DNA from: a virus
DNA: 38,965 nucleotides
Strand: one strand, 5' to 3'
IMG/VR virus record: IMGVR_UViG_3300029481_000019
Part shown: in pieces, positions 1-38,965 of the stretch
Layout of the letters: each line of letters starts with the position of its first letter
How positions within the stretch are numbered: the stretch's first letter is position 1
Made by a program: the position numbers and the translations under genes
Notes under the pieces: generated by a model
Database searches by the model: none
Seen by the model: only the letters and a program-made list of their open reading frames with translations
What the model was told of the DNA's origin: nothing

Positions 1-2442
1 ACTGCCGAAATAGTTCTGTTTCTTCTTGCCGTCCCAATCATCGTAATTCGTTGCGCCAGAGTATGCACTGAAAGGCTCCGCATACATCATCTCAGACCCG
101 GCAGGGCAATAGATCTCCATGGCGACAGGCCTATGGAAACCTTTACCTGCGGCAGCACCGGTCGACACGAATGACTGGATGCGGTTCGACATGCCGACGA
201 GTGATTTGAGCTCATCGGTACTCATACCCTCCAATTCCGACGCGCTTGTGCCGAAGAACGACTCCATGGCGTTGTAGTCGCATCCGCGCACGACCCATGC
301 GTCGTGGTCGTACGTCGACTTCTCGATAAGCGATGTCATGTTGCGGATTGCCGAGCCCTTGCCTTCGTAATCGATCCAAACGTCGCCTGGGCCAACGTAG
401 AACTTCTTCTCCCACCCTGTGCCGGATTTGCTGTACGGCTTGCGGAAGCCAGACAACGGTCGATTCCACGCACCGGAGGAGGCAGTATAGCCGTAGATGC
501 CCTTGCGCTCTGCTGCGGTTGCCTCACGCCAGGCCTTGCCGCTTACACCTCGGAAATGCTCATCGGCCTCCTCCGGTGAAGTGAACCTCCATGCATTAGC
601 CTTGCGCTCCTCGCTGAAAGCCGAATCTTCGACGAGACCTAAGTCGACCATCTGCTTGTGGATCGACTGACGCTTGAGCCTCAACGCAGACATCTTGTCG
701 ATATATACCTTATACGCCTGGCCTTGCTTGTCAAAATCTTCGACATCGTCGATGTACTTCTGCAATAACTCCGCCACTGCCGGGTTATTGTTTGCCGTGA
801 GTTTCTCATTGAAATACTCGAGCTTCTTGGGTATCGCCTCTTTCTTCGCGTCCCAATCGGCGAGTGTCACGGGGTCTTTCCAAATGCCCGAATACGTCTT
901 ATCTGAACTCTTCATGAGCTCTTTCAGCACGTCGATCTCGTTATCGACATCCTTCAGTTGGCTGTCGAGTGCATTCGCGAGCTTCTGCTCTTTCGTCAGC
1001 TTCTCGGCTTTCCATTCCTCGTAACTCATGCCGCCGAGTTTGTTGGCACGCTCGACCTCGTCATACTCCACATCGCCAATAACGGGCACTAGCGTACAAC
1101 GGCAATTGTAGACCTCAGAGGCAGGGCCGTCAGGGTCACCGGGGTACTTCAGCCCGTTGCTGAACTCGGCATCGAGCTTGACTACCTCGCCGTCAAGGTG
1201 GCGGTGGCTGCCACGTGTGCGCGAGTCGAGTGCCGCCAACCATTGCTTTTCAACATCGATGCCCATACCGGCAGCGCGCTCGTAGCCCTTGAGCTTGCCG
1301 AGCGAATGCGCGCTCGTCATGGCGGTACGCGCTGCCTTCATTGCTGCACGCTGGTCCATGGCGGCGATACCGGCGATCGACGTGGCGAGCTGTGGGATCG
1401 TCTGCCCCTGCAGCACCGCCTGCGTCACCGCAGACGTGACGTGGCGGCTGTTCCATGCCGTGTCTTTCGCCTTATCGAATGCCGCCTGCGGGAGCAGGTC
1501 AGGCTCATTCGCGACGAGCTCCATGACGGTGTTCTTGTTATACAGCGTGAACGACGTATTCGCCTTCGCGCCGTGCTCGATCTCGTATGTCGCGAAGTTC
1601 ATGCCTTCCGCATACACGCCTGCCGGCACCTGGTTGACATACGCCATCGCCATCTTGTCGGCGGCGGTGAGGTCTTGGGTCAACGCCTGCTTAAGTGCCT
1701 TGAGCTGGTCGTTGTGCAACGCCTGGTCCTTGCGCCAGGCCTTGTACGCCTTCGCGTCCTTCTTGCCAGCGGCGACATCAGCTTGCCATTTCGCGTCATC
1801 GGCTGCGAACTCCTTGAGTGAGGCCTCGATGCGGGAGGTCATGCCGTCGACCGCATCGGCGTAGGTAAGCTGCAGTTTTTCCTGCAGCTCCTGTGCCTGC
1901 TTCTCGAGTAATTTGGCCTGGGTGTCCTCCTGCGCTTTCCCCGCCTTCGCTGCGAGCTTCTTGCCCGCCTTGCCCGCGCCGTCTTTCGACTTGTAGCCGT
2001 TCTTGAAAGTGCCGTCGGGCATCATGTACCCATAAGTGCCGTCGGTGAACGTGTTGACGGTATAGCCGCCCTTGTCCTCACTCTTCAAGACCTGAGGGCC
2101 TTTCGGCTCTGTGGCCGTGAGCTTGGTTGCTGCCTTCTTGGCGCCGTCTTTAGACTTATAGCCCTCCTTGTGCTTACCGCCGTCAGTCATGTAGCCGTAA
2201 GTGCCGTCTGAATACGTGTCGATCTGAAAGCCGTCAAACTGTTGTGTCTTGACCACAGTCGAATCGACCGGGGTGTCGTCTTCGACGAGCTCATACCCAC
2301 CGAATTCAAGCGCCGCCTTCTGCGCCTTGAGGATGTCCGGGTATACCGCGTGCGACACATAGCCTGCCGACGTGATGTATTGGTACCCGCCGCCGGCCTC
2401 CAATATACCGATCTCGAAGACCGAATGGATCTTTTTCGACAT
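1..2442 (-). CDS. MuF-like minor head protein (SPP1 gp7 / Mu F family) fused to a C-terminal ADP-ribosyltransferase toxin domain. This is the N-terminal and central part of the gene; it runs off the window start and resumes at 38721-38965 across the circular junction.
   Basis: ATG at 2442 is 3 nt downstream of the portal stop. The frame stays open to position 1 and the ORF track reports no ORF only because the stop lies outside the window. The translation contains the Mu-F signature (SRTRGSHRHLDGEVVKLD...EVYNCRCTLVPV). The distal part has ART-like motifs (YGYTASSGAWNRPLSG, VVRG, FVSTG). The N-terminus holds two ~45-aa repeats (DGTYGYM...GYKSKDGAKKA). Confidence 0.8.
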   Translation of the reverse strand, partial: MSKKIHSVFEIGILEAGGGYQYITSAGYVSHAVYPDILKAQKAALEFGGYELVEDDTPVDSTVVKTQQFDGFQIDTYSDGTYGYMTDGGKHKEGYKSKDGAKKAATKLTATEPKGPQVLKSEDKGGYTVNTFTDGTYGYMMPDGTFKNGYKSKDGAGKAGKKLAAKAGKAQEDTQAKLLEKQAQELQEKLQLTYADAVDGMTSRIEASLKEFAADDAKWQADVAAGKKDAKAYKAWRKDQALHNDQLKALKQALTQDLTAADKMAMAYVNQVPAGVYAEGMNFATYEIEHGAKANTSFTLYNKNTVMELVANEPDLLPQAAFDKAKDTAWNSRHVTSAVTQAVLQGQTIPQLATSIAGIAAMDQRAAMKAARTAMTSAHSLGKLKGYERAAGMGIDVEKQWLAALDSRTRGSHRHLDGEVVKLDAEFSNGLKYPGDPDGPASEVYNCRCTLVPVIGDVEYDEVERANKLGGMSYEEWKAEKLTKEQKLANALDSQLKDVDNEIDVLKELMKSSDKTYSGIWKDPVTLADWDAKKEAIPKKLEYFNEKLTANNNPAVAELLQKYIDDVEDFDKQGQAYKVYIDKMSALRLKRQSIHKQMVDLGLVEDSAFSEERKANAWRFTSPEEADEHFRGVSGKAWREATAAERKGIYGYTASSGAWNRPLSGFRKPYSKSGTGWEKKFYVGPGDVWIDYEGKGSAIRNMTSLIEKSTYDHDAWVVRGCDYNAMESFFGTSASELEGMSTDELKSLVGMSNRIQSFVSTGAAAGKGFHRPVAMEIYCPAGSEMMYAEPFSAYSGATNYDDWDGKKKQNYFGS

Positions 2443-2445
2443 GCG

Positions 2446-3906
2446 TTACTCCATCGCGTCGTCGCCTACACCGTCGTCCCCGCCTTGCAGCGATACCGCG
2501 CCGACGAGGCTGCCCATGCGCTCCTCGTTCTCGGCGTCGAGGCGTTCCTTGATCGCCGGCACCTCGCTGGGCGAGATATTCGGCAGCTTGCGCAAGATCG
2601 TCTCGTGGTCGAGGTACTGCGCCTCGCTCATGACCATGTCGACCTGCTCTTTCTGGTTGCTGATGCGGGTGCGCTTAAACACGGGCGTATCTTTGATACC
2701 CATAAGGGCGAGAAGCTGCTGCACGAACTCGGAGACTTGGTATTCGAAATCGCTCGCCTCCTCGTCCATAGGCTGGTACGCCGCATCGATGTGGTCGTTG
2801 GTGGCACCAGCCGCCACCGTATGCACATCGAGGGCGCCGAAGTCCTCGTAGATGCCGTTGCGGATCGACTGCAGGTACGCCTGGCGTGCGGCGTACGGGA
2901 TCTCCTGGGTATACGCCTGCGCATTGCCGCCGTCATCGGAATCGACGAGCGCGACGTGGTTGATCTTCAGGCGGTCGAGGAACTTCTGCAGATCCTTGTC
3001 GCTCATGCCGCCCGCGTTCGACACGAGCCAGTAGATCTGCGCGCAGTCAGTGAGGTCGTTCGCGAAGCCGCTGCGGATCAGGTCGTAGCTGTCAATCGCC
3101 TGGCGCATGCCCACGAGCGTCGACTGGTGGAGCTTCGAGCCCCACATCGGCACCACAGGCAATGCCGAGTAGTTCTCGCCGCCGATCACCTGCTCGATCC
3201 CGTCGGCCGGCGTATAGCTCGTCTTCTCGATATACGGGCGCTTCTCATCGACCGCCTCGAGGCGTTCGTTCGTGACGCCGTTCGCATCCTGACGGCTCTG
3301 GTAGCGGGTGTAGCCGTCGGCCTCGTATAGCACGACCTGCATCGGGCGCGAGCTATCGATACGCCAGAAACGGATGCCTGCCTTGAGCGTGCCGTCGTAT
3401 TCGTCCCAGAGGGGTACGAACTCCGTCAGCGGGAAGACGAACATGCGGTTGAGGTTCCAGAAGCCGAAGCACACGCCGTGGATGAGCGCGTCATATGCGA
3501 GCGTGCGCAGGTCGTGGTCGAAATGCTTGCCGAGCTTCTCCTTGGTCTCATCCTTCTTGCCCACCTCGTCGACATCGATGAAAGACACACCCTGGCCGAG
3601 CGAATACATGGTGCGCTGGGTGTTCAGGCGGTGGAAGAAATTGCTGGCGATCTTGTTGTTGCTCGCTGTGAAATCGACGAGCTTGGACCCGGTGATGTCG
3701 AAGACCTTCTGCACATAGCTGTTAATCGTCGTGTTCTCCTGGCGGTCGTATGCATCGGCCATGCGTGCCATGCGGTACGCCTTGCCCGACTTATGCCGCT
3801 CGATCGCCTCCAGTACGAAGCCCTCGCGGTTGGCGTCGCCTGCCTCCACGAAATCCTGGTACGTGAGCATGCGCGACTTGTCGTCGCGTACCTCGTCCCA
3901 TCTCAT
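2446..3906 (-). CDS. portal protein
   Basis: 486-aa ORF directly downstream of terL with an ATGA start/stop overlap. Its size, position and acidic C-terminus are typical of siphovirus portal proteins. Confidence 0.8.
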   Translation of the reverse strand: MRWDEVRDDKSRMLTYQDFVEAGDANREGFVLEAIERHKSGKAYRMARMADAYDRQENTTINSYVQKVFDITGSKLVDFTASNNKIASNFFHRLNTQRTMYSLGQGVSFIDVDEVGKKDETKEKLGKHFDHDLRTLAYDALIHGVCFGFWNLNRMFVFPLTEFVPLWDEYDGTLKAGIRFWRIDSSRPMQVVLYEADGYTRYQSRQDANGVTNERLEAVDEKRPYIEKTSYTPADGIEQVIGGENYSALPVVPMWGSKLHQSTLVGMRQAIDSYDLIRSGFANDLTDCAQIYWLVSNAGGMSDKDLQKFLDRLKINHVALVDSDDGGNAQAYTQEIPYAARQAYLQSIRNGIYEDFGALDVHTVAAGATNDHIDAAYQPMDEEASDFEYQVSEFVQQLLALMGIKDTPVFKRTRISNQKEQVDMVMSEAQYLDHETILRKLPNISPSEVPAIKERLDAENEERMGSLVGAVSLQGGDDGVGDDAME

Positions 3907-5180
3907 AATGCGAACCTCCTAGGCCCCTCGTCTGCGCCGCCCATGAACGGCGACTCGTATACCATGTCACGCGGCCTGTACACACGCTTGGTCTTCACGA
4001 AATACCTCAGCGCATCCATGCCGTGGTCGTCAACCTTGACAGGCTTGTCTTGGTCTGCCTTATCATCCCACACATAGCCTGTGAACTCGCGCGCCAATTC
4101 GGTGAGTGTGTCGCCGATCTTGACCTGCCCCAACTGCATTGCGCTCGCGGTGTCGCGCACGCCGTCCCCGACATCGTTGTCGGCCTTCCTCACCTTGAAC
4201 CCGCCGCGCTTCCGCAGCTGCGCGATGAACGACGATGCGCTGGGGTCGACGATGATCTCGACGTCTGCGTCCTCCGGGGCGTCGTCTGTGAACACGACTA
4301 GGTCATTGACGTAGTCGGGGTCTGTCTTCTGCCTGCCTTCCTCACGTCCCGAGTAGCGGTACTCACCGACCGCATGCCAGGTACCGGCGGAATCGAGCAG
4401 CCACTTGATCGCATGGAACGGGTTCTGCGTGCCGTAGTCGATGCTCACGCAGTAACCGCGTACGTCTTCGGGCTTCTCCGGCGACCATGTCGGCTCCTGG
4501 GCATCCTTCCAGTTAGGGTACACGAGGCCTTCGGCCTTCGCCCACAGGCCCCTGATGTATCGGTCGTAGTACACCGTGCCGCGGTACTCTGCCTTGAGGC
4601 CGGCGACATAGGCCGCAGGCAGGAACGGGTTGTCGTCGATCGTGTACCTCTGCACGAACATATCGATGCCGGGATCAGCCTCGCCCTTGTCGATGAACTG
4701 CTTGAGCCAATGCGTGGGGCCTGCCGGGTTGCATGCGCCGTGGCATTCGCTGTACGGCAGGCTCAGGCGGCTCTTGAGCATCTCGAACACGTCCGGGTGG
4801 ATGTCGCAGATCTCGTCGCAATATGCGAACTTGACCTCGGAGCCTCGGAGCTTCGATACCTGGCCTGCGTTCTCGGCGCCGATGCAGTACACGCGCTCGC
4901 CGAAGACCTCGCACCAGTTGCGGGCGTTGATGTCGCCGACGAACTTATCGCCCCACATGTCACGCATCGGCGTCAGGACGTTGCGCTCGATGTTCTCCTT
5001 CGTGGCGCCTAGGATCAACGCCAGGCCCTTCTTGCCGCGCAGCTTGATCAGCCTGTCGGGGATCGTGTACTGCACTGCCAGGTGGCTCTTGCCGGAACGC
5101 ACCGCGCCCGTGGCGAGGTTCCAGCGGTGGTGCGCCTCGCGCACATATTCCGCCTGCTTACGCGTCAGGTGTATCTCCAT
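3903..5180 (-). CDS. terL: terminase large subunit
   Basis: 425 aa with a Walker A motif (GAVRSGKS), an ATPase region and a C-terminal nuclease-like region resembling PBSX/SPP1-type TerL. It overlaps terS. Confidence 0.9.
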   Translation of the reverse strand: MEIHLTRKQAEYVREAHHRWNLATGAVRSGKSHLAVQYTIPDRLIKLRGKKGLALILGATKENIERNVLTPMRDMWGDKFVGDINARNWCEVFGERVYCIGAENAGQVSKLRGSEVKFAYCDEICDIHPDVFEMLKSRLSLPYSECHGACNPAGPTHWLKQFIDKGEADPGIDMFVQRYTIDDNPFLPAAYVAGLKAEYRGTVYYDRYIRGLWAKAEGLVYPNWKDAQEPTWSPEKPEDVRGYCVSIDYGTQNPFHAIKWLLDSAGTWHAVGEYRYSGREEGRQKTDPDYVNDLVVFTDDAPEDADVEIIVDPSASSFIAQLRKRGGFKVRKADNDVGDGVRDTASAMQLGQVKIGDTLTELAREFTGYVWDDKADQDKPVKVDDHGMDALRYFVKTKRVYRPRDMVYESPFMGGADEGPRRFAL

Positions 5181-5658
5181 CGGCCGCCTCCTCTATCTGC
5201 ACGAGCACGTTCTTCACGTCGATGATGTCGCCGTCGTCTGCCGGGAGCTGGGGCTGCATCGAACGCCAGGCGTCACCGCGGCGGTTGAACAGCCACATGG
5301 CGATGGCCTTCACGTCTGCCGGCACGTGCTTCTTGACCTTCTTGGTCAACACTTCCCGGCCAGTATCTCGGTCGAGCGTCCATGTCTCCTCGAAATAGTC
5401 GTACCCCAGCGCACGCCTGAGCAGCGCGCCCTCGACCTGGCCGTCTACGAGGTCCTCGGTGACGGTGAGCGCCTTGTCCAGCTCGGGCGACTGCTGGCGC
5501 CATTTCGCGAGTGTGTTGTGCGTGATCCCAATCTTGTCTTCGGCGATCGCCCTCACCGACAGCCCTCGGCGCCTCCAGTCGTTGATCAGCTCGATGCCGT
5601 CCTCGCCGAGCCAATAGCGCTTGCGTTGTACCGCGTTGTTGAATTTGATATAAGGCAA
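5158..5658 (-). CDS. terS: terminase small subunit (HTH-containing)
   Basis: 166-aa ORF immediately upstream of terL with an HTH-like segment (LSVRAIAEDKIGITHNTLAKW). It starts at TTG with a GGAGGG RBS and sits just downstream of iteron region A. Confidence 0.65.
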   Translation of the reverse strand: MPYIKFNNAVQRKRYWLGEDGIELINDWRRRGLSVRAIAEDKIGITHNTLAKWRQQSPELDKALTVTEDLVDGQVEGALLRRALGYDYFEETWTLDRDTGREVLTKKVKKHVPADVKAIAMWLFNRRGDAWRSMQPQLPADDGDIIDVKNVLVQIEEAADGDTPDA

Positions 5659-5799
5659 AACTTCCCTCCTGTCCTATTTGGCTATATTCTACAACGCGAT
5701 GTTCACCTGTACTGTTCAAGTGACTTTCGGGTAGTACGCATAGTGCCTACCATGTAAATCGAAACGCCTTCAAATGTTTACCGAGGTCGACATATACGC

Positions 5800-6210
5800 C
5801 CTCGACTACCTGTCACACTGCTGTCACACAGGTGTCACACCGCTTTTTTCGATTTATCTGCACAGTGTGACAGGTAGTATCGACAAAACGCGATGTAGAC
5901 GCATGTGTTTACAACTACCTGTCACACTGTCACACTGGCATGCTCCCCTATACCCCTATATTTTGAAAATATATATATTTATGAAATGATAGATATTCCT
6001 ATAGAAAATATCTAATATAGGGGCGGCCTGCTGTTTGCCAGTGTGACACTTGGGTACCCAACAATTTACCTACGTCGCGTTTTGACGCCTACTACCTGTC
6101 ACACTGGCCCAAAAGCCGTTTGACAGGTAGTGTGACAGTAACTTGCGCAGAACACCGCTATGCACCGATCTACGTCGCATTTTGACATCTACTACCTGTC
6201 AACCACGCAG
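5800..6210. repeat. Iteron / AT-rich palindrome element A. It has about 10 copies of the 8-bp core TGTCACAC (variants TGTCAAAC, TGTCAACC) in both orientations, including three copies phased at 11 bp (~5811, 5822, 5833) and a tandem pair (~5920/5928). A ~50-bp AT-rich spacer is flanked by the inverted repeat CCCCTATATT / AATATAGGGG (~5953-6023). There are 16-17-bp CTACGTCGCGTTTTGAC boxes at ~6070 and ~6170 and an inverted copy at ~5882.
   Basis: Read directly from the sequence. Element B at 22360-22670 is homologous and shares the core string AAAATATCTAATATAGGGGC. Confidence 0.8.
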
Positions 6211-6244
6211 ATAAATCGGAAAGTGTCATTTTCGGCCAGGAGAT

Positions 6245-6282
6245 ACGAAAAATGCCCCGAGGCATAAATCAGCCTCGGGGCC
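6245..6282 (-). terminator. Rho-independent terminator closing the early minus-strand block (stem CCCCGAGGC / GCCTCGGGG, 8-nt loop, then a U-run on the minus-strand RNA).
   Basis: Perfect 9-bp GC-rich inverted repeat at ~6255-6280 followed on the minus strand by CAUUUUUCG. It sits right after the last early gene (stop ~6362). Confidence 0.55.
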
Positions 6283-6361
6283 CTGCAAGCACACGTGCTA
6301 AGCCAAAACTGTGCCTTCTACATATGCTACAATCATTCTCTGATACGTTTCTGGGCTGCCT

Positions 6362-6643
6362 TCACTCCTCAAACTCAGGGCAGCAGTTGCCTTCGTCCGT
6401 GACTGCGTCCTCGACCGCCGCGAGGATGTACTTCGGCGACCACCTCTGCGTGCCCTTGAGCTTCGCGACCGCATTCGCCAGCGTGGGCGCGCAGATGCAG
6501 CAGTCCAGTTCGTCCGATTCGATGCAGTGTTTGCACTCGCTGCAGTAACGGCGCTCTCCGCCGTACGCACGGTCGATGTCGCCGTCAAGGCACCCCGGCG
6601 GCAGGTTGTACCCGCTGATGGGCTCGTACTCAGCCATGATCAA
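6362..6643 (-). CDS. small Cys-rich hypothetical protein (likely true start ATG ~6637, MAEYEP...)
   Basis: ORF with multiple Cys pairs (CSECKHC, CCIC, CCPEF). Last gene of the early block. Confidence 0.45.
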   Translation of the reverse strand: MIMAEYEPISGYNLPPGCLDGDIDRAYGGERRYCSECKHCIESDELDCCICAPTLANAVAKLKGTQRWSPKYILAAVEDAVTDEGNCCPEFEE

Positions 6644-6818
6644 CTTCTTTCGGTTCGCACTTCTTGATGAATATGATCACAGAGTCGCAATGCGCACAAC
6701 GGTATTTGACTTCGCGCATGAGCGGCTTGCCCTTCTCGCAGACGAACACACGGCCGTTGGGGATATGCCCTGCGTGAGGGTCGATCTGCCTACCGCAGTT
6801 GGGGCATTTAATGGGCAT
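6630..6818 (-). CDS. zinc-ribbon small protein
   Basis: 62 aa, CPNCG...CAHCD motifs, GAAGG RBS. Confidence 0.5.
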   Translation of the reverse strand: MPIKCPNCGRQIDPHAGHIPNGRVFVCEKGKPLMREVKYRCAHCDSVIIFIKKCEPKEVDHG

Positions 6819-7155
6819 GGTTCACTACCTTCCTTCCGCACTGGGGGCAGAAGTTCCATGTGCCGCTCACGTGGTAGTGCTCCTCGTCCTCGACCCTGCA
6901 TCCGCAGACCGAGCACTCGAAGCCGTTGTCACAGGCTCCCATTTCGTTCTCGTCGTAGACGTTCTCGCACTCGCCGCGGTCGATTAGGTCGGCAATACGC
7001 TCGAACACGTCGTTCATCTCGTGGTATCCGATGTCGGGTTCCATTACCGTCTCGTCCAGCAGTTCATAGAACTCTTCTTTGTAGCGGACGCGGTTCATGT
7101 AGGATAGGTGACGCAGATTCTCTACAGTCTCGCAGCGCTCATCATTGGTAATCAT
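6808..7155 (-). CDS. zinc-ribbon hypothetical protein (paralog of 7152-7490)
   Basis: Starts MITNDERCETVENLRHL and shares MIT-DE, RIADLIDR, CxxCG and CPxCG blocks with the upstream gene. ATGA overlap with the upstream stop. Confidence 0.5.
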   Translation of the reverse strand: MITNDERCETVENLRHLSYMNRVRYKEEFYELLDETVMEPDIGYHEMNDVFERIADLIDRGECENVYDENEMGACDNGFECSVCGCRVEDEEHYHVSGTWNFCPQCGRKVVNHAH

Positions 7156-7490
7156 TCGTCCACCACCTCTGCACGGCACTCCGGGCAATATGTGAAATCT
7201 TCCGGGTCGCAGTCTGAATCGCCATATGTAAATGCTTTATACCCACACTGGCTGCAATGGAACGACCTGTAGTCATTCGAGAGGTTTCGGCATGTCGGGT
7301 TGTCGTGTCGGTCGATCAAGTCTGCGAGACGTTGAAATATGCTGCCGTCGAGGCCGACGGTGGCATCGCGGATCATGTTGAGTACAGATGCCTCATGTGC
7401 AATCGTGCGGTCGCAGTCCTCATCGTCGACGAGGTGGTCGAGTTGACGCAAAGTATGCACTACTCGGCGGCGCTTTTCATCAGTAATCAT
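7152..7490 (-). CDS. zinc-ribbon hypothetical protein (paralog of 6808-7155)
   Basis: 112 aa, GAGGAG RBS and C-terminal CSQCG / CPECR zinc-ribbon motifs. Confidence 0.5.
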   Translation of the reverse strand: MITDEKRRRVVHTLRQLDHLVDDEDCDRTIAHEASVLNMIRDATVGLDGSIFQRLADLIDRHDNPTCRNLSNDYRSFHCSQCGYKAFTYGDSDCDPEDFTYCPECRAEVVDE

Positions 7491-7894
7491 TTACTTTCAC
7501 TCCTCAGCTCATTAATGCGAGACGCGATGTCTTTACACATATTGACAGTACAATCCCCTGCGTAGAGCTTGCATTCGGCGCACTTCTTACCGATATTGTG
7601 CGCGTAGGCACACACTGGGTCTTCGAGGTCGGGAGAATCTCCGCAAACCTCAACCGCGTGCAGGTCTTCGTCTAGCTTCTCCCAGCTATCGGGCTCGGCG
7701 AGATGCATGTCGCTTACTGCGAACAACGAAGTGCCGACTGTGAATTTCACTCGCCATATACCAGTGCAAGTATCGGTACGAATGACATACATGAATGACT
7801 TTACGAGGTTCTTAAAGCCGTACCTGTCGTACAGCACTTTGGTATCAAGCGGAATTTCTCGCCCGTCGGCATCTTTAGGCGACTCGATGTTCAT
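7487..7894 (-). CDS. hypothetical protein with a Cys-rich C-terminus (paralog of 7894-8295)
   Basis: Shares IE-PKD-GREIPLDT, PDSWE-L and ASRI-LR blocks with its neighbour. TGATG coupling. Confidence 0.5.
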   Translation of the reverse strand: MNIESPKDADGREIPLDTKVLYDRYGFKNLVKSFMYVIRTDTCTGIWRVKFTVGTSLFAVSDMHLAEPDSWEKLDEDLHAVEVCGDSPDLEDPVCAYAHNIGKKCAECKLYAGDCTVNMCKDIASRINELRSESK

Positions 7895-8295
7895 CAGTCC
7901 TCACCCCTCAGGTTGCGGATGCGTGACGCCACGTCTCGCATCACTGCGTCTGCGCAGGCGTCGTCGCGCGCCGGGCAAGACATGCAATCATCGCCTAATT
8001 CGTGAAAGTAGTGACAGGGGCCGTATGTTTGCCCATCATCGAACGCAGTCAAGTCTTTTTCCAGCTGTTCCCAGCTATCGGGCGGGGTGAGGTACATGAG
8101 CTTTGGGTCGAGCCGTCTAAACATGTCTGTGGTCGCACGCCACTGGCCCGCCACGCTGTCGCTCGTGTCGAAGTCAGTCGTGTAGATCCACCGCGTGATG
8201 TTGTAGGCATTGCCGCTGGCGCCGAATAACTTTGTGGTATCCAGTGGAATCTCGCGGCCCTCCACATCTTTAGGTAACTCGATAGTCATTTGCAT
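7894..8295 (-). CDS. hypothetical protein with a Cys-rich C-terminus (paralog of 7487-7894)
   Basis: 133-aa tandem paralog. Confidence 0.5.
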   Translation of the reverse strand: MQMTIELPKDVEGREIPLDTTKLFGASGNAYNITRWIYTTDFDTSDSVAGQWRATTDMFRRLDPKLMYLTPPDSWEQLEKDLTAFDDGQTYGPCHYFHELGDDCMSCPARDDACADAVMRDVASRIRNLRGED

Positions 8296-8315
8296 TCCTT
8301 GTCTGTCGTTATGAA

Positions 8316-8352
8316 ACCAAAAGGGCTCGGGGTCAGTGCCCTCATCCCTTTT
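8316..8352 (-). terminator. Possible intrinsic terminator (imperfect hairpin AAAAGGG...CCCTTTT) just after the MazG-like gene.
   Basis: 7-bp outer inverted repeat enclosing a GC-rich loop, followed by a U-rich tract on the minus strand. Structure is imperfect. Confidence 0.35.
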
Positions 8353-8353
8353 A

Positions 8354-8656
8354 TCAGAGCCTGCCTCGGCCCTCGTTCCGCTCGTCCATGCGTCGGATGG
8401 CGGCGTCGACCTCGCCTTGCGTGGCGCCGACTGCCGCCAATACGTTGGCGACTGCCTGAACTGTGTCCATGCACTCGTCGATGAGGCAATTGCGCATGTC
8501 TACCCAATCCTGCTTGAACGTCGTGGGGCGCATGCTATCCAACTCCTGCCATGCACCGAAGACCTCGGCTGCCTCCTCTAACGGCTTGAGCATTTGATGC
8601 TTGTCGTCATTCACCTTGTTGAAAACACGCGTGTTCAACAGATACCCGTCAATCAT
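8354..8656 (-). CDS. MazG-like all-alpha nucleoside-triphosphate pyrophosphohydrolase (small phage type)
   Basis: 100 aa with PLEEAAEVFGAW ... DTVQAVANVL ... RRMDERNEGRG, resembling the EExxE/D MazG core. Paralog of 9674-9958. Confidence 0.5.
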   Translation of the reverse strand: MIDGYLLNTRVFNKVNDDKHQMLKPLEEAAEVFGAWQELDSMRPTTFKQDWVDMRNCLIDECMDTVQAVANVLAAVGATQGEVDAAIRRMDERNEGRGRL

Positions 8657-8668
8657 CGTTTATCCTTC

Positions 8669-9496
8669 CTAGATACATTGATCGATTACGGCTTTGCCGC
8701 GTAACTGGTCGACCCACTTCGGCGGGATTGCCCCAAAACCGTAATACACGCCCGCGATAGCACCCGCGACAGCAGCCGTAGTATCGGTGTCGTCGCCTAA
8801 ATTGACGGCTGCGAGCACACAATCAGTATATGAGAACGTATTTAAAAAACACCAGAGCGCGGCCTCGAGCGTATGCTCGCAGTAGCCGTCGTTTTTGACT
8901 GCCTCGACAGGCCTCGATGCGATGTACCCGTATCTATGCCAGAGGTCGCCCTTCGCCGGCGTGCCGACATTGCGGATAGTCCGCAACATATCACACAGCG
9001 TTACACATGACCACTCGGCCACTGGGTGCGCATGCGTAATTGCCGAGACATCGCGTATATCATAGGGTTCGATGGGGTCGAGCATGGCGAGCGGTGCCGT
9101 CCTCATGAGCGAGCCGTTGCCGCAGTCGTCATATGACTTAGCAGGCACGCCTGTCGAAATAGCCCTCTTGCATGTCACGCCGACATCGAATACACGCCCA
9201 TCACACGTGTAGTCACCGTGCTCCAGCCATTGACGGAACCTGTAGGCGATGTCAGCCGTGTCGATGATTCCGAGCCGCTTGATGCTCGCGCATATGCACA
9301 AGGCCATCGACGTGTCGTCAGACCACGTGCCGGCATACTGCCCGTGCGTGCCGCCGTCGACCATGCCGGTGCATTCGAACGTGCCTCGCTCACGAAACTC
9401 ATATGGCACGCCGAGGGCGTCGCCGACTGCGAGCCCGTATATGCACGAGCGCATACGGTCCCTGTCGTATGATACGCAGTTATATATTGTCGACAT
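8669..9496 (-). CDS. ADP-ribosylglycohydrolase (ARH/DraG family)
   Basis: Starts MSTIYNCVSYD with a GAAGGAGGTG RBS. The N-terminal GLAVGDALGVPYEF motif and size (~276 aa) fit the ARH family. Confidence 0.8.
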   Translation of the reverse strand: MSTIYNCVSYDRDRMRSCIYGLAVGDALGVPYEFRERGTFECTGMVDGGTHGQYAGTWSDDTSMALCICASIKRLGIIDTADIAYRFRQWLEHGDYTCDGRVFDVGVTCKRAISTGVPAKSYDDCGNGSLMRTAPLAMLDPIEPYDIRDVSAITHAHPVAEWSCVTLCDMLRTIRNVGTPAKGDLWHRYGYIASRPVEAVKNDGYCEHTLEAALWCFLNTFSYTDCVLAAVNLGDDTDTTAAVAGAIAGVYYGFGAIPPKWVDQLRGKAVIDQCI

Positions 9497-9674
9497 AACG
9501 CACCTCCTTCGCCTCGTACTCGCCGACAGTACCGTCGGCGAACTCGACGAGCCCGACGGGTTTCTGGTTGTTCCCGAGGAAACCGCCACGCTGGAACCAC
9601 CCGATCAAGCTGCCGCCGTGCCCGTGCACAGTGACAGGCCTCCGCTCCATGGCCACGATCACTTCGACCTGCAT
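9480..9674 (-). CDS. small hypothetical protein
   Basis: 64-aa ORF translationally coupled (TGATG) to the upstream MazG-like gene. Confidence 0.4.
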   Translation of the reverse strand: MQVEVIVAMERRPVTVHGHGGSLIGWFQRGGFLGNNQKPVGLVEFADGTVGEYEAKEVRYVDNI

Positions 9675-9958
9675 CAATACCTACCCCTCTTCATGTTTCG
9701 TTTCTCGCAACGTGCCATCAGCTCCGACATATCATCGATGCCGACCGATGCAACACAGTTGACGACTGCTTGGATCACATCTGCGGCCTTGTCGAGCATC
9801 TTGTCGCGCGCCTTCGCCGAATACCTCTGGTTGTCACGGCGCTGTATCCAGAAACGCCATGCGACGAAGAACTCCGCCGCTTCCTCGAGCGGCCTCGTGA
9901 ATTGCTGCCGATCGTCTGCGTAGACATATTTGAACGGCTTCACATCACCGATTAGCAT
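9674..9958 (-). CDS. MazG-like all-alpha NTP pyrophosphohydrolase (paralog of 8354-8656)
   Basis: 94 aa with PLEEAAEFFVAW ... DVIQAVVNCV ... KRNMKRGRY. Confidence 0.5.
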   Translation of the reverse strand: MLIGDVKPFKYVYADDRQQFTRPLEEAAEFFVAWRFWIQRRDNQRYSAKARDKMLDKAADVIQAVVNCVASVGIDDMSELMARCEKRNMKRGRY

Positions 9959-9971
9959 GATGCCTCCCTCC

Positions 9972-10142
9972 TCATCGGTCTCTGACCATATACTCGATGC
10001 ACATGCCGAGCAGGGGCAGGGACAGGAACGCGTACTCGCCGCCTACGGCGAAATAGCCCCTGTCTGCGAACGCGTACGCCGCGGCGACGGCCGTGGCGGC
10101 TATCCCTACAACCGTCAATGCAGTGTAGACGAAATCGCGCAT
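9972..10142 (-). CDS. small hydrophobic (membrane) peptide, ~56 aa
   Basis: Not in the ORF track because it is under 60 aa. ATG preceded by GGGAGGA. Sequence MRDFVYTALTVVGIAATAVAAAYAFADRGYFAVGGEYAFLSLPLLGMCIEYMVRDR, with the stop overlapping the next start. Confidence 0.35.
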   Translation of the reverse strand: MRDFVYTALTVVGIAATAVAAAYAFADRGYFAVGGEYAFLSLPLLGMCIEYMVRDR

Positions 10143-10144
10143 CG

Positions 10145-10426
10145 TTAGTCCTCCCGTTGGAAACTGTCGTAATCTTCACTGACGGCACGTGCCCTGATGC
10201 ATGCCTCGTCGCATGTACGCGCCAAGACGCTGATCGCATCACCATCTGGACATTTAGCCCTCCACAGCACGAACGGCGTGCCATAGTCGATGATGCACGC
10301 CTTCCAGCCATGTTCGCGGTAACGCTTTGCCGTTGCGGCCGCGTCGTCGTAACTCCATTCCGGGATGTCGAACGGCTCGGCATCCTCGTCCTCCGGCGGC
10401 ATGACGAAAACGATATATTCGGGCAT
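10145..10426 (-). CDS. acidic hypothetical protein
   Basis: 93-aa ORF preceded by the conserved promoter-leader cassette. Confidence 0.5.
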   Translation of the reverse strand: MPEYIVFVMPPEDEDAEPFDIPEWSYDDAAATAKRYREHGWKACIIDYGTPFVLWRAKCPDGDAISVLARTCDEACIRARAVSEDYDSFQRED

Positions 10427-10470
10427 TTGTTCCTCCTTCTGGTTGACAAAGTCATTATACTACTTTCAAT
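10427..10470 (-). promoter_or_regulatory. Conserved promoter-leader cassette, copy 1 (minus strand): TAGTATAAT GACTTTGTCAACCAGAAGGAGGAACAA ATG
   Basis: Perfect -10 TATAAT and a shared TTGTCAACCA box with GGAGG RBS, about 27 nt before the ATG. The same cassette recurs at ~12044-12085 (minus) and ~12175-12212 (plus). Confidence 0.45.
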
Positions 10471-10719
10471 GCACCGATATTTCGATAAATTGAAAGTATT
10501 TTCGAACTACTTTAACGTTCTTGTGGATCGATGATATCTGCCAGCTTATCGAATAGCTCATAAATAGGCATATCCATCTCGTCTATGCCGTTGACACCGA
10601 AAGCCATGAGCACACTGTCATTGAATAAGTAATCCGGCGCATTGAAAATAACACTATCCTTGCGATAGTCATGTCAGTAATCGGCTTCGATACGCAGGCG
10701 CTTGGCTATCTCTTTCGTA

Positions 10720-11004
10720 TCAGTGATCATTTTGCTGCAGATCCTCTCCACACCACGGGCAATATCGCGGGATCGTCTCTATCTCGTCCCAATTCGTGAT
10801 GTACGTGTCGTCGTGCTCGAAGTGCGACACGCGGAAGACGAGGTCGCACCGGTGACAATGGACGGCATCGACAGGGTTGCATTCGCTTATAATCGCGACA
10901 TCGTCCAAATCAGTCATTTTGCGTGGCTTCCACTTCTGATGTGACGGAGTCGCCCCACACGTCGGGCAGTCGACACCCCTTATGAATCTGACTCTCCTAG
11001 GCAT
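10720..11004 (-). CDS. zinc-ribbon protein (CPTCG ... CHRCD ... CPWCG)
   Basis: 94 aa starting MPRRVRF with a GGAGG RBS. The track ORF 10720-11295 is longer only through an alternative-frame N-extension. Confidence 0.5.
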   Translation of the reverse strand: MPRRVRFIRGVDCPTCGATPSHQKWKPRKMTDLDDVAIISECNPVDAVHCHRCDLVFRVSHFEHDDTYITNWDEIETIPRYCPWCGEDLQQNDH

Positions 11005-11839
11005 CGGTAACCTCCGCCCCACACTCGATATCATCGACATGGTCGAGGTCGACGACCACCTCGCCGACGACTTCACCGTCGACTTCGACATCGGCGCCCT
11101 CATGCTGTAGGCGCTTCTCGACTTCGGCCATGAACTCAACGGCCTTCTCGGCATACACGCCGACCGTGGGCTCGCCGGCGAACAGGCGCTCGTCATAGCA
11201 GCGCTGCGCACGGCGGTTGCCGATCTTGAACAGGTACTCGAACGTGAGCTCAGCCGCGCCGGCCATGTACAGGTCGCCGGTGAAGACGATCTCATGCTTG
11301 TCGACTTCCATGCCTACACCGAAGTATGCCGACACGGTATCGGCCAAGTCGTAACGCCAGTGCTTGCGGCTGCCGACTGTCGTGTGCTCAGAGCGGGTAC
11401 CCTCGTCGCCGTTGGCCGCCCTGGCCTCGCGTGCGGCGTCATACACCTGCACGGCCTTGTCGATCAGCTGGAACTCATCAATGCCCTTCGTGCGGCGGTC
11501 ACGGAGGTTGGCGGTGATCGCCTGGCGGAAGCCGGCGTAATCGACAGGTGCGTCCTCGATGATCACGTCGCCGGTCTCGCCGTACTTGAACTTCTTGCCA
11601 CCGTCTTCGGGCTCGCCCTCGGCCTTGGTGAGATCGATATGCACGACCTGGCCGTCGAGGCAGAACATGTCGCGGAAGTCCTTCGTGACCGTGAGGGCAT
11701 CGTCCTTCTTGGCGATGACGCCCTTGCGGTAGAGCGACGGGAACGGGTTCGCCGGCATCTCGACTAGCACGCCCTTCTTGTCGATCGCGCACTCGTTGAT
11801 GAAACCGAGCTCTTTCTCGGTGAACGTTACCTCTGCCAT
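10997..11839 (-). CDS. hypothetical protein, 280 aa
   Basis: Starts MAEVTFTEKE with an AAAGGAAAC RBS. No family recognised. Confidence 0.55.
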   Translation of the reverse strand: MAEVTFTEKELGFINECAIDKKGVLVEMPANPFPSLYRKGVIAKKDDALTVTKDFRDMFCLDGQVVHIDLTKAEGEPEDGGKKFKYGETGDVIIEDAPVDYAGFRQAITANLRDRRTKGIDEFQLIDKAVQVYDAAREARAANGDEGTRSEHTTVGSRKHWRYDLADTVSAYFGVGMEVDKHEIVFTGDLYMAGAAELTFEYLFKIGNRRAQRCYDERLFAGEPTVGVYAEKAVEFMAEVEKRLQHEGADVEVDGEVVGEVVVDLDHVDDIECGAEVTDA

Positions 11840-11854
11840 GGTGTTTCCTTTCAT

Positions 11855-12043
11855 TTAGTGGATGAGCAGTTCGATGCGATCGAGTGCCGCATCCATAGAA
11901 CCGTATACACCGCGGAACGACTCGAAACCAAAATCGGGGTCGATCTCGGCGAGGAACATCTTGCCGCAAGTCTCGTCGCGGCGGATAACGAACGTGCGCT
12001 CGTAACCGAACTGGTCCTGCTTGGTGATCTTGATGGGCTTCAT
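11855..12043 (-). CDS. small hypothetical protein (MKPIKITKQ...)
   Basis: 62 aa, preceded by GAAGGAGGAG RBS and the conserved leader cassette. Confidence 0.45.
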   Translation of the reverse strand: MKPIKITKQDQFGYERTFVIRRDETCGKMFLAEIDPDFGFESFRGVYGSMDAALDRIELLIH

Positions 12044-12085
12044 TTTGCTCCTCCTTCTGGTTGACAAGGTCATTATCCCACGTGC
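12044..12085 (-). promoter_or_regulatory. Conserved promoter-leader cassette, copy 2 (minus strand; -10 GGATAAT, TTGTCAACCAGAAGGAGG)
   Basis: Near-identical to copy 1. Divergent from the plus-strand copy ~100 bp away. Confidence 0.4.
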
Positions 12086-12149
12086 ATGTACTCGTGTACA
12101 TACTTATTTTCAAAATAATCAAAAAACTTTTCGACGAATTTGAAAATAG

Positions 12150-12212
12150 CTATGTGCTTTCAGGTAGTTACCGGGTAATATAATCTTGTCAACCACGAGG
12201 AAGGGAAACATC
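12150..12212 (+). promoter_or_regulatory. Conserved promoter-leader cassette, copy 3 (plus strand): GGGTAATATAAT CTTGTCAACCACGAGGAAGGGAAACATC ATG
   Basis: Same TATAAT + TTGTCAACCA + RBS architecture, driving the opposite-strand gene 12213-12458. Confidence 0.45.
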
Positions 12213-12458
12213 ATGACTAAGACTTTCGACGACGCCATCAAGCTCGAGCGCATCGCTTTCAAGCAGCCGTTTAATGAGGCATACGAGATCATCGGTTGCG
12301 GCCGTCGCGTGAAGATCGTCCTCGACGATAATTGCGTGCACTACTGCCGCTTCAAGGCCACCAACCGTGGCGCATGGAAACTGATCTGCCGCAAAGAGTT
12401 CGAGAATGTGAACAAGCAGCTTTGCATCAAGAACGCACTCAAGTGGGTCAACGCCTAA
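12213..12458 (+). CDS. opposite-strand small basic protein, 81 aa, Cys-containing (possible DNA-binding regulator)
   Basis: One of only two credible plus-strand genes. It has GAGGAAGGG RBS, lower GC than its surroundings, sequence MTKTFDDAIKLERIAFKQ...CGRRVKIVLDDNCVHYCRFKATNRGAWKLICRK, and is followed by a bidirectional terminator. Confidence 0.55.
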   Translation: MTKTFDDAIKLERIAFKQPFNEAYEIIGCGRRVKIVLDDNCVHYCRFKATNRGAWKLICRKEFENVNKQLCIKNALKWVNA

Positions 12459-12479
12459 TAACATTACGTGTGATAAAAT

Positions 12480-12560
12480 AGGAAGTGCGGTTTTGGGCCA
12501 CCGCACCTTCCTCCTTTGTGAGGAGAACGCCCCAGATGCAATTGAGCGTCTGGGGCGTTC
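12480..12560. terminator. Bidirectional terminator pair (two adjacent ~11-12-bp GC-rich hairpins) between convergent plus gene 12213-12458 and the minus-strand dCMP deaminase operon.
   Basis: Hairpin 1 is AGGAAGTGCGG...CCGCACCTTCCT; hairpin 2 is GAACGCCCCAGA...TCTGGGGCGTTC followed by TTCTATTTACT. U-tracts are present in both orientations. Confidence 0.6.
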
Positions 12561-12569
12561 TTCTATTTA

Positions 12570-12995
12570 CTATGCACTTGTGACGACATCGACACCGGCG
12601 TTGTCTATCATGCGCGTGCACACGGGGCATGGTGAGATCTCATCAGCCGAGATGCGCTCGCCTGTCTCGAAGTCGACGCCAGCCAAGTACAGCGTCGCGC
12701 CGATCATCTCAGAGCGTGAGGCCGACAACATGGCGTTCATCTCGGCGTGTACCGCCGGGCATGAGCCGTAATCGCCGTCGTTATGCCCGTGCCCGCAGCG
12801 ATGGCATATACCTGTATCGATGCAGTTGACATCACCGCGCGCGGCGCCGTTATAGCCTGTCGCGATGATCTCATCATTGGCCACGATTACGGCGCCGTAG
12901 CGACGGCGCAGGCACGTCGACCTGGCCGCCACCGCGAGTGCGATGTCGAGGTAATACTCGGCTTTACTAGGCCTCTCCGGTCGATCCGAAAGCAC
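12570..12995 (-). CDS. dCMP deaminase (zinc-dependent CMP/dCMP deaminase family)
   Basis: HAEMNA and PCPVC zinc-ligand motifs. Probable GTG start with GAGGAGAGGGG RBS, overlapping the dUTPase 3' end; the track ORF extends to 13028. Confidence 0.75.
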   Translation of the reverse strand: MLSDRPERPSKAEYYLDIALAVAARSTCLRRRYGAVIVANDEIIATGYNGAARGDVNCIDTGICHRCGHGHNDGDYGSCPAVHAEMNAMLSASRSEMIGATLYLAGVDFETGERISADEISPCPVCTRMIDNAGVDVVTSA

Positions 12996-13386
12996 CGTCG
13001 CCCCTCTCCTCGCCCAACTGCTCGACAAAGTCGGCCAACACGATCGGCATGACGACGAGCTGGCCGATGCGGGTGCCGCCGGGGACCTTCTTCAGTTTGT
13101 CGGTTAGGTTGGTGACGATCGCATGCACCTCACCGGTATAGCCGGAGTCGATCGGCGGCAGCTCGCAGACGAGGCCTTCGAGGCTCATGCCCGATCTGGG
13201 GAACACGCAGGCCATGACGCCGTCGGGCAGCTCGAGCGAGAAGCCTAGCGGGATGCGACGGGTCTCGTGCGGCTTCAGGGTCTCACCGAAAGTGGTGTAG
13301 ACGTCGGCGCCGGCGTCGTTATAATGCGCACGGACCGGGAGCTTGATGTCGGTATCCTCGGCGATACGGTTGATTTTAATCTTCAT
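12967..13386 (-). CDS. dut: dUTPase (trimeric dUTP pyrophosphatase family)
   Basis: All five dUTPase motifs are present: AGADV, PRSG, PPIDSGYTGEV, RIGQLV, RGDGAFGSTG. Confidence 0.85.
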   Translation of the reverse strand: MKIKINRIAEDTDIKLPVRAHYNDAGADVYTTFGETLKPHETRRIPLGFSLELPDGVMACVFPRSGMSLEGLVCELPPIDSGYTGEVHAIVTNLTDKLKKVPGGTRIGQLVVMPIVLADFVEQLGEERGDGAFGSTGEA

Positions 13387-14194
13387 CCTTTACCTCCGTG
13401 ACGATGGCGTTATTAAGGCAATATTTAGTGACAGTGTGCCTCGGCGTATCGGACGACATGGTGATGCGTTCGATCTCCGAGATATGGGTCAAAAACTTCT
13501 CGATGTCGAACTTGAGGTGCAGCGCCGCCTGCTTGCAGCACCAGACTTCGCGGACGCGGTCGATGTCCTTCTCATATGCATGGAGCGACACAGTGAAATG
13601 CGTATACTTGCCGTAGCCGACGCCGAGCTCGTTCGCGATGTGCTTCTGCAGCTCCGTGAAGAACACGACATCGTAGGGCGTGCCGAGCCATACGTCGTTG
13701 GAACGCATGATGCCGGTGCAGTCGAGCTTGCCCCCGCGGAGCTCGAACACGAGTGCGATAGTGCAGATCTCGTCTTTTGTCTCGAATCGCTCTGGGTTCG
13801 GCACATTGAAATTGATGACTGCGCGTCGTGAATACGGGTCACGCTTGAGCGTGTCGATGACCTGCGCGACCTGGTCGAAGCCATAGCGGTTGAACACGAT
13901 AGCGCCGTACGCAGATCGGTTCGTCACGCCATCGTCGCTGATGTGCTTCCAAAATGACGAGAACTTCGAGATGAACTCGACATCTTCGCGGCCGGTGAAA
14001 TACCATGCGAGCTCGCCCAACATATACGAAAGCGAGTAACCCATGCGGGCCGTCGCGATGTTGTCGGTGATGTCGAGCAGCGTGAAACCGCTGTTGAGCA
14101 GTTCTTTGGTGCCAGCTACCTCCTGGCCCTGCACCGATATTTTGCCGCAGAGTTGGCGGTAGATGTCGTTCATCGACTTGCCTACAACATGCAT
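13376..14194 (-). CDS. thymidylate-synthase-family pyrimidine C5-modifying enzyme, predicted dCMP-specific (dCMP hydroxymethylase or dCMP methyltransferase rather than a canonical ThyA)
   Basis: It aligns by eye to ThyA: ELAWYFTG ~ ELLWFLQG, DPYSRRAVINFNVPNP ~ DPDSRRIIVSAWN, catalytic Cys in EICTIA ~ APCHAF, and RSNDVWLGTPYDVVFF ~ RSCDVFLGLPFNIASY. The residue equivalent to ThyA Asn177 is Asp, the substitution that switches specificity from dUMP to dCMP (as in T4 gp42). His147 is also replaced. Confidence 0.7.
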   Translation of the reverse strand: MHVVGKSMNDIYRQLCGKISVQGQEVAGTKELLNSGFTLLDITDNIATARMGYSLSYMLGELAWYFTGREDVEFISKFSSFWKHISDDGVTNRSAYGAIVFNRYGFDQVAQVIDTLKRDPYSRRAVINFNVPNPERFETKDEICTIALVFELRGGKLDCTGIMRSNDVWLGTPYDVVFFTELQKHIANELGVGYGKYTHFTVSLHAYEKDIDRVREVWCCKQAALHLKFDIEKFLTHISEIERITMSSDTPRHTVTKYCLNNAIVTEVKDED

Positions 14195-14658
14195 TTCAGC
14201 ACCTCTTTCATGGCAGTCGCCGGGTTGTTGTCTTCGAGCACAATCGCGGCGTCGTGTGCCTCAGCCCACTCCTGGTAACGCTTGTAGATCTCGACGATGT
14301 TCGGGCAGACGACATCGGCGTACTCGTCGCCGCGTTCGTTCAGGCGGCCGATGACGACATGGAGCGGGGGCAAAAGCACGATGATCGGGATACGCGCGAA
14401 CTCGCAGAACTCCGTCAATTCCTCCGCATTGTCATTATTGATACGCGGCTCGCGGCCGAACAGGTCGGAATACACTTGCTCCGACACCCAGCAGCGGTCG
14501 ATAATGACACCGTCGCATGCGAGCTTCTGCAGATACTCCGGCATAGACTGGCCGCCGTTGGCGGTCATTTTCAGAATGTTCATGTCGAGTGCTCCGGCCA
14601 ATGACTTCGCGAGCGTGGACTTGCCGGCGCCGTCAGGGCCTTCGATGATGATGGGCAT
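14182..14658 (-). CDS. deoxynucleoside monophosphate kinase (thymidylate-kinase-like P-loop kinase)
   Basis: MPIIIEGPDGAGKSTLAKSL P-loop, ~158 aa, adjacent to the TS-family gene and analogous in position to T4 gp1. Confidence 0.6.
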   Translation of the reverse strand: MPIIIEGPDGAGKSTLAKSLAGALDMNILKMTANGGQSMPEYLQKLACDGVIIDRCWVSEQVYSDLFGREPRINNDNAEELTEFCEFARIPIIVLLPPLHVVIGRLNERGDEYADVVCPNIVEIYKRYQEWAEAHDAAIVLEDNNPATAMKEVLKCML

Positions 14659-14661
14659 GGT

Positions 14662-16545
14662 TTACTCCTTTACGAAAATACGTACACGTTTGCCGTTGAC
14701 ACGGCAGGTCTTGCTTGTCAGGCCATAGTGCTTGTTGGCCTGGCGGGTGAACTCGTTTTGACCAAGCGGCTTCAAGTTGTTCCTGATAGCCCAGGCCATA
14801 TAGTAGTCGTATACCAGCGCCGTCGACTCGTTCACCACCTCGTCGACGGGCGTGTCTGCGAAGTAACCGAGGACGGGGTTGTTGGCGACGTGGTAGTCCT
14901 CGATCTCCTTGACCACGACCTCCGGCATCGTAAACGCGCGGTTTGCCAAGACACGCTCGAGCCCCTTGAGGCCGATGTTGATCAGGTGGCTCATGACTTC
15001 TGGCGAGTGGAGCTTGTACTTGATGTATGGGTCGAAGTCCGGGTCGTCTTTCGAAAATGTCGCCTTGAACGGCACGAGCACGATGCGGTCGAGCACGGCA
15101 CCGGTCTTGTCCCTGATGCGTGGCATCGAATTCGCCGAGAACAGCAGTTTTGCGTAACTCGAGAAATCAAACGGGTCTTGACCCTTCCGCTCGGCGTTGA
15201 CGCGGTCACCGCTTACTAGCTTCTTGAAAATCGCCGGGTTTGCGATGAACTCGTCGCCGATGTCGTCGCCTATATTGGCCAGCTTGCCGAACAGCTCTGC
15301 CGTCTTGAACCTCTCGCCGAGCTCAGCCAGGTCGAGGGCCGACGTGTTGCTGTCGCCTAGCAATGTCTTGAGCATGTCCAGATACGTCGACTTGCCGTTC
15401 GCCTTGTCGCCGACCAAGATGAAACTCTTGCGGAGCTCGTTACGCCTATAGAACAGATAACCGATGACCTCCTCCAGCAATGAATATATCCCGTCGTCAC
15501 CGCAGGCGAGGCGACGCAGCGTCTTATCGGTGAACTCCGACCAAATCGTCGGGTCATACTCCCACGGGATGCGGTTCGTGATCACGAACTCCGGCGAGAA
15601 CGGCATGAGTTCCCCCGTCTTGAGGTCATACACGCCGTTGGCGAAAGCGATGTAATCGGCATCGGCCGCAGGTGCGTCGTCTTGGATGAGCACGTCGAGG
15701 TAGTTGAGTACCTCGGTGCGCTTGGCCTTCGACAACATGGGCAAATGCTTGATCATCGCGTTCTCGATAAGCAGATTGCCCGACACATAGACGCCGTCGC
15801 GGTATACGTGGAGCTGATGGCCGATCTTGATGATACGGTGCTCGTTCTTGAGGTACTCGGCGAACTTGTCGAACAGGAACGTGCCTTTGTTGAAAAACAC
15901 ATCTTCGGCAAAAGCATCGTCGCGGTAGACAACGTCCAGTTCTTGCTGCTCCATAGGCTTTTCGAACATGTACCGGTTGATGACGGCCAGGGTCTCACGC
16001 GCCTCGTCTTTCGTGAAACCCTCCGACTGCAGCGTCAAAATATAATTGAATAACGCTTGGTTGCGGCCGTCGCCCTCTTCCATCTCGCCAAACTCTGGTG
16101 TGTACTGCACGGGCCTGAGCCAGCACGGTAACTCGTCATAACTTTCGTCCGGCTCGATGTCATAGATCACGTCGCGCTCATGGCCGTCGACTTTCAAGCT
16201 ACCATATGTGGCTTTCGACCCGACTTTGATGTCTGCGTCGATGCCGACGGCCAGGCGTGCGTGCGTCTTGCATTTCATGCCACGGGGGTAGCCGACGAAA
16301 TAGAAATGCTTGCCGCGTGTCGTCGCGACGACCTTGCATGCAATCTGCTCGGCCTCGATGATGTCCATCAGCTTCTCGCTCTGCGCCATGTCGTCGACAT
16401 CGATGAAAATCGTCTCAGGCGCCAACACACCACCGTAACCGTCGAGTTTGCGTGCTTGGGCCAATGTGAGGTATCGGCCGTCCTTCAACTTCTGCGCACA
16501 CTTCTTGCCATTGAGCTTCACGTATCCGATAAATAGACGGTCCAT
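14662..16545 (-). CDS. bifunctional primase-polymerase / D5-type superfamily-3 helicase (probable start MDRLFIGY at the TGATG overlap with the PolB stop; an alternative GTG start at 16620 is possible)
   Basis: N-terminal prim-pol-like region (FIDVDD, GKHFYFV) and a C-terminal SF3/D5 helicase with Walker A VGDKANGKST. Confidence 0.8.
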   Translation of the reverse strand: MDRLFIGYVKLNGKKCAQKLKDGRYLTLAQARKLDGYGGVLAPETIFIDVDDMAQSEKLMDIIEAEQIACKVVATTRGKHFYFVGYPRGMKCKTHARLAVGIDADIKVGSKATYGSLKVDGHERDVIYDIEPDESYDELPCWLRPVQYTPEFGEMEEGDGRNQALFNYILTLQSEGFTKDEARETLAVINRYMFEKPMEQQELDVVYRDDAFAEDVFFNKGTFLFDKFAEYLKNEHRIIKIGHQLHVYRDGVYVSGNLLIENAMIKHLPMLSKAKRTEVLNYLDVLIQDDAPAADADYIAFANGVYDLKTGELMPFSPEFVITNRIPWEYDPTIWSEFTDKTLRRLACGDDGIYSLLEEVIGYLFYRRNELRKSFILVGDKANGKSTYLDMLKTLLGDSNTSALDLAELGERFKTAELFGKLANIGDDIGDEFIANPAIFKKLVSGDRVNAERKGQDPFDFSSYAKLLFSANSMPRIRDKTGAVLDRIVLVPFKATFSKDDPDFDPYIKYKLHSPEVMSHLINIGLKGLERVLANRAFTMPEVVVKEIEDYHVANNPVLGYFADTPVDEVVNESTALVYDYYMAWAIRNNLKPLGQNEFTRQANKHYGLTSKTCRVNGKRVRIFVKE

Positions 16546-18269
16546 CACATCACCCCAAACTGCGCTAACCGTATTTTCGCCAACTGTATATACCAAGCCT
16601 TGTCCAAATGGCTCGGGCACTTCTTACCGTGCACGTCGCCGTTGTCGATAAACGAGTGCTCACTCGTGTTGCCGAATTTCTCAGGCTTGGCCTTACCGGC
16701 CTTGACACGCCCGACCATGCCGTCCGACGCACGTGTGGATGCGAATACACGGAAGCACCTATCAGTGAGCCGCTCATGCCCGTGCACGCCGTACTTGTAT
16801 TTACCGGACACCTTCACCACGCGCTGGTAATCGATCAGATCATCATCGCCCATGATGGTGTCTTCGACGGGCACGCCGTGTACCATGTACTCGACGAGCG
16901 CCTTGTTGACGACGGCGAGGTCGTAGTCGAGCGGCCCCAGCTTCTTGACGTACGCGCCTTTCGTCTTCATCGACCCATCGGCCGCCACGAGGACGTAGTT
17001 ATTGACGTCCTTCTGGTAAACACGGGTAAACTCATCGAATTCCAAGCCCATACCGGTACGGTGCTCCCACTCATAGGCCACGTCGTCGACACGGTCGTAA
17101 AACGCGTCTGGCCCGCCATCGAAATCGTCAGGCATGCGGATGAGCACGCCATCGGTGTTGCTTTGGATGATCTCGGCACCCACATCGCGAACGAGCTTGT
17201 GCATGAGGTCGATGAGCATGAGCTGGCCGTTGACGCAAACCATATTGGCTTGCCGCGGGTCGTAGAGTGCATTGAACTTGTCTTTGCTGGCGCCGTAGGT
17301 GCCGTTGACGACGAGTTTCAATGCCTTCTGGCGTGGGTCTTTCGCATGCTTCAACTCGATACGGTGGTCTCGAATGCCCTTGAACTTCGACGGGTCATGC
17401 ACGTTGCGTGACAACAATTCGTGTGCAATCATCTCAGCTGGGTAATAACTCTCGACGTCGACGTTGATGAAATAACCCTCGCCGGCGTACTGCGCAATCG
17501 CGCCATGCAAGCCTCCCCATGCACACTTGTGCGGGCAGCCCGCGATGTCGAAATCGAGCGTCGCTGAGTAATCTTGATTCGCCGGGTCGAGGTACCACGA
17601 ACGGATGAAATCATACGGACCGAGGTCGAGGCACGGCAACGGCATGATGTCGAACTCGTCGTCGCGCGGTCGCGCAGGCCGCTCGGCACCGAGGATGATC
17701 GCCGTGAGTTGCGCATCGGTCTTACCGAGGTACACCAGCGGCAAGTCGAACATTTTGAGCAGATCCATACGGGCGTCGAACTCGCTTTTGCGCTGCATGA
17801 ATACCTCGATGGTCTGCTCGACATCGTGGCGGCAATATTTCACGGTCTCGGCGATCTCAGCCTCGGTCAATTTGCGATCGATGTCGAACGGCACCGTCGT
17901 CTCGCAAATATCGTTGCCGAGGTACGCCTCGTGAGTCTTGAGGCCCCTGTCTGTACGCGGGTGGAATACATCATAGTTGACCATGTAAACCTTGCGCAAC
18001 AAACTCGAATACTGCCAACCCTTGTGGCCTTCGGCGATGATGAAATCATTAATCGCCTTCGGGTTGAAACCGCACAAAATGCCTTTGAAAATGAATTGGT
18101 CATAATGGAGGTTGTTGTAACCTACCCAAATCTCACGCTTGTGCCCTTCGTAGAGCGCGGTGAGCGCGTCGGCATCGTTGATGATGACGCGCTCATCGTG
18201 AGTGACGGGGTTGATGACTACGACCATCCAGTCGTGTTTGAAAACTTCGAAGTCGTAGAAATTGAGCAT
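16545..18269 (-). CDS. family-B DNA polymerase, unusually small (574 aa) with 3'-5' exonuclease
   Basis: Exo I is DFE (FYDFEVF) and Exo III is YCRHD. Pol motif A is DVESYYPAEM (DxxSLYPS-like), motif B is KLVVNGTYG (KxxxNSxYG), motif C is SNTDGV (DTDS-like). Confidence 0.8.
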   Translation of the reverse strand: MLNFYDFEVFKHDWMVVVINPVTHDERVIINDADALTALYEGHKREIWVGYNNLHYDQFIFKGILCGFNPKAINDFIIAEGHKGWQYSSLLRKVYMVNYDVFHPRTDRGLKTHEAYLGNDICETTVPFDIDRKLTEAEIAETVKYCRHDVEQTIEVFMQRKSEFDARMDLLKMFDLPLVYLGKTDAQLTAIILGAERPARPRDDEFDIMPLPCLDLGPYDFIRSWYLDPANQDYSATLDFDIAGCPHKCAWGGLHGAIAQYAGEGYFINVDVESYYPAEMIAHELLSRNVHDPSKFKGIRDHRIELKHAKDPRQKALKLVVNGTYGASKDKFNALYDPRQANMVCVNGQLMLIDLMHKLVRDVGAEIIQSNTDGVLIRMPDDFDGGPDAFYDRVDDVAYEWEHRTGMGLEFDEFTRVYQKDVNNYVLVAADGSMKTKGAYVKKLGPLDYDLAVVNKALVEYMVHGVPVEDTIMGDDDLIDYQRVVKVSGKYKYGVHGHERLTDRCFRVFASTRASDGMVGRVKAGKAKPEKFGNTSEHSFIDNGDVHGKKCPSHLDKAWYIQLAKIRLAQFGVM

Positions 18270-18277
18270 CGCCGCAC

Positions 18278-18745
18278 CTAGTCAAGCTCGAAAATATCAG
18301 TGATCTGGAAAGTGTCGAAACCCTTGTTGTTCTCGCCATACTCCAAGCCATACTCAAACTTGCCGTCGACATACTCGGCAATATCGAGCAGCAAATCGTT
18401 ATACTCGGCGTAACCAGTGAACTCGACGTCGATGTCAGAACCCTCGGGCAGCAGCGAACGGAGGAAAGCGTTCATAATGTGGATCTGGAAGCCCTGCGTG
18501 ATAACCTGGTTCATGAAAATACGCTGGCCCTTGAACTCGCCGTCGCTCACGATCTTCATCCAGCACGACGCCATCGGCTTGCCGGTCTTCTTGGTCTCGG
18601 TGAGCTCGAGCTTGTCGATCGCGACCTCATAGCTGCCATGCGGCACGTCCTTGAAATCGGCACCGCCACCGTTGGCCTCTGCATCGGCGATGTCCTTCTT
18701 GAGGCCGTCAATGTCGACCATCTTGTCAAACTTGCTGAAATCCAT
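18278..18745 (-). CDS. hypothetical protein (possible SSB-like accessory of the recombination module, DUF669-like position)
   Basis: 155-aa acidic protein between PolB and the Cas4-like/AAA fusion. Call is from context only. Confidence 0.4.
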   Translation of the reverse strand: MDFSKFDKMVDIDGLKKDIADAEANGGGADFKDVPHGSYEVAIDKLELTETKKTGKPMASCWMKIVSDGEFKGQRIFMNQVITQGFQIHIMNAFLRSLLPEGSDIDVEFTGYAEYNDLLLDIAEYVDGKFEYGLEYGENNKGFDTFQITDIFELD

Positions 18746-18774
18746 GATATATCCTTTCAGGTGTTAACTACTGT

Positions 18775-20508
18775 TTACTCTTCGACGACGCGGCGCTTAC
18801 GGGTGCGGCGCTTCGGCTTCTCCTCGACTGCCTCGGGCTCCGCGGCTTCCTCGGTGTCGAACGGCGGCTCTTCCTCGGTGACGGGCTTGGCTTTACGCGC
18901 ACGGCGTTTCGGCTTCTCCTCTGCTGCATCGGGCTCCTCAGCAACCTCAGTTTCAGCTTCAACCTCAGGCTTAGGCTTGGGCTCTGCCTTCTTGCGTGCC
19001 TTCGGCTTCTCGACCTCGACCTCGGCCTCGGCCTTCGTGCCCTGTGCCTCGAGCAACGCCGCGTTGAATGCATCGACCGTGAGGTCGCAGCGGTCGCGCT
19101 TGAAATCGATACGGCCGCCGCCGAAGACGTTCTCGTTCTTGCGGAGTTGGAGGAAATGGCCACGCTCGTCCATATAGGCGCGGAGCGTCATGGTGACAGT
19201 GCCGGCTAGCACGTTTGCGACCTTGTCCGGCAGGTTCGGCTTGAACGTCGAGACCTTCATACCGTTGGCGTACGTGATCTCCGTGACGAGCTCCTTGGAG
19301 ATATAGATGATACGGTAGCCGAGGGACTTGAGGCGCTTCATCTGGCTGAGGAACTCAGTGCGCACCATGTCCCAACCCTTGCCGTAACCGCCATCGCTCT
19401 CATGCTTGATGCCGAGCTGGTCGAAAACATAGAAACGGCAGTGCTCATAGAGGTCTTCGACCAAGTCGAGCGCGATGACGTGGAAGCTGTTGTCATGCTT
19501 CTCAAGCTCATCGATGACCTCACGGAACTTCGACCAAGCAAGCACCTTGTGGCTCATACGGCCCTCGGTCACGAGCTCGTCGGCAATCTGGATAAACGGG
19601 CTCGTGATATTCTGTGTGTTGCCGTCGGTGTTGATGAACAACACATCGTCGAAATGATCGACAAACGTCGACTTGCCGACGTAACTGTCGGCGTAGATCC
19701 ACATATCAGGGTCGGTGATGACGGCCTCAGGGCGGCGTTCGTTCTTGGGCAGGATAAGCATATCATTTCCTCCTAGACAGAAATCTTTGTAATCACACCA
19801 GTCGCATAGGCGCGACTCATGTTTCGGGAATTCGGTGGCGTTAGCCATAGTACAAGTGCCGACCGCGAAGTCGGCGACTTTTTGAGGGTCATACTGGACA
19901 CGGTATAGAGTCGGCCACATATCTTCCAACGTCGCAGCTAGGCGCTCACGGAATTGGTAGAGGTCTTCGGTCTTCTTCTGCCTGATCATCGTCTTGGGCA
20001 CAATCAGGAAGGCCATGTCTTGGATGATCTCACCGGGGTGCGTCTTCTCGTAGAAATATTTGTAGACGCTCAGCTGCCCGCTTTCGAGGTACCTGTCGAC
20101 GTTGTTCGAATACTTGAAATCGAGCATCGTCCATAGGCCCTTGCCGCGCGGGATGAGCATATCGATAAACCCTACGAAACCGCTGTCGTCTTCGACCTTC
20201 GTTTCAAATACCGGGTCGGTATCGTCGTCCGACATACCCCATGCGAACTCACGGGCACGAGAGCCGAGTACGCGGATCTTCATGAGCTCGTTTTCCATGA
20301 AATCGGTCATGACTGGGTACGCGGCTTTGTAGTTCGCGATGGCCTCGTCGATACCGACTTCGATGCATTCATGCAGCATCGTGCCGATCACGAGCGGGTT
20401 CGCGGCATCGCAGTTGAACGGCACTTCAAGGCTGTCGACATAATTGAGCTTGAATTTATGCGGGCACTGGGTGAAGGTACCTACCCTCGAATATGAGGTC
20501 TTGAACAT
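18775..20508 (-). CDS. fusion of a Cas4/RecB-like PD-(D/E)xK exonuclease (4-Cys cluster) and an AAA_24/Sak4-like ATPase, with a low-complexity KPE-rich C-terminal tail
   Basis: N-terminal Cys (TQCPHKF) plus C-terminal CDWCDYKDFC, as in Cas4 Fe-S nucleases. Walker A is ADSYVGKST in the second half. The tail contains a duplicated EEKPKRRxRK segment, also visible as a ~40-bp DNA direct repeat near 18800-18940. Confidence 0.7.
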   Translation of the reverse strand: MFKTSYSRVGTFTQCPHKFKLNYVDSLEVPFNCDAANPLVIGTMLHECIEVGIDEAIANYKAAYPVMTDFMENELMKIRVLGSRAREFAWGMSDDDTDPVFETKVEDDSGFVGFIDMLIPRGKGLWTMLDFKYSNNVDRYLESGQLSVYKYFYEKTHPGEIIQDMAFLIVPKTMIRQKKTEDLYQFRERLAATLEDMWPTLYRVQYDPQKVADFAVGTCTMANATEFPKHESRLCDWCDYKDFCLGGNDMLILPKNERRPEAVITDPDMWIYADSYVGKSTFVDHFDDVLFINTDGNTQNITSPFIQIADELVTEGRMSHKVLAWSKFREVIDELEKHDNSFHVIALDLVEDLYEHCRFYVFDQLGIKHESDGGYGKGWDMVRTEFLSQMKRLKSLGYRIIYISKELVTEITYANGMKVSTFKPNLPDKVANVLAGTVTMTLRAYMDERGHFLQLRKNENVFGGGRIDFKRDRCDLTVDAFNAALLEAQGTKAEAEVEVEKPKARKKAEPKPKPEVEAETEVAEEPDAAEEKPKRRARKAKPVTEEEPPFDTEEAAEPEAVEEKPKRRTRKRRVVEE

Positions 20509-20812
20509 CGCAGTTTCCTCCTTTCTCCTTCAGGCGTTGTACTAGCCGTTTGAATTGGGCGAAATCGTCCGGCCAGACGATGACGGCTATACCGCCACTC
20601 TCCGTAATCTTCCCGCAGTGGTAGACCTGCAGCGGCGACGGCTTGCCGTTTGGGCCTTTGAGCTCGATACCGACGAAACGGCCGTTGACACATGCCAAGA
20701 TGTCAGGCACACCAGCCCGCGTATTGCGGTTGGCGAAAAACTTGACATGCCATACGCCTTGCGACTCAAGCCATCGCTTCACGCGATTCTCGAAGTTCTT
20801 TTCCCCTGCCAA
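20456..20812 (-). CDS. VRR-NUC domain nuclease (TTG start)
   Basis: 118 aa with GVPDIL ... GIELK PD-(D/E)xK elements. The start is immediately after the SNF2 stop (TAGTTG) with a GGGAGGTGA RBS. Confidence 0.6.
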   Translation of the reverse strand: MAGEKNFENRVKRWLESQGVWHVKFFANRNTRAGVPDILACVNGRFVGIELKGPNGKPSPLQVYHCGKITESGGIAVIVWPDDFAQFKRLVQRLKEKGGNCDVQDLIFEGRYLHPVPA

Positions 20813-22087
20813 CTAGTCACCTCCCATTGCAAACAGCTTCTCAGTGTAGTCGCGTCGCATAGCCAACGTATCGTAGATCTTCTCTTCGACAGTGCCTTTA
20901 GATACTAGCTCGTAATACGTGCATGGCTTGTCTTGGCCGACGCGGTGGATACGCTTCTTCGACTGCTCGAAGAGCGACGATGCCAAAGGCGGCGAGAAAT
21001 AGACGCACGTGTCTGCTTGCTGCAGGTTCACACCCATGGCACCAGACTGGTATTGAATGAGCGCGACCCCGTCGTCGGTATCGAAAAACGGCGACAAATC
21101 GTGTGCCTTGCCGTTGAGCACGCCATACGGCCTGTACCGCTTCTCCAACTCCGCCGTGAGCCCTTCGAGTTCGACGTCGAAATTGTAGAACACAACGAGC
21201 CGTTTACTCGTGCCGTCCAGCAAATCGCCGAACGCCTCGAGTTTGGCGCGCGAATACGCAGCCGCTAATTGGCGTTTCGCCGTGAGGTCGCCGAACACAG
21301 TGTCGCCGACGAAATCGCGGCCGAATGCCGTGATCACATTCGTCTTGGCGAACTTACGGTAATACTCGCTCATCGGTATGTCGATACGAATGAAACGCTG
21401 ATCAGGCAGGTCGATGACGTCGTCGGTCTTGAGGAAATCGCAACCGAGCTCCTTCATCTTGCGTACCAGCCTCTCCTCGTTCTTGTAACCCGTCACTTTA
21501 GTAATCGGGAAACCCTCACGCATCGTCGTCTCCGATTCGACGTATTGCCGCCAAAACAGCTTCTCGTCGATACGCCAGCCGAGCATGTTCAACTGCGTCC
21601 ACAGCCGTTCGTATTTGCCGTCGACAGGCGTGCCCGACAGCAAGATGAGCTCATTCGCCCTAGCTGCCAATTTCATCGCGGCCTTAGTACGCTTCGATGA
21701 TTTGTTCTGCAGCAATGACGACTCGTCGAACATTACGGCGAAACACTTCAACGCCTGAAGTTCTGGGCGCCTCCACAATAGGTCGTAATTGATCACACCG
21801 ACTGCGTCCCGTGCATGCGAGTCACCGATGCGCCGTTCAAAACCTTCCATGGCATGCGGCTTAGTCAAATTGACGACGTCGATATCATAGTAGTTTGCGA
21901 AATGGCCCATCCAGTCAGCCACTTTCGACTTTTGGCATACGACCAAGGCCAAATGCCAACACTTGTCCGACATCAATTTCTCGGCTCCGGTGAACGTCTT
22001 GCCCAGGCCCATGTCGTGGTAGAACGCGCAAGCGCGTTTACCCTCGACACGGTCAAGTGCTGCCTGCTGGTAAGCGAACAGGCCCAT
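20813..22087 (-). CDS. SNF2-family DNA-dependent ATPase/helicase
   Basis: GLGKT Walker A, DESS (DExx) box and helicase C-terminal motifs (QDKPCTYYELV...). Confidence 0.8.
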   Translation of the reverse strand: MGLFAYQQAALDRVEGKRACAFYHDMGLGKTFTGAEKLMSDKCWHLALVVCQKSKVADWMGHFANYYDIDVVNLTKPHAMEGFERRIGDSHARDAVGVINYDLLWRRPELQALKCFAVMFDESSLLQNKSSKRTKAAMKLAARANELILLSGTPVDGKYERLWTQLNMLGWRIDEKLFWRQYVESETTMREGFPITKVTGYKNEERLVRKMKELGCDFLKTDDVIDLPDQRFIRIDIPMSEYYRKFAKTNVITAFGRDFVGDTVFGDLTAKRQLAAAYSRAKLEAFGDLLDGTSKRLVVFYNFDVELEGLTAELEKRYRPYGVLNGKAHDLSPFFDTDDGVALIQYQSGAMGVNLQQADTCVYFSPPLASSLFEQSKKRIHRVGQDKPCTYYELVSKGTVEEKIYDTLAMRRDYTEKLFAMGGD

Positions 22088-22281
22088 TACACGAAAAACA
22101 TCGACTTGATTTCCTCACCAGTCAAGTCGTACCGGTCGGCGATAGCCTTGATCTCCGACTGTTTGAACTCGGCTTTGCCGTTGATCTTCCACGACAACGT
22201 CGATTCGGTGATGCCGAGCATTCGCGCGAGCCCGCTTTGGGTATCGCCGAACTCGCGGATTGTTTCATATAGGCTTTTCAT
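22087..22281 (-). CDS. Cro/Xre-type helix-turn-helix transcriptional regulator, first gene of the early block
   Basis: 64 aa with LARMLGITESTLSWKINGKAEF HTH and GAAGGAGGTGAAAG RBS. Directly downstream (in transcript sense) of iteron region B and a TAGTATAAT -10. Confidence 0.7.
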   Translation of the reverse strand: MKSLYETIREFGDTQSGLARMLGITESTLSWKINGKAEFKQSEIKAIADRYDLTGEEIKSMFFV

Positions 22282-22359
22282 CTTTCACCTCCTTCGATCG
22301 GCGAACCTCATTATACTACGTTTTCTTTCGATTTATTCGAGTATTTATAATTTTTTCGA

Positions 22360-22670
22360 AACACCTGTCACACTGTCAAACACCTGTCAAACGGCTGATT
22401 TTGGGCCTGTTTGACAGTAAGTCGCATCACTACGTCGCGTTTCTCACTGCCTGTCACACTGTCACACAGTTTTCTCCCCTATCCTTAGATAATTTGACTT
22501 TTTATATCTATATAAGGCCTATTAGATATATAGATATAAAAATATCTAATATAGGGGCCCCTTGTTGTTTGACAGCTTGACAGGTGATGAGAAACGCGAC
22601 GTAGAAATGCAAACACCTGTCACACTGGCCCTTTTAGGTGTGTGACAGGTGTTTGACACTGTTTGACAGG
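22360..22670. repeat. Iteron / AT-rich palindrome element B, with overall dyad symmetry. Forward TGTCACAC/TGTCAAAC copies lie on the left (~22366, 22374, 22385, 22452, 22460) and reverse copies on the right (~22567, 22640, 22651, 22661). A perfect 16-bp inverted repeat CTACGTCGCGTTTCTC (~22430-22445 / ~22589-22604) flanks the AT-rich palindromic core GGCCTATTAGATATATAGATATAAAAATATCTAATATAGGGGCC (~22517-22560).
   Basis: Read directly from the sequence. Homologous to element A (shared AAAATATCTAATATAGGGGC, TGTCACAC iterons, CTACGTCGCG boxes). Confidence 0.8.
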
Positions 22671-22676
22671 TAATTA

Positions 22677-22991
22677 CTACCGTAGTGCGTGGATCTGCGA
22701 CATGACGGCGTCGTACTCTTTCGGGCAGACGGCTTTGATGCACGACATGTGGTTGTCGAGTACGCCCATGAGTGCCGCATAGTCCACATTGGACGCCGCT
22801 TTCAAGAACTCAGACCCAGTGAGCTCGTCAGTGATGCGCTGTTCCATCACCGTGGCATCTACAGTAGGCTTTTTGAGGTGGTCGCGGACTATATACAGCC
22901 ACGCCAGCCTTTCGCATACGGCATAAGACGTGTCGCGCTTCTCCAGGTCGAGGATCTCCTCTTCGATGATCTCGATCGACACCATTTTCAT
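22677..22991 (-). CDS. hypothetical protein, 104 aa (last gene of the late block)
   Basis: ORF ending immediately before element B. Confidence 0.45.
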   Translation of the reverse strand: MKMVSIEIIEEEILDLEKRDTSYAVCERLAWLYIVRDHLKKPTVDATVMEQRITDELTGSEFLKAASNVDYAALMGVLDNHMSCIKAVCPKEYDAVMSQIHALR

Positions 22992-22997
22992 TCACCC

Positions 22998-23594
22998 CTA
23001 ACTGAGTTTCTTCCCGACGTCATGTAGCTTCTTCCTATATTTCTCGTGCAGCTCATGCTGCATAGGCACGATGACCTGCATGTCGTAATCGACAGCCCTC
23101 AAGTTGAGTGCCAAGCGGTCGGCATACTTGCATTCGTCGTCGACGTCTCGCACGAGCTCGCAGATCACGTGTGCCGCGGCGACTTCACCTGCATCATAGA
23201 GGTCTTTGGCCAACTTCGCATATAGCTCCTTCGTTTCGTGTTCCCACTTACACCACTCGCGCATACCCGTCTCGACAGCCTTGGACTTCGTTTCCGATTC
23301 GACCGCTTGTCGTGTGAAATTCGACCACTCGACGGGGATGACGTCAATGTGTTTTGTATTCGCCACCGGCAAAAGCTGGTTGCAGTGGTCGATGAAATAG
23401 CGGTGGATGCGGCGCATGGAAATCGTCTCACAGAGGAAATGGTACTCATGCAGTCGCTTGAAACCTTCCAAACCGAGGAAATTGTAGTAATCTGCCATCT
23501 GCTCGTGCATCATCATCATGCCGTCGATCAGGTGGTCAGATACCTTTGCGAACACATCAATTACAGGCATCTTTACCCATCTCAGTTCGTCCAT
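22998..23594 (-). CDS. hypothetical protein, 198 aa (helical; weak ferritin-like flavour)
   Basis: LEGFKRLHEYHFLCETISMRRIHRYF and ELYAKLAKDLYDAGE segments resemble ferritin/rubrerythrin-type four-helix-bundle patterns. This is speculative. Confidence 0.45.
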   Translation of the reverse strand: MDELRWVKMPVIDVFAKVSDHLIDGMMMMHEQMADYYNFLGLEGFKRLHEYHFLCETISMRRIHRYFIDHCNQLLPVANTKHIDVIPVEWSNFTRQAVESETKSKAVETGMREWCKWEHETKELYAKLAKDLYDAGEVAAAHVICELVRDVDDECKYADRLALNLRAVDYDMQVIVPMQHELHEKYRKKLHDVGKKLS

Positions 23595-23674
23595 ACTTTG
23601 CGAAAGGGATGCCTCGGCAGCATCCCTTTCTTCAGCCCTGGTCGAGATACTGCGCCAGAACTCCTATTCTGTCA

Positions 23675-24082
23675 TTAGATCTTCGTGACGACGACCGCGG
23701 TATTGTCGATCGTGACAGTCGCCGGAACGGTCGCAGTGGTGATCACAAGCGTGAGCGTCGAGGTGCTGTCGCAGCACTGGTTACGCACGATCGCCGGGAT
23801 ATTGACCGACACAATACCCGCGGCTGCCGCGGTGATGGTCTGCGTGGCGCCGGGCACGGCGACGCCGTCTTTGAACAGCGTGACGGTATATGCACCGGCG
23901 GCGGTAGGCGTGAACGTGACGCTGGCATCGACATTGAAATAGCCCTGGCCTTTAAGCAGGACGCCGTTACCCGACAGGACGGCATTGCAGCCGAAACGGC
24001 GGATAGTCGTACCGAGCGGGATATGTTTGGGTAGTGAAGCGGAGCGTACGGCCGTTGACCTACTTGAGCATATATAAGATGT
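23675..24082 (-). pseudogene. Open frame (~136 codons) encoding a Thr/Ala/Val-rich beta-sandwich-like domain (BclA/C1q-like flavour) but lacking a canonical start codon. It is a possible gene remnant or uses a non-canonical start.
   Basis: The frame is open from ~24082 to stop ~23675 (…GYFNVDASVTFTPTAAGAYTVTLFKDGVAVPGATQTITAAAAGIVSVNIPAIVRNQCCDSTSTLTLVITTATVPATVTIDNTAVVVTKI). No in-frame ATG/GTG/TTG with an RBS near the 5' end; the only in-frame GTG is at ~23857 with no RBS. Confidence 0.25.
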
Positions 24083-24104
24083 CTAGTATTAGAAAGGAAT
24101 TGAG

Positions 24105-24737
24105 ATGTCTATGTCTGAGTATTCACTTTCCGACATCGCGGCCGCTTCCGGCGAGTCCGGCTTCGGCGGCAACAATGCATGGTGGGTGATCATCCTCTTC
24201 GCGATGATTTTCGGTTGGGGCGGCAACGGCTTCGGTGGCAACCGCAATGCCGGCGAGCAACCCGTAACTGAGGCCGGTCTGTGCAACGCCATGAATTTCA
24301 ACGACCTGGCGAACCAGGTCGGGCGCGTGAACGACATGATGCAAACACAGTTCATGCAGACCAGCCAGGGCCTCGCGTCTGTCGGCTACGAGAACCTCCG
24401 CAACTTCGCGCAGACGCAGGACACCATCAAGGACGGCAACTACTCGCTGTCGTCCCAGCTCGCAAACTGCTGCTGTACCACCCAGCGCGGTATCGACTCC
24501 GTTAATTACAACGGCGCGATCAACACCGCTGCAATCCAGCAGACTGTGACCGAGCAGACGCAGAAGGTCCTCGACACCATCACCGGCAACCGCATGGCCG
24601 ACATGCAGAACCAGATCAACCAACTCCAGCTGTCCCAGGCGATGTGTGGCGTGGTACGCTACCCCAACACCTTCGCCTACAACGCCGGCCCGAGCCCGTT
24701 CTGCGGTAATGGCTGCTGCGGTACGGCAAACATCTAA
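24105..24737 (+). CDS. opposite-strand membrane protein (moron), Gly/Gln/Asn-rich with a Cys-rich C-terminus
   Basis: AAAGGA RBS 7 nt before the ATG. One TM helix (AWWVIILFAMIFGWGG) flanked by GFGGN repeats and a Q/N-rich body. C-terminal NCCCTTQRG and CGNGCCGTANI. Followed by a convergent hairpin terminator. Confidence 0.55.
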   Translation: MSMSEYSLSDIAAASGESGFGGNNAWWVIILFAMIFGWGGNGFGGNRNAGEQPVTEAGLCNAMNFNDLANQVGRVNDMMQTQFMQTSQGLASVGYENLRNFAQTQDTIKDGNYSLSSQLANCCCTTQRGIDSVNYNGAINTAAIQQTVTEQTQKVLDTITGNRMADMQNQINQLQLSQAMCGVVRYPNTFAYNAGPSPFCGNGCCGTANI

Positions 24738-24778
24738 ACGAACATTCGATCGATAAGGCATTTCCGCCTGGGCAAGAT

Positions 24779-24812
24779 AGGGGCATGGCTCAGGCCGTGC
24801 CCCTATTTCAAT
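24779..24812. terminator. Hairpin (AGGGGCATGGC...GCCGTGCCCCT) between the convergent plus moron and the minus gene 24803-25120; a bidirectional terminator candidate.
   Basis: ~11-bp stem with one G-U pair, followed by ATTTCAAT on the plus strand. It overlaps the stop of the minus gene. Confidence 0.4.
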
Positions 24813-25120
24813 AGAAAGGACAAATCATGTCGTGCAAATCTGCAATCTACACTGCCGACCCGTCTAGTACCGTGCTCACGCTGTCTACGGCTGCCGGTAC
24901 GGCTATCCTTAATTGCGTTTATATCAATACCGTGCTCACTCGCGATCTGCTCGGGACTCTTGCCCTTGTTCGCATTGATGAATTCCGCAAACTGCGGGTT
25001 GCTCTGCATCATCTGGTGCATGACTTGCTCTGGGTTTGCGTTGCGCATCATGTTGACTGCCTGCATCGCCGATTGCAGTGGGTTCGGTCTCGGTGTTCCA
25101 CCGAACAGGCTACTCGCCAT
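24803..25120 (-). CDS. hypothetical protein (MASSLFGGTPRPNPLQSAMQAVNMMRNANPEQ...)
   Basis: GGGAGG RBS. The first ~70 aa look protein-like; the last ~35 aa overlap a plus-strand ORF and the terminator, so the 3' end is less certain. Confidence 0.45.
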   Translation of the reverse strand: MASSLFGGTPRPNPLQSAMQAVNMMRNANPEQVMHQMMQSNPQFAEFINANKGKSPEQIASEHGIDINAIKDSRTGSRRQREHGTRRVGSVDCRFARHDLSFLLK

Positions 25121-25484
25121 TGTCGATCGCCTCCCTCAGATGCTTCATCGCTGCATCGAATTCATCACGTGTCACGTATTGCTGCACCTGTTCTGGCTTG
25201 TCTTCGACCGGCTGAAATGCAAAAGCACGGATGGTCGGAAAACCGGCACCATCCGTGCTTTTAACATACATGATGTCGTTATCTGCGTCGAACAGGGGCA
25301 CGACGGAATTGGGAGGCATTTGGTATGCCTTGGCCCCGTCCATGCCCGTGACACGGATCAGCTGCATTCCCTGCTGCATTCCCGGCTGCATCTGGGCGCG
25401 TTGCTGAAACTGCTGCATCTGGTCCATGGCGAATTGCTGTGGTGTGCCGACAGGTTGATACGCATTGTAGTTACCGAACATCAT
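25110..25484 (-). CDS. Gln/Met-rich hypothetical protein, 124 aa
   Basis: ORF directly downstream of the endolysin. N-terminal Q-rich low-complexity region, then a globular C-terminus. Confidence 0.5.
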   Translation of the reverse strand: MMFGNYNAYQPVGTPQQFAMDQMQQFQQRAQMQPGMQQGMQLIRVTGMDGAKAYQMPPNSVVPLFDADNDIMYVKSTDGAGFPTIRAFAFQPVEDKPEQVQQYVTRDEFDAAMKHLREAIDNGE

Positions 25485-25502
25485 GCTTTCTCCAATCCTC
25501 CA

Positions 25503-26705
25503 TCAACGGCGGGTGCCGTCTGAGATATAAGCCTGCAGGCGGTCGAGCGCGTAACCGTACATACCAGCGTAATCATCGCCGCCGTAGGTCGTGCCGTCGT
25601 CGCATACCTCATCCCAGTAGCCAGCATGCGCCACGTCCTGAGAACGATAGTAGACTTGCTTGTACTCGCCAGACGGGGTGATGTAATACATCTGGACGCC
25701 GTCGACGGTCTGACCCCACAGGCCAGCCATGCCATTTACAGAATCGTTGTAATTGGCGGCCTGCACCCAATCAAGCCAACCGCTTTCCTTGGTGTGGACG
25801 CGATAGCGCAGAGTACCACTGTCGGCCCATGCAATGAGCATGTCGTGGGAGCCGTACGGCACACCGGCAAAACCCTCACTGTTGGAGTCGTTGAAGTTGA
25901 TGACGGCACTATTCCACGCCCCGTAACGGTTATGGAGTGCATAGTGGATATTCACGCTCTTGCCCGTGGACTTAGGGAAGCTCGTGCGCGCGGCAGAAGT
26001 CGACGGCTGGTACGTACCTCCGTTTCCGTCAGTAGGTGCGATCGGCGCGATATAGCCGTTACCCATATAGGCGGCGACGTCGCGCTTGAAATCGCTCCAA
26101 GTCTTGCCGTATTTACGGAAATAACCAATCGGGTCGGTATGATCAGACCCACCCCAGATACGTGCGGCCTCGTAATGGCTGAGCAGGCGGCTGGTGTCCC
26201 AACCGTGTGCACGAAGCGTATCGCCTGCCCACTTCACAGCCTCAGTCCATTGTTTGGTGAAGTCGGTGGCATTTGTGGCGTGTGCGAGCTCGATACCGAT
26301 CGTGCACCAATTACCATTGCCGACGTGCCAGCACAAGCGGTTTTGCGGTACCGTATCGTAAACCTTGGAGCCATCAAGCTCCATGACGTCGTGCACTGCG
26401 TAGGTGTCGTCACGCGACCACAAAAGCACGTGGTTCCATGCGCTCGCACCAGGGTTAGCCGTCTCGTGGATCACGAGGTACTGCGGTGACAGCGGCCCGT
26501 GCCCGTTGCTGACGTAATTTGTGATACGCTCGTAGGCATAACTTGTTGTCGGTACTGCGAGTGCCAGTGCGATAGCAACAGTGCTGGTGGCGAGTGCCAA
26601 TCGTCGAACGATATGCACTCGCCGAGCAGGGTGAGGCTTAGGCAGACATCCAACCACATCGGCATTTGCCTTGATACCCAAATCACTCACCCTTTCCAAT
26701 AACAT
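25503..26705 (-). CDS. endolysin: N-acetylmuramoyl-L-alanine amidase (Amidase_2/PGRP type) with an N-terminal signal peptide and a C-terminal wall-binding region
   Basis: Signal-like segment RRLALATSTVAIALALAVPTTSYA. Amidase_2 hallmarks (YLVIHETANPG ... CWHVGNGNWCTIGIELAH). ~170-aa aromatic/Gly-rich C-terminal domain. Located after the holins. Confidence 0.8.
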   Translation of the reverse strand: MLLERVSDLGIKANADVVGCLPKPHPARRVHIVRRLALATSTVAIALALAVPTTSYAYERITNYVSNGHGPLSPQYLVIHETANPGASAWNHVLLWSRDDTYAVHDVMELDGSKVYDTVPQNRLCWHVGNGNWCTIGIELAHATNATDFTKQWTEAVKWAGDTLRAHGWDTSRLLSHYEAARIWGGSDHTDPIGYFRKYGKTWSDFKRDVAAYMGNGYIAPIAPTDGNGGTYQPSTSAARTSFPKSTGKSVNIHYALHNRYGAWNSAVINFNDSNSEGFAGVPYGSHDMLIAWADSGTLRYRVHTKESGWLDWVQAANYNDSVNGMAGLWGQTVDGVQMYYITPSGEYKQVYYRSQDVAHAGYWDEVCDDGTTYGGDDYAGMYGYALDRLQAYISDGTRR

Positions 26706-26714
26706 TGTCCATCA

Positions 26715-26927
26715 TTACTCACTCGTCGGTTTCGCCGTCGCGGTCGTCACACCGAGAAGTGCACCGACGAACGTACCTGTGGCAGTGATCACCGTCACTG
26801 CGATGCCAGTCGGCTCCCAATTGACGGCGGTACCGACGGTACCGACAAAAGTCGCTACTGCGGGCAAGGCAACGAGGCCGACCCACTTGAGAATATTATA
26901 TGCCTTATCGGGCAGAAGGTATTGCAT
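26715..26927 (-). CDS. holin (two predicted transmembrane helices)
   Basis: 70 aa with two hydrophobic helices and a polar C-terminus, immediately upstream of the endolysin. Confidence 0.6.
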   Translation of the reverse strand: MQYLLPDKAYNILKWVGLVALPAVATFVGTVGTAVNWEPTGIAVTVITATGTFVGALLGVTTATAKPTSE

Positions 26928-26936
26928 AATTACTCC

Positions 26937-27269
26937 TTAGTCTTGATGCGCATCCATGATTTCATTATACATGTGTGTACCCGGCCCGTTGAGCCCCAAT
27001 TCATCATGATAATGATGATATATATCATCTACTTGCTGTTTTTCAGCAGCTGAGCATGGATGCCCTTCAATGACAAATCGCCGGTGTAGATCTTCGAGTC
27101 GGTAAAATAGTAACTCACCGAGCATAGCACGATTTTGTACGCGTTCCTCGTGCTCACGACACGACAGGTTATACAATCGCCCAGTGCTGGTTTTGATTGC
27201 ATTCAGTAGCCAACCGATTATCGTACCCATAATCGTGGTCACGACAGTCATCACTATATATTCAAACAT
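26937..27269 (-). CDS. membrane protein with one N-terminal TM helix (second holin / lysis regulator candidate)
   Basis: YIVMTVVTTIMGTIIGWLL helix followed by a charged cytoplasmic domain. Sits in the lysis cassette. Confidence 0.4.
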   Translation of the reverse strand: MFEYIVMTVVTTIMGTIIGWLLNAIKTSTGRLYNLSCREHEERVQNRAMLGELLFYRLEDLHRRFVIEGHPCSAAEKQQVDDIYHHYHDELGLNGPGTHMYNEIMDAHQD

Positions 27270-27332
27270 TGAATCAATATCTCTTAAACGACAAATGTTC
27301 TCCGTACTAGTATTGACGTGATATACGGAATG

Positions 27333-28130
27333 CTAGCCGTATATCGCGGTGATTGTCTCTTTGTCGCCGGCAGCGAGCGTAAGCGCGGAGCCGAGCCCGG
27401 GTGACTGGTATGTGTTGTACCCGACCTTCTCGAATGTCACAGTCTCGCCGGACACACGTGCCGTCGTGTTGGCTGTCGTAACCGAATAGCCGTAGTTGCC
27501 GCCCATTGCGCCAGACACGACGTGCGTCCCGTCCGTCGTGGGCATAACGGCGTGCTGTCCGTGCGAGAAGACGACAATAACCACTGCACGTTTCTTGAGC
27601 CCTGGCACAGTCACCGTGCCGTTGAAAGTGATTCCCGGCCTCGCCAAGACACGGAATACAAAATCCCTGAGCGTGGCGAGCGAGGCCACGGTGTCGAAAA
27701 GTTTGACTGGCGTGCCGACGCTGATACCGTTCAACGGGATGCGCCAGAGCTTCAAGTCATTCGAGGTCGTCGCGGGGTCCGCCGCCGTCCCCGTGCTGGG
27801 CGTGCCCTTGATGACGACGGGTGTGATACTCTCGATGCCCGCGCCAGTCTTGGCATAGCGTGCCACGACCAAGTCGTTACGCTTCTGGCCCTGCATGCCA
27901 GACTGGACCGTCAGCGAGGTTGCAGCCTGGTTCCAAAATCTTTTGCCGCCGACCATACCGACACCGGTGCCGAGCGTCGCGCTGTTCGCGCTCGCCATCG
28001 TGAGCTTAAAATCGTCACCGTACTCCAGCACGCAGTTTGCTTTGCCGATAGTCGCGACGTTGAGCGCCGACAGGTCGTCCGAGCTGATGTGCTTGGTCCC
28101 CGTCATGCCATCCACGATTTCAAATGCCAT
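27333..28130 (-). CDS. tail-tip structural protein (possible receptor-binding / fibre-associated protein)
   Basis: 265-aa Gly/Thr/Ser-rich beta-type sequence between the fibre genes and the lysis cassette. Confidence 0.45.
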   Translation of the reverse strand: MAFEIVDGMTGTKHISSDDLSALNVATIGKANCVLEYGDDFKLTMASANSATLGTGVGMVGGKRFWNQAATSLTVQSGMQGQKRNDLVVARYAKTGAGIESITPVVIKGTPSTGTAADPATTSNDLKLWRIPLNGISVGTPVKLFDTVASLATLRDFVFRVLARPGITFNGTVTVPGLKKRAVVIVVFSHGQHAVMPTTDGTHVVSGAMGGNYGYSVTTANTTARVSGETVTFEKVGYNTYQSPGLGSALTLAAGDKETITAIYG

Positions 28131-28134
28131 GTTA

Positions 28135-28365
28135 CTACTCCTTCGCGTTGCTCATGAACTGCTGGAACTCGCCGTCGTGCTTGGCTGCGAGCTTCTTGTA
28201 CTCGTCCGTACACCCCTTGCACAGCAGGCGCGTGGCCCTGCTGCCGTACTGGTCGAAGCGCTCGACCTCGCGCCAGTCACCAGCCGCCGCAGCACCTTGC
28301 TGGAGGTACGCGTCCGCGCCGCATCGGTCGCAGGTGTAGTGGGTGAAATTCTCTGTCTTTGCCAT
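28135..28365 (-). CDS. small Cys4 (CxxC...CxxC) zinc-ribbon protein
   Basis: 76 aa with HYTCDRCG and CKGCTDE motifs, between the two fibre-region genes. Confidence 0.45.
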   Translation of the reverse strand: MAKTENFTHYTCDRCGADAYLQQGAAAAGDWREVERFDQYGSRATRLLCKGCTDEYKKLAAKHDGEFQQFMSNAKE

Positions 28366-28375
28366 GTTCTCTCCT

Positions 28376-29068
28376 TTACTTAGTTCTCAGCCACGTGTGC
28401 GGCCCGATACTCGGTACCCGCACCCATGTACCACTGATGTTGTTCGGGTCAAACGAGCCGTCTGTCTCCAAGTACTCGCCGACACGATGGGCCATGATCC
28501 ACGTCGCGTTCGGGTCGAGGGTATCGAGGATGTGCTGCCACGCCGTCCACGAAGAGTCCGACCCGCCGCGCCGCCACCATATGTCTGCGCCGCTCATAGC
28601 GACCTGCTTCGGGTACCCGCCGCTCTTTTCGCCCCATTGCACGAAGGTGACGAGGGTCGCATAGGTCTCGCCGCTCGAAAGCCCGATGACCTTGGTATTC
28701 TTGAACTCGACCACAGTCTCCTTCGGGTGGTTCTTCATATACCAGCTCGGCGGCTGGTTGTCGTTCCTCGTGTCCTTGATCTCGCCGCCGCTTGGCCCCT
28801 GCGGGCCCATCGGCCCTTGCGGGCCTGTCGGGCCTTTAGGCCCCTGGATGCCCTGCGGTCCTTGCGAGCCCGCGGGGCCAGTGGGGCCTGTCGGCCCCTG
28901 CTTGCCCGTTGGCCCTTGCGGTCCTGTCGCGCCCGCGTCGCCTTTCGGACCCTGCGGGCCGGTCGCGCCCGTAGCGCCTCGCGCGCCGGTGGGCCCTTGT
29001 GGTCCTGTCGCGCCAGTATCACCCTTGGGGCCCTTGATGTTACCTACAAGGTATTTAGCCATGATCAC
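28376..29068 (-). CDS. tail fibre protein with an N-terminal collagen-like (Gly-X-Y)n triple-helix region and a C-terminal globular (putative receptor-binding) domain
   Basis: About 30 consecutive GXY triplets ([22 protein letters not shown]...), then an aromatic-rich ~120-aa C-terminal domain. Confidence 0.7.
28750..29035. repeat. collagen-like Gly-X-Y triplet-repeat coding DNA (fibre gene)
   Basis: Recurring 9-bp GGxCCxxxx periodicity. Related at the DNA level to the two blocks inside the Tal gene. Confidence 0.7.
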
Positions 29069-31200
29069 TCACCTATCTCATAGTAAAGCTCGCCCGTAGA
29101 TGGGTCGTATGAGAGCGGCGGGGCTGCCGCCCCGTCTGCCACGTGCGACCAAAGGTTGCCGTCAGAATCGACCGTCAGCGAGAAGAACCCCGACAGCGGT
29201 ACGGTGACACCAGAGTCGCCACGCTCCCCCTTCTCGCCTTTCGGGCCCTGTATACCCTGCGGGCCGCGCTCGCCTTGCTCGCCCTTCACGCCCTGTGGTC
29301 CCGTTGGGCCTGTCGCGCCCTTCGCGCCGGTCGCGCCGGTCGCGCCCGCGTCGCCTTTCGGACCCTGCGGGCCGGTCGCGCCCGTGGCTCCCTTTGGACC
29401 TTGCGGCCCCGTGGAACCCGCCACTCCGGTCGCGCCGACCGGGCCCTGCGGACCCATCGGGCCCTGCTCGCCTTTGACGCCGGTCGCGCCACTCATGTCA
29501 GCGATGAGTGAGTAGCCATCCGCTGACTTCACGTACAGCTCGGCGTTGTGCGGATCCTCGACATTCGAGCTGATTATCGCGAAGCCGCCGACTGCCACAC
29601 CGTCGACCTTCCACCCAGCCTGCATTGCCTCGTAGCTGGTGTACACCTTCGAGATGGAGAAGCCCTCGCCGGTATCGCCCTTCGGGCCCTGGGCACCCTG
29701 CACACCTTGCGGGCCACGTGGGCCGGTCTCGCCCTGTATACCCTGTGGGCCGCGCTCGCCTTTCGGACCCTGCGGGCCTGTGGCGCCACGCGGCCCCTGC
29801 GGACCTGTCGCGCCGGTGTCACCCTTCTCGCCCTGCGGTCCGATTTCACCTCGCGGGCCGCGCTCACCGGTGTCACCCTTCTCGCCCTGCGGTCCGATTT
29901 CACCTCGCGGGCCGCGCTCACCCCTCGGACCCTGAATACCGGTCGCGCCACGCGGAATTCCGAGTGAGAGCGTCTTGACCAGCCCCTCGCCTGAGAGCGA
30001 CGCGGTGGCCTTAGAGCCTTCCGTGAGCGTGGACACTTCTCCCATGGCGATATCCGCCTGTGCCCACGTCTGGAGCGAGTTCGAAGCGTCTGTTACGGCC
30101 TTGTCGGCCTTGGCCTCAACGGCCTTGAGCGATTCCGCGTCGACTTCCGCACTAAACGTGTAGTTCTCGAGCTTCAGGCCCTTTCCCGCAAAGTACGCGT
30201 GCCCGCCACCTCCGTCGGCGATAGCGCTGGCCGAGTTCTTTGTCGTAGTCTCACTGCCGACCTCGTACCTGTATGTTGCCACGCCATGTGAGACCTGCAC
30301 GATCTTCTTCACCACGGTCGCGCTAACGGTCTTACCATGTGCGTTATCGCGCGCCGAGATGATGTCGCCGACGTCGACGTCGATATCGTCGTGCGCGTCG
30401 ACCTCGACGCTGCCTCTGGTCTGGTACTCCCTGAGCTTCTTGCCGCCCTCCTCCTCGAGCTTCGCCTCGTCGGCGTTGCTGTAGTCGTAGAGCGCACATA
30501 TCTCGTCGACTCCAAAGAGGCTCTGGGTGTGGCTGACGTTACCGGCCGTGTCCGCATAGAAATGGACTACGGCGCGGTTCTCGAGCTCGCCAGTACCTGC
30601 ACAGACCAGGTGATTGATACAGCGGTGAACTGAGGTCAGCGTGAAGTCCAAAAGGTCGGAATCAACCTTGTTCGCATAGTCTACAACGGGCGGCAGAGAG
30701 ATTTCAACCTTACCGCCCTTACGACGCATGACGACCTTGCGACCATTGGCCTTCGCCATGGCTTTCAAGCCGCTGTAGCCGTCCACGAATCGATCAAAGG
30801 TGTAGCTTACCGACGTATCGTCGGAAGCGGCGGAGAACAGCCCAGAAAGCCCCATGCGCTCGATGAGCGACGCGAGCACATCGCTCGCCTTGCCGCTGAC
30901 GGAGAGGTATCCACTTCCCGAATCGGGGAGCAGGCGCTTGCCTGCCAAAATACCATGCCAGGTGCGGCCCTTGCATAGAATTGACCCCGTTGCCTCCCTG
31001 CCGGCCTCATAGCTCGCCTGGTCGATAACACCACCATACTCGGTGCCGTCGATGAACACAAATTGCCCCTCTTCGGGGGTTTCGTCCGCGCGGGCCTCCA
31101 ATTTCAGTGCGTTCTCGTCGCTGCCGAAAGCTATGTCAAGCTCGAATTCCTCGATTTCGCGGATATCGCCAACAGTTGGATCATTCACCACTAAAACCAT
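29065..31200 (-). CDS. tail-associated protein Tal (distal tail / tip protein) carrying two internal collagen-like (Gly-X-Y)n blocks
   Basis: 711 aa. The N-terminal ~400 aa resembles the siphovirus Tal/gp27-like tail tip. GXY block 1 is at about aa 420-520 and block 2 at about aa 577-670, separated by a globular insert, with a C-terminal beta-rich domain. Confidence 0.7.
29200..29470. repeat. collagen-like Gly-X-Y repeat coding DNA (Tal block 2)
   Basis: GXY periodicity. The antisense frames give artefactual Pro/Arg/Ala-rich ORFs. Confidence 0.7.
29640..29945. repeat. collagen-like Gly-X-Y repeat coding DNA (Tal block 1), with internal near-identical ~45-bp units
   Basis: The peptide [20 protein letters not shown] is duplicated, giving DNA direct repeats. 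Confidence 0.7.
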
Positions 31201-32006
31201 GCGGGCTCGCCCTCTTCCTCGTACAGAGTCAAGTCGAAGCCGAAGCTATTGTCCCACGAGATTTCAGACGTGCCGACTGGCACGTGCTCAAAGATATACT
31301 CGCCAGAACCCACGCCGCTGCCTCGGTGCGCCTTGCTGAATGCGTCCATCGTGGTGCCGTCTGCGGCGACCACGGTGACGGTGCGTCGCAACGGGTCGAT
31401 ATCCATGTAACCGCCCTCGGGAACGGTCACGTCCACCTGGTATAGATTGCCGGCCAGGCGTACAGAAGGGTTGACCGCGGGCCCATACACGACAAACTTC
31501 GCGGGGCTGTCGAAGTAGCCTGGGTTGATGGCGTATTGCAGCGGTGGGGTCGCGCCTAGGTCGTACGGCAAATCATGCGGCAAGTCGAGAAACTCATAGT
31601 CCGCCGAACCCTGCACGGGCACGAACGCCGTCGTAATCCCCCTGCGCCATACGCCGTCGAGCAAAACCAAAGTGAGCTTGGTCGCGAAGAAATCGTCACC
31701 GACGCCGTCCACATTGGAAGCCACGACGAAACAACGCTGGAACCAGTCATTGACATAAATAGTGCCGGGCGTGCCCTTCTGCATGTCCGTGTCGGCACAT
31801 CGGCGGAAAGCGTCAGCCTGTGCCATGTTTGCGAGAAACGCCTTGAATGAGACCTTGCGGGCACCGCGCGAGGCCGTGGCCAGTGCGCGATACCCGATTT
31901 TGTAGTCCCATTCGCGGCTAAAGAGGTCGTTCGGCTTACCGACATATACACCAGAATTGAGCGGGATGACAGTCCCCGCATTTGACTTGTATTTGATATC
32001 AAGCAT
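31191..32006 (-). CDS. distal tail protein (Dit)
   Basis: Follows the tape measure with a small overlap (start [11 protein letters not shown]). Size ~271 aa and position fit the Dit/baseplate hub. Confidence 0.55.
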
Positions 32007-34080
32007 ACGCGACCGCCTTTCTCGCCTTGCGCCCGAACTCCGATTCACCCATGACGGGCGTGAACTCAGCGATGATGGATGGCAGGTTCTCGGCCAACCA
32101 GCTGATAACGGCCGATTCGCCGCCGGCAGTGCTGCTGACACCGGGCATGGCGATATCTTGTGCCATTGAAATCATACCGCGCATCGCATTATCTGTAGAC
32201 CTCAACAACACGTCGGCATCATCGTCGACACCGAGTGCCGCACCTTGCATCGTGTATTGGCCGATCTTGCGGAACACGCGTGACGGGGAGTGGATGCCGA
32301 GCAGGTTTTTTGCGGCATCGATGGCGTCGTCGACTGCGCCTTTAACGCTGTCGATCAAACGGTCTGCGGCACTCGTGACACCGTTCACCATACCTTGAAT
32401 AATGTTAGAACCGATCGATGTCACCTGGCCGGGTATAGACGCGAGGCCGTCGATGAGGTTGCTTGCGAACTGCGACGCCGCGCTCGTGGCGTTACTCGCG
32501 AACTGCGACACCCAGCCGACGACAGTCGAAATGACGCCGGAGAGCCATGACGCTATATTGCCGGGCAGCGCAGACATGAAACCGGCGATACCGGAGATGA
32601 AACGCGAACCGGCGCTCACGGCATTCGACGCCATATTTGCTACCCATGCGGCGACATTCGCAATGACCGTCGACAGGAACGCGGCGATGTTGCCAGGCAA
32701 TTGCGCGAACCATTGCACCAATGCATTGATCGCGTTCGGCAAGTCGACCGTGAAGAATTGCACGACACCTGTCACGAACCCCGAGATGTCCTCATACAGT
32801 TGTGCGAAACCAGTGATCACAAACGCGACGACTTCTGTAATGGCGGCAAACAGCTTGATGGCTACGCTGATCGCTGCGGCGAGCCCGACGCCGATGATGT
32901 TAGCGATGAACTCGAGCAGGGGCTGTGCTGTCTGGATCGCCCCGAAGAAATCATTGAAAGCAGGCGACAGCTGGTCGATCGCAGGGAGCACCAAGTCGTT
33001 GACGGAATCACCGAAAGTCTTGACGCCCAAGCTGATCGCGCTGAAAACGCTGTCGGCGGCGTCTGCCGCCGGCTTCAAATTGTCATTGAATACGCTTTCG
33101 AGTTTGCCGACGACTTTGTCGACGCCTGCGAACGCGTCGCGCATCGGCCCTTGCACGGCTTCAGGCAAGACATTGATGAGCGCGTTGCTGAGGTAGAGGC
33201 CGACACCAGGCGCATAGTCTGCAACCGTCTGCCCGAGTGTCGCCATGATCTGGCCGACCCTCGGGATGATGTTCTTGCCCGCAATGACAACCGACTGGAC
33301 GAGCTGATCAGTCAGGCCTTCCATGTCTGCGTCTTCATTGCCGAGGCCGGCAAGCCAGTTATCCCACGCGGCCTTCGCCATGTTGACGGAGCCCTCGATG
33401 GTAGTCGCTGCCTCTTCCGCAGTCGTACCTGTGATGCCCATCTCGTCTTGCACGATGTGGATGGCCTCGACGATGTCGGAATATGAGTCGACAGAGAAAT
33501 CGCGTACTTTGCCTTGCGCTGCCGAGAACTTCTCAGCGTCTGCGAGCAGACGTTGCAGCTCAGACTTCGTGCCGCCATAGCCGAGCTTCAGGCTGTCGAG
33601 CATCTCGTAATTACCGCGCGACAGCGACATATACGCTTCTTGGACAGTCTCAAGCGACGTACCCATCTTGTTTGCGTTGTCGCTCATGTCCGTGATGGCT
33701 GTGTTGGCCATGTCGGCTGCAGCCTCGGTGTTGCCGCCGAGTGAGCTGATCAGCGCAGCGGCGAAACTCGTCGAGATCTCCATATAACGGTTGGCTGATA
33801 CGCCAGCCGTCTGGTATGCATTTGCGGCATACTGCTGCATCTTGCCCGACGAGGCTTTGAACAGGGTGTCGATACCGCCGACCAACTGCTCATAATTCGA
33901 ATATGCGTCGAGTGCTGTCTTGCCGATGGCGACCGTCGCAGTACCGACTGCCGCCACGGCCGCAACGCCGGCTTTAGCAGCGATGCCCAATTTGTTTTTG
34001 ATGCCGTCGCCGATCTTGTCGACCTCGCCGGATGCCTGGTCGTCGCACGTGATCTTGACGGCGAGGTCGAGTAGATTCAT
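31999..34080 (-). CDS. tape measure protein
   Basis: 693 aa, Ala/Gly-rich and helical with hydrophobic segments, directly after the G/GT chaperone pair. Confidence 0.85.
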   Translation of the reverse strand: MNLLDLAVKITCDDQASGEVDKIGDGIKNKLGIAAKAGVAAVAAVGTATVAIGKTALDAYSNYEQLVGGIDTLFKASSGKMQQYAANAYQTAGVSANRYMEISTSFAAALISSLGGNTEAAADMANTAITDMSDNANKMGTSLETVQEAYMSLSRGNYEMLDSLKLGYGGTKSELQRLLADAEKFSAAQGKVRDFSVDSYSDIVEAIHIVQDEMGITGTTAEEAATTIEGSVNMAKAAWDNWLAGLGNEDADMEGLTDQLVQSVVIAGKNIIPRVGQIMATLGQTVADYAPGVGLYLSNALINVLPEAVQGPMRDAFAGVDKVVGKLESVFNDNLKPAADAADSVFSAISLGVKTFGDSVNDLVLPAIDQLSPAFNDFFGAIQTAQPLLEFIANIIGVGLAAAISVAIKLFAAITEVVAFVITGFAQLYEDISGFVTGVVQFFTVDLPNAINALVQWFAQLPGNIAAFLSTVIANVAAWVANMASNAVSAGSRFISGIAGFMSALPGNIASWLSGVISTVVGWVSQFASNATSAASQFASNLIDGLASIPGQVTSIGSNIIQGMVNGVTSAADRLIDSVKGAVDDAIDAAKNLLGIHSPSRVFRKIGQYTMQGAALGVDDDADVLLRSTDNAMRGMISMAQDIAMPGVSSTAGGESAVISWLAENLPSIIAEFTPVMGESEFGRKARKAVAYA

Positions 34081-34696
34081 ACGACCACCAATCCCGCCCT
34101 TTTCGTGACGTCCGCCACTACCGCGGCGGCGTCGATGTCTTCATATACCTTGGGCCGGACTTGGTCGTACCATCGGCGACCGATAAACTTTTGCTGGCCC
34201 ATAAGGTATAGGGAGTCGGTGACGTATACCTTAAACGCCATCTCGTCCCGTTCTTTCCTATAGCGGGCCAGTGTGAACTTGACGAATGCGTCGGCCCTTA
34301 ACGGGCCTCGGAACTCGCCGAGGCAGAGCCAGGCGCATCTGCGCCCTTCCCCGTCTCCGACCGTGATAAAAAATTGAGGAACGTATCGTCAGTCACGAGC
34401 TCCATGACGTCGGTGAACAACTTAGGGAAATCGAGCGATGCGGCGTACTGCTCAGGTGTCACGCCCTCAATTGCCGCCATGATGGCGATGATGTCGGCTT
34501 TATGGCTTTTGAGCAAAACGGGCAGGCCCTTGCACATGCGCTTCGCGAAGAAATCGCGCGCCTCCATGCCGTCGGGCACGGCTTCGCGCTTGAACATTGC
34601 GGCGACGTCCTTGTCTTGCACCATGTTTGCGATGGGGTCGATGATGTCGGCGATGACGTCGAGCACGCGGTCGCCCTTGATGTCGCTGAGTTTCAT
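34077..34696 (-). CDS. tail assembly chaperone G-T fusion made by a programmed -1 ribosomal frameshift
   Basis: After the slippery heptamer (minus-strand T_TTT_TTA at ~34367-34373) the -1 frame stays open for ~95 codons and ends with TGA overlapping the tape-measure ATG (GTATGAATC). The 0 frame stops ~70 nt after the slip site. Confidence 0.55.
34298..34696 (-). CDS. tail assembly chaperone (gpG analog)
   Basis: 132-aa acidic protein between the major tail protein and the tape measure. It ends shortly after a U UUU UUA slippery site. Confidence 0.65.
   Translation of the reverse strand: MKLSDIKGDRVLDVIADIIDPIANMVQDKDVAAMFKREAVPDGMEARDFFAKRMCKGLPVLLKSHKADIIAIMAAIEGVTPEQYAASLDFPKLFTDVMELVTDDTFLNFLSRSETGKGADAPGSASASSEAR
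34367..34373 (-). other. -1 programmed frameshift slippery heptamer U_UUU_UUA (X_XXY_YYZ)
   Basis: Codons AAT TTT TTA lie in the G frame; see above. Confidence 0.55.
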
Positions 34697-34721
34697 TTAA
34701 TTTTCCTCCTTCAGGCTATGC

Positions 34722-35324
34722 CTACTTATCAGCAGAACCAGCCTTGATATAGATTTCAAACGGGACGGTGTCGATGTTTTCACTACTGTAGTGGCCAGTG
34801 TACTCGAACTCAAACGTGCCCTTCGCCTTGTCGCCGGACTGGATCTTGAAACCACCAGTCGACAATGCGTTGATGAGCTTGATCGCGATGAAACCGGCCT
34901 TGCCGGCAGACGAACTGTCTTCATTGATGTCAGAATAATCGCCGACCCACCAGATGTTTTTGAAATCTTGGGCTTCGACAGAGTTGCGGGGCACGACCTT
35001 GGCCGGGTCGTCGCTCGCAACAGCAGCAGTGCCGATGACAGATGTCGCGACATTCGTATCCATCGTCACGAACGAGCCGGACATCTTGGCTTCCCAGCTG
35101 TCGAGCTTCTTGAGCTCTTTAGTGTTCTTCGGGCAATTGTCGATGTCCTCGCCGAAATCGGTGAATGACGGCGTGGCCTCGAACGATACACCGCCGCTCG
35201 TCGCGCCGATGATGTTGGACGCACTGAGCTCGCCAGTTGTAGGGTCGAACTCAGTGGTGAGGATACCGGCATTGAGCTGGAGCTTCTTGAAAGTATCCGT
35301 AGGAATCTGTGTGAACTTAGCCAT
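34722..35324 (-). CDS. major tail protein
   Basis: 200 aa, position upstream of the chaperones, beta-rich composition. Confidence 0.65.
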   Translation of the reverse strand: MAKFTQIPTDTFKKLQLNAGILTTEFDPTTGELSASNIIGATSGGVSFEATPSFTDFGEDIDNCPKNTKELKKLDSWEAKMSGSFVTMDTNVATSVIGTAAVASDDPAKVVPRNSVEAQDFKNIWWVGDYSDINEDSSSAGKAGFIAIKLINALSTGGFKIQSGDKAKGTFEFEYTGHYSSENIDTVPFEIYIKAGSADK

Positions 35325-35337
35325 TTAACTTGTCCTC

Positions 35338-35706
35338 TCAAAACGAGGTGATAAACTCTGCCGTCACATTGATATGGCGGCGCTTGATCTTATCATCTGC
35401 TGTGTCACCCATGCTCTGGCAGAACGGCGAGCCTTTTTTCAGTATGACGCCGCCGCCGTCACATGGGATACACTTGCAGCCGATTAGTGCCTTTGAGACT
35501 TCACGCGCTTTCGCATTCGGCTCCGCCTCGGAGTCGCCACGATACCAAATGTCCATCGACAACGCGACTTCCCCGCCCCAGAAATCATCGACTGCGAGCT
35601 CGTACGTGATATACGGGAACTCCGCATTGTCTGGTACAGATGTCGCCGCATACGCTGGAATCGAGAAGCCCGAGAAGAATTCATAGATAGTAGCTTCAGG
35701 CGTCAT
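35338..35706 (-). CDS. tail completion / neck protein (probable start MTPEATIYEF at the ATGA overlap)
   Basis: Position between the head-tail adaptor and the major tail protein. ~122 aa. Confidence 0.45.
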   Translation of the reverse strand: MTPEATIYEFFSGFSIPAYAATSVPDNAEFPYITYELAVDDFWGGEVALSMDIWYRGDSEAEPNAKAREVSKALIGCKCIPCDGGGVILKKGSPFCQSMGDTADDKIKRRHINVTAEFITSF

Positions 35707-36050
35707 GATAGCTTCCACTCTTCCGCCGACACCTGCTCGAAACTGAACGTCGCCACATCGGGTGTACGCATATCGTCCCCGTTGGAAGTCACACGGAACA
35801 CTTGGCCGTCACTGACACGCTTGAAAACGTCATGAAATTCGAGTCGCGCGTTTGGGTCGGTAGTCACCGTGTAGACGTTCGATACGCCCTCTTTTTCAGC
35901 GACGCGTGCCGCCAGGGTGGTGTCGCGGACAATGGCCGCATCGAAGGCGGCACCGTCGACCCACGTGGTCGTCCACCCGCCTTCACCGTCGCTCACGCGC
36001 TTCTTCTCCATGAGCACGCAAGGCTCTTTGAAAGTATCAATCAACGTCAT
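35703..36050 (-). CDS. head-tail adaptor / head closure protein (probable start MTLIDTFKEP)
   Basis: ~115 aa. Position and size fit the SPP1 gp16-like class. Confidence 0.45.
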   Translation of the reverse strand: MTLIDTFKEPCVLMEKKRVSDGEGGWTTTWVDGAAFDAAIVRDTTLAARVAEKEGVSNVYTVTTDPNARLEFHDVFKRVSDGQVFRVTSNGDDMRTPDVATFSFEQVSAEEWKLS

Positions 36051-36457
36051 GGCAGTTTCCTCCAACGATTGAGGCGTCGGCGAAATGCGTCTTGCCATCG
36101 CGCCGGCATGCCGTCGGAAGCAGTGGCCTTCGTATACGAATACCCGCCGAACGACTCAGAAGTATATGCGGAGTCGGGGTTGGCTTTGCGCCACGCCTCG
36201 ATTTCGGTCGCGATGTCAACGACCGCCTTCGGCACGGCCAGTGCCCACACCTCACCATCGAATACCTCATCAGTGAGGTCCGACGTCGGGTATTGGTGCA
36301 GGCCGTCGTTGAACACACTGCCGACGATGCGGTAGTACTGACCCTTCTTGACGAAGCCATGCGGGAGGGTGAGCTCGCCGTCCATGACGGTGAGCTCACC
36401 TGCGAGGTAATCGCATTCGAACCAATTGTGGATCTCTGCGAGCAACTCCTCCAGCAT
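36047..36457 (-). CDS. head-tail connector protein (gp6/gp15-like)
   Basis: 136-aa acidic protein immediately after the major capsid gene. Confidence 0.5.
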   Translation of the reverse strand: MLEELLAEIHNWFECDYLAGELTVMDGELTLPHGFVKKGQYYRIVGSVFNDGLHQYPTSDLTDEVFDGEVWALAVPKAVVDIATEIEAWRKANPDSAYTSESFGGYSYTKATASDGMPARWQDAFRRRLNRWRKLP

Positions 36458-36466
36458 ATCGACTCC

Positions 36467-37465
36467 TTAGGCAGTCTTCGGCGCGGTGATGATGCCCTTC
36501 ATGTGGCCGGCCTTCAGCGTGTTCTTGAGGGCGACACCTGCGACGAGCTCGACCTCACCCTTCTTGACGGCGCCAGGCTGCGTGAGGTCGGGCATGTAAG
36601 ACGTGATGACCTTAGTACCGGTCGGGGAGATGCCGTGGAAGGCATCGAGGCCGAACTTGACGGCATAGATGTCGGAAGTGCCGAAGGTACCGGAACCGGC
36701 TGCGGTGTCGGCGACGATGTCGACGGTCTTGGAGCCGTCGTAGTACTCGCCGGCATCCATGAGCGCGATGCCGTTATACGTCTCGACGACACGGCCGAAA
36801 TCGTCCTTGGTGGACTCGTAATAACCGGCACGGCGGGCGATACCGCGGAGCTTGGAGAGCATCTTGCGGTTCATGAGCAGCATATCGGGCATGCCGTCGA
36901 GGCCGGAGATGAACTCATCGAGCTCGTCGAGGAACTGGTTGTAGTTGGCCGTCACATTCTCGCTGGTAGACAGGTCCGCAGTGGCGGTGTACTCAGTGGA
37001 AGAATTGGCGAGCAACTTGTTGAGGCCGTCGAAAGTACCGATAGTCTTACCGGGGGCGGCAGTACCGGCCGCGGTGCCGTTGATCACACAATGCGTGAAG
37101 AAATTGGCAGTTGCCTTGATCTTCTCGTCGGCCTGGAACACGAGCTCGTCGATGGCGCCGGAAGTGTCCTGGATGACACGGTCGACCTCGAAGGCGCCAC
37201 CCATGATGATGGCCTGCGTGGTCTTCTTCTCACGCTTTGCCTCGTTGGCGGTGTACTCGCTGTTAATGGCACGGACGGCGGCAGTGGAAGGCGTCTTCAG
37301 CTGCGTATAGCCGTAGACGAGCGTGGAGCCGCCGGTACCGGGGGAGATGGCGTTGTCGAAAGTGAGGCGGTCGAGGAGCAGGGAGGATCGACGGAACATG
37401 TCGACGATCTGCTGGTCGACCTTGTCGGCCATGCCGACCTTGGCCTCTGCGAGGGTGATAGGCAT
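36467..37465 (-). CDS. major capsid protein (HK97 fold)
   Basis: 332 aa following the scaffold gene, with composition and length typical of HK97-like capsid proteins. Confidence 0.85.
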   Translation of the reverse strand: MPITLAEAKVGMADKVDQQIVDMFRRSSLLLDRLTFDNAISPGTGGSTLVYGYTQLKTPSTAAVRAINSEYTANEAKREKKTTQAIIMGGAFEVDRVIQDTSGAIDELVFQADEKIKATANFFTHCVINGTAAGTAAPGKTIGTFDGLNKLLANSSTEYTATADLSTSENVTANYNQFLDELDEFISGLDGMPDMLLMNRKMLSKLRGIARRAGYYESTKDDFGRVVETYNGIALMDAGEYYDGSKTVDIVADTAAGSGTFGTSDIYAVKFGLDAFHGISPTGTKVITSYMPDLTQPGAVKKGEVELVAGVALKNTLKAGHMKGIITAPKTA

Positions 37466-37476
37466 AATTGCCTCCT

Positions 37477-38040
37477 TTAATCAGTGTTCTGCTTGGTGTA
37501 CTTCTGTCGCAGGGCGTCACCCAGCGACTTCGGTTCTGCCGCGCCGTCGCCACCACCTGCAGGCGGCGTATCGACATTCGCGGGCTTCTTATTCGTGGTC
37601 GGGATGAAATCGGACCACTCGCCTTTGACCTTCTCCGTGACCTTGTCGGCGTCCTTGATGGCGCCGTCTTCGACCACGATTTCGGACAAGTCGGCGACAC
37701 GCATCACGGCATCCATACGCTTGGGGTCGACGCCTGCATCGGTGAGCAGCTTGCGGTACAGCGATTTCTTCTCGCGGTCGGCGGCAGCCTTAGCGGTGTC
37801 TGCCTTGAACGCCTCGAAATCGGCGTGCTCCTTCTCGAACTTCTCCTTGAAACCGTCTGCCGGCTTGGCTTTGAGCTCCTCGAGCTCTGCCTCGGCCTTC
37901 TTCAGTCGGTCCGCGGCATCCTTGAGCCCATCGCGCTCGTCCTTCAGCGCGTTGACGGTCTCAGTGTGTGCGTCGATGATCTGGTCGATCTTCTCGTCTT
38001 CGATCCCCATGGATCGGAGGAGTTTGCGGGTAAGTGCCAT
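37477..38040 (-). CDS. capsid scaffolding protein
   Basis: Probable start MALTRKLL with a GGAG RBS. Highly charged coiled-coil (EELKAKPADGFKEKFEKEHADFEAFKADTAKAAADREKK) directly upstream of the capsid gene. Confidence 0.65.
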   Translation of the reverse strand: MALTRKLLRSMGIEDEKIDQIIDAHTETVNALKDERDGLKDAADRLKKAEAELEELKAKPADGFKEKFEKEHADFEAFKADTAKAAADREKKSLYRKLLTDAGVDPKRMDAVMRVADLSEIVVEDGAIKDADKVTEKVKGEWSDFIPTTNKKPANVDTPPAGGGDGAAEPKSLGDALRQKYTKQNTD

Positions 38041-38135
38041 GGTGTTCGCTCCATTCCTTCGGACTCTGGGGTACGTGCTTCGACCCCATACTGTATAGCG
38101 CATTGCTTCGCGCATTTAACATAAATAATACCAGG

Positions 38136-38474
38136 TTAACTACCGCCGCCTAGTGCCTTTTTCAACACTTGGCGATATTGTGCGACGTGCTCGGAAGCCG
38201 CAGGCCTCAGGAAAGGCTGCGCCTTCTGGCGCGAAGTGCCGAGCTCGACGTACGGTGCATATTCGACGTTTGTGCCGATGTACACTGCGTTATCACCGGC
38301 ATCCACCTCATGTGTGATCGATGCACGCAGGTTGCCGGTATCAACCGGGCATTTCTTGGCCGCATAGTTCTCAGCCAAAAGCCCGATCTTCTCGAGCGCG
38401 ACGCCGATAGCAGAATCGATGCCGTCGATGACTTGTTCGGTGTTGTCTTGCTTTACCGATACGCCACCGGCCAT
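38136..38474 (-). CDS. HK97 gp10-like head-tail joining / minor capsid protein
   Basis: Probable start MAGGVSVKQ with GAGGAAGAGG RBS. DTGNLRASITHEV ... VYIGTNVEYAPYVELGT resembles the gp10 family. Its position before the scaffold is atypical. Confidence 0.55.
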   Translation of the reverse strand: MAGGVSVKQDNTEQVIDGIDSAIGVALEKIGLLAENYAAKKCPVDTGNLRASITHEVDAGDNAVYIGTNVEYAPYVELGTSRQKAQPFLRPAASEHVAQYRQVLKKALGGGS

Positions 38475-38475
38475 G

Positions 38476-38712
38476 TCATGCCTCTTCCTCGATATAAAAC
38501 GGGCAATCGGCGCCGTCGAAATATACGGCATCAGGCTTGATGTTGCCGAGGCGGCGCTCGTACGCCATGCAATATGACTTGTCGGGCGAGTCCTCCCACG
38601 GCGCCGGGCCGTGTGCATTCGCACACGTCCGGCATTTGCGTGGGTTACGCTTCAGGCAGCCAAATGAGTCGTCGAGCTCGAGGTTTGATACTTTCTGTTT
38701 CTCGGTAGCCAT
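38476..38712 (-). CDS. small Cys-rich protein immediately downstream of the MuF-ART toxin gene (immunity / partner candidate)
   Basis: Start MATEKQKVSN with an AAGGAG RBS 8 nt after the toxin stop. Five Cys (CLKRNPRKCRTC ... C ... CPFY). 78 aa. Confidence 0.5.
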   Translation of the reverse strand: MATEKQKVSNLELDDSFGCLKRNPRKCRTCANAHGPAPWEDSPDKSYCMAYERRLGNIKPDAVYFDGADCPFYIEEEA

Positions 38713-38720
38713 GGTACTCC

Positions 38721-38965
38721 TTACTTGTATTTGCTCTTCGAGCCGGTCCACTCTTTGGGATCCTGCTGGAACTTATCGTAACCCTGCTCGGGGTGCAGCT
38801 CCAACACGACATGCATCTTGCCGTCATCGCCTTTGTACACGTCGGTCGCGGTGTAGTAACCGCCGCGCTGCAAGATCATCTCAAACTCACTGCCGAAATA
38901 GTTCTGTTTCTTCTTGCCGTCCCAATCATCGTAATTCGTTGCGCCAGAGTATGCACTGAAAGGCT
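38721..38965 (-). CDS. C-terminal end of the same MuF-ART gene (ART catalytic region, stop TAA near 38721-38723).
   Basis: Reverse translation of the window end is continuous with reverse translation of the window start (...KKKQNYFGS|EFEMILQRGGYYTATDVYKGDDGKMHVVLELHPEQGYDKFQQDPKEWTGSKSKYK*). It contains the E-x-E-[IV]-L-L-x-R-G motif typical of C2/C3/iota/VIP2-type ADP-ribosyltransferases. The total gene is about 869 aa. Confidence 0.75.
   Translation of the reverse strand, partial: PFSAYSGATNYDDWDGKKKQNYFGSEFEMILQRGGYYTATDVYKGDDGKMHVVLELHPEQGYDKFQQDPKEWTGSKSKYK
38889..38965. repeat. 77-bp exact duplicate of window positions 1-77 (assembly overlap marking a circular, complete genome)
   Basis: String identity between the first and last 77 nt. 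Confidence 0.85.

Follow-up and report, generated by a model that had tools for sequence, protein, structure and literature searches.

A stretch of non-coding DNA at the head of the late operon of this gut phage, next to the small terminase gene terS, is filled with short repeats arranged around an AT-rich centre, and a homologous stretch lies elsewhere in the same genome. The question is whether such a pair serves replication, transcription, packaging or recombination. The preliminary description had read the locus as an iteron-type replication origin or a multi-operator switch that might also contain the late promoter and/or the pac site. We followed this up in the whole 38,965-bp stretch of viral DNA (the window), whose assembly is circular with an overlap, and in its relatives. 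Nearly all genes are on the minus strand, and the locus (element A) is upstream of terS, as had been proposed, when read on that strand, but not on the strand shown. The features referred to below are as follows.

5158–5658, minus strand: terS, first gene of the late operon (PHROG 309, E 1e-29), followed by terL and portal
5686–5691, minus strand: late-operon -10-like hexamer TAGAAT (family pattern GTAnAATATA), predicted from conservation
5805–5840, plus strand: outer array of A nearest terS, three direct copies of TGTCACAC with an 11-bp period; 97.7% conserved columns
5865–5872, minus strand: single inverted iteron (GTGTGACA on the plus strand)
5881–5898, minus strand: copy CGACAAAACGCGATGTAG of box2, a second repeated motif, 89% complementary to 6070–6087
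5920–5935, plus strand: inner tandem iteron pair, 8-bp period, on one side of the AT-rich core
5945–5962: G+C bracket CCCCTATACCCCTATATT at the terS-proximal core edge, invariant in relatives
5959–6019: AT-rich core of A, 87% A+T, proposed DNA-unwinding element
6005–6023: invariant core edge AAAATATCTAATATAGGGG (CCCCTATATTAGATATTTT on the gene strand), the same in A and B
6033–6048, minus strand: inner inverted pair, degenerate GTTTGCCA and then GTGTGACA
6070–6087, plus strand: box2 copy CTACGTCGCGTTTTGACG
6097–6137: outer iterons on the terminator side, at 6097 (+), 6118 (−, TGTCAAAC) and 6130 (−)
6170–6204, plus strand: distal module found only in A, box2 CTACGTCGCATTTTGAC and iteron variant TGTCAACC at 6197
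6254–6281, minus strand: intrinsic terminator closing the early operon, just upstream of A
14662–16545, minus strand: P4-family primase/SF3 helicase, C-terminal domain homologous to that of SaPI5 PriRep5
22087–22281, minus strand: Cro-like HTH protein, first early gene
22310–22315, minus strand: conserved TATAAT, predicted early-operon -10; the last iteron of B lies ~50 bp upstream
22350–22685: element B, collinear homologue of A in the same orientation
22366, 22374, 22385 (+) and 22409 (−): outer iterons of B, with box2 at 22430
22452/22460 (+) and 22567/22575 (−): inner tandem pairs of B, on either side of the core
22493–22553: AT-rich core of B, 84% A+T
22594: box2 on the far side of B, with iterons at 22618 (+) and 22640, 22651 and 22661 (−)

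Elsewhere on the map, the seeming lack of genes in 1–2446 is accounted for by a minus-strand ORF of >800 aa that crosses the coordinate origin of the window and so escapes the list of ORFs. An ORF at 24123–24761 (−) was rejected as the shadow of a real plus-strand gene at 24105–24737.

Two copies of an iteron-bearing element

Element A (5805–6204) holds 11 iterons and one degenerate copy, and element B holds 12. All 14 exact copies of TGTCACAC in the circular 38,965-bp genome fall inside these two elements, 9 in 5811–6137 and 5 in 22366–22647, compared with 1.6 expected in shuffled sequence (maximum 5; 0 of 100 shuffles reached 14). Under the variant pattern TGTCA[CA]AC, 21 of 22 matches lie within A or B. 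The genome scan thus upholds the earlier claim of a clustered 8-bp core, save for the one stray variant at 18724. The other sequence features listed in the preliminary description were likewise all recovered in place. The three direct iterons 11 bp apart start at 5811, 5822 and 5833, and the tandem-adjacent pair starts at 5920 and 5928; the AT-rich spacer is delimited by CCCCTATATT (5953–5962) and AATATAGGGG (6014–6023), which form a perfect inverted repeat with 51 nt between them; CTACGTCGCGTTTTGAC-type boxes occupy 6070–6087 and 6170–6186, with an inverted copy at 5881–5898; and the early terminator beside A is a stem-loop with a T-run on the minus strand (6281–6254), conserved in relatives. 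To these we add the degenerate GTTTGCCA (6033–6040), which completes an inverted tandem pair to the right of the core, and a 16-nt perfect inverted repeat that pairs the region of the single inverted iteron (5865–5872) with 5805–5820.

The second homologous copy is equally real, with B matching A collinearly at 76% column identity. Both elements form a dyad: the AT-rich core, delimited by CCCCTAT/ATAGGGG, is flanked to left and right by a tandem pair and outer iterons. Element B carries an inverted repeat with 66-nt arms and, in its core, a perfect 16-nt palindrome (22499–22514 / 22527–22542); the distal module of A (6170–6204) is absent from it. The longest exact match between the two, 20 nt, is at the invariant core edge. 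The genes just upstream, p93 (6362–6643) and p104 (22677–22991), are not paralogues, so the duplication is confined to the non-coding element. As direct repeats, A and B bracket the replication module, from the SNF2 helicase through dUTPase.

Conservation and duplex stability single out the same parts of the elements. Conservation is higher in the iteron columns than elsewhere in the element, both in A (0.977 vs 0.838, p 3e-13, 24 relatives) and in B (0.983 vs 0.922, p 3e-6, close relatives). The core of A contains the least stable 60-bp segment of the genome (dG −57.6) and the core of B the second least stable (−58.9), against a next-lowest value of −67.8 and a mean of −90.2 (sd 5.7). In relatives, the centre of the core is hypervariable with indels, and the core edges and iterons are nearly invariant. 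This pattern fits a centre constrained in its base composition and putative binding sites constrained in their exact sequence. A scan of the whole window at Rfam gathering thresholds returned no RNA family, and a reading as an RNA gene or riboswitch was therefore dropped.

The preliminary description regarded a duplicated cis element as unusual for a 39-kb phage. The duplication itself extends to relatives, and the two copies share their iteron in every genome examined. The supposed rarity does not hold, since a broad range of uncultured phages conserve the twin layout and it has a precedent in oriL and oriR of SPP1, ~13 kb apart in a 44-kb genome (PMC6316719). Relatives with 52–78% identical primases retain both elements with other iterons, namely CGTCAAGC (L106), TGTCTCAC (L107), CGTTACGC (L110) and AAGTCAAGAT, and phages with ~55% identical primases carry AAGTCAAGAT or GGTTCAAGAT. 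At least six iteron types were seen across the phages compared. The geometry of the tandem pair at 5920–5935 recurs in distant relatives: about 19 distant loci show a tandem pair, a gap of 64–116 bp (78–95% A+T) and an inverted tandem pair. Because homology to the primase was the criterion by which these loci were retrieved, and the entire replication module accompanies that gene, their association of element and primase is partly by construction. A nucleotide search of INPHARED phages with the element and with 25 kb of the genome gave no match. Scanning a genome collection with CCTGTCACACTGTCACAC gave 31 matches, mostly due to chance; the true relatives among them are two ‘Collinsella’ MAG contigs, in neither of which was integration seen.

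The location of the elements in other genomes is informative. In the window, as in most close relatives, element A is the immediate upstream neighbour of terS. In four relatives (L141, L165, L167 and L180), the second element directly follows the dUTPase gene, 2.3–2.8 kb upstream of terS, which argues that the pair flanks the replication module rather than serving as a pac site or late operator. Paenibacillus phage Wanderer, with a 48% identical primase, has GTAACAGA iterons around an AT-rich stretch right after the primase gene, where SaPI origins lie relative to rep, and terS at the other end of the genome, and in L143 an iteron cluster also directly follows the primase gene. Judged from these genome maps, the position of the element tracks the replication module, not terS.

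A candidate initiator and a twin-origin model

The protein most readily connected with the elements is the P4-family primase-helicase, whose gene has one copy of the element ~5.8–6 kb upstream and the other ~8.5 kb downstream. It scores 204 bits against TIGR01613 (‘phage/plasmid primase, P4 family’; cut-off 108.7), and a 57% homologue bears the same name. Pfam domains are D5_N, DUF5906 and, weakly, Pox_D5. In a phmmer search of the PDB, the sole match was 7OLA (PriRep5; E 1.2e-38), with residues 245–607 of the query aligned to 383–745 of the chain, from the D5_N region through the helicase into the C-terminal domain. No other initiator-like protein, and no ParB-like protein, was found in the early region.

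We also searched for covariation between protein and iteron, using sliding-window identity in nine conserved early proteins and setting genomes with the same iteron (L109, L112) against those with a different one (L106, L107, L110, L111). No 30-residue window in the nine proteins separates the two groups. The C-terminal domain of the primase is 53% identical in L109, which shares the iteron, and 58% identical in L110, which does not. Comparison of this domain in 48 loci, sorted by their iteron, revealed no segment that tells the types apart; the AAGTCAAGAT and GGTTCAAGAT groups do differ by Thr/Lys in the wing region, a difference confounded with phylogeny. The Cro-like protein, suggested previously as a possible binder of the repeats, shows no covariation with the iteron: that of L110 is 62–65% identical with a nearly unchanged recognition helix, yet its genome has a different iteron (CGTTACGC), and that of L112 is only 36% identical, yet its genome has the same one (TGTCACAC). 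On these comparisons, the Cro-like protein is not likely to be the iteron binder.

We favor, with some reserve, the interpretation that A (5805–6204) and B (22350–22685) are two copies of one replication-origin module. Anatomy, core instability and the presence in the genome of a PriRep5/P4-type initiator-helicase all speak for the iteron-origin half of the original proposal. In this model, the phage’s own primase-helicase would recognize the iterons (TGTCACAC/TGTCAAAC), probably through its C-terminal domain, and would assemble on the inverted tandem pairs that flank the ~60-bp AT-rich core. The core would then be melted, the SF3 helicase would load itself in both directions, as SaPI Rep proteins do, and the primase domain together with the phage DNA polymerase would start synthesis. 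Since the two copies within any one genome always carry matching iterons, a single protein is expected to bind both. The second copy could be a second firing origin, a cis enhancer like P4 crr, or a roadblock like SPP1 oriR. In the roadblock version, the initiator-bound copy would stall the first fork and thereby lead to recombination-dependent concatemer synthesis, which fits the recombination genes encoded here (a PD-(D/E)XK nuclease–AAA_24 fusion, a DUF669 protein, a Holliday-junction resolvase-like nuclease and the SNF2 helicase). The twin-origin model explains neither box2 (CTACGTCGCGTTT) nor the invariant core edge CCCCTATATTAGATATTTT.

If the twin-origin model is correct, it provides a sequence rule for origins in a large group of uncultured gut and environmental siphoviruses with P4/PriRep-type primase-helicases: a tandem iteron pair, an AT gap of 65–115 bp and an inverted tandem pair, occurring twice around the replication module. 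The naturally diversified iterons, of at least six types, would offer a comparative system for the study of DNA reading by self-loading SF3 helicases.

Alternative roles of the elements

A possible alternative, though an unlikely one, is that the elements are operator arrays at which a phage DNA-binding protein times or represses the early (B) and late (A) operons, with the AT-rich core acting as a promoter or UP-like element. Both elements do lie between the end of a transcription unit and the next promoter, the proximal iterons of B end ~50 bp from the conserved TATAAT, and the 11-bp spacing puts three direct iterons on the same helical face. In both elements, weak matches to a sigma-70 promoter (CTGGCA or CTGTCA, 16-nt spacer, TATATT) are directed from the conserved core edge toward the genes. 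However, scans for promoters inside the cores gave only matches of 9–10/12, at about the frequency in shuffled sequence (4 vs 1.1 and 2 vs 1.0), and they were rejected; L106 has clear extended -10 promoters downstream of its elements rather than inside. The late -10-like hexamer is outside A, ~120 bp downstream of the last iteron, and relatives have variable inserts of up to ~500 nt between the element and GTAnAATATA, so that A is not the late promoter that it had been suggested to contain. In L141, L165, L167 and L180, several genes intervene between the second element and terS. The Cro-like HTH protein, the sole recognizable early regulator, does not covary with the iteron, and a dyad around an AT gap of 80–100 bp is typical of origins, not of operators. 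A regulatory role, sole or additional, may nevertheless apply, as both elements head transcription units and the last iteron of B is ~50 bp from the early -10.

Small-terminase sites elsewhere are repeat arrays near terS, such as pacL/pacR of SPP1 and cosB of lambda, and A, directly upstream of terS in most close relatives as well as in the window, could accordingly be a pac or cosB-like site whose repeats bind the small terminase, with B as a secondary or decayed copy; the circular, overlapping assembly is compatible with headful packaging. We regard this earlier suggestion as highly improbable. There are two copies, and B is just as conserved (iteron columns 98%) with no terminase gene nearby; in four distant relatives, the second element is 2.3–2.8 kb from terS, directly after dUTPase; in Wanderer, the element follows the primase gene and terS is at the opposite end of the genome. 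Moreover, relatives have another family of repeats, of the TATACACAG type, between A and terS, which is a better candidate for a terminase site.

Recombination raises two related possibilities. The elements themselves might be recombination or module-boundary sites, or centromere-like sites, serving module exchange, loop-out or partition of a plasmid-like state; we judge this very unlikely. It would account for direct repeats that bracket a functionally coherent module, and it draws on one contig (3300029553_000114) in which an A-left/B-right hybrid links the early operon's end with its beginning, on the copies of L171, whose identity over >200 nt indicates gene conversion, and on the lack of any integrase seen here, with phage contigs unintegrated in two ‘Collinsella’ bins. 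On the other hand, no ParA or ParB turned up in the window, the hybrid contig could have arisen as an artefact of assembly, and a fixed iteron dyad around an unstable AT core, with genome-specific iterons, is not needed for such a function. Exchange is also rare in the window’s species, since the core of A resembles that of B no more closely within genomes than between them (identity 0.767 vs 0.769), a result that led us to reject concerted evolution within this species. The narrower possibility, combining with the twin-origin model, is that recombination between A and B at the core edge CCCCTATATTAGATATTTT releases a ~16.5-kb circle as a loop-out replication cassette, which we hold to be a long shot. 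Such a circle could amplify itself because it would carry one hybrid origin and every replication gene, and it could be an internal mini-replicon or a defective-interfering or plasmid-like form. The hybrid contig, together with L170, a 17,120-bp contig equal to the stretch between the two cores of the 50.9-kb relative L171, is in keeping with loop-out, without being proof of it. In practical terms, repeated AT-rich cores are places where metagenomic contigs break and may be mis-joined.

Comparison with known replication systems

In iteron plasmids and at lambda ori with its O protein, as in the twin-origin model, repeated initiator sites lie beside an AT-rich region and the iteron is specific to the replicon. 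These systems differ in having direct repeats on one side and a RepA- or O-type initiator that recruits the host DnaB helicase; no initiator of either type is encoded among the proteins scanned here. The lambda-type CI/Cro switch, in which operators co-vary with the recognition helix of repressor or Cro and the repressor gene is divergent, differs as well, in that the Cro-like protein here does not track the iteron type and no CI-like gene or divergent transcription is present at B.

The satellite phage P4 shares with this phage a P4-family primase-helicase and two separated cis elements with one iteron. Its ori and crr reportedly share an octamer-type iteron that a single multifunctional primase-helicase, alpha, binds. 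Both are required in cis, they are structurally unlike each other, and crr is not known to fire. In contrast, the two copies here are homologous and collinear, an AT core is present in each, and the iteron sequence differs from that of P4, TGTTCACC.

SPP1 combines a genome of siphovirus size with two similarly organized elements, each with repeats and an AT-rich unwinding element, one of them in a non-coding gap bracketed by transcription signals; a single initiator, gp38, binds both (PMC6316719). A proposal for SPP1 is that the initiator, when bound at the second copy, halts the fork and so brings about the switch from theta to sigma replication, with a Holliday-junction resolvase, an exonuclease, a recombinase and SSB (PMC6316719, PMC3485210, PMC5737612), a toolkit to which the recombination genes here are analogous. 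However, gp38 works with a DnaB-type helicase and loader, whereas the candidate initiator here is an unrelated, self-loading SF3 primase-helicase; oriL is inside gene 38; and the SPP1 boxes are direct and beside the unwinding element, not a dyad around it. A Pfam scan of 30 proteins, encoded in the early region or beside A and B, gave no match to the gp38 family (pfam09524). The resemblance to SPP1 is functional only. If the twin-origin model is correct, the phages described here would be suited to asking why some phages keep two origin copies, a question to which the answer from SPP1, fork stalling with a theta-to-sigma switch, is a proposal.

The SaPIs are among the closest systems known. 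PriRep5 of SaPI5 is a self-loading helicase-initiator, and a SaPI origin has 6–12 iterons and an AT-rich centre, with at least two iterons per side in opposite orientation; Rep reads the iterons through a winged helix in its C-terminal domain, and a pair of hexamers is proposed to load, one on either side (PMC9371898). Both A and B follow this plan, with opposed inner pairs and cores of 84–87% A+T, and the putative initiator is homologous (E 1e-38), with primase and helicase fused in one protein in both systems. There are also differences. SaPI iterons are 5–6 nt long, compared to an 8-nt core (~14 nt with flanks) and an extra box2 here; the single SaPI ori is immediately downstream of rep, whereas two copies here bracket the replication module; and SaPIs are satellites, whereas this is a complete tailed phage with its own DNA polymerase. 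We conclude that elements A and B are most likely matching replication origins, a conserved variation on the types described in SaPI islands, P4 and SPP1.

Twin iteron elements and their genomic setting

On balance, elements A and B, two homologous iteron-rich non-coding blocks, are probably replication origins of the SaPI/P4 Rep-iteron type, in a twin arrangement around the replication module. The assembly is complete and circularly closed (38,965 bp, 77 nt identical at both ends), and its minus strand carries almost every gene. In the direction of transcription, B is followed by the early genes, a terminator, A, the late genes, a few unknown genes and B again:

22350-22685: element B
22087-22281: Cro-like HTH protein; then SNF2 helicase, resolvase-like nuclease, PD-(D/E)XK-AAA_24 fusion, DUF669 protein and DNA polymerase
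14662-16545: primase-helicase
12570-14658 (-): nucleotide-metabolism set (dNMP-kinase-like protein, thymidylate synthase, dUTPase, dCMP deaminase); small genes follow
8669-9589 (-): early-region ADP-ribosylglycohydrolase (E 6e-58)
6808-7188 and 7152-7490 (-): adjacent small proteins, both matching phrog_21525 and hence tandem paralogues; the product of 6808-7188, first of the pair, has a zinc-ribbon-like C-terminus
6362-6643 (-): p93, the final early gene ahead of A, in a position often taken by late activators; a 93-aa Cys-rich protein without a family match, conserved in position yet only 72-94% identical among relatives that are otherwise ~96% identical
6281-6254: terminator
5805-6204: element A
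5158-5658: terS; then terL, portal, and head and tail genes (across the window origin)
1-2446 and 38880-38965 (-): ORF of >800 aa that follows the portal gene and probably encodes a minor head protein fusion; the ORF lister misses it because it crosses the origin, so that 1-2446 falsely appears gene-free
25503-26705: endolysin; a few unknown genes lie between it and B
24105-24737 (+): predicted membrane protein (210 aa) between the lysis genes and B, on the strand opposite to nearly all other genes; minus-strand ORF 24123-24761 was dismissed as its shadow
24770-24806: adjoining G+C hairpin ATAGGGGCA...TGCCCCTAT, which could be a bidirectional transcription terminator
23675-23985 (-): conserved-looking frame ending ...TVTIDNTAVVVTKI*, lacking an ATG/GTG/TTG start over most of its length; the gene may be decayed or frameshifted, or may use an unusual start codon

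Comparison of the element and 25 kb of the genome with INPHARED gave no nucleotide similarity to known phages; the terL product shares 53% identity with its Butyrivibrio virus Ceridwen counterpart. About 35 close relatives are present in IMG/VR, and near-identical, non-integrated contigs occur in two MAG bins labelled Collinsella.

The iteron TGTCACAC is found 14 times in the window, against 1.6 expected, and every copy lies inside A or B, as do 21 of 22 matches once the A/C variant is included. This whole-window scan bears out the clustering proposed in the preliminary description, whose anatomy of A also holds: an iteron triple at 11-bp spacing (5811, 5822, 5833), an adjacent pair (5920, 5928), the bracket pair CCCCTATATT/AATATAGGGG with 51 nt between, and three CTACGTCGCGTTT-type boxes (box2, the second motif repeated in both elements). 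The second copy, B, is indeed homologous, being collinear with A in the same orientation at 76% identity; an extra distal module (6140-6210) is present in A alone. B is an almost perfect architectural dyad, in which three outer iterons, one inverted iteron, box2 and a tandem pair lead to the core and are then mirrored in full, with long arms of 66 nt that are 77% complementary.

Conservation among close relatives is higher in iteron columns than in the other element columns, both in A (97.7% versus 83.8%, p 3e-13) and in B (98.3% versus 92.2%, p 3e-6). Indels and changes in TA-repeat length make the middle of the AT core hypervariable, while the core edges are invariant; box2 and the invariant edge CCCCTATATTAGATATTTT may belong to a promoter or be recognised by a host factor or a second domain. 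By nearest-neighbour energies, no 60-bp window in the genome is less stable than the cores of A (5959-6019, 87% A+T, -57.6) and B (22493-22553, 84% A+T, -58.9); the mean is -90.2 (sd 5.7) and the next-lowest window has -67.8. Both cores have the look of a DNA-unwinding element, the role that they would serve in the proposed mechanism.

Iteron types and element positions among relatives

Primase homologues form an identity gradient from 98% down to about 52%.

Table. Primase identity to the window and iteron type in related loci
L109: 78%; TGTCACAC, as in the window
L110: 72%; CGTTACGC
L106: 67%; CGTCAAGC, plus palindromic box AAACGTACGTTTATCTAAGG
L111: 64%; TGTCTCACGA
L107: 62%; TGTCTCACGA
L112: 60%; TGTCACAC, as in the window
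Many relatives: ~55%; AAGTCAAGAT or GGTTCAAGAT

Wherever the fetched DNA covered both positions, the two elements of a genome share the same iteron; thus, one trans-acting protein must read both. About 19 distant loci of very different host G+C content repeat the core geometry: a tandem pair (8-bp period), an AT gap of 64–116 bp (78–95% A+T) and an inverted tandem pair. In every case the first element sits immediately upstream of the replication module, at its SNF2 end. The second lies just upstream of terS in L142, L149 and L153, and directly after the dUTPase gene, 2.3–2.8 kb before terS, in L141, L165, L167 and L180. The constant feature is therefore the bracketing of the replication module rather than adjacency to terS. 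A single iteron cluster soon after the primase gene is found in L143 (directly) and in L108, L173 and L176 (within about 1 kb). In the temperate Paenibacillus phage Wanderer (primase 48% identical), two different repeat sets, neither annotated in the record, flank the primase gene (36189-36455 and 38547-38804), with AACCTTCA/GAAGGTTT repeats upstream and, directly downstream, GTAACAGA iterons around an AT-rich stretch.

Several contigs bear on the paired elements. Contigs of relatives repeatedly stop within the AT-rich core of A or B (L004 end and L018 start, contig 3300045988_037932; L011 and L025, contig 046971; L041 and L051 starts; both ends of L170). Assembly may break at an AT-rich repeat present in two copies; alternatively, the ends may be those of real molecules, or mark copy-number steps at origins. 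L170 (17,120 bp) matches, at 100% identity, the segment of L171 (a 50.9-kb relative) that runs from one core centre to the other; just 7 nt are missing between the ends of L170. The two elements of L171 (4252-4510 and 21379-21640) are identical over >200 nt, a sign of homogenisation or of recent duplication; in the window's species, the A and B cores resemble each other to the same degree within a genome as between genomes (0.77). L035 (4870-5730; a contig also represented by L068 and L129, IMGVR_UViG_3300029553_000114) carries a hybrid element, A-type on the left (p93 gene and terminator upstream) and B-type on the right (cro and SNF2 downstream), the switch falling at the invariant core edge GCCCCTATATTAGATATTTT. 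A x B recombination that loops out the early region would yield such a hybrid; otherwise it is a mis-join. Core-ended contigs, L170 and the hybrid may be assembly effects of the repeat, or traces of real recombination or replication intermediates. In L067 (1-100, contig 3300045988_111945), B is reduced to its three promoter-proximal iterons and joined to 100 nt unrelated to the window. Part of B may have been naturally deleted or replaced, or the contig may be chimeric.

Candidate initiator and alternative readings

The primase-helicase (627 aa) contains D5_N and DUF5906 SF3 helicase domains and a weak C-terminal Pox_D5 match, and scores 204 bits against the NCBIfam model 'phage/plasmid primase, P4 family', above its cut-off of 108.7. 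Its sole PDB relative is PriRep5, the SaPI5 primase-helicase initiator (7OLA, E 1e-38), aligned from the D5_N region through the helicase to the C-terminal domain. In the proposed mechanism, the phage protein would read the iterons of both A and B as initiator. A search of the early region found no other initiator-like, ParB-like or repressor-like protein. The Cro-like protein, suggested earlier as a binder, is an unlikely reader since its relatedness does not match iteron type: L110 Cro shares 62–65% identity with the window's Cro and has almost the same recognition helix, but the iteron differs, whereas L112 Cro is just 36% identical and the iteron is the same. Where the window encodes the ADP-ribosylglycohydrolase and the nucleotide-metabolism set, L110 instead carries HMUDK_HMUD1-family, PAPS-reductase-like and ParB_N proteins, a hint of base modification in some members of the phage family. 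The C-terminal ~90 residues of the primase-helicase are always its most divergent part (33–58% identity versus 55–82% for the core), and tracking of this divergence with iteron type could not be shown among relatives. The primase-helicase is accordingly a candidate binder by homology to PriRep5 and P4 alpha and by lack of alternatives, not by covariation.

The preliminary description had also allowed for a late promoter or pac site within A, and here, as for Cro, its reading is not supported; the iteron-type origin is supported by anatomy, the SaPI match and the encoded initiator homologue. The conserved -10-like GTAnAATATA (5691-5686) lies outside A, from which variable inserts with another repeat family separate it in relatives. 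A pac site is rejected because the second element tracks the replication module, lying 2.3–2.8 kb from terS in the four loci with a dUTPase-adjacent copy. An RNA gene was likewise rejected, an Rfam scan of the window returning no family. Initiator binding could have an added transcriptional role, such as autoregulating the early promoter, which is 50 bp from the last iteron of B; such a role is compatible with the origin model.

The inserts between A and terS reach about 500 nt (e.g. L027, L024, L031, L005, L078) and contain, immediately upstream of the conserved late -10, tandem TATACACAG / TGTGCATACCGCATATACACAG-type repeats. These repeats, absent from window 5700-5800, are a separate family that might be a terminase or late-regulator site. 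Promoter placement is cleaner in L106 than in the window, with three clear extended -10 promoters (TGnTATAAT; 3080-3130, 3900-3950, 18985-19010) that lie downstream of the iteron elements and precede the first early genes, cro and terS.

Comparison with known replication origins

According to the paper reporting the PriRep5 structure (PMC9371898), SaPI origins comprise 6–12 iterons with a central AT-rich region and, as a conserved feature, at least two iterons on each side in opposite directions; the short iterons are read by the C-terminal winged helix of Rep, and two hexamers are thought to self-load, one on either side. Every point fits A and B except copy number and distance from the initiator gene. 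The Wanderer cluster, immediately after its primase gene, has the same placement as in SaPIs.

Two-site systems also have precedent. P4 requires both ori and crr, and its alpha primase-helicase binds both. SPP1 has similarly organised oriL and oriR about 13 kb apart, both bound by gp38 (PMC6316719). PMC6316719 and PMC3485210 describe a proposal that collision of the first fork with oriR-bound gp38 switches replication to concatemer synthesis, employing a resolvase, exonuclease, recombinase and SSB. The window encodes a resolvase-like nuclease, a PD-(D/E)XK-AAA_24 protein, a DUF669 protein and an SNF2 helicase, which makes an SPP1-like fork barrier a plausible role for one copy; that both copies fire as origins is also plausible. 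A and B are best classed as Rep-iteron origins of the known SaPI/P4 type, conserved as a pair around the replication module. This layout is widespread, cleanly defined and directly testable, and every ingredient has a precedent in known systems.

Follow-up and report, generated by a model that had tools for sequence, protein, structure and literature searches.

The window analyzed here is the whole 38,965-nucleotide stretch of viral DNA deposited as IMG/VR record IMGVR_UViG_3300029481_000019.

A DraG/Tri1-branch hydrolase with an intact active site

A 275-aa open reading frame occupies positions 8669–9496 on the minus strand of the window, with an ATG at 9496 and a stop codon at 8669–8671. We favored this ATG as the start over an upstream GTG at 9589, since a strong Shine-Dalgarno sequence, AAGGAGGTG, precedes the ATG by 5 nt. 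The earlier note had recognized an ADP-ribosylglycohydrolase (ARH) of the ARH/DraG family in this frame, and profile searches bear out that identification. The product matches the Pfam family ADP_ribosyl_GH (PF03747) with an E-value of 4.1e-58 and 197.8 bits, against a curated cutoff of 26.2 bits, over profile positions 2–286 of 287, and it matches PHROG 6572, annotated ‘ADP-ribosylglycohydrolase’, with an E-value of 3e-59. Residues 21–34 form the motif GLAVGDALGVPYEF. The note had also proposed looking in an alignment for loss of the catalytic Asp/Glu metal ligands; every position is kept. The protein retains D26, E33, S59-D60-D61-T62, D104, T154-H155 and D236-T237-D238-T239, which we take to correspond to the catalytic Glu and the metal ligands numbered in DraG and ARH3. 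In alignments reaching down to 48% identity and among 30 clade homologues, the catalytic and metal positions are invariant or nearly so. One viral ARH (L025, 51% identical) was left out of these alignments on account of an internal stop and a frameshifted C-terminus.

Among solved structures, the best match is Tri1 (6dre_A, E-value 1e-38), with a Listeria protein (PDB 8ZA7, 3e-38) close behind; both are ~30% identical to the phage protein. The DraG structure (PDB 2WOC) matches at 1e-30, and matches to ARH3 reach ~1e-12 and are confined to the metal motif at the C-terminus. An AlphaFold2 model of the phage protein (pLDDT 74, pTM 0.80, with loops 31–57 and 105–129 of low confidence) adopts the all-alpha ARH fold, and Foldseek returned Tri1, Lmo0067 and DraG as its top matches, with a probability of 1.0 and a TM-score of ~0.7. 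Both profile searches and Foldseek indicate that the protein has neither a NADAR nor a macro fold. These results confirm that positions 8669–9496 encode a DraG/Tri1-branch ARH whose catalytic Glu and di-metal site are intact. In both sequence and fold, its closest solved relatives are ARHs that confer immunity to ADP-ribosyl transferase (ART) toxins.

Tri1 belongs to the Serratia type VI effector/immunity pair Tre1-Tri1 (PDB 6DRE/6DRH), and PDB 8za7 was deposited as an ‘ART-ARH type toxin effector-immunity pair’. In both pairs the ARH, the enzyme type shared with this phage, undoes the arginine ADP-ribosylation set by the ART toxin. A literature search on the Listeria Lmo0066/67 pair yielded nothing useful. 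Both the Serratia and the Listeria pair consist of adjacent bacterial genes serving secretion systems, whereas the toxin domain considered here is part of a phage head protein. Tri1 reportedly also blocks its toxin by means of an N-terminal extension. An extension of this type is absent from the phage ARH: the alignment pairs residue 68 of Tri1 with residue 11 of the ARH at its start, and only ~10 residues precede the domain. The DraT-DraG system likewise combines an arginine writer with an eraser of the same fold, metal and catalytic residues as this ARH. However, DraT-DraG is a regulatory metabolic switch acting on nitrogenase reductase within one organism, whereas the writer of this phage is a toxin domain carried by the virion, with no evident regulatory partners.

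The ARH gene belongs to a run of small genes with non-structural products, flanked by replication and nucleotide-metabolism genes on one side and by the small terminase subunit on the other, and its placement in an ‘early block’, as the earlier note had it, is plausible. Directly upstream lies a 65-aa ORF (9480–9677, minus strand) that has no family match; its 3' end, with the stop, overlaps the first 17 nt of the ARH gene. This ORF is conserved upstream of ARH in clade genomes, is gone along with ARH in one genome (L140) and is retained in another that lacks ARH (L051). The flanking genes, both on the minus strand, are paralogues of each other (36% identical): an upstream gene of 94 aa (9674–9958) and a downstream gene of 100 aa (8354–8656), the latter with a weak MazG-like match (phrog_715, E-value 0.003) and with divergent alleles (~70% identical) in genomes lacking ARH. 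Pfam and PHROGs were otherwise uninformative for the small genes around ARH, and PADLOC returned no match for the ARH, its neighbors, the Collinsella ARH or the ARH of phage Versailles (the last two are described below).

The ARH gene lies outside the toxin cassette and ends 6.2 kb upstream of the start of MuF. In a consensus scan, a strong terminator-like hairpin running from 6281 to 6254 on the minus strand (a stem of 10 pairs, including 9 G-C, with a T run after it) divides the small-gene run from the packaging and structural genes, so that ARH and MuF apparently belong to separate transcription units. At the upstream limit of the small-gene block, past the dCMP deaminase gene, the same scan showed further hairpins (12483–12564), and it placed a promoter-like site at 12100–12072 on the minus strand. 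Terminator-like sites as a class are not enriched over shuffled sequence (8 found, 5.9 ± 2.0 expected), and the promoter scan was likewise unenriched; of all these sites, our argument draws on the single strong hairpin alone.

The MuF-ART gene and its swappable cassette

The ART toxin domain that the earlier note had placed on the MuF protein is real, and its gene is divided between the two ends of the window. The assembly is circular, with a length of 38,888 bp, and positions 38889–38965 of the window are a 77-bp terminal repeat of positions 1–77. Rejoined, the minus-strand gene comprises positions 2442–1 followed by 38888–38721 and encodes a protein of 869 aa. Phage_Mu_F is matched at residues 334–451 (E-value 8e-18) and ADPrib_exo_Tox at residues 636–843 (E-value 7e-11; 42.2 bits against a 23.4-bit cutoff), and the protein also matches the PHROG ‘Bxa ADP-ribosyl transferase’. 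Positions 1–2442 supply residues 1–814, comprising the MuF domain and most of the ART (from residue 636, at nt 537 downwards), and with them R719 and S760-T761 of the R-S-E motifs. The third motif, E815-F-E817, begins exactly at the window break and is encoded, with the remaining residues to 869 and the stop, at 38721–38888. The ExE motif is common to both ART alleles of the clade and to the homologues in L082 and L287. R-S-E ARTs with an ExE motif are arginine-directed.

The C-terminus of MuF is a swappable cassette that holds ART allele 1, ART allele 2, an HExxH domain or nothing. This cargo polymorphism segregates inside a single clade whose terminase and portal proteins are 92–99% identical, and the cargo types are interspersed on the terminase tree, indicating frequent exchange of cassettes between backbones. 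A 78-aa Cys-rich ORF (CxxC...C...C; 38476–38712, minus strand) starts 8 nt after the MuF-ART stop. It is found in every ART-bearing genome and is absent from every HExxH-cargo genome, and the second ART allele is accompanied by its own allele of the ORF, 53–61% identical. A small Cys-rich ORF is likewise carried by the L082 lineage and by L060. Searches of Pfam and PHROGs gave nothing informative for the 78-aa ORF or for the HExxH cargo domain. Its position and its co-variation with the ART make the 78-aa protein a candidate immunity protein or partner of the ART cassette, similar to the Bsi protein of the Bxa system.

Bxa is a MuF-ART toxin of a Bacteroides stercoris prophage and was shown by experiment to be neutralized by an adjacent ARH, BAH, and by a small binder, Bsi (Alexei et al., J Biol Chem 2024, PMC11699363). 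Phage ART-ARG pairs, and ARG immunity proteins for ART polymorphic toxins, had been noted earlier (PMC9503650, PMC3482391), and in the cultured Bacteroides phage Versailles (ON453897) an ARH adjoins a MuF-ART that has the same length, 869 aa, as the one described here. With these precedents, the view of the earlier note that a writer/eraser pairing in one small phage is not commonly described has to be abandoned. Both the Bxa system and Versailles resemble the present phage in fusing a MuF N-terminus to a C-terminal ART of the ADPrib_exo_Tox type, in having a small ORF that adjoins the toxin and in encoding an ARH-superfamily hydrolase in the same genome. Bxa, too, belongs to a family with polymorphic MuF C-termini. 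The systems differ in gene order, since BAH and Bsi adjoin bxa while the ARH studied here is distant from MuF, behind the terminator-like hairpin, and its presence does not track the cassette. Furthermore, this ARH and that of Versailles share only 22% identity, and the best solved match of the latter is ARH3-like, not Tri1/DraG-like. The host also differs, being Bacteroides for Bxa and probably Collinsella here.

MuF polymorphic toxins in general show the same features of variable C-terminal toxin domains, including ART and metallopeptidase domains, and a small downstream ORF (Jamet et al. 2017, PMC5576092). They have been reported almost exclusively from temperate phages (PMC5576092). In contrast to these and to the Bxa prophage, no integrase or repressor domain, and no lysogeny gene, was found in any ORF scanned here, and the phage may be virulent rather than temperate. 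Apk2-Aph1 (PMC10083569) is a further MuF toxin with an enzymatic eraser as its immunity protein, and shares with the present case the idea of reversal by an enzyme.

Distribution of the hydrolase relative to the toxin

We compared ~45 related genomes. Public data hold several hundred genomes of the clade, and more than 120 clusters of its ARH are listed there. Within the close clade, ARH is intact in 24 of 28 ART-bearing genomes and in 9 of the 14–15 genomes without ART. It is intact in 7 or 8 of the 10 genomes whose MuF carries an HExxH domain instead of the ART, and dead in three of the four cargo-less genomes. The dependence of ARH integrity on the presence of ART is not significant (Fisher p 0.07–0.13, with kinship and recombination ignored). 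At least eight separate inactivations of ARH have occurred, in ART and non-ART genomes alike. At least four ART-bearing genomes have lost ARH by differing lesions, namely a frameshift, two distinct deletions and the clean absence of the gene, which indicates that the ART is tolerable without ARH. One contig, L109, was set aside as chimeric, as bacterial-looking genes are joined to its ARH at codon ~194.

The ARH gene is under purifying selection, with a dN/dS of 0.13 compared to 0.05–0.075 for core genes, and the value in HExxH-cargo genomes is 0.10, at a dS of ~0.5. Its retention in genomes with HExxH cargo was considered as strong evidence against pairing with the ART; this argument was softened by the exchange of cassettes and by the adjacent MuF-ART/ARH pairs found elsewhere. 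Indeed, frequent cassette exchange weakens inference for and against ARH-ART pairing alike. In this clade, ARH is not tightly paired with ART, and is an unlinked backbone gene that is useful but dispensable.

Outside the close clade, a distant lineage with a terL 57% identical (L082/L161 and L164) has an ARH upstream of the terminase, together with a MuF-ART and a small Cys-rich ORF. Among the relatives, counted without correction for kinship or recombination, ARH was seen only in lineages that also bear an ART, and ~30 ART-less related loci are without it. The association of this ARH subfamily with MuF-ART genes recurs in unrelated phages. In 14 contigs of a ~33 kb phage group, an ARH 50% identical to ours is the next gene, ~260 nt downstream of an 874-aa MuF-ART, and the same proximity is found in L320 and L269. 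Several other MuF-ART phages (L093, L086 and L106) have no ARH within the stretch that is covered. Of 56 other viral loci that encode an ARH of this subfamily, 40 have no Bxa-like ART within 10 kb. A nucleotide search with the replication module retrieved no relatives among 50,697 cultured phage records. The only tblastn matches of the ARH in cultured phages were distant ones with less than 40% identity, from jumbo, T4-like and Streptomyces phages.

The closest bacterial homologues, 53–58% identical, represent a conserved chromosomal, non-prophage gene of ~79 Collinsella/Coriobacteriaceae species, with conserved neighbors and no adjacent ART. The only exception to the non-prophage setting of the bacterial matches is one phage-sized contig binned with a Collinsella genome. 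The host of the phage is probably Collinsella (Actinomycetota). We also observed that the conserved orphan ARH of Collinsella stands beside a variable nuclease that is a candidate for defense.

A possible second layer of protection against the phage's own toxin

The ARH is predicted to be an active metal-dependent hydrolase that strips arginine-linked mono-ADP-ribose from proteins. The ART has the R-S-ExE signature of arginine-directed enzymes and the ARH belongs to the arginine-ADP-ribose-hydrolyzing DraG/Tri1 branch, and thus the chemistry of writer and eraser matches. We propose, at what we judge to be even chances, that the ARH serves as a second, enzymatic eraser of the arginine ADP-ribosylation set by the phage family itself. 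The Bxa-like MuF-ART would be packaged in the head, and presumably injected with the DNA and remade late in infection, as other MuF fusions and T4 Alt suggest by analogy. Alt is likewise an ART that travels in the phage head and is injected, and T4 is not known to have an ARH eraser for it. The ARH, which would be made from the separate non-structural gene block, would most likely erase ADP-ribose that the ART of the phage family has placed on cell or phage proteins. The outcome would be either that the effect of the injected enzyme is ended or that the infected cell is protected while new toxin builds up. The small protein encoded straight after the ART would be the first layer, probably blocking the toxin directly, and the ARH the second, in a manner comparable to Bsi and BAH in the Bxa system.

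Reversal of the injected ART and self-protection were two of the roles offered in the earlier note. We favor them because the closest solved homologues confer immunity to ARTs, the chemistry matches, ARHs of this subfamily adjoin MuF-ART genes in other phages, and ARH occurs among relatives only in ART-bearing lineages. After the tests described above this is the best-supported reading, but a tight pairing of ARH with ART within the clade does not go with it.

A different use for the enzyme would be against foreign ADP-ribosylation, whether set by an ART-based defense or toxin-antitoxin system of the host, which the earlier note had offered as a third role, or by the injected ARTs of competing phages from the same cargo-polymorphic population, and independently of the phage's own cargo. 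That ARH stays intact under purifying selection with any MuF cargo fits such a counter-measure, and its repeated loss fits a conditionally useful accessory gene. The gene also evolves faster than the core genes and sits among small accessory genes with paralogues and allelic variation. Since most clade members encode a virion ART, co-infection would expose any of them. A precedent exists in AdfN, a phage ‘orphan antitoxin’ hydrolase of the NADAR fold that acts on DNA and counters the host toxin DarT1 of DarTG1 (PMC11825919). AdfN is a phage ADP-ribose eraser with a proven role, although its fold differs from that of this ARH, and the known anti-DarT enzymes have NADAR or macro folds and act on DNA (PMC11825919). 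In addition, no ART-based defense came to light in the presumed host, PADLOC gave no match for the ARH, and a literature search found no paper showing an ARH-fold phage counter-defense. Action against foreign ADP-ribosylation does not predict homologues directly beside MuF-ART genes in other phages, and the restriction of ARH to ART-bearing lineages among relatives also speaks against it. We therefore regard this explanation as rather unlikely.

The presence of ARH independently of ART cargo would also be compatible with action on non-protein substrates, such as O-acetyl-ADP-ribose, ADP-ribose-based immune signals or ADP-ribosylated nucleic acids, by which the enzyme would blunt NAD-derived signaling or DNA/RNA-directed defense. 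Some members of the ARH superfamily, for example ARH3, hydrolyze O-acetyl-ADP-ribose and other O-linked substrates. However, comparative genomics in a paper that cites this activity favors macromolecular adducts for viral ARG domains (PMC9503650), and the sequence and fold of the phage enzyme are those of the arginine-specific DraG/Tri1 branch, as is evident from the E-values given above for Tri1 and ARH3. As it also leaves the association with MuF-ART genes unexplained, we consider such a function improbable. We are just as doubtful that the ARH was copied from a housekeeping enzyme of the host, seizes a DraT/DraG-like ADP-ribosylation cycle of Collinsella and has nothing to do with any toxin. 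The conserved chromosomal gene of Collinsella and its relatives, with its stable neighbors and no ART beside it, is the basis for this idea. No endogenous target or partner ART is known, however, and host orphan ARGs of this kind have been proposed to be anti-viral-ART systems, not housekeeping enzymes (PMC9503650). The occurrence of ARH only in ART lineages among relatives, and of homologues beside MuF-ART genes elsewhere, also runs counter to a toxin-unrelated role. Specific capture from Collinsella is weakened as an origin and not established, because the identity of the phage protein to other viral ARHs (~50%) nearly equals its identity to the Collinsella genes, and because those other viral ARHs resemble the Collinsella genes about as closely as the phage protein does.

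The pairing of a MuF-ART with an ARH is already known from other gut phages; the concept is not new, and current understanding stands. The clade constitutes a natural experiment on capsid-delivered ARTs and their erasers, as it contains two ART alleles, HExxH cargo and cargo-less forms, each with intact and broken ARH. Should the ARH instead counter foreign ADP-ribosylation, it would be the first ARH-fold anti-ADP-ribosylation counter-defense in a phage, and would oppose a host whose own orphan ARH may target the phage ART. If the ARH does erase the modification set by the phage family's own ART, the design of MuF-ART, ARH eraser and small binder would extend beyond Bacteroides prophages to an abundant group of ~39 kb phages, apparently virulent and probably infecting Collinsella, in which the eraser can be borne on the backbone while toxin and binder swap as a cassette.

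The ADP-ribosylglycohydrolase and the MuF-borne transferase

The ADP-ribosylglycohydrolase (ARH) gene lies where the earlier note had placed it, at window positions 8669-9496 on the minus strand, running from an ATG at 9496 to a stop codon at 8669-8671 and encoding 275 aa. A strong ribosome-binding sequence, AAGGAGGTG, sits 5 nt upstream of the ATG, and the motif that the note had singled out, GLAVGDALGVPYEF, corresponds to residues 21-34. The product matches Pfam ADP_ribosyl_GH over nearly the full profile (E 4e-58; 197.8 bits, cutoff 26.2 bits), and also a PHROG family annotated ADP-ribosylglycohydrolase. Its active-site set is complete (E33; S59-D60-D61-T62; D104; T154-H155; D236-T237-D238-T239) and is kept in alignments across 30 members of the clade of close phage relatives and in homologues down to 48% identity. 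Loss of the catalytic Asp/Glu ligands had been named as the point on which the assignment would fail; all are present and conserved, and the identification as an ARH stands.

By sequence, the closest solved relative is Tri1 (6DRE, E 1e-38), the immunity hydrolase against the Serratia ADP-ribosyltransferase (ART) toxin Tre1, with Listeria Lmo0067 (8ZA7) at E 3e-38, and a Thermus ARH and then DraG further down; the match to ARH3 was weak and confined to the C-terminal metal motif. A moderately confident AlphaFold2 model (pLDDT 74, pTM 0.80) repeated this ranking by fold, with the Tre1-Tri1 'toxin/immunity pair' ahead of the Listeria 'ART-ARH type toxin effector-immunity pair' and DraG. Tri1 has an N-terminal extension of ~65 residues, with which it reportedly plugs its toxin, whereas the phage ARH lacks this extension, the alignment opening at Tri1 residue 68; the phage enzyme would therefore work by catalysis alone, without toxin plugging.

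The window's first 77 bases recur exactly at its end (1-77 = 38889-38965), indicating a circular, complete assembly with a true length of 38,888 bp. The MuF-ART gene is split over the window ends (1-2442 and 38721-38888, minus strand), and rejoining the circle gave an 869-aa minor head protein in which Phage_Mu_F spans residues 334-451 and ADPrib_exo_Tox spans 636-843, bearing out the note's placement of an ART domain on the MuF protein. The protein matches the PHROG named after the Bacteroides phage toxin Bxa. Its R-S-ExE signature consists of R719, S760-T761 and E815-F-E817, the window break falling immediately before E815, the start of the ExE motif. In ARTs of the R-S-E class, ExE denotes arginine acceptors, and the arginine-ADP-ribose bond is the one cut by DraG/Tri1-type hydrolases; the chemistries of writer and eraser are thus compatible.

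All recognised genes lie on the minus strand. Capsid and tail genes are followed by the endolysin, by the helicase, exonuclease/annealing protein, DNA polymerase and primase, by a nucleotide-metabolism cluster, by ~6 kb of small genes including the ARH, by the small and large terminase subunits and portal, and by the MuF-ART. Between the small-gene block and the packaging genes lies a strong terminator-like hairpin (6281-6254, minus strand), and further hairpins lie at the upstream edge of the block (~12.5 kb); because all of these are consensus matches, a class with no enrichment over shuffles, an 'early block' location of the ARH is a reasonable inference rather than a result. The ORFs scanned yielded no integrase or repressor domain. 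Two tandem paralogous small-gene pairs occupy 6808-8295 (minus strand), the first (6808-7155 with 7152-7490) consisting of two phrog_21525 members with a zinc-ribbon C-terminus and the second lying at 7487-7894 with 7894-8295. The nucleotide-metabolism cluster (12570-14658, minus strand), which encodes a dCMP deaminase, a dUTPase, a thymidylate-synthase-like protein (Pfam score only moderate) and a P-loop kinase, may be a sign of pyrimidine modification in the phage DNA. Two tail proteins (28376-31200, minus strand) carry long collagen-like Gly-X-Y repeats, with local G+C up to 63-68%; the 711-aa tail protein has four Pfam Collagen stretches.

Cargo and hydrolase variation in the clade

Relatives fetched via three anchors (ARH, portal and large terminase subunit) yielded a clade of ~45 distinct assembly-derived genomes with terminase and portal 92-99% identical. 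The MuF C-terminus takes four forms: the window's ART; another ART allele, sharing 43-45% identity with it; an HExxH domain of ~245 aa, unrelated to the ART and with no match in Pfam; and no cargo, in one case through a clean in-frame deletion and in another through a deletion fusing MuF to the next gene. This polymorphism within one clade is represented by loci L006, L008, L011, L021, L113, L117, L014, L023 and L002. At loci L013/L056 and L131, the MuF gene is shortened, and a 239-aa ORF overlapping its end encodes the HExxH cargo separately; either a frameshift has occurred or the toxin is split by nature.

A 78-aa Cys-rich ORF (CxxC...C...C; 38476-38712, minus strand) starts 8 nt past the MuF-ART stop and gave no match in family searches. 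Within the clade it is present in all ART genomes and in no HExxH genome, and the second ART allele is accompanied by its own allele of the ORF, 53-61% identical. In MuF polymorphic toxin systems, a cognate immunity or partner protein is expected to travel with the toxin (PMC5576092). Because the ORF co-varies with both the presence and the allele of the ART, as such systems predict, its product is a candidate immunity or partner protein of the ART cassette, similar in role to Bsi, the small binding immunity protein of Bxa. On the terminase tree of the clade, genomes with different cargos are intermingled, which implies that cassettes often switch backbones; an unlinked gene then experiences, on average, a population dominated by ART cargo.

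ARH and cassette are not inherited jointly in the 43 genomes in which both loci were readable. With ART cargo of either allele, the ARH is intact in 24 genomes and broken or absent in four; with HExxH cargo, it is intact in seven and shortened by 10 residues in one, and broken or absent in two, with one chimeric contig set aside; without cargo, it is intact in one genome and broken or absent in three (two events). The lesions are mutually independent: one is a frameshift (codon 158), several remove different internal segments, one is a 2.4-kb deletion, others are clean absences, and a Q53 stop was found in two separate assemblies. With kinship ignored, Fisher tests of ARH integrity gave p = 0.07-0.13 for ART against non-ART genomes, p = 0.38 for ART against HExxH cargo and a nominal p of ~0.03 for the cargo-less genomes, only four in number, against the rest; there may be a weak trend towards ARH decay where no toxin is carried. 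Purifying selection acts on the intact ARH genes: dN/dS is 0.13 overall, 0.135 in ART genomes and 0.10 in HExxH genomes (dS ~0.5); the large terminase, for comparison, has 0.05 and the portal 0.075. Judged from these patterns, the ARH appears to be functional, useful and dispensable, with no obligate tie to the ART.

The ARH and a 65-aa ORF are flanked by paralogous small genes (8354-8656 and 9674-9958, both minus strand; 36% identical, weak MazG-like match), and the downstream one is present as a divergent allele (~70% identical) in ARH-less genomes; this may be a hot spot at which recombination adds or removes the ARH. Contig L109 (ENA USTZ01000089, 44,121 bp) was set aside as a scored genome, with bacterial-looking genes joined in frame to ARH residue ~194. 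There (L109:1-1400), a helicase C-terminus and a Memo-like ORF ('VPHAGYIYSG') run into the clade-phage ARH; either the assembly is chimeric here or the two were truly joined by recombination.

The hydrolase subfamily beyond the clade

The best bacterial ARH matches were all from Collinsella or Coriobacteriaceae (79 of 79, 53-58% identical), and one more bacterial-side match was a phage-sized contig of the clade binned with a Collinsella genome; for these reasons the host is probably Collinsella. The Collinsella genes are chromosomal with conserved neighbours (L188-L266; example L230:4160-12854), and no ART was found near them. In 50 of the 79 species a YhcG-type PD-(D/E)XK nuclease, matching the PADLOC candidate defence family PDC-S02, is inserted just upstream of the ARH. 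Orphan host ARGs beside nucleases have been proposed to defend against viral ARTs (PMC9503650), and the Collinsella layout agrees with that proposal. Capture of the phage ARH specifically from the host was unsupported, other viral ARHs being equally similar to the Collinsella genes.

Among more distant relatives, at terminase and portal identities of 46-79%, the sole lineage with an ARH (45% identical) is that of L082/L161 and L164. This lineage also has a MuF-ART (49% identical) followed by a small Cys-rich ORF, the ARH again lying upstream of the terminase genes. No ARH was found in ~30 ART-less distant loci or in L093, a well-covered ART locus, and the closer outgroups L145 and L061 have neither ARH nor ART. 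Scanning viral contigs with the ARH alignment identified 56 more loci of the same subfamily (44-52% identical). In an unrelated ~33-kb phage group (14 contigs), the ARH directly follows an 874-aa MuF-ART after a gap of ~260 nt, the ART domain being 40% identical to the window's. The ARH of this group (L287:7112-10795, also L289-L300 and L302) is 50% identical to the window's, and no small Cys-rich ORF was detected at these loci. At L320 an ART is followed by an ARH within ~170 nt, and at L269 the ARH lies 1.8 kb upstream of a MuF-ART. The other 40 of the 56 loci, many on contigs >100 kb, had no Bxa-like ART within 10 kb as scanned with a profile that detects this one ART family only. Since a tblastn search with the window's ART domain matched just 1 of 50,697 cultured phage records, the association between this ARH subfamily and MuF-ART is far above chance. 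The sole match, Bacteroides phage Versailles, encodes an 869-aa MuF-ART; after it come a small ORF and a gene annotated as ADP-ribosylglycohydrolase. The Versailles hydrolase is only 22% identical to the window's ARH and belongs to another branch, so that two different ARH branches have been recruited beside MuF-ART toxins.

A proposed writer, eraser and direct inhibitor

In the best-supported model, to which we give an even chance, the MuF-ART is the writer, the ARH the eraser and the 78-aa protein a direct inhibitor. The virion would carry the MuF-ART and, by analogy with the MuF and T4 Alt literature, inject it. The ART would ADP-ribosylate arginines inside the infected cell, and the ARH, made from the non-structural block, would strip these marks, either ending the effect of the injected enzyme or shielding the cell while late toxin accumulates; the 78-aa cassette protein would inhibit the ART directly. 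This scheme mirrors the prophage toxin Bxa, which is neutralised by its ARH eraser BAH through catalysis and by Bsi through binding (PMC11699363). A redundant second layer would account for the ARH being losable, and its backbone position, together with frequent cassette exchange, would account for its persistence beside other cargos. That the ARH instead protects against foreign ARTs, whether these belong to host defence or to competing phages, seems to us unlikely. We consider it improbable that it acts on soluble or nucleic-acid ADP-ribose substrates, and see little chance that it takes over an endogenous host ADP-ribosylation cycle.

The earlier note had regarded a writer/eraser pairing in one phage as not commonly described; such a pairing has already been published, with experimental support, for a MuF-ART phage (PMC11699363), and was foreseen by comparative genomics (PMC3482391, PMC9503650). 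What this writer/eraser phage adds is an ARH of the Tri1/DraG-like rather than the BAH-like branch, a probable Actinomycetota host, a MuF-ART/ARH phage without detected lysogeny genes, an eraser unlinked to the toxin, and a well-sampled natural polymorphism of both cargo and eraser.

Follow-up and report, generated by a model that had tools for sequence, protein, structure and literature searches.

Which base stands in the place of cytosine in the DNA of a phage whose nucleotide genes center on a thymidylate synthase (TS) homolog with an altered active site? The question is raised by a 38,965-nucleotide stretch of viral DNA (IMG/VR record IMGVR_UViG_3300029481_000019), here called the window, from a 39-kb human-gut phage. 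We consider it likely, from gene content and active-site residues, that the nucleotide cassette of this phage is a minimal pre-replicative 5-hydroxymethylcytosine (5hmC) pathway. That is, the phage DNA probably has 5hmC in place of cytosine.

The cassette consists of four contiguous, overlapping genes on the minus strand, as follows. A P-loop nucleotide kinase of 158 residues (14182–14658; phrog_761 plus weak Pfam P-loop/TMPK matches) is followed by a TS-family enzyme of 272 residues, a predicted dCMP hydroxymethylase (13376–14194; PF00303, 1.3e-24), a trimeric dUTPase of 139 residues (12967–13386; PF00692, 5.7e-21), and a dCMP deaminase-family enzyme (12570–12995, or to 13028 as the maximal ORF; PF00383, 7.5e-18). 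The kinase/TS and TS/dUTPase overlaps are 11–13 nt, and the dUTPase/deaminase overlap is 29–62 nt, according to the deaminase start chosen. All four genes lie where the initial annotation had placed them. Scans with Pfam or PHROG that took in nearly all ORFs of the genome found only one TS-family gene and no thyA, ThyX, DHFR, or glycosyltransferase, which bears out the annotation's claims that a separate thyA or thyX and an evident glycosyltransferase are missing. Its label of "hypermodification" is not borne out, as the genome has no transferase.

The active site of the TS homolog is the center of the argument. The catalytic Cys had been described as kept, His147 of ThyA as replaced, and Asn177 as changed to Asp; alignments to ThyA indeed give Cys144, Thr145, and Asp175. 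The key residues, with ThyA equivalents, are Glu61 (E58), Tyr96 (Y94), Asp141 (L143), Cys144 (C146), Thr145 (H147), Asp167 (D169), and Asp175 (N177); the codons of Asp141, Cys144, and Asp175 are at nt 13772–13774, 13763–13765, and 13670–13672, respectively. Glu61, Tyr96, Cys144, Arg164, His205, and Tyr207 are invariant alignment columns. In ThyA numbering, the homolog is identical to T4 gp42 at E58, Y94, D143, C146, T147, M165, R166, D169, D177, H207, and Y209, and all four of the ThyA residues L143/H147/Q165/N177 are replaced. Published active-site rules read N177D as dCMP specificity, L143D/E as hydroxymethyl transfer, and D169N as 5-hydroxylation; the acidic residue at 143 admits water, so that the product carries a hydroxymethyl and not a methyl group (PMC13326640).

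Family evidence points the same way. Many TS-family structures in the PDB match the homolog; the best is the CMP 5-hydroxymethylase MilA (1.1e-25), the best ThyA match being at 3e-14. The homolog scores 30–74 bits against NCBIfam ThyA equivalog cut-offs of 108–576, thus under all of them; it lacks the C-terminal closure segment of ThyA, and its C-terminus is not homologous. A canonical ThyA identity (EC 2.1.1.45) was rejected on residues, C-terminus, and equivalog score. Pairwise, the homolog is 23% identical to T4 gp42 (3e-10) and 26% identical to the Xp12 5-methyl-dCMP synthase (7e-22). Since the similarity to gp42 is the lower of the two, the choice of hydroxymethyl over methyl depends on a handful of residues and on the relatives. 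Among the 150 nearest TS representatives (50% clusters), 141 have the gp42-type signature, 22 carry a homolog of the window kinase as a fused domain, and one is fused to a TET-associated glycosyltransferase (TAGT) domain. The gene has a dN/dS of 0.13, and one TS cluster alone has more than 1,000 database members.

The kinase matches phrog_761, "thymidylate kinase", at 2.3e-15, and its best PDB match is SPbeta YorR (2axp, 3e-8). It is homologous to the ORF that immediately precedes TS in VPE25 (2e-11) and in Lactobacillus phage ATCCB (4e-11); its dN/dS is 0.18. By its sequence, the protein is of the TMPK/dNK-like family, outside the T4 gp1 family, and BLASTP finds no similarity to gp1 (E = 39). 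It had been described as a gp1 analog. The analogy stands by inference, as the protein is a predicted 5-hm-dCMP (dNMP) kinase with gp1-like function, but homology to gp1 does not.

The dUTPase (phrog_135, 1.2e-35; dN/dS 0.04) has all five canonical motifs (AGADV, PRSG, IDSGYTGE, RIGQLVV, and RGDGAFGSTG), as read from the translation, and is 55% identical to the VPE25 dUTPase that comes after the TS gene. The product of 12570–12995 is a predicted dCMP deaminase by family (phrog_174, 6e-41). Its zinc motifs, HAE and PCxxC, are present, with VHAEMNA and SPCPVC aligned to the Streptococcus mutans and T4 enzymes, which are also its best PDB matches. It groups with conventional phage dCMP deaminases, mycobacteriophage ones included, and its match to the Xp12 deaminase is marginal (6e-4). 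The maximal ORF is 152 residues (from 13028). The likely start is the GTG at 12995, preceded by a GGAGAGG ribosome-binding site and giving 141 residues, the length called in relatives.

We infer the following route, including its substrate, its product, and the direction of the deaminase flux. Cys144 of the TS homolog would attack C6 of dCMP, with Asp175 reading the cytosine N3/N4 face, and 5,10-methylene-THF would donate its methylene. Asp141, at the mouth of the site, would have the exocyclic methylene hydrated and not reduced, giving 5-hm-dCMP. The kinase, encoded just upstream and translationally coupled, would convert 5-hm-dCMP to 5-hm-dCDP, host NDP kinase would form the triphosphate, and the phage replisome would take this triphosphate instead of dCTP. 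The deaminase is proposed to drain unmodified dC nucleotides to dUMP, which host ThyA would turn into dTMP; the dUTPase would exclude dUTP from DNA and supply dUMP.

The genome encodes no transferase for sugars or other groups, and we therefore expect 5hmC to stand undecorated in the virion. DNA of this kind should resist classical restriction enzymes and would be closed to methylation at C5. Naked 5hmC is unusual among natural phages, which counts against the unadorned form. Replacement of cytosine may be partial, since neither a dCTPase nor another way to keep dCTP out was identified. No 4-mer palindrome falls under 0.69 of expectation, i.e., there is no strong restriction-site avoidance; this is compatible with protection by modification, though not diagnostic of it.

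A dCTPase had been sought by the initial annotation in two small all-alpha proteins on the minus strand, of 100 residues (8354–8656) and 94 residues (9674–9958), described as MazG-like and gp56-like. The two are paralogs, 40% identical. Neither has a hit in Pfam, PHROG, or NCBIfam, a PDB profile search returned nothing relevant for either, hhalign against T4 gp56 gives a probability of 2.9%, and the structural evidence for a MazG-like fold is weak and non-significant. The 9674–9958 protein is highly conserved (dN/dS 0.05), with a degenerate second acidic motif (DKAAD) relative to the MazG EExxE...ExxD metal-binding motifs. It is kept at 89–98% identity in 8 of 11 loci with a TS lesion, the other three mostly ending before the gene. 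Because both proteins are kept in genomes with a catalytically dead TS, a dCTPase role is disfavored. The 8354–8656 protein may be a MazG-superfamily NTP pyrophosphatase but probably has no dedicated place in the pathway.

Two further loci were considered. The ADP-ribosylglycohydrolase was rejected as a DNA-modification enzyme, a virion ADP-ribosyltransferase in the same genome being its more natural partner. A conserved protein of 285 residues (10997–11854) has at most a weak DUF7168 match, and its AF2 model has a pLDDT of 44.

Related genomes show which of these genes travel together. In a set of 41, phylogenetically structured and with the TS-lesion genomes chosen partly for their lesions, all 30 genomes whose TS active site is intact also have an intact deaminase, and in all 11 with a lesion at an invariant TS residue the deaminase is lost or degraded (Fisher p = 3e-10). 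The lesions, W64Q/L and C144R/Y/F, arose at least four times; in the TS tree they occupy four clades or more. One TS-lesion genome, L049, whose TS is catalytically dead, has the kinase deleted as well. Co-loss of TS, deaminase, and kinase is expected also of an ordinary dTMP-synthesis cassette. The dUTPase is intact in all 11 TS-lesion genomes and thus has a role independent of TS activity. A C5-cytosine methyltransferase is found in five of the six TS-lesion genomes with coverage versus none of 25 others (p = 3.5e-5); such an enzyme requires a free C5.

Several readings compete for these observations. The initial annotation had predicted C5-modified cytosine, as either 5hmC or 5-methylcytosine (5mC). 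The broader prediction is strengthened by the gp42-identical signature, the MilA match, the VPE25/VFW relatives, and the fusions of TS to the kinase and to a glycosyltransferase; of its two forms, Asp at 143 and the relatives favor 5hmC over 5mC. An Xp12-like pathway, in which the TS homolog makes 5-methyl-dCMP and the deaminase turns part of the 5-methyl-dC nucleotide pool into dT nucleotides, would account for the missing thyA and for the strict TS-deaminase coupling. The perfect co-loss and the methyltransferase anticorrelation fit it equally well. Xp12 shares Asp177, the higher pairwise similarity, and the TS-deaminase adjacency, and TS-linked deaminases preferring 5mdCTP have been shown experimentally (bioRxiv 10.1101/2024.12.05.627091). 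In the alignment, however, the Xp12 enzyme has N143/P147/L165 with D177, whereas the window enzyme has the Asp143 of every aligned hydroxymethylase and the Thr147 and Met165 of gp42. The nearest relatives adjoin beta-glucosyltransferases or carry the TAGT fusion, and such enzymes need a hydroxyl. Xp12 has a DHFR gene beside TS, and the window genome has none, which we count for hydroxymethylation since a methylating TS would favor DHFR. The window deaminase, finally, is barely related to that of Xp12, its nearest kin being ordinary phage dCMP deaminases. The 5-methyl pathway is therefore unlikely, though it is the strongest of the alternatives.

A double modification, in which the deaminase acts on the 5-hm-dC nucleotides made by the TS homolog and the DNA carries 5-hydroxymethyluracil for part of T along with 5hmC for C, would also explain the strict co-loss, the deaminase then using the TS product. 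Seven TS-associated virome deaminases gave 5hmdU in vivo when given 5hmdC nucleotides, and mSCD-B5 deaminates 5hmdCTP; these virome enzymes, however, go with 5-methyl-type TS enzymes (bioRxiv 10.1101/2024.12.05.627091). The grouping of the window deaminase with conventional dCMP deaminases, mycobacteriophage ones included, and the lack of downstream 5hmU-processing genes in the genome make this reading highly improbable.

We give a very small chance to an ordinary supply of dTTP for unmodified DNA, with dUMP coming from the deaminase and the dUTPase, its conversion to dTMP carried out by a divergent thymidylate synthase, and dTDP then formed by a thymidylate kinase. The gene set suits such a pathway, the PHROG names say as much, and joint loss of TS, deaminase, and kinase is among its predictions. 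But ThyA Asn177, His147, Gln165, and Leu143 are replaced in the manner of dCMP-acting hydroxymethylases only, the ThyA cut-offs are missed widely, the closure segment is absent, and a CMP hydroxymethylase tops the PDB matches. Nor does dTTP supply give a reason for C5 methyltransferases being restricted to TS-lesion genomes. A flavin-dependent 5-hydroxy-dCMP synthase like RB69 gp48, of the same superfamily and likewise with Asp177, an acidic 143, Thr147, and Met165, is scarcely credible and was rejected, as the diagnostic D169N (Asn169 in the aligned gp48) is absent, Asp being kept in the window, in all 33 IMG/VR relatives, and in 141 of 150 representatives, and no arabinose, sugar-nucleotide, or glycosyltransferase genes are present.

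With a 5hmC pathway as the preferred reading, the 41 genomes suggest a further, tentative proposal, which we regard as possible but doubtful. This abundant gut phage group may be naturally polymorphic in DNA chemistry, and its lineages may have switched repeatedly between 5hmC made before replication and 5mC added after it. Most genomes would carry unglycosylated 5hmC, made by the minimal cassette, with the deaminase, and no dCTPase, draining dC. At least four lineages would independently have killed the hydroxymethylase, losing the deaminase each time and the kinase once, and several would have a C5-cytosine methyltransferase instead. The driver would plausibly be alternating classical and modification-dependent (type IV) restriction in the host population.

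Regarding the host, the initial annotation spoke of Firmicutes, an assignment that is unproven. Host data from genome collections are limited to two MAG bins, both Collinsella, with the phage as a free contig in each; no integrase or prophage junction was found. This is a hint that the host is Collinsella (Actinomycetota), not a Firmicute. Megablast of 12 kb against INPHARED phages gave no match, i.e., no near-identical cultured phage.

The annotation also overstated the novelty of the strategy. Gram-positive siphoviruses with the module, VPE25/VFW, were published in 2016 (PMC4999554), and co-localization of TS(N177D) and deaminase has been reported to mark cytosine-modified virome contigs, 70% versus 6% (bioRxiv 10.1101/2024.12.05.627091; PMC8670742). 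Thus, 5hmC as an anti-restriction strategy is already known, and what would be new is its occurrence in this phage group. If the reading is true, 5hmC DNA is packaged by a phage group that is very common in the human gut. The phage would then differ in its sensitivity to the restriction systems of its host, and possibly also to CRISPR-Cas, and for gut viromes enzymatic library preparation, bisulfite/EM-seq data, and nanopore basecalling would be biased. The cassette would be a compact four-gene toolkit for 5hmC DNA, with a kinase family other than that of T4 gp1. The TS-dead, deaminase-less, methyltransferase-bearing relatives are built-in negative controls and would make it practicable to study how phages change their anti-restriction chemistry.

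Among known systems, the dUMP hydroxymethylases of SPO1 (gp29) and of the ViI type share Asp143 and have kinases and dUTPases alongside. They differ from the window TS in keeping Asn177, with Asn147/Asn165 in the same alignment, and in acting on dUMP to give 5hmU (as 5hmdUMP). The 5-hydroxy-dCMP synthases RB69 gp48 and DLP3 gp80 match the window TS at Asp177, the acidic 143, Thr147, and Met165, but have D169N and arabinosylation clusters (PMC13326640); the window TS keeps Asp169. MilA of mildiomycin biosynthesis (PDB 5b6d/5jp9) has Asp at 143 and 177 and the Cys-Thr catalytic pair of the window TS, yet it serves bacterial secondary metabolism, has the ribonucleotide CMP as its preferred substrate, and stands outside DNA-precursor pathways. 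In Xanthomonas phage Xp12, as in the window, an Asp177 TS homolog adjoins a dCMP-deaminase-family gene and no separate thyA is present; the differences are Asn143, Pro147, and Leu165, the DHFR gene beside TS, and the 5-methyl product.

In the T4 system (gp42/gp1/gp56/cd), gp42 shares the TS fold of the window enzyme and agrees with it at all diagnostic active-site positions. There, as proposed for the window cassette, dCMP is modified before replication and phosphorylated, with a dCMP deaminase and a dUTP-hydrolyzing activity alongside. Unlike T4, the window phage has a kinase unrelated to gp1, a trimeric-type rather than gp56-type dUTPase, and a 39-kb siphovirus-type genome with the four cassette genes contiguous, and it lacks a dCTPase, alpha- and beta-glucosyltransferases, and a phage thymidylate synthase.

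The closest cultured homologs are in Enterococcus phages VPE25/VFW (Andrewesvirinae) and Lactobacillus phage ATCCB, with identities of 41–55% for TS, 55% for the dUTPase, and about 30% for the kinase. These phages agree with the window in TS signature and in gene order: a kinase-like ORF, TS, and, in VPE25, a dUTPase. Their genomes are 80–86 kb and their cassettes have no deaminase, whereas the window phage has a deaminase and no transferase. In these phages a beta-glucosyltransferase follows the module, and one or two glycosyltransferases lead to glycosylated 5hmC. The DNA of VPE25/VFW is bisulfite-resistant, MspI-resistant, and PvuRts1I-sensitive, i.e., it contains glycosylated cytosine by experiment (PMC4999554).

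The thymidylate synthase (TS) homolog lies in a cassette of four minus-strand genes at 12.6–14.7 kb. Nucleotides 17–59 recur as the final ~43 nt of the window (ends compared: 1–59 and 38906–38965), indicating a circular assembly, and thus a complete genome of ~38.9 kb. The cut point of the circle falls within a gene. All real genes are on the minus strand: the terminase and portal genes (2.4–5.7 kb), a small-gene block (6–12.5 kb), the cassette, the genes for primase-helicase, DNA polymerase, SSB, exonuclease/annealing protein, and SNF2 helicase (14.7–22.1 kb), the lysis genes (25.5–27 kb), and the tail and head genes (27–38.6 kb). The 574-aa DNA polymerase (16545–18269, minus strand) matches phrog_1252 (2e-159) and has no Pfam match. 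The sole plausible plus-strand candidate, 24105–24737, sits between the lysis genes and the early region; its product, Gly/Cys-rich and 210 aa long, has an apparent membrane helix and no family match.

The cassette genes overlap and are tightly packed. They encode a P-loop kinase of 158 aa (14182–14658), the TS-family protein of 272 aa (13376–14194; PF00303, 1.3e-24), a trimeric dUTPase of 139 aa (12967–13386; PF00692, 5.7e-21), and a dCMP deaminase (12570–13028; PF00383, 7.5e-18). The deaminase probably starts at GTG 12995, which has a GGAGAGG site ahead of it. The initial annotation had located all four genes correctly, and its observations on the TS residues also stand. In relatives compared with the window, dN/dS is 0.18 for the kinase, 0.13 for TS, 0.04 for the dUTPase, and 0.11 for the deaminase. 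Pfam and PHROG scans of the window's ORFs found no glycosyltransferase, carbamoyltransferase, second TS, ThyX, DHFR, integrase, or DNA methyltransferase. Near the cassette, 10997–11854 encodes the one sizeable conserved protein of unassigned function; it matches DUF7168 weakly, and its structural model is poor (pLDDT 44).

In a phmmer search of PDB sequences, the top match of the TS homolog is MilA, a CMP 5-hydroxymethylase (1.1e-25), well ahead of the best thymidylate synthase (3e-14), and its score is far under all curated ThyA equivalog cut-offs. The protein was aligned with enzymes of known product, taken from annotated records: E. coli ThyA (dTMP), T4 gp42 (5hmdCMP), RB69 gp48 (5hodCMP), Xp12 TS (5mdCMP), and SPO1 gp29 and a ViI-like enzyme (5hmdUMP). 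The positions read are those of the diagnostic list of Lee et al. 2026 (PMC13326640). In ThyA numbering, the window TS has E58, Y94, D143, C146, T147, M165, R166, D169, D177, H207, and Y209, an 11-residue string with no difference from that of T4 gp42. The reference enzymes are clearly told apart at the diagnostic positions of this alignment: ThyA has L143/H147/Q165/N177, the dUMP hydroxymethylases have N147/N165/N177, RB69 gp48 has N169, and Xp12 TS has N143/P147/L165. By the published rules, N177D specifies dCMP as substrate, an acidic residue at 143 a hydroxymethyl product, and D169N a 5-hydroxy product (PMC13326640). Thus, the residues of the window TS predict a 5-hydroxymethyl-dCMP synthase. 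Among 1.84 billion cluster representatives, searched exhaustively with HMMER, 150 proteins reached E ≤ 1e-30, and 141 of these share the six-residue core D-C-T-M-D-D, which places the window TS in a large, coherent clade. A TS homolog in the cultured gut-Clostridia phage Agathobaculum phage AB434P2 (L003:3838–4500) also carries a dCMP-type signature (Asp177, Asp143, Thr147, Met165), and its label, "deoxyuridylate hydroxymethyltransferase", is probably wrong.

Action on dCMP at C5 is very probable. The nature of the added group is a closer question, as overall similarity to T4 gp42 is low (23% identity, E 3e-10) and below that to Xp12 TS (26%, 7e-22), so that the signature and the relatives have to decide between hydroxymethyl and methyl. 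Taken together, these make a hydroxymethyl product likely.

The relatives are numerous. IMG/VR contains 33 related genomes of 34–40 kb with a TS 85–98% identical to that of the window, and a large protein collection has ~450 homologs, one 90% cluster having 1,041 members. The traceable samples look like human-gut metagenomes, namely several ENA gut assemblies and SRR413631, which we take from its run series to be of gut origin. Two independently binned GTDB MAGs, both labeled "uncultured Collinsella sp." (L056, L057), also contain the phage, in each case as a free contig of 36.6 kb. The two bins suggest a Collinsella (Actinomycetota) host and speak against the Firmicutes host initially proposed, though the terminase is closest to Clostridia phage terminases.

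Unexpectedly, 24 of the 120 close TS cluster representatives listed (P0001–P0120) have R, Y, F, or G in place of the catalytic Cys (window residue 144); the cluster of one C144Y representative, P0009, has 130 members. Judged by the amino-acid changes, many of the differences resemble A-to-G or T-to-C transitions. Seven Cys-lesion loci were fetched (L049–L055), and 41 informative loci were scored altogether. All 30 genomes with intact E61, W64, C144, and T145 have an intact deaminase, and none of the 11 with a lesion at a superfamily-invariant TS residue does (Fisher p = 3e-10). The lesions are W64Q, W64L, C144R, C144Y, and C144F; two C144R loci, L049 and L053, have E61G and T145A in addition. 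Deaminase remnants of 62 and 87 aa persist in two lesion genomes, and in L049 the kinase is deleted too. In the TS-gene tree, the lesion alleles occupy at least four distinct clades, and in the polymerase tree, lesion genomes are interspersed with intact ones. Thus, the losses have occurred repeatedly.

A C5-cytosine DNA methyltransferase (PF00145, 5e-48) is confined to the lesion group, in relatives with a damaged TS and no deaminase (L032:14736–15686, L036:14141–15091, L055:11538–12488). Complete or partial, it is present in five of six lesion loci with coverage and in none of 25 intact ones (p = 3.5e-5). Such an enzyme requires an unsubstituted C5, so its occurrence only with a dead TS is as expected if an active TS leads to 5hmC (or 5mC). 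Were the TS product ordinary dTMP, this restriction would not be predicted. The co-loss and the methyltransferase distribution, drawn from a small, phylogenetically structured sample partly picked for lesions, support cytosine modification but are not decisive. In L032 and L036, the last conserved methyltransferase motif is read in a different frame, together with an HNH endonuclease and an HTH domain; this may be a split or interrupted gene.

Among the genes compared, only the deaminase is strictly tied to TS activity, which suggests a role in the modified state. It might remove unmodified dC nucleotides by converting them towards dUMP, an activity that would turn harmful when the phage relies on dCTP once more. 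Alternatively, the TS product might itself be the deaminase substrate. By sequence, the deaminase groups with ordinary dCMP deaminases and barely matches that of Xp12; its best cultured-phage matches are in mycobacteriophages.

The dUTPase is intact in all 11 lesion genomes. Two small all-alpha proteins of the window, 8354–8656 and 9674–9958, had been proposed as MazG-like enzymes in the dCTPase role of T4 gp56. Eight of the 11 lesion loci keep the 9674–9958 protein at 89–98% identity (of the remaining three, most end short of the gene), and five keep 8354–8656. A dCTPase would harm a phage that is back on dCTP, so this retention disfavors a gp56 role, and the same logic argues against a dUTPase that doubles as a dCTPase. 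The MazG-like label finds no confirmation: they are paralogs of each other (40% identity), searches of Pfam, PHROG, NCBIfam, and PDB sequences gave no match for either, and hhalign with T4 gp56 gives a probability of 2.9%. The ExxE...ExxD spacing fits in 8354–8656 and is degenerate in 9674–9958, and one nr record labels a homolog "triphosphate pyrophosphohydrolase". The 8354–8656 protein is fast-evolving (dN/dS 0.57), with changes clustered in a loop at about residues 38–57, unlike the nearly frozen 9674–9958 (dN/dS 0.05).

Two further tandem paralog pairs on the minus strand, 7487–7894/7894–8295 and 6808–7188/7152–7490, have no assigned function; phrog_21525 matches the latter pair. Relatives differ in the copy number and identity of the tandem pairs, and also in the accessory region from cassette to terminase (e.g., L046/L047:12668–12982, L054:13055–13276, L013:14579–15154). 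One relative has a Lar restriction-alleviation protein there, and L013 has a 191-aa ORF that resembles a Dam-type methyltransferase but has no Pfam match. The window has an ADP-ribosylglycohydrolase gene (8669–9496, minus; PF03747, 6e-58), replaced in some relatives by one for a DUF4406 (nucleoside deoxyribosyltransferase-like) protein. The minor head protein (1–2445, minus, running on at the window end; 815 aa visible, 867–871 aa in relatives) combines a Mu F-like domain (PF04233, 7.9e-18) with a C-terminal ADP-ribosyltransferase toxin domain (PF03496, 2.3e-9). This looks like a virion-delivered toxin paired with a reversing glycohydrolase, separate from the modification cassette.

Domain fusions tie the cassette kinase to the TS product: 22 of the 150 nearest TS representatives have a domain homologous to it at their N- or C-terminus. 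Its closest solved relative is SPbeta YorR, and it is unrelated to T4 gp1 (E = 39). Relatives carry two allelic types, ~63–65% and 80–94% identical to the window kinase, both found with intact TS (L019, L022, L025, L028, L030, L037). One of the 150 representatives (49% identical) has a TET-associated glycosyltransferase domain fused to its TS domain, which links the clade to a hydroxyl-bearing base. As the window scans found no transferase, plain 5hmC is predicted as the final base, unless an unrecognized enzyme decorates it. No means of dCTP exclusion is evident in the window, so replacement may be partial. Substantial 5hmC in virion DNA is favored, a little less firmly than the hydroxymethyl product itself.

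Among 50,697 phage records, the top tblastn matches to the TS are in Enterococcus phages VPE25, VFW, nattely, and 9183 and Lactobacillus phage ATCCB (41–55% identity). The gene order in VPE25 is a hypothetical 171-aa ORF, TS, dUTPase, and beta-glucosyltransferase; in ATCCB, it is a hypothetical ORF, TS, beta-glucosyltransferase, and UDP-galactopyranose mutase. Both hypothetical ORFs are homologous to the window kinase (2e-11 in VPE25, 4e-11 in ATCCB), and the VPE25 dUTPase is 55% identical to that of the window. VPE25 and VFW DNA resists bisulfite conversion, EcoRI, and MspI and is cleaved by the hmC-dependent PvuRts1I (Duerkop et al. 2016, PMC4999554), properties that indicate glycosylated, and most likely glucosylated, cytosine. 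TS-family pyrimidine hydroxymethylases and the Asn-to-Asp switch are already established, and this module was described in 2016 for Gram-positive siphoviruses whose hmC is glycosylated (PMC4999554). TS(N177D), dCMP deaminase, and PRA-PH/MazG domains are statistically linked in cytosine-modified virome contigs (bioRxiv 10.1101/2024.12.05.627091; PMC8670742). To these systems, the present phage group adds a compact module without a transferase in very abundant gut phages, a possible Collinsella (Actinomycetota) host instead of a Firmicute, and a natural polymorphism in which the pathway has been dismantled repeatedly.

Follow-up and report, generated by a model that had tools for sequence, protein, structure and literature searches.

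Two palindromic iteron elements bracketing the early operon of an uncultivated gut phage: probable replication origins of the primase-helicase type

Introduction

The alpha protein of P4 reportedly combines a primase, an SF3 helicase and a C-terminal winged-helix origin-binding domain in a single polypeptide. It is said to recognise octamer iterons (TGTTCACC) at ori and crr, separate cis sites a few kilobases apart that are described as unlike in structure and as both needed for a single origin function. The Rep proteins of the SaPIs are self-loading initiator-helicases in which a C-terminal winged helix recognises short iterons (PMC9371898). The SaPI origin is found immediately downstream of rep and contains 6 to 12 iterons and an AT-rich centre, flanked on either side by no fewer than two iterons, those of the two sides being oppositely oriented; loading probably involves two hexamers, one per side (PMC9371898).

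Two-origin layouts have been described in the Bacillus phage SPP1, where oriL and oriR, located ca. 13 kb apart and both bound by gp38, have a similar organisation (repeats plus an AT-rich unwinding element), one of them in the replication region and the other near the late genes (PMC6316719). It has been proposed that gp38 bound to oriR stalls the fork, leading to recombination-dependent concatemers by means of an exonuclease, an annealing protein, an SSB and a Holliday-junction resolvase (PMC6316719). In the Streptococcus thermophilus phage Sfi21, a 302-bp non-coding ori (the PER element) within the replication module titrates phage replication factors when cloned, according to the citation of Foley et al. 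1998 in PMC6356513.

Here, we analyse a 38,965-nucleotide stretch of DNA from the virus IMGVR_UViG_3300029481_000019 (the window), in which an array of short iterons arranged as a palindrome around an AT-rich core (element B) has a homologue (element A) at another position. With a probability of roughly 0.75, we read both elements as a replication origin of the kind served by a self-loading SF3 primase-helicase (SaPI Rep/PriRep, P4 alpha), an interpretation drawn from their anatomy, from homology and from co-variation among relatives.

Results

Genome organisation

The first 77 bases of the window are repeated at positions 38889-38965, and this terminal direct repeat indicates that the window is a circular assembly corresponding to a complete genome of 38,888 bp. 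The phage is siphovirus-like, with a GC content of 57%, and carries nearly all its genes on the minus strand (Table 1). Following this strand, element B precedes the early operon, which encodes, in this order, a 64-amino-acid HTH protein, an SNF2 helicase, a VRR-NUC nuclease, an exonuclease-Sak4 fusion, a DUF669 SSB, a DNA polymerase, a D5/P4-type primase-helicase, nucleotide-metabolism genes and small genes. The operon is closed by an intrinsic terminator, after which come element A and terS. On this gene map the early operon is headed by B and the late operon by A, which is how an earlier note, made from the sequence alone, had placed them. The GC skew was considered as an origin indicator and set aside, since its profile is monotonic, as a result of the genes lying on one strand, and says nothing on origins. 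Rfam and tRNA scans gave no matches, and a blastn comparison of the element and the replication module with GenBank phages returned nothing useful.

Several features of the gene content may be mentioned here. The early-operon stretch 8669-14658 (minus strand) includes genes for a dNMP kinase, a thymidylate synthase, a dUTPase, a dCMP deaminase and an ADP-ribosylglycohydrolase, while the relative L186 has ParB_N, an HMUDK_HMUD1-family gene and a PAPS reductase instead, a gene set that hints at DNA modification. Two adjacent ORFs (6808-7188 and 7152-7490, minus strand) both match phrog_21525, which suggests tandem paralogues; as the longest versions of these ORFs overlap by 37 nt, the first one probably starts later. 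Two contigs 91% identical to the window (L157 and L171) were found in MAGs named "uncultured Collinsella sp.," a weak hint that Collinsella could be the host.

Table 1. Features of the window, with positions counted from its first base
Feature	Position	Strand	Remarks
terS	5658-5158	-	Followed by terL and portal
Element A	5805-6205		Homologous palindromic iteron element upstream of terS; AT core 5957-6018
Intrinsic terminator	6254-6281	-	Closes the early operon just ahead of element A
Primase-helicase	14662-16545	-	627 aa from M26; proposed origin-binding initiator
C-terminal winged-helix domain (coding region)	14665-14922	-	Residues 542-627; recognition helix QNEFTRQANKHY, then beta-hairpin wing
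64-aa Cro-like HTH gene	22087-22281	-	First gene of the early operon; Pfam DUF739/HTH_3; GGAGGTG ribosome-binding site ahead
Probable early promoter, -10 box GTAGTATAAT	22310-22319	-	Between the iteron array and the HTH gene, outside the array
Element B	22363-22671		309-bp imperfect palindrome, dyad centre ca. 22517; inverted repeats, one-hairpin fold, conserved in relatives
B left arm, three outer iterons TGTCACAC, TGTCAAAC, TGTCAAAC	22366-22392	+	Starts 8 and 11 nt apart
B left arm, lone inverted iteron	22409-22416	-	
B left second box CTACGTCGCGTTTCTC	22430-22445	+	
B left arm, inner iteron pair TGTCACACTGTCACAC	22452-22467	+	
B AT-rich core	22493-22552		17% GC; proposed DNA-unwinding element
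20-mer AAAATATCTAATATAGGGGC (TATAGGGG box)	22539-22558	+	Same in A and B
B right arm, inner iteron pair	22567-22582	-	Second iteron with one mismatch
B right second box GAGAAACGCGACGTAG	22589-22604	-	Mirrors 22430-22445
B right arm, lone inverted iteron	22618-22625	+	
B right arm, three outer iterons	22640-22668	-	
Copies of the second word	6070-6079, 6170-6178, 22430-22445, 22589-22604		Degenerate copy near 5888
Small genes without assigned role	From the lysis genes down to 22677	-	Then the element B region, 22282-22676
Head, tail and lysis genes	38.6-25.5 kb	-	Reached after wrap-round from portal

Anatomy of the elements

Allowing one mismatch, element B contains 12 iterons of the form TGTCAMAC, six per arm, at exact mirror positions around 22517. 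The extended word CTGTCAMAC has 18 exact matches in the window, 8 in A (5810-6138), 10 in B (22365-22669) and 0 elsewhere, where shuffling gave an expectation of 0.59 and 0 of 100 shuffles reached 18. The two second boxes of B make up a perfect inverted pair, and within its core there are perfect 16-nt inverted arms (22499-22514 and 22527-22542). As a single strand, the segment 22355-22675 folds into one hairpin of 305 nt (dG of -94 kcal/mol, z = -18.8). The iterons, the 20-mer shared with A, the 16-bp inverted repeat and the symmetric AT core described in the earlier note are thus all present, at the positions it gave. In the computed duplex stability, the AT cores of A and B are the two least stable 60-bp stretches of the genome (z = 5.8 and 5.5, respectively, with 4.0 for the next).

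Element A has six iterons in its left arm and five, plus two degenerate ones, in the right. The homology between the elements that had been claimed was recovered by alignment, since A and B in either orientation (A+, A-, B+ and B-) are mutually alignable over ca. 340 nt, with a likeness between A and B of only ca. 63 to 75%. The 20-mer AAAATATCTAATATAGGGGC is repeated exactly in A (6005-6024; 0 expected), and its side relative to the AT core is the same in the two elements. On the minus (coding) strand it combines with the innermost iteron into a weak -35/-10-like pair (CTGTCA or CTGGCA, 16 nt, TATATT), which faces the core and could be an origin-activating or priming promoter. A sigma-70 scan detected no convincing promoter overlapping the iterons, only these weak iteron/TATATT pairs directed into the cores. 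Each arm also has, separating its outer iterons from the inner ones, a single copy of a second element-specific word, CTACGTCGC(G). This second box reads CTACGTCGCG in the window, AAACGTACGTTT in L151 and TACCAGGTG in L109 and L153, and across clades its changes parallel those in helix 3 of the Cro-like HTH protein. It may be bound by that protein or by a host factor. The element-specific words CTACGTCGCG and the TATAGGGG 20-mer are left unexplained by the primase-origin model.

The GTAGTATAAT box at -10 and the ribosome-binding site ahead of the 64-aa HTH gene, both expected on the minus strand from the earlier note, were found there, and the iteron array begins ca. 46 bp upstream of the -10 box. 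A second copy of GTAGTATAAT is located at 10454-10463 (minus strand), and both copies have similar upstream TTCGAAAA and AAATCGAAA-like words; probably the two sites are early or middle promoters of one class.

Conservation and iteron words in relatives

An exact 18-mer scan of IMG/VR yielded 70 loci, of which ca. 57 belong to close relatives with genomes of 35 to 39 kb. The loci of these close relatives carry either an A-type (74 to 95% identical) or a B-type (87 to 99% identical) element, the latter range holding for B in 24 of them, and contigs represented by two loci had one element of each type. Among these phages the iterons are almost invariant, and the AT core varies by indels. Wider relatives were collected by searching with the primase and taking 10 kb on either side of it, and then four plus two intermediate relatives were added through the exact protein. 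Since the loci L071 to L153, L185 and L186 were retrieved through the primase, the co-occurrence of element and primase in them is partly by construction.

The layout of the window is kept, with at least nine different iteron words, among phages whose primases are 50 to 86% identical. In one arrangement there are two elements, the first ahead of the early operon and the second close to terS, as in the window but with other words. L185 (primase 86% identical) retains TGTCAMAC with a 5' flank of GCA instead of ACC, in a locus that has the B-type element only. The word is TGTCACACAC in L150 (78%), GCGTAACG in L186 (72%), CGTCAAGC in L151 (67%) and TGTCTCAC in L109, L152 and L153 (61 to 64%; one element only in the L152 locus), while eight loci have TCTTGACTT, L123 has TCTTGAACC and L128 has GTTGACTT. 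Wherever the locus includes both elements of a genome, they share the same word.

In the other arrangement (L103, L104/105/107/110/113, L108, L143, L145, L146 and L149, with primases 50 to 56% identical), a single element is located at the 3' end of the primase gene, directly past the stop codon, which it overlaps in L104 and L108, or ca. 370 nt beyond it in L146. L103, L143, L146 and L149 have the layout in full (iterons, inverted iteron, inner pair, AT core and mirror), and in L104 a late activator and next terS come after the single element. A single element at the 3' end of the gene is what SaPIs have, and its position corresponds to that of A at the early/late boundary. In L103 (11872-11926) the primase ORF runs into the first iterons, producing a repetitive ...LSETETLSETSSET tail, and the last five to six codons of the L104 and L108 primases are iteron sequence.

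Arrays of CCTGTCACAC were also seen in unrelated phage groups (42% and 58% GC), namely in L009 (3987-4310), L022 (3561-3880) and L003 (2900-3210), the last with the relatives L006, L033, L037, L050, L053 and L065. The array is placed between a VapE/DUF5906 helicase gene and terS in L009, is separated from a terS-like gene by an 81-aa ORF in L022, and precedes an Sf6-type terS in the L003 group, with a prim-pol/DUF3987 helicase nearby. No protein common to the window and these phages (L003-type, L009/L022) was found; only a polymerase in L038 matched, and the L009 helicase showed no similarity.

The primase-helicase as candidate initiator

The primase-helicase matches Pfam D5_N and DUF5906 and has an SF3/AAA+ helicase core of the D5/P4-alpha/PriRep type. 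By phmmer it aligns with PriRep5 of SaPI5 (7OLA; E = 1e-38, residues 270-632 against 383-745), and the alignment extends into the C-terminal domain of PriRep5, which starts at residue 682. In the Foldseek comparison the 7OLA chains ranked first (E = 2e-17), ahead of ASFV PrimPol and poxvirus D5/E5. The C terminus of the AlphaFold model (pLDDT ca. 86 to 92) consists of two helices, 575-588 and 596-607 (the recognition helix), and two strands, 609-616 and 619-626, that make up the wing (609-626), and this winged helix aligns to the C-terminal domain of PriRep5. Homologues of the protein are named "phage/plasmid primase, P4 family" by some sources, and at least 7,856 of them reach E <= 1e-20 among 8,000 candidates examined. 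The longest ORF begins at a GTG at 16620, while public gene calls begin at M26 (16545), at the end of the polymerase gene. The elements do not adjoin this gene in the window, in the way that SaPI origins do, but are located 5.7 kb upstream and 8.4 kb downstream of it.

Across clades, the recognition-helix/wing region varies with the iteron class (EFTRQ with TGTC(A/T)CAC, EFSKQ with CTTGA and EFGKK with TGTAAC), a correspondence that is confounded by phylogeny. A comparison of the identity of the C-terminal domain with that of the rest of the primase was uninformative alone, the domain and the linker preceding it being the fastest-evolving parts. The most telling comparison is that of L104 and L108, which are near-isogenic, with 96 to 98% DNA identity over a shared early region of 9 kb and primases 97.1% identical. 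The spacers and AT core of their origins are nearly identical, and yet all of the ca. 9 iterons are changed (GTCCCGGAT versus GGTTCAAGAT). Of the 19 amino-acid differences between the two primases, 12 are concentrated in the last 35 residues, and half of these 12 fall in the part of the recognition-helix/wing region that is free of iteron overlap (Fisher p = 3.5e-4). Along the gene, the DNA identity is 95 to 100% and decreases to 72% only in the last 90 nt. This looks like the pattern expected for a DNA-reading domain co-evolving with its sites, and we infer from it that the winged-helix domain reads the iterons.

Proposed mechanism

By homology with the SaPI Reps and with P4 alpha, the C-terminal winged-helix domain of the primase-helicase would bind the 8-bp TGTCAMAC at the six iterons of each arm. 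The AT core would then melt and two hexamers would load, head to head or tail to tail, after which the N-terminal primase domain would prime and the phage DNA polymerase would extend in both directions. We infer binding, melting and firing from the anatomy, the conservation, the co-variation of words with genomes and the protein homology described above. Two copies bracket the early operon, and we can only speculate that both might fire or that one of them might be an initiator-bound auxiliary site or a fork barrier of the type proposed for SPP1 oriR.

Alternative explanations

The earlier note had left two roles side by side, a bidirectional origin (or two origins) depending on one factor and a master operator of the 64-aa Cro-like HTH protein that would act at A and B to switch between early and late transcription. 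The former fits the SaPI layout, the unstable cores and the co-varying words; the latter was not supported, and we consider it very unlikely. In its favour are the location of B directly upstream of the HTH gene and of A upstream of the late operon, the homologous small HTH gene found after element 1 in many relatives and the differences in HTH helix 3 between clades with different iteron and second-box words. However, no HTH homologue is present in the 17 to 22 kb examined of L106, L121, L130 and L131, although their iteron word, TCTTGACTT, is that of L112 and L125 and appears in two full elements in L121 and L131, while in L130 and L106 one of the elements carrying it is cut by a locus end; the homologue is also absent in L114, L115 and L124. 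In L123 and L125, two relatives that are temperate, the element is situated beyond a cI-like gene, outside the cI-cro intergenic region, and other relatives have their single element 3' of the primase gene. Cro/CI operators are dyads of 14 to 18 bp that overlap a promoter and are linked to a repressor gene, whereas the iterons are asymmetric tandem words of 8 to 11 bp that form an array upstream of the -35 region. The absence of the HTH gene from relatives with the same word and the location of the element outside cI-cro thus argue that the iterons are not Cro operators; the HTH protein is probably not their binder, and the factor common to A and B is more likely to be the primase-helicase. 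A packaging signal, with the iterons as small terminase sites in a pac or cos region, is an equally improbable explanation. It is true that A is ca. 150 bp upstream of terS, that the CCTGTCACAC arrays adjoin terS in unrelated phages and that L104 and L108 differ in their packaging module as well, TerS included, with similarity stopping 9 nt before terS, so that this pair alone would suit TerS too. But B, at 16.5 kb from terS, has the full layout, the AT-rich core with mirrored iterons is the anatomy of an origin, and L112 and L125 share an iteron word even though their TerS proteins are only 36% identical (compared to 67% for the primase C-terminal domain), with lysis genes lying between element 2 and terS in L125, which argues against TerS. 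Contig ends confined to A had looked like a hint of pac, an idea dropped when a fuller mapping of the close relatives (45 ends, from loci among L001 to L139) placed 9 ends in A (5600-6300) and another 3 in the B core (22508-22530), with <1 expected in each. Ends in both elements fit assembly breaks, and breakage at palindromes or repeats likely explains most of them; there may be a packaging end near A, which is not our main reading.

The remaining explanations seem to us more improbable still. No terminator is found ahead of B on the coding strand, so transcripts may read through into it, and the very strong fold of the 300-nt palindrome would be compatible with an RNA hairpin acting as an RNase III processing site or as an insulator between late and early transcripts. 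There is no Rfam match, though, and what is conserved is short words on both arms, the swaps of which keep the layout of DNA sites, and not compensatory pairing alone; such an RNA would also leave the AT core and the tandem repeats unexplained. The chances are slimmer for a centromere-like or host-factor array (for partition, nucleoid anchoring or a host initiator). Short-repeat arrays at two places resemble the dispersed parS sites of the N15 and P1 systems, but the scanned ORFs of the window include no ParA or ParB gene, and to our knowledge the iteron words match neither the DnaA box nor the parS consensus. Besides, the differences in iteron words between near-identical phages argue for a phage-encoded binder. 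Least probable of all is a MITE-like non-autonomous mobile palindrome that landed twice, despite the two copies, their overall dyad symmetry and their intergenic location. The elements are found at orthologous positions in phages with primases as divergent as those above, their words co-evolve within each genome, the two copies have only a limited likeness, and an 18-mer scan of 185,579 genomes found relatives of the element on phage-like contigs only.

Discussion

Reading A and B as origins would assign the origin(s) and a likely initiator to a large uncultivated group of gut phages, with ca. 57 loci carrying this exact iteron pair. The iteron words matched to winged-helix variants, at least nine and including one near-isogenic swap, provide material for understanding DNA reading by PriRep and P4-alpha proteins. 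The module is present either singly, where the primase gene ends, or as two copies around the early operon, a contrast through which the purpose of a second origin could be tested directly. Like the PER element of Sfi21, such origins can serve as phage-resistance decoys when cloned. A more elaborate possibility, which we find doubtful, is that the two origins work as a functional pair. One would fire and the other, either loaded with initiator or as a cruciform cut by VRR-NUC, would become a programmed fork barrier or break site, switching from theta replication to recombination-driven concatemer synthesis. As the pair brackets the early operon, that replication switch would be tied to the early/late transcription boundary.

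Compared with the described systems, the primase-helicase has its best match, in both sequence and fold, in the SaPIs (SaPI1, SaPIbov1 and SaPI5), whose SF3-type helicases have a C-terminal winged helix and, in PriRep5, a fused primase. The SaPI origin layout, with half of its 6 to 12 iterons on each side of an AT-rich centre, is found in B as 6 + 6 iterons around the 17% GC core, and the more distant relatives of the window also have the origin just 3' of the gene. However, the window is a complete tailed phage and SaPIs are satellites, its iterons are 8 to 11 bp and not 5 to 6, the dyads of its elements span 310 to 420 bp and have two further conserved boxes, and there are two copies per genome, both at a distance from the gene. 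With regard to this two-copy layout, the nearest precedent appears to be SPP1 oriL/oriR. Like SPP1, the window has two complete homologous elements, presumably with one common binder, and the toolkit proposed for the SPP1 switch has its counterpart here in an exonuclease-Sak4 fusion, a DUF669 SSB and a VRR-NUC nuclease. SPP1 differs in that gp38 is a separate origin-binding protein working with a loader and a DnaB-type helicase, in that oriL is inside gene 38 and in its direct repeats, which form no 300-bp palindrome. The Sfi21 ori, as described in the citing source, is likewise a short non-coding origin-like element in a siphovirus replication module, in a single copy instead of two. The satellite phage P4 is another precedent with two sites, although its ori and crr are reportedly dissimilar and the window has two equivalent complete palindromes. 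The elements are probably of a known kind, the SaPI/P4-type iteron origin, and what is unusual is the presence of two long-palindrome copies bracketing the early operon of a tailed gut phage.

Follow-up and report, generated by a model that had tools for sequence, protein, structure and literature searches.

A lone plus-strand gene in a gut phage genome is probably a conserved module member flipped by an 885-bp inversion

The window analysed here, the whole 38,965-nt stretch of IMG/VR virus record IMGVR_UViG_3300029481_000019, has one convincing plus-strand gene, F210; the rest of the genome is coded on the minus strand. We conclude that F210 is very probably an ordinary member of a conserved gene module that was flipped by an illegitimate inversion. 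A single 885-bp event covers the odd strand of F210, the split of the neighbouring gene F141, which leaves a reading frame that lacks a start codon, and the excess length of the upstream ORF derived from F75. Judged from alignments with related genomes, the strand of F210 is secondary and due to this inversion.

F210 (24105-24737, plus strand) starts with ATG, encodes 210 aa and is assigned to PHROG 16490. A Shine-Dalgarno sequence, AAAGGA (24093-24098, plus strand), can be read 6 nt ahead of the ATG. The 210-aa ORF and the strong ribosome binding site described in the initial annotation are therefore confirmed, the former also by its family homologues. The feature had been drawn to 24812; the coding sequence stops at 24737, and the longer span takes in a hairpin. 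An antisense ORF overlapping F210 (24123-24761, minus strand) has no family matches, and coding is truly in the plus frame, not in a conserved minus-strand frame.

The protein has an acidic N-terminus, a Gly-flanked hydrophobic helix, a long helix and a Cys-rich tail. Its hydrophobic segment (residues 25-39, AWWVIILFAMIFGWG, mean Kyte-Doolittle value of 1.94) is flanked on both sides by GFGGN, in agreement with the earlier description of a transmembrane helix embedded in GFGGN repeats; at the DNA level these repeats are a direct repeat (24143-24173 and 24212-24242). A hydrophobic 13-15-mer is kept across the whole F210 family (mean Kyte-Doolittle value of 2.56). The segment in F210 is short for the membrane anchor role proposed below. 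AF2 places helices at residues 25-36 and 65-179, the second a single long helix of ~115 residues, with a moderate pLDDT of 66. Together with the hydropathy peak, the model predicts an N-terminal transmembrane-like segment followed by a coiled coil. The Q/N-rich middle (Q+N amount to 26% across residues 51-180) and the Cys clusters (Cys at 60, 122-124, 181, 200, 204 and 205) are likewise as first described, and the CCC motif is conserved.

The profile of PHROG 16490 matches residues 15-172 of F210 (E = 2.8e-22, 80.7 bits), and homologues comprise 4,141 clusters at 90%, with 1,072 representatives at 50% identity. Neither PHROG 16490 nor phrog_21718, the family matched by the neighbouring F124, carries a function in its family entry. 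The Pfam scan of F210 gave only a sub-threshold match to DUF6215, the NCBIfam and PADLOC scans gave no match, and a PDB profile search gave hits at noise level only. Foldseek comparison of the F210 model with BFVD returned nothing at E < 1, megablast against GenBank phages found no match, and the literature on BclA-like phage proteins and on C. perfringens virion proteomics held nothing bearing on the F210 family. The remote-homologue search suggested by the initial annotation thus recovers a large family, with neither a function nor a structural match.

The evidence for the inversion comes from blastn against seven related contigs of 28-39 kb (L001-L007), whose gene maps are collinear with one another. 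The flanks of the window (21001-24023 and 24908-28500) align in reverse orientation and 24023-24908 aligns forward. The inverted segment (885 bp, 24023-24907) is flipped relative to all relatives compared, and in each relative for which DNA was compared F210 is co-directional with its neighbours. The segment starts with ATGTTTGGG, which corresponds to the last three codons and the stop of F75, and ends with GGTACGGCTATC, which corresponds to F141 codons 24-27. One breakpoint hence lies in F75, four codons ahead of its stop, and the other after codon 27 of F141.

A start-less frame with BclA/C1q-like character had been noted upstream of F210, and both parts of this description are borne out. 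The minus-strand frame running from 24082 to 23675 is open, and its first ATG, GTG or TTG occurs only at 23857. It holds the last 114 of the 141 codons of F141 (codons 28-141 and stop, 23675-24019, minus strand) and is start-less because the inversion split F141 after codon 27. The first 27 codons (MSCKSAIYTADPSSTVLTLSTAAGTAI, 24827-24907, plus strand) have their own ribosome binding site and now continue into antisense junk, as an ORF at 24827-25264. When 24827-24907 (plus) is joined to 24019-23675 (minus), the two halves give an intact 141-aa protein that matches the homologues of L001-L003 and L007. Its N-terminus is MSCKS, and it has no signal peptide.

P0270, an intact homologue with 92% identity to the fragment in the window, was modelled by AF2 as a monomer with a pLDDT of 87.9 and has a BclA/C1q/TNF-like fold. 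Its top Foldseek matches in the PDB are 3twi, 3tyj, 2r6q and 1wck (TM 0.74-0.77, E down to 3e-10); 3twi and 1wck are the BclA C-terminal domain (TM 0.77), and the exosporium proteins ExsFA/BxpB (7r5i and 8d02) come next. The model is superposable on the ten-strand jelly-roll of the BclA C-terminal domain. The rejoined F141 of the window has no match to the Pfam family PF18573 (BclA_C) at E <= 1, and several of its homologues at 54-65% identity have precomputed matches to that family.

At the other breakpoint, the F75-derived ORF (24803-25120, minus strand) encodes 105 aa. Codons 1-71 are intact (24908-25120), and the last four codons (QMFG) are swapped for a 34-residue extension derived from antisense sequence. 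This 105-aa fusion product is found on four public contigs (JGI/IMG, Logan and ENA). Upstream of F75 is F124 (25110-25484, minus strand; phrog_21718, E = 5.7e-16), the upstream partner of F210, preceded by the lysis cassette, which consists of a Dp-1-type holin (26715-26927, minus strand) and an Amidase_2 endolysin (25503-26705, minus strand). Downstream of the module are F198, a helical protein (22998-23594, minus strand), and F104 (22677-22991, minus strand), the last gene ahead of the early-region intergenic control region. F198 is weakly similar (E = 0.005) to a ~100-aa protein that follows the module in another phage and has a weak rubrerythrin match in Pfam. PDB sequence searches with F124 and F198 returned nothing.

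The junctions themselves point to the type of event. At the left junction, GAT (24020-24022, plus strand), a 3-nt inverted duplicate of ATC (24905-24907), replaces an ancestral CAG codon, which is present in 12 of the 12 collinear loci that fit the search pattern; this junction is therefore imprecise. In sum, the event removed three bases (CAG) and added an inverted copy of three others (ATC). In collinear genomes the breakpoint sequences, AATTAAG/CAGATG and GGCTATC/CCGCTC, have no common inverted repeat. One illegitimate inversion in the phage lineage flipped the 885 bp, with breaks in F75 and F141. The features of the junctions argue for breakage and rejoining, or for template switching during replication, and not for a site-specific recombinase. 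In the ancestor, the two copies of a perfect 12-nt repeat (TACCGTGCTCAC, at 24868 and 24928; chance expectation of about 7e-4) would have faced in opposite directions, close to the two breakpoints. A homology-assisted step is thus possible, though the arms lie 21-25 nt off the breakpoints.

Two other candidate sequences were considered at the junctions. A 14-nt inverted repeat (24001-24014 and 24895-24908) is the internal direct repeat of F141 (GTAI-PL-GTTI) with one copy flipped, and the left breakpoint (24020-24023) falls outside its arm. An ancestral GAT, which would have provided a 5-nt microhomology (GGATA/TATCC), is contradicted by the CAG found in all 12 pattern-matching collinear loci.

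As the sequence reads, F210 now lies against the coding direction of the genome, and no promoter of its own can be recognised: a scan upstream of the gene in both orientations found no sigma-70-like site, with a consensus that may not be that of the host. F210 is still intact and might be expressed if the 82-nt spacer ahead of it contains a promoter of a type that the scan does not recognise.

Because the source is a metagenomic contig, we considered whether an assembler or chimeric reads made the inversion. An exact lookup of the window amidase led to a lineage with two other public contigs, L147 (ENA ERZ27272222, MEGAHIT k119), which is 100% identical to the window over 8.2 kb, and L148 (ENA ERZ917738 = ERR1190532, k127), 100% identical over 6.0 kb; each contains both inverted junctions. 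Identical junctions in two other assemblies indicate that the inversion is real, illegitimate and probably fixed, and these public assemblies may derive from one sample. Patterns built from the inverted junctions gave no matches in IMG/VR and three matches in JGI metagenomes, none of them similar to the window. An artefact is scarcely credible given that both reciprocal junctions are present and that the same junctions arise from different k-mers and pipelines (k119 and k127, with products in Logan and JGI). Furthermore, no junction repeat is as long as the assembler k-mers, which would be expected to prevent such a misjoin, and the 3-nt junction changes do not appear to be of a kind that assemblers introduce.

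A programmed, phase-variable switch is also very improbable. Such an inverton, shufflon-like or intragenic, would toggle F141 and F210 or recode F75. Three different inversions have occurred in the same cassette among related genomes, there is a perfect 12-nt repeat near both junctions, and the inversion ends inside two coding sequences, as do the intragenic invertons of gut bacteria (PMC10028968). However, each of the three inversions has different breakpoints, two of them are combined with deletions, and the breakpoints of the collinear state are without inverted repeats. The inverted state yields junk products only, and the un-inverted F141 of the exact lineage sequence is absent from a collection of 15 billion proteins. 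Pfam scans of 19 window ORFs showed no recombinase domain, and the remaining ORFs are recognisable by sequence as structural or replication genes; an enzyme supplied by the host is conceivable. The imprecise junctions, with CAG lost and ATC duplicated, make an exact reversal impossible, which is a further argument against a switch.

The hairpin downstream of F210 had been interpreted as a convergent insulator. The hairpin is real (24775-24808, plus strand, with a 15-bp stem); rather than insulating convergent genes, it is the 3' stem-loop of F210 itself and is conserved in the family. The 89-nt spacer after F210 folds at -34.1 kcal/mol (z = -4.5), and 48 of 67 distinct spacers between F210 and F141 fold at or below -15 kcal/mol. 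A stem-loop after F210 recurs family-wide, often followed by a U-run, and its structure is kept while its sequence is not. Placed between F210 and F141, it is a putative terminator or attenuator.

The module is strongly conserved. The order F124, F75 (in some), F210, hairpin/terminator and F141 occurs in 124 loci of diverse phages. F124 is upstream of F210 on the same strand in 120 of these loci and F141 is downstream on the same strand in 113; none of the 124 has a module partner on the opposite strand. The ordered cassette F124, (F75), F210, stem-loop and TNF-like F141 is first worked out in the present analysis. It is found in phages of 36-142 kb, and its location differs among them. In the window phage it sits after the holin-endolysin pair and before the early region; in L019 it follows a head-fibre/collagen gene and also adjoins holin and endolysin genes; in L017 it is ahead of the capsid genes. 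In cultured C. perfringens phages the upstream part of the module is detected (the F124, F75 and F210 families), and an undetected ORF of 125 aa comes next; in two of them, CPD1 (homologues CPD1_036-040) and XP41-N3, the module is among early/recombination genes and not beside lysis genes. The cultured carriers of the F210 family infect Clostridium perfringens, and assignments to MAGs are mostly Clostridia.

This conservation bears on the proposal that F210 is a moron of the lysogenic-conversion or superinfection-exclusion type. Morons are autonomous promoter-gene-terminator insertions, for example in lambdoid late operons. An independently acquired, autonomously transcribed gene would fit the opposite strand, the strong ribosome binding site, the membrane-anchor-like segment, the downstream hairpin and the location at the end of the late block. 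This reading is barely tenable, as F210 is not variably present (it lies between F124/F75 and F141 across the 124 loci and in close relatives), has no PADLOC match, and has a GC content in keeping with its surroundings (0.561 in the 24-25 kb bin vs 0.550-0.560 in neighbouring bins). The inversion of a co-directional module accounts for the strand completely, and for the split neighbour gene as well. The accompanying remark that the genome has no obvious lysogeny genes is upheld, with no integrase or repressor module in the ORFs examined, a further point against a moron.

The initial annotation also suspected a rearrangement hotspot, and related genomes bear this out with further inversions, deletions or fusions and point knock-outs in the same cassette. 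Independent inversions are present in L103/L104 and in L107. Fusions or deletions affect P0268, P0269, P0283, P0286, P0290, P0367-9 and P0393, and the deletion junctions have microhomology of 1-9 nt. F141 is knocked out by a nonsense mutation in L150, a 1-nt deletion in L151 and a probable start-codon loss in L149. Clusters of aberrant length make up 18 of 32 for F141 vs 0 of 25 for a head-closure control gene (Fisher p = 1.6e-6; p = 0.003 with the nine sequence-verified F141 cases alone), and the control gene has none of these lesions.

We infer that the window genome amounts to a natural knock-out of several module genes at once, which suggests that the module is dispensable for propagation. 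It is conceivable, though in our view unlikely, that the cassette is an uncharacterised functional system common among phages of gut Firmicutes, and that its recurrent inactivation in one lineage reflects selection for loss and not mere tolerance. This inactivation took the form of three inversions, of deletions or fusions numbering more than eight, and of a nonsense mutation, a frameshift and a probable start-loss. Escape from a host defence that senses a cassette protein would be one example of such selection. The cassette might then encode an envelope-associated complex in which a Cys-rich coiled coil with a membrane anchor joins a TNF-like trimer of the exosporium type.

For the function of F210, we tentatively propose that it comprises an N-terminal membrane anchor, a stalk and a knob and works together with F141 and F124 at the envelope in the late phase of infection, a possibility that we hold to be well short of even. 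The ~115-residue coiled coil would form the stalk and the Cys-rich C-terminus the knob, acting with F124 and a cytoplasmic TNF-like F141. The acidic N-flank and a single conserved Arg after the anchor would mildly favour an N-out/C-in orientation. The placement of the module among early genes, and not beside lysis genes, in C. perfringens phages runs against this proposal.

The single ~115-residue helix is also what would be expected of a fibritin-like trimeric coiled-coil shaft, with F141 as a TNF-like receptor-binding knob, in an accessory virion fibre dispensable for plaques. The fold of F141 also matches phage tail-fibre/spike knobs (9k09, 8ke9 and 9eul), the window phage encodes collagen-like fibre proteins, the module comes after the head-fibre/collagen gene in L019 and before capsid genes in L017, and frequent natural loss suits a non-essential adsorption aid. 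On balance we regard a fibre as unlikely, since the strongly hydrophobic family-wide 13-15-mer is atypical of a fibre shaft, a terminator separates F210 from F141, the PHROG annotation names no structural protein, and the early or recombination gene context in C. perfringens phages does not fit. More doubtful still is a spanin-like lysis accessory, in which F210 would resemble an i-spanin and finish envelope disruption after the endolysin. In the i-spanin Rz, a membrane segment at the N-terminus is combined with a long coiled coil, and cysteines are conserved. F210 shares this architecture, and its module adjoins holin and endolysin genes in the window phage and in L019. Unlike Rz, F210 has no lipoprotein (o-spanin) partner: neither a signal peptide nor a lipobox was found by sequence in the neighbours F75, F124 and F141. 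In addition, F210 has no sequence or profile similarity to Rz, the known hosts of its family are Clostridia, presumed monoderm, its homologue is not adjacent to lysis genes in CPD1 or XP41-N3, and the gene is often lost in nature.

The inversion is an ordinary structural variant and does not overturn current understanding. It does illustrate that, when a compact phage genome has a lone opposite-strand gene next to a start-less frame, a local inversion should be looked for before the gene is labelled a moron. The analysis also defines a strongly syntenic module in phages whose genomes span about 36-142 kb, cultured C. perfringens phages among them. The set of natural knock-outs suggests that phages can do without the module, which is nonetheless kept by many, and CPD1 and XP41-N3 offer a culturable system for functional work.

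Several known systems resemble parts of this arrangement. Site-specific invertible segments include Gin/G of Mu, Cin/C of P1 and the shufflons. Those described in the gut (PMC10028968) are similar to the present gut-phage inversion in that the ends lie in coding sequences and the products of the cut genes are changed; here, by contrast, there are no flanking inverted repeats, the ORFs scanned include no invertase, the junctions are imprecise, the breakpoints vary from event to event and there is no functional alternative product. F210 resembles a moron in its small size, its accessory character, its place towards the end of the late block and the hairpin downstream, but it differs in its constant presence, its non-deviant composition, the lack of a detected promoter and its co-directionality in all relatives. 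F141 resembles ExsFA/BxpB in being a stand-alone domain of about 140 aa. Compared with the BclA C-terminal domain, ExsFA/BxpB and the F-BclA exosporium proteins, which are TNF/C1q-like jelly-roll trimers (identity of 12-20%), it is phage-encoded and has no collagen stalk. Finally, phage genomes contain dispensable, deletion-prone accessory regions such as the lambda b region, which, like the module, tolerates deletions and rearrangements in natural isolates. The difference is that the cassette described here is not lineage-specific cargo but a conserved multi-gene module of very diverse phages.

The complete genome of a tailed phage (~39 kb) makes up the window. Its genes lie almost entirely on the minus strand and include those for the terminase, portal, capsid, tail, collagen-like fibres, a Dp-1-type holin and an Amidase_2 endolysin, followed by the replication genes. 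The 210-aa gene under study (F210, 24105-24737) is on the plus strand, as described in the initial annotation, with an AAAGGA Shine-Dalgarno sequence ahead of its start. F210 matches phrog_16490 (E = 2.8e-22) and its homologues form 4,141 clusters at 90% identity (1,072 representatives at 50% identity, E ≤ 1e-3), while family searches with the antisense ORF gave zero matches. The plus frame is therefore the true coding frame. PHROG 16490, the family to which F210 belongs, is catalogued without a function.

The features first read from the sequence are all present in the protein: a hydrophobic stretch (AWWVIILFAMIFGWG, residues 25-39) with GFGGN-type repeats on both sides, a Q/N-rich middle (Q+N = 26%) and clustered cysteines (positions 60, 122-124, 181, 200, 204 and 205). 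AF2, run with 48 sequences, models residues 25-36 as a short helix and 65-179 as a single continuous helix, with a disordered Cys-rich tail (pLDDT 66). Conserved across the family are an N-terminal SLSDIAAVT motif, the hydrophobic core with its Gly flanks, a CCC motif within the long helix and a C-terminal CGVVRYP...AG.NPF...C motif. The N-terminus is acidic (mean net charge of the N-flank -2.9) and one Arg follows the anchor, which weakly favours an N-out/C-in topology.

Upstream of F210, the minus-strand frame previously described as start-less is indeed open from 24082 to 23675, with its first ATG/GTG/TTG only at 23857. A plus-strand ORF starting at 24827 opens with MSCKSAIYTADPSSTVLTLSTAAGTAI, which resembles the missing N-terminus of this frame, so an inversion was suspected. 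Contigs encoding an identical or 97%-identical F210 (L001-L007, 28-39 kb) are all collinear, in the order holin, amidase, 124-aa gene (89 aa in L001), 75-aa gene, F210, 141-aa gene, 189/197-aa gene, 104-aa gene, HTH and SNF2. In blastn comparisons with these contigs, window segments 21001-24023 and 24908-28500 match in reverse and 24023-24908 matches forward. Joining 24827-24907 (plus) to 24019-23675 (minus) restores an uninterrupted 141-aa protein (F141) like the homologues in L001-L003 and L007. The alignments thus indicate that F210 sits on the plus strand through inversion of segment 24023-24907, its RBS and downstream stem-loop having flipped with it. The inversion divides F141 after codon 27. 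It leaves the 75-aa gene (F75) with its first 71 codons, which run on into a 34-residue antisense-derived tail in place of QMFG-stop (105-aa fusion ORF, 24803-25120, minus).

The collinear breakpoints read AATTAAG/CAG/ATGTTTGGG and GGTACGGCT/ATC/CCGCTCGG. CAG is present in 12/12 collinear loci matching the pattern and absent from the window junctions, both of which carry ATC, inverted (GAT at 24020-24022, ATC at 24905-24907). No inverted repeat coinciding with the breakpoints was found, nor any recombinase domain among the 19 ORFs scanned. Together with the loss of CAG and duplication of ATC, this argues for an illegitimate, imprecise inversion and against a site-specific switch or programmed invertible element. 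A 14-nt inverted repeat of the window, considered as a crossover site, was discarded; it arises from a direct repeat within F141 (GTAI-PL-GTTI). A perfect 12-nt direct repeat, TACCGTGCTCAC (24868-24879 and 24928-24939), brackets the right junction at 20-29 nt; in the reconstructed ancestor it would form an inverted repeat with its arms 21-25 nt away from the two breakpoints, for which ~7e-4 occurrences are expected by chance. The arms do not coincide with the crossover points.

The exact endolysin of the window is encoded on six public contigs. Two of these were compared, L147 (ENA ERZ27272222, 39,007 nt) and L148 (ENA ERZ917738 from ERR1190532, PRJEB12123, 39,015 nt); they match the window at 100% identity over 8.2 and 6.0 kb, respectively, and each has both inverted junctions. 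The 105-aa fusion product is found on four contigs (JGI/IMG, Logan, ENA) and a 60-aa remnant ORF on a 38,965-nt JGI contig, equal in length to the window. The arrangement is thus reproduced by different assemblers, from samples that may be one. No copy of the un-inverted 141-aa protein in exactly this strain's sequence is present in the protein collection.

The initial annotation took F210 for a moron. We found instead that F210 belongs to a conserved co-directional module. Of 124 loci (IMG/VR, GTDB genomes, ENA and GenBank) scanned with iterative profiles, 120 have the 124-aa gene (F124; 25110-25484, minus, in the window) upstream of F210 and 113 have F141 downstream of it, in both cases on the same strand, and 81 have F75 upstream; none of the three is on the opposite strand in any of the 124. 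F124, F210 and a BclA_C-like gene of ~135 aa lie side by side and in one direction in phages as different as a DGR-bearing phage (L017/L018, contigs of 44-81 kb) and a 142-kb phage (L019/L020). The cultured C. perfringens phages XP41-N3 and CPD1 have ORFs of 146, 77, ~205-211 and 125 aa in this order, all annotated as hypothetical; the profiles detected F124, F75 and F210 and missed the 125-aa ORF. The base composition of F210 is unremarkable, no promoter-like site was found upstream of it, and a PADLOC search with it gave zero matches.

A 15-bp stem (24775-24808) does follow F210, within an 89-nt spacer folding at -34.1 kcal/mol (z = -4.5), but the role of convergent insulator first assigned to it does not hold. 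Strong stem-loops, often with a U-run behind them, are usual in the F210-F141 spacers of the co-directional loci: among 67 distinct spacers, 48 reach a folding energy of ≤ -15 kcal/mol, with stems that vary in sequence. This recurrence indicates that the hairpin is F210's own conserved terminator or attenuator.

Two neighbouring observations concern other phages. CPD1 (L022) has two adjacent ~205-aa ORFs (5182-5805 and 5812-6429; CPD1_038 / CPD1_039), only the second matched by tblastn, compared with one F210 homologue in XP41-N3; they may be a tandem duplication. In the distant phage L017, a reverse transcriptase (RVT_1) beside a DUF6273 protein just upstream of the module (5111-6124 and neighbours) looks like a diversity-generating retroelement.

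The suspicion that this corner is a rearrangement hotspot is well supported. The 3' fragment of the split F141, used as query, recovered many chimeric products from close relatives: F141 fused to the F210 C-terminus (P0268), to its N-terminal half (P0283), to F210 antisense (P0293), to F75 (P0269, P0286), and to the downstream genes F198 (22998-23594, minus; P0368, P0369) and F104 (22677-22991, minus; P0290, P0367), as well as an F75 fusion with the C-terminus of F210 (P0393). Comparison of the DNA itself shows segment 4531-4867 (L002 coordinates) inverted in L103/L104, which also have deletions. In L107 the F124-F75-F210 5' segment is inverted and accompanied by a deletion, and L105 has deletions. 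The junctions have 1-9 nt of microhomology. F210 and F141 of some lineages have in common a stretch that agrees at 17/18 nt (AAGCTCGGTGCGACTGTCC vs CCGCTCGGTACGACTGTCC), encoding KLGATV in F210 and PLGTTV in F141 (L107 3540-3640; L105 4100-4130; P0283, P0269); this direct repeat probably explains why deletions that end at F141 codons 28-33 recur. The inverted piece of L107 (2669-3554) is 79% identical to L002 compared with ~90-93% for its flanks, and so may have been acquired from another phage lineage by recombination.

Three related contigs, drawn from different Logan runs, have point knock-outs of F141: a start codon probably lost (L149, 2760-3183), a nonsense change at Cys38 (TGC->TGA; L150, 1863-2288) and a 1-nt deletion at nt 159 (L151, 285-709). 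Among clusters at ≥ 84% identity, 18 of 32 for F141 have aberrant length and 9 are sequence-verified rearrangements, compared with 0 and 0 of 25 for a control head-closure gene (35703-36098; Fisher's exact test, p = 1.6e-6 and p = 0.003, respectively). Read most simply, rearrangements survive here because the cassette is the main dispensable block of a compact genome; selection for its loss is possible. The inversion itself is an ordinary structural variant; worth pursuing are the module's synteny and its repeated natural inactivation.

Other regions of the window also have distinctive features. The intergenic region between F104 and a Cro-like HTH gene (22282-22676) is dense in iteron-like motifs (CCTGTCACAC / TGTCAAAC / TGTGACAGGTGTTTG), nested as inverted repeats with a perfect, AT-rich palindrome (22499-22514 / 22527-22542) at their centre. 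It self-aligns in reverse (~72% identity), has a promoter-like TTGACA-N18-AAAAAT (22379-22350, minus) and is probably an early operator and/or origin region. A 306-aa ADP-ribosylglycohydrolase in the early or replication region (8669-9589, minus; PF03747, E = 6e-58) may undo ADP-ribosylation by a host defence or toxin. The N-terminal extension (~60 codons) of the endolysin (25503-26705, minus) ends in a signal-peptide-like RRLALATSTVAIALALAVPTTSYA/YE, which suggests secretion or signal anchoring; relatives are called at 293-405 aa, varying with the start chosen.

Searches with F124, F75, F198 and F104 gave nothing informative on function. The model of a close F141 homologue (P0270, pLDDT 88) is a TNF/C1q jelly roll, bearing out at fold level the BclA/C1q-like character first ascribed to the start-less frame. 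Its best structural match is the BclA C-terminal domain (TM 0.77), followed by the exosporium proteins ExsFA/BxpB and F-BclA; phage fibre and spike knobs appear further down the list of matches. F210 shares the architecture of the i-spanins without being a member of that group. As a tentative working model, we infer that F210, as a membrane-anchored coiled coil, and the TNF-like protein would form a late-expressed, envelope-associated complex. That the module serves as an accessory virion fibre is a somewhat less likely alternative, and a spanin-like function for F210 is less likely still.
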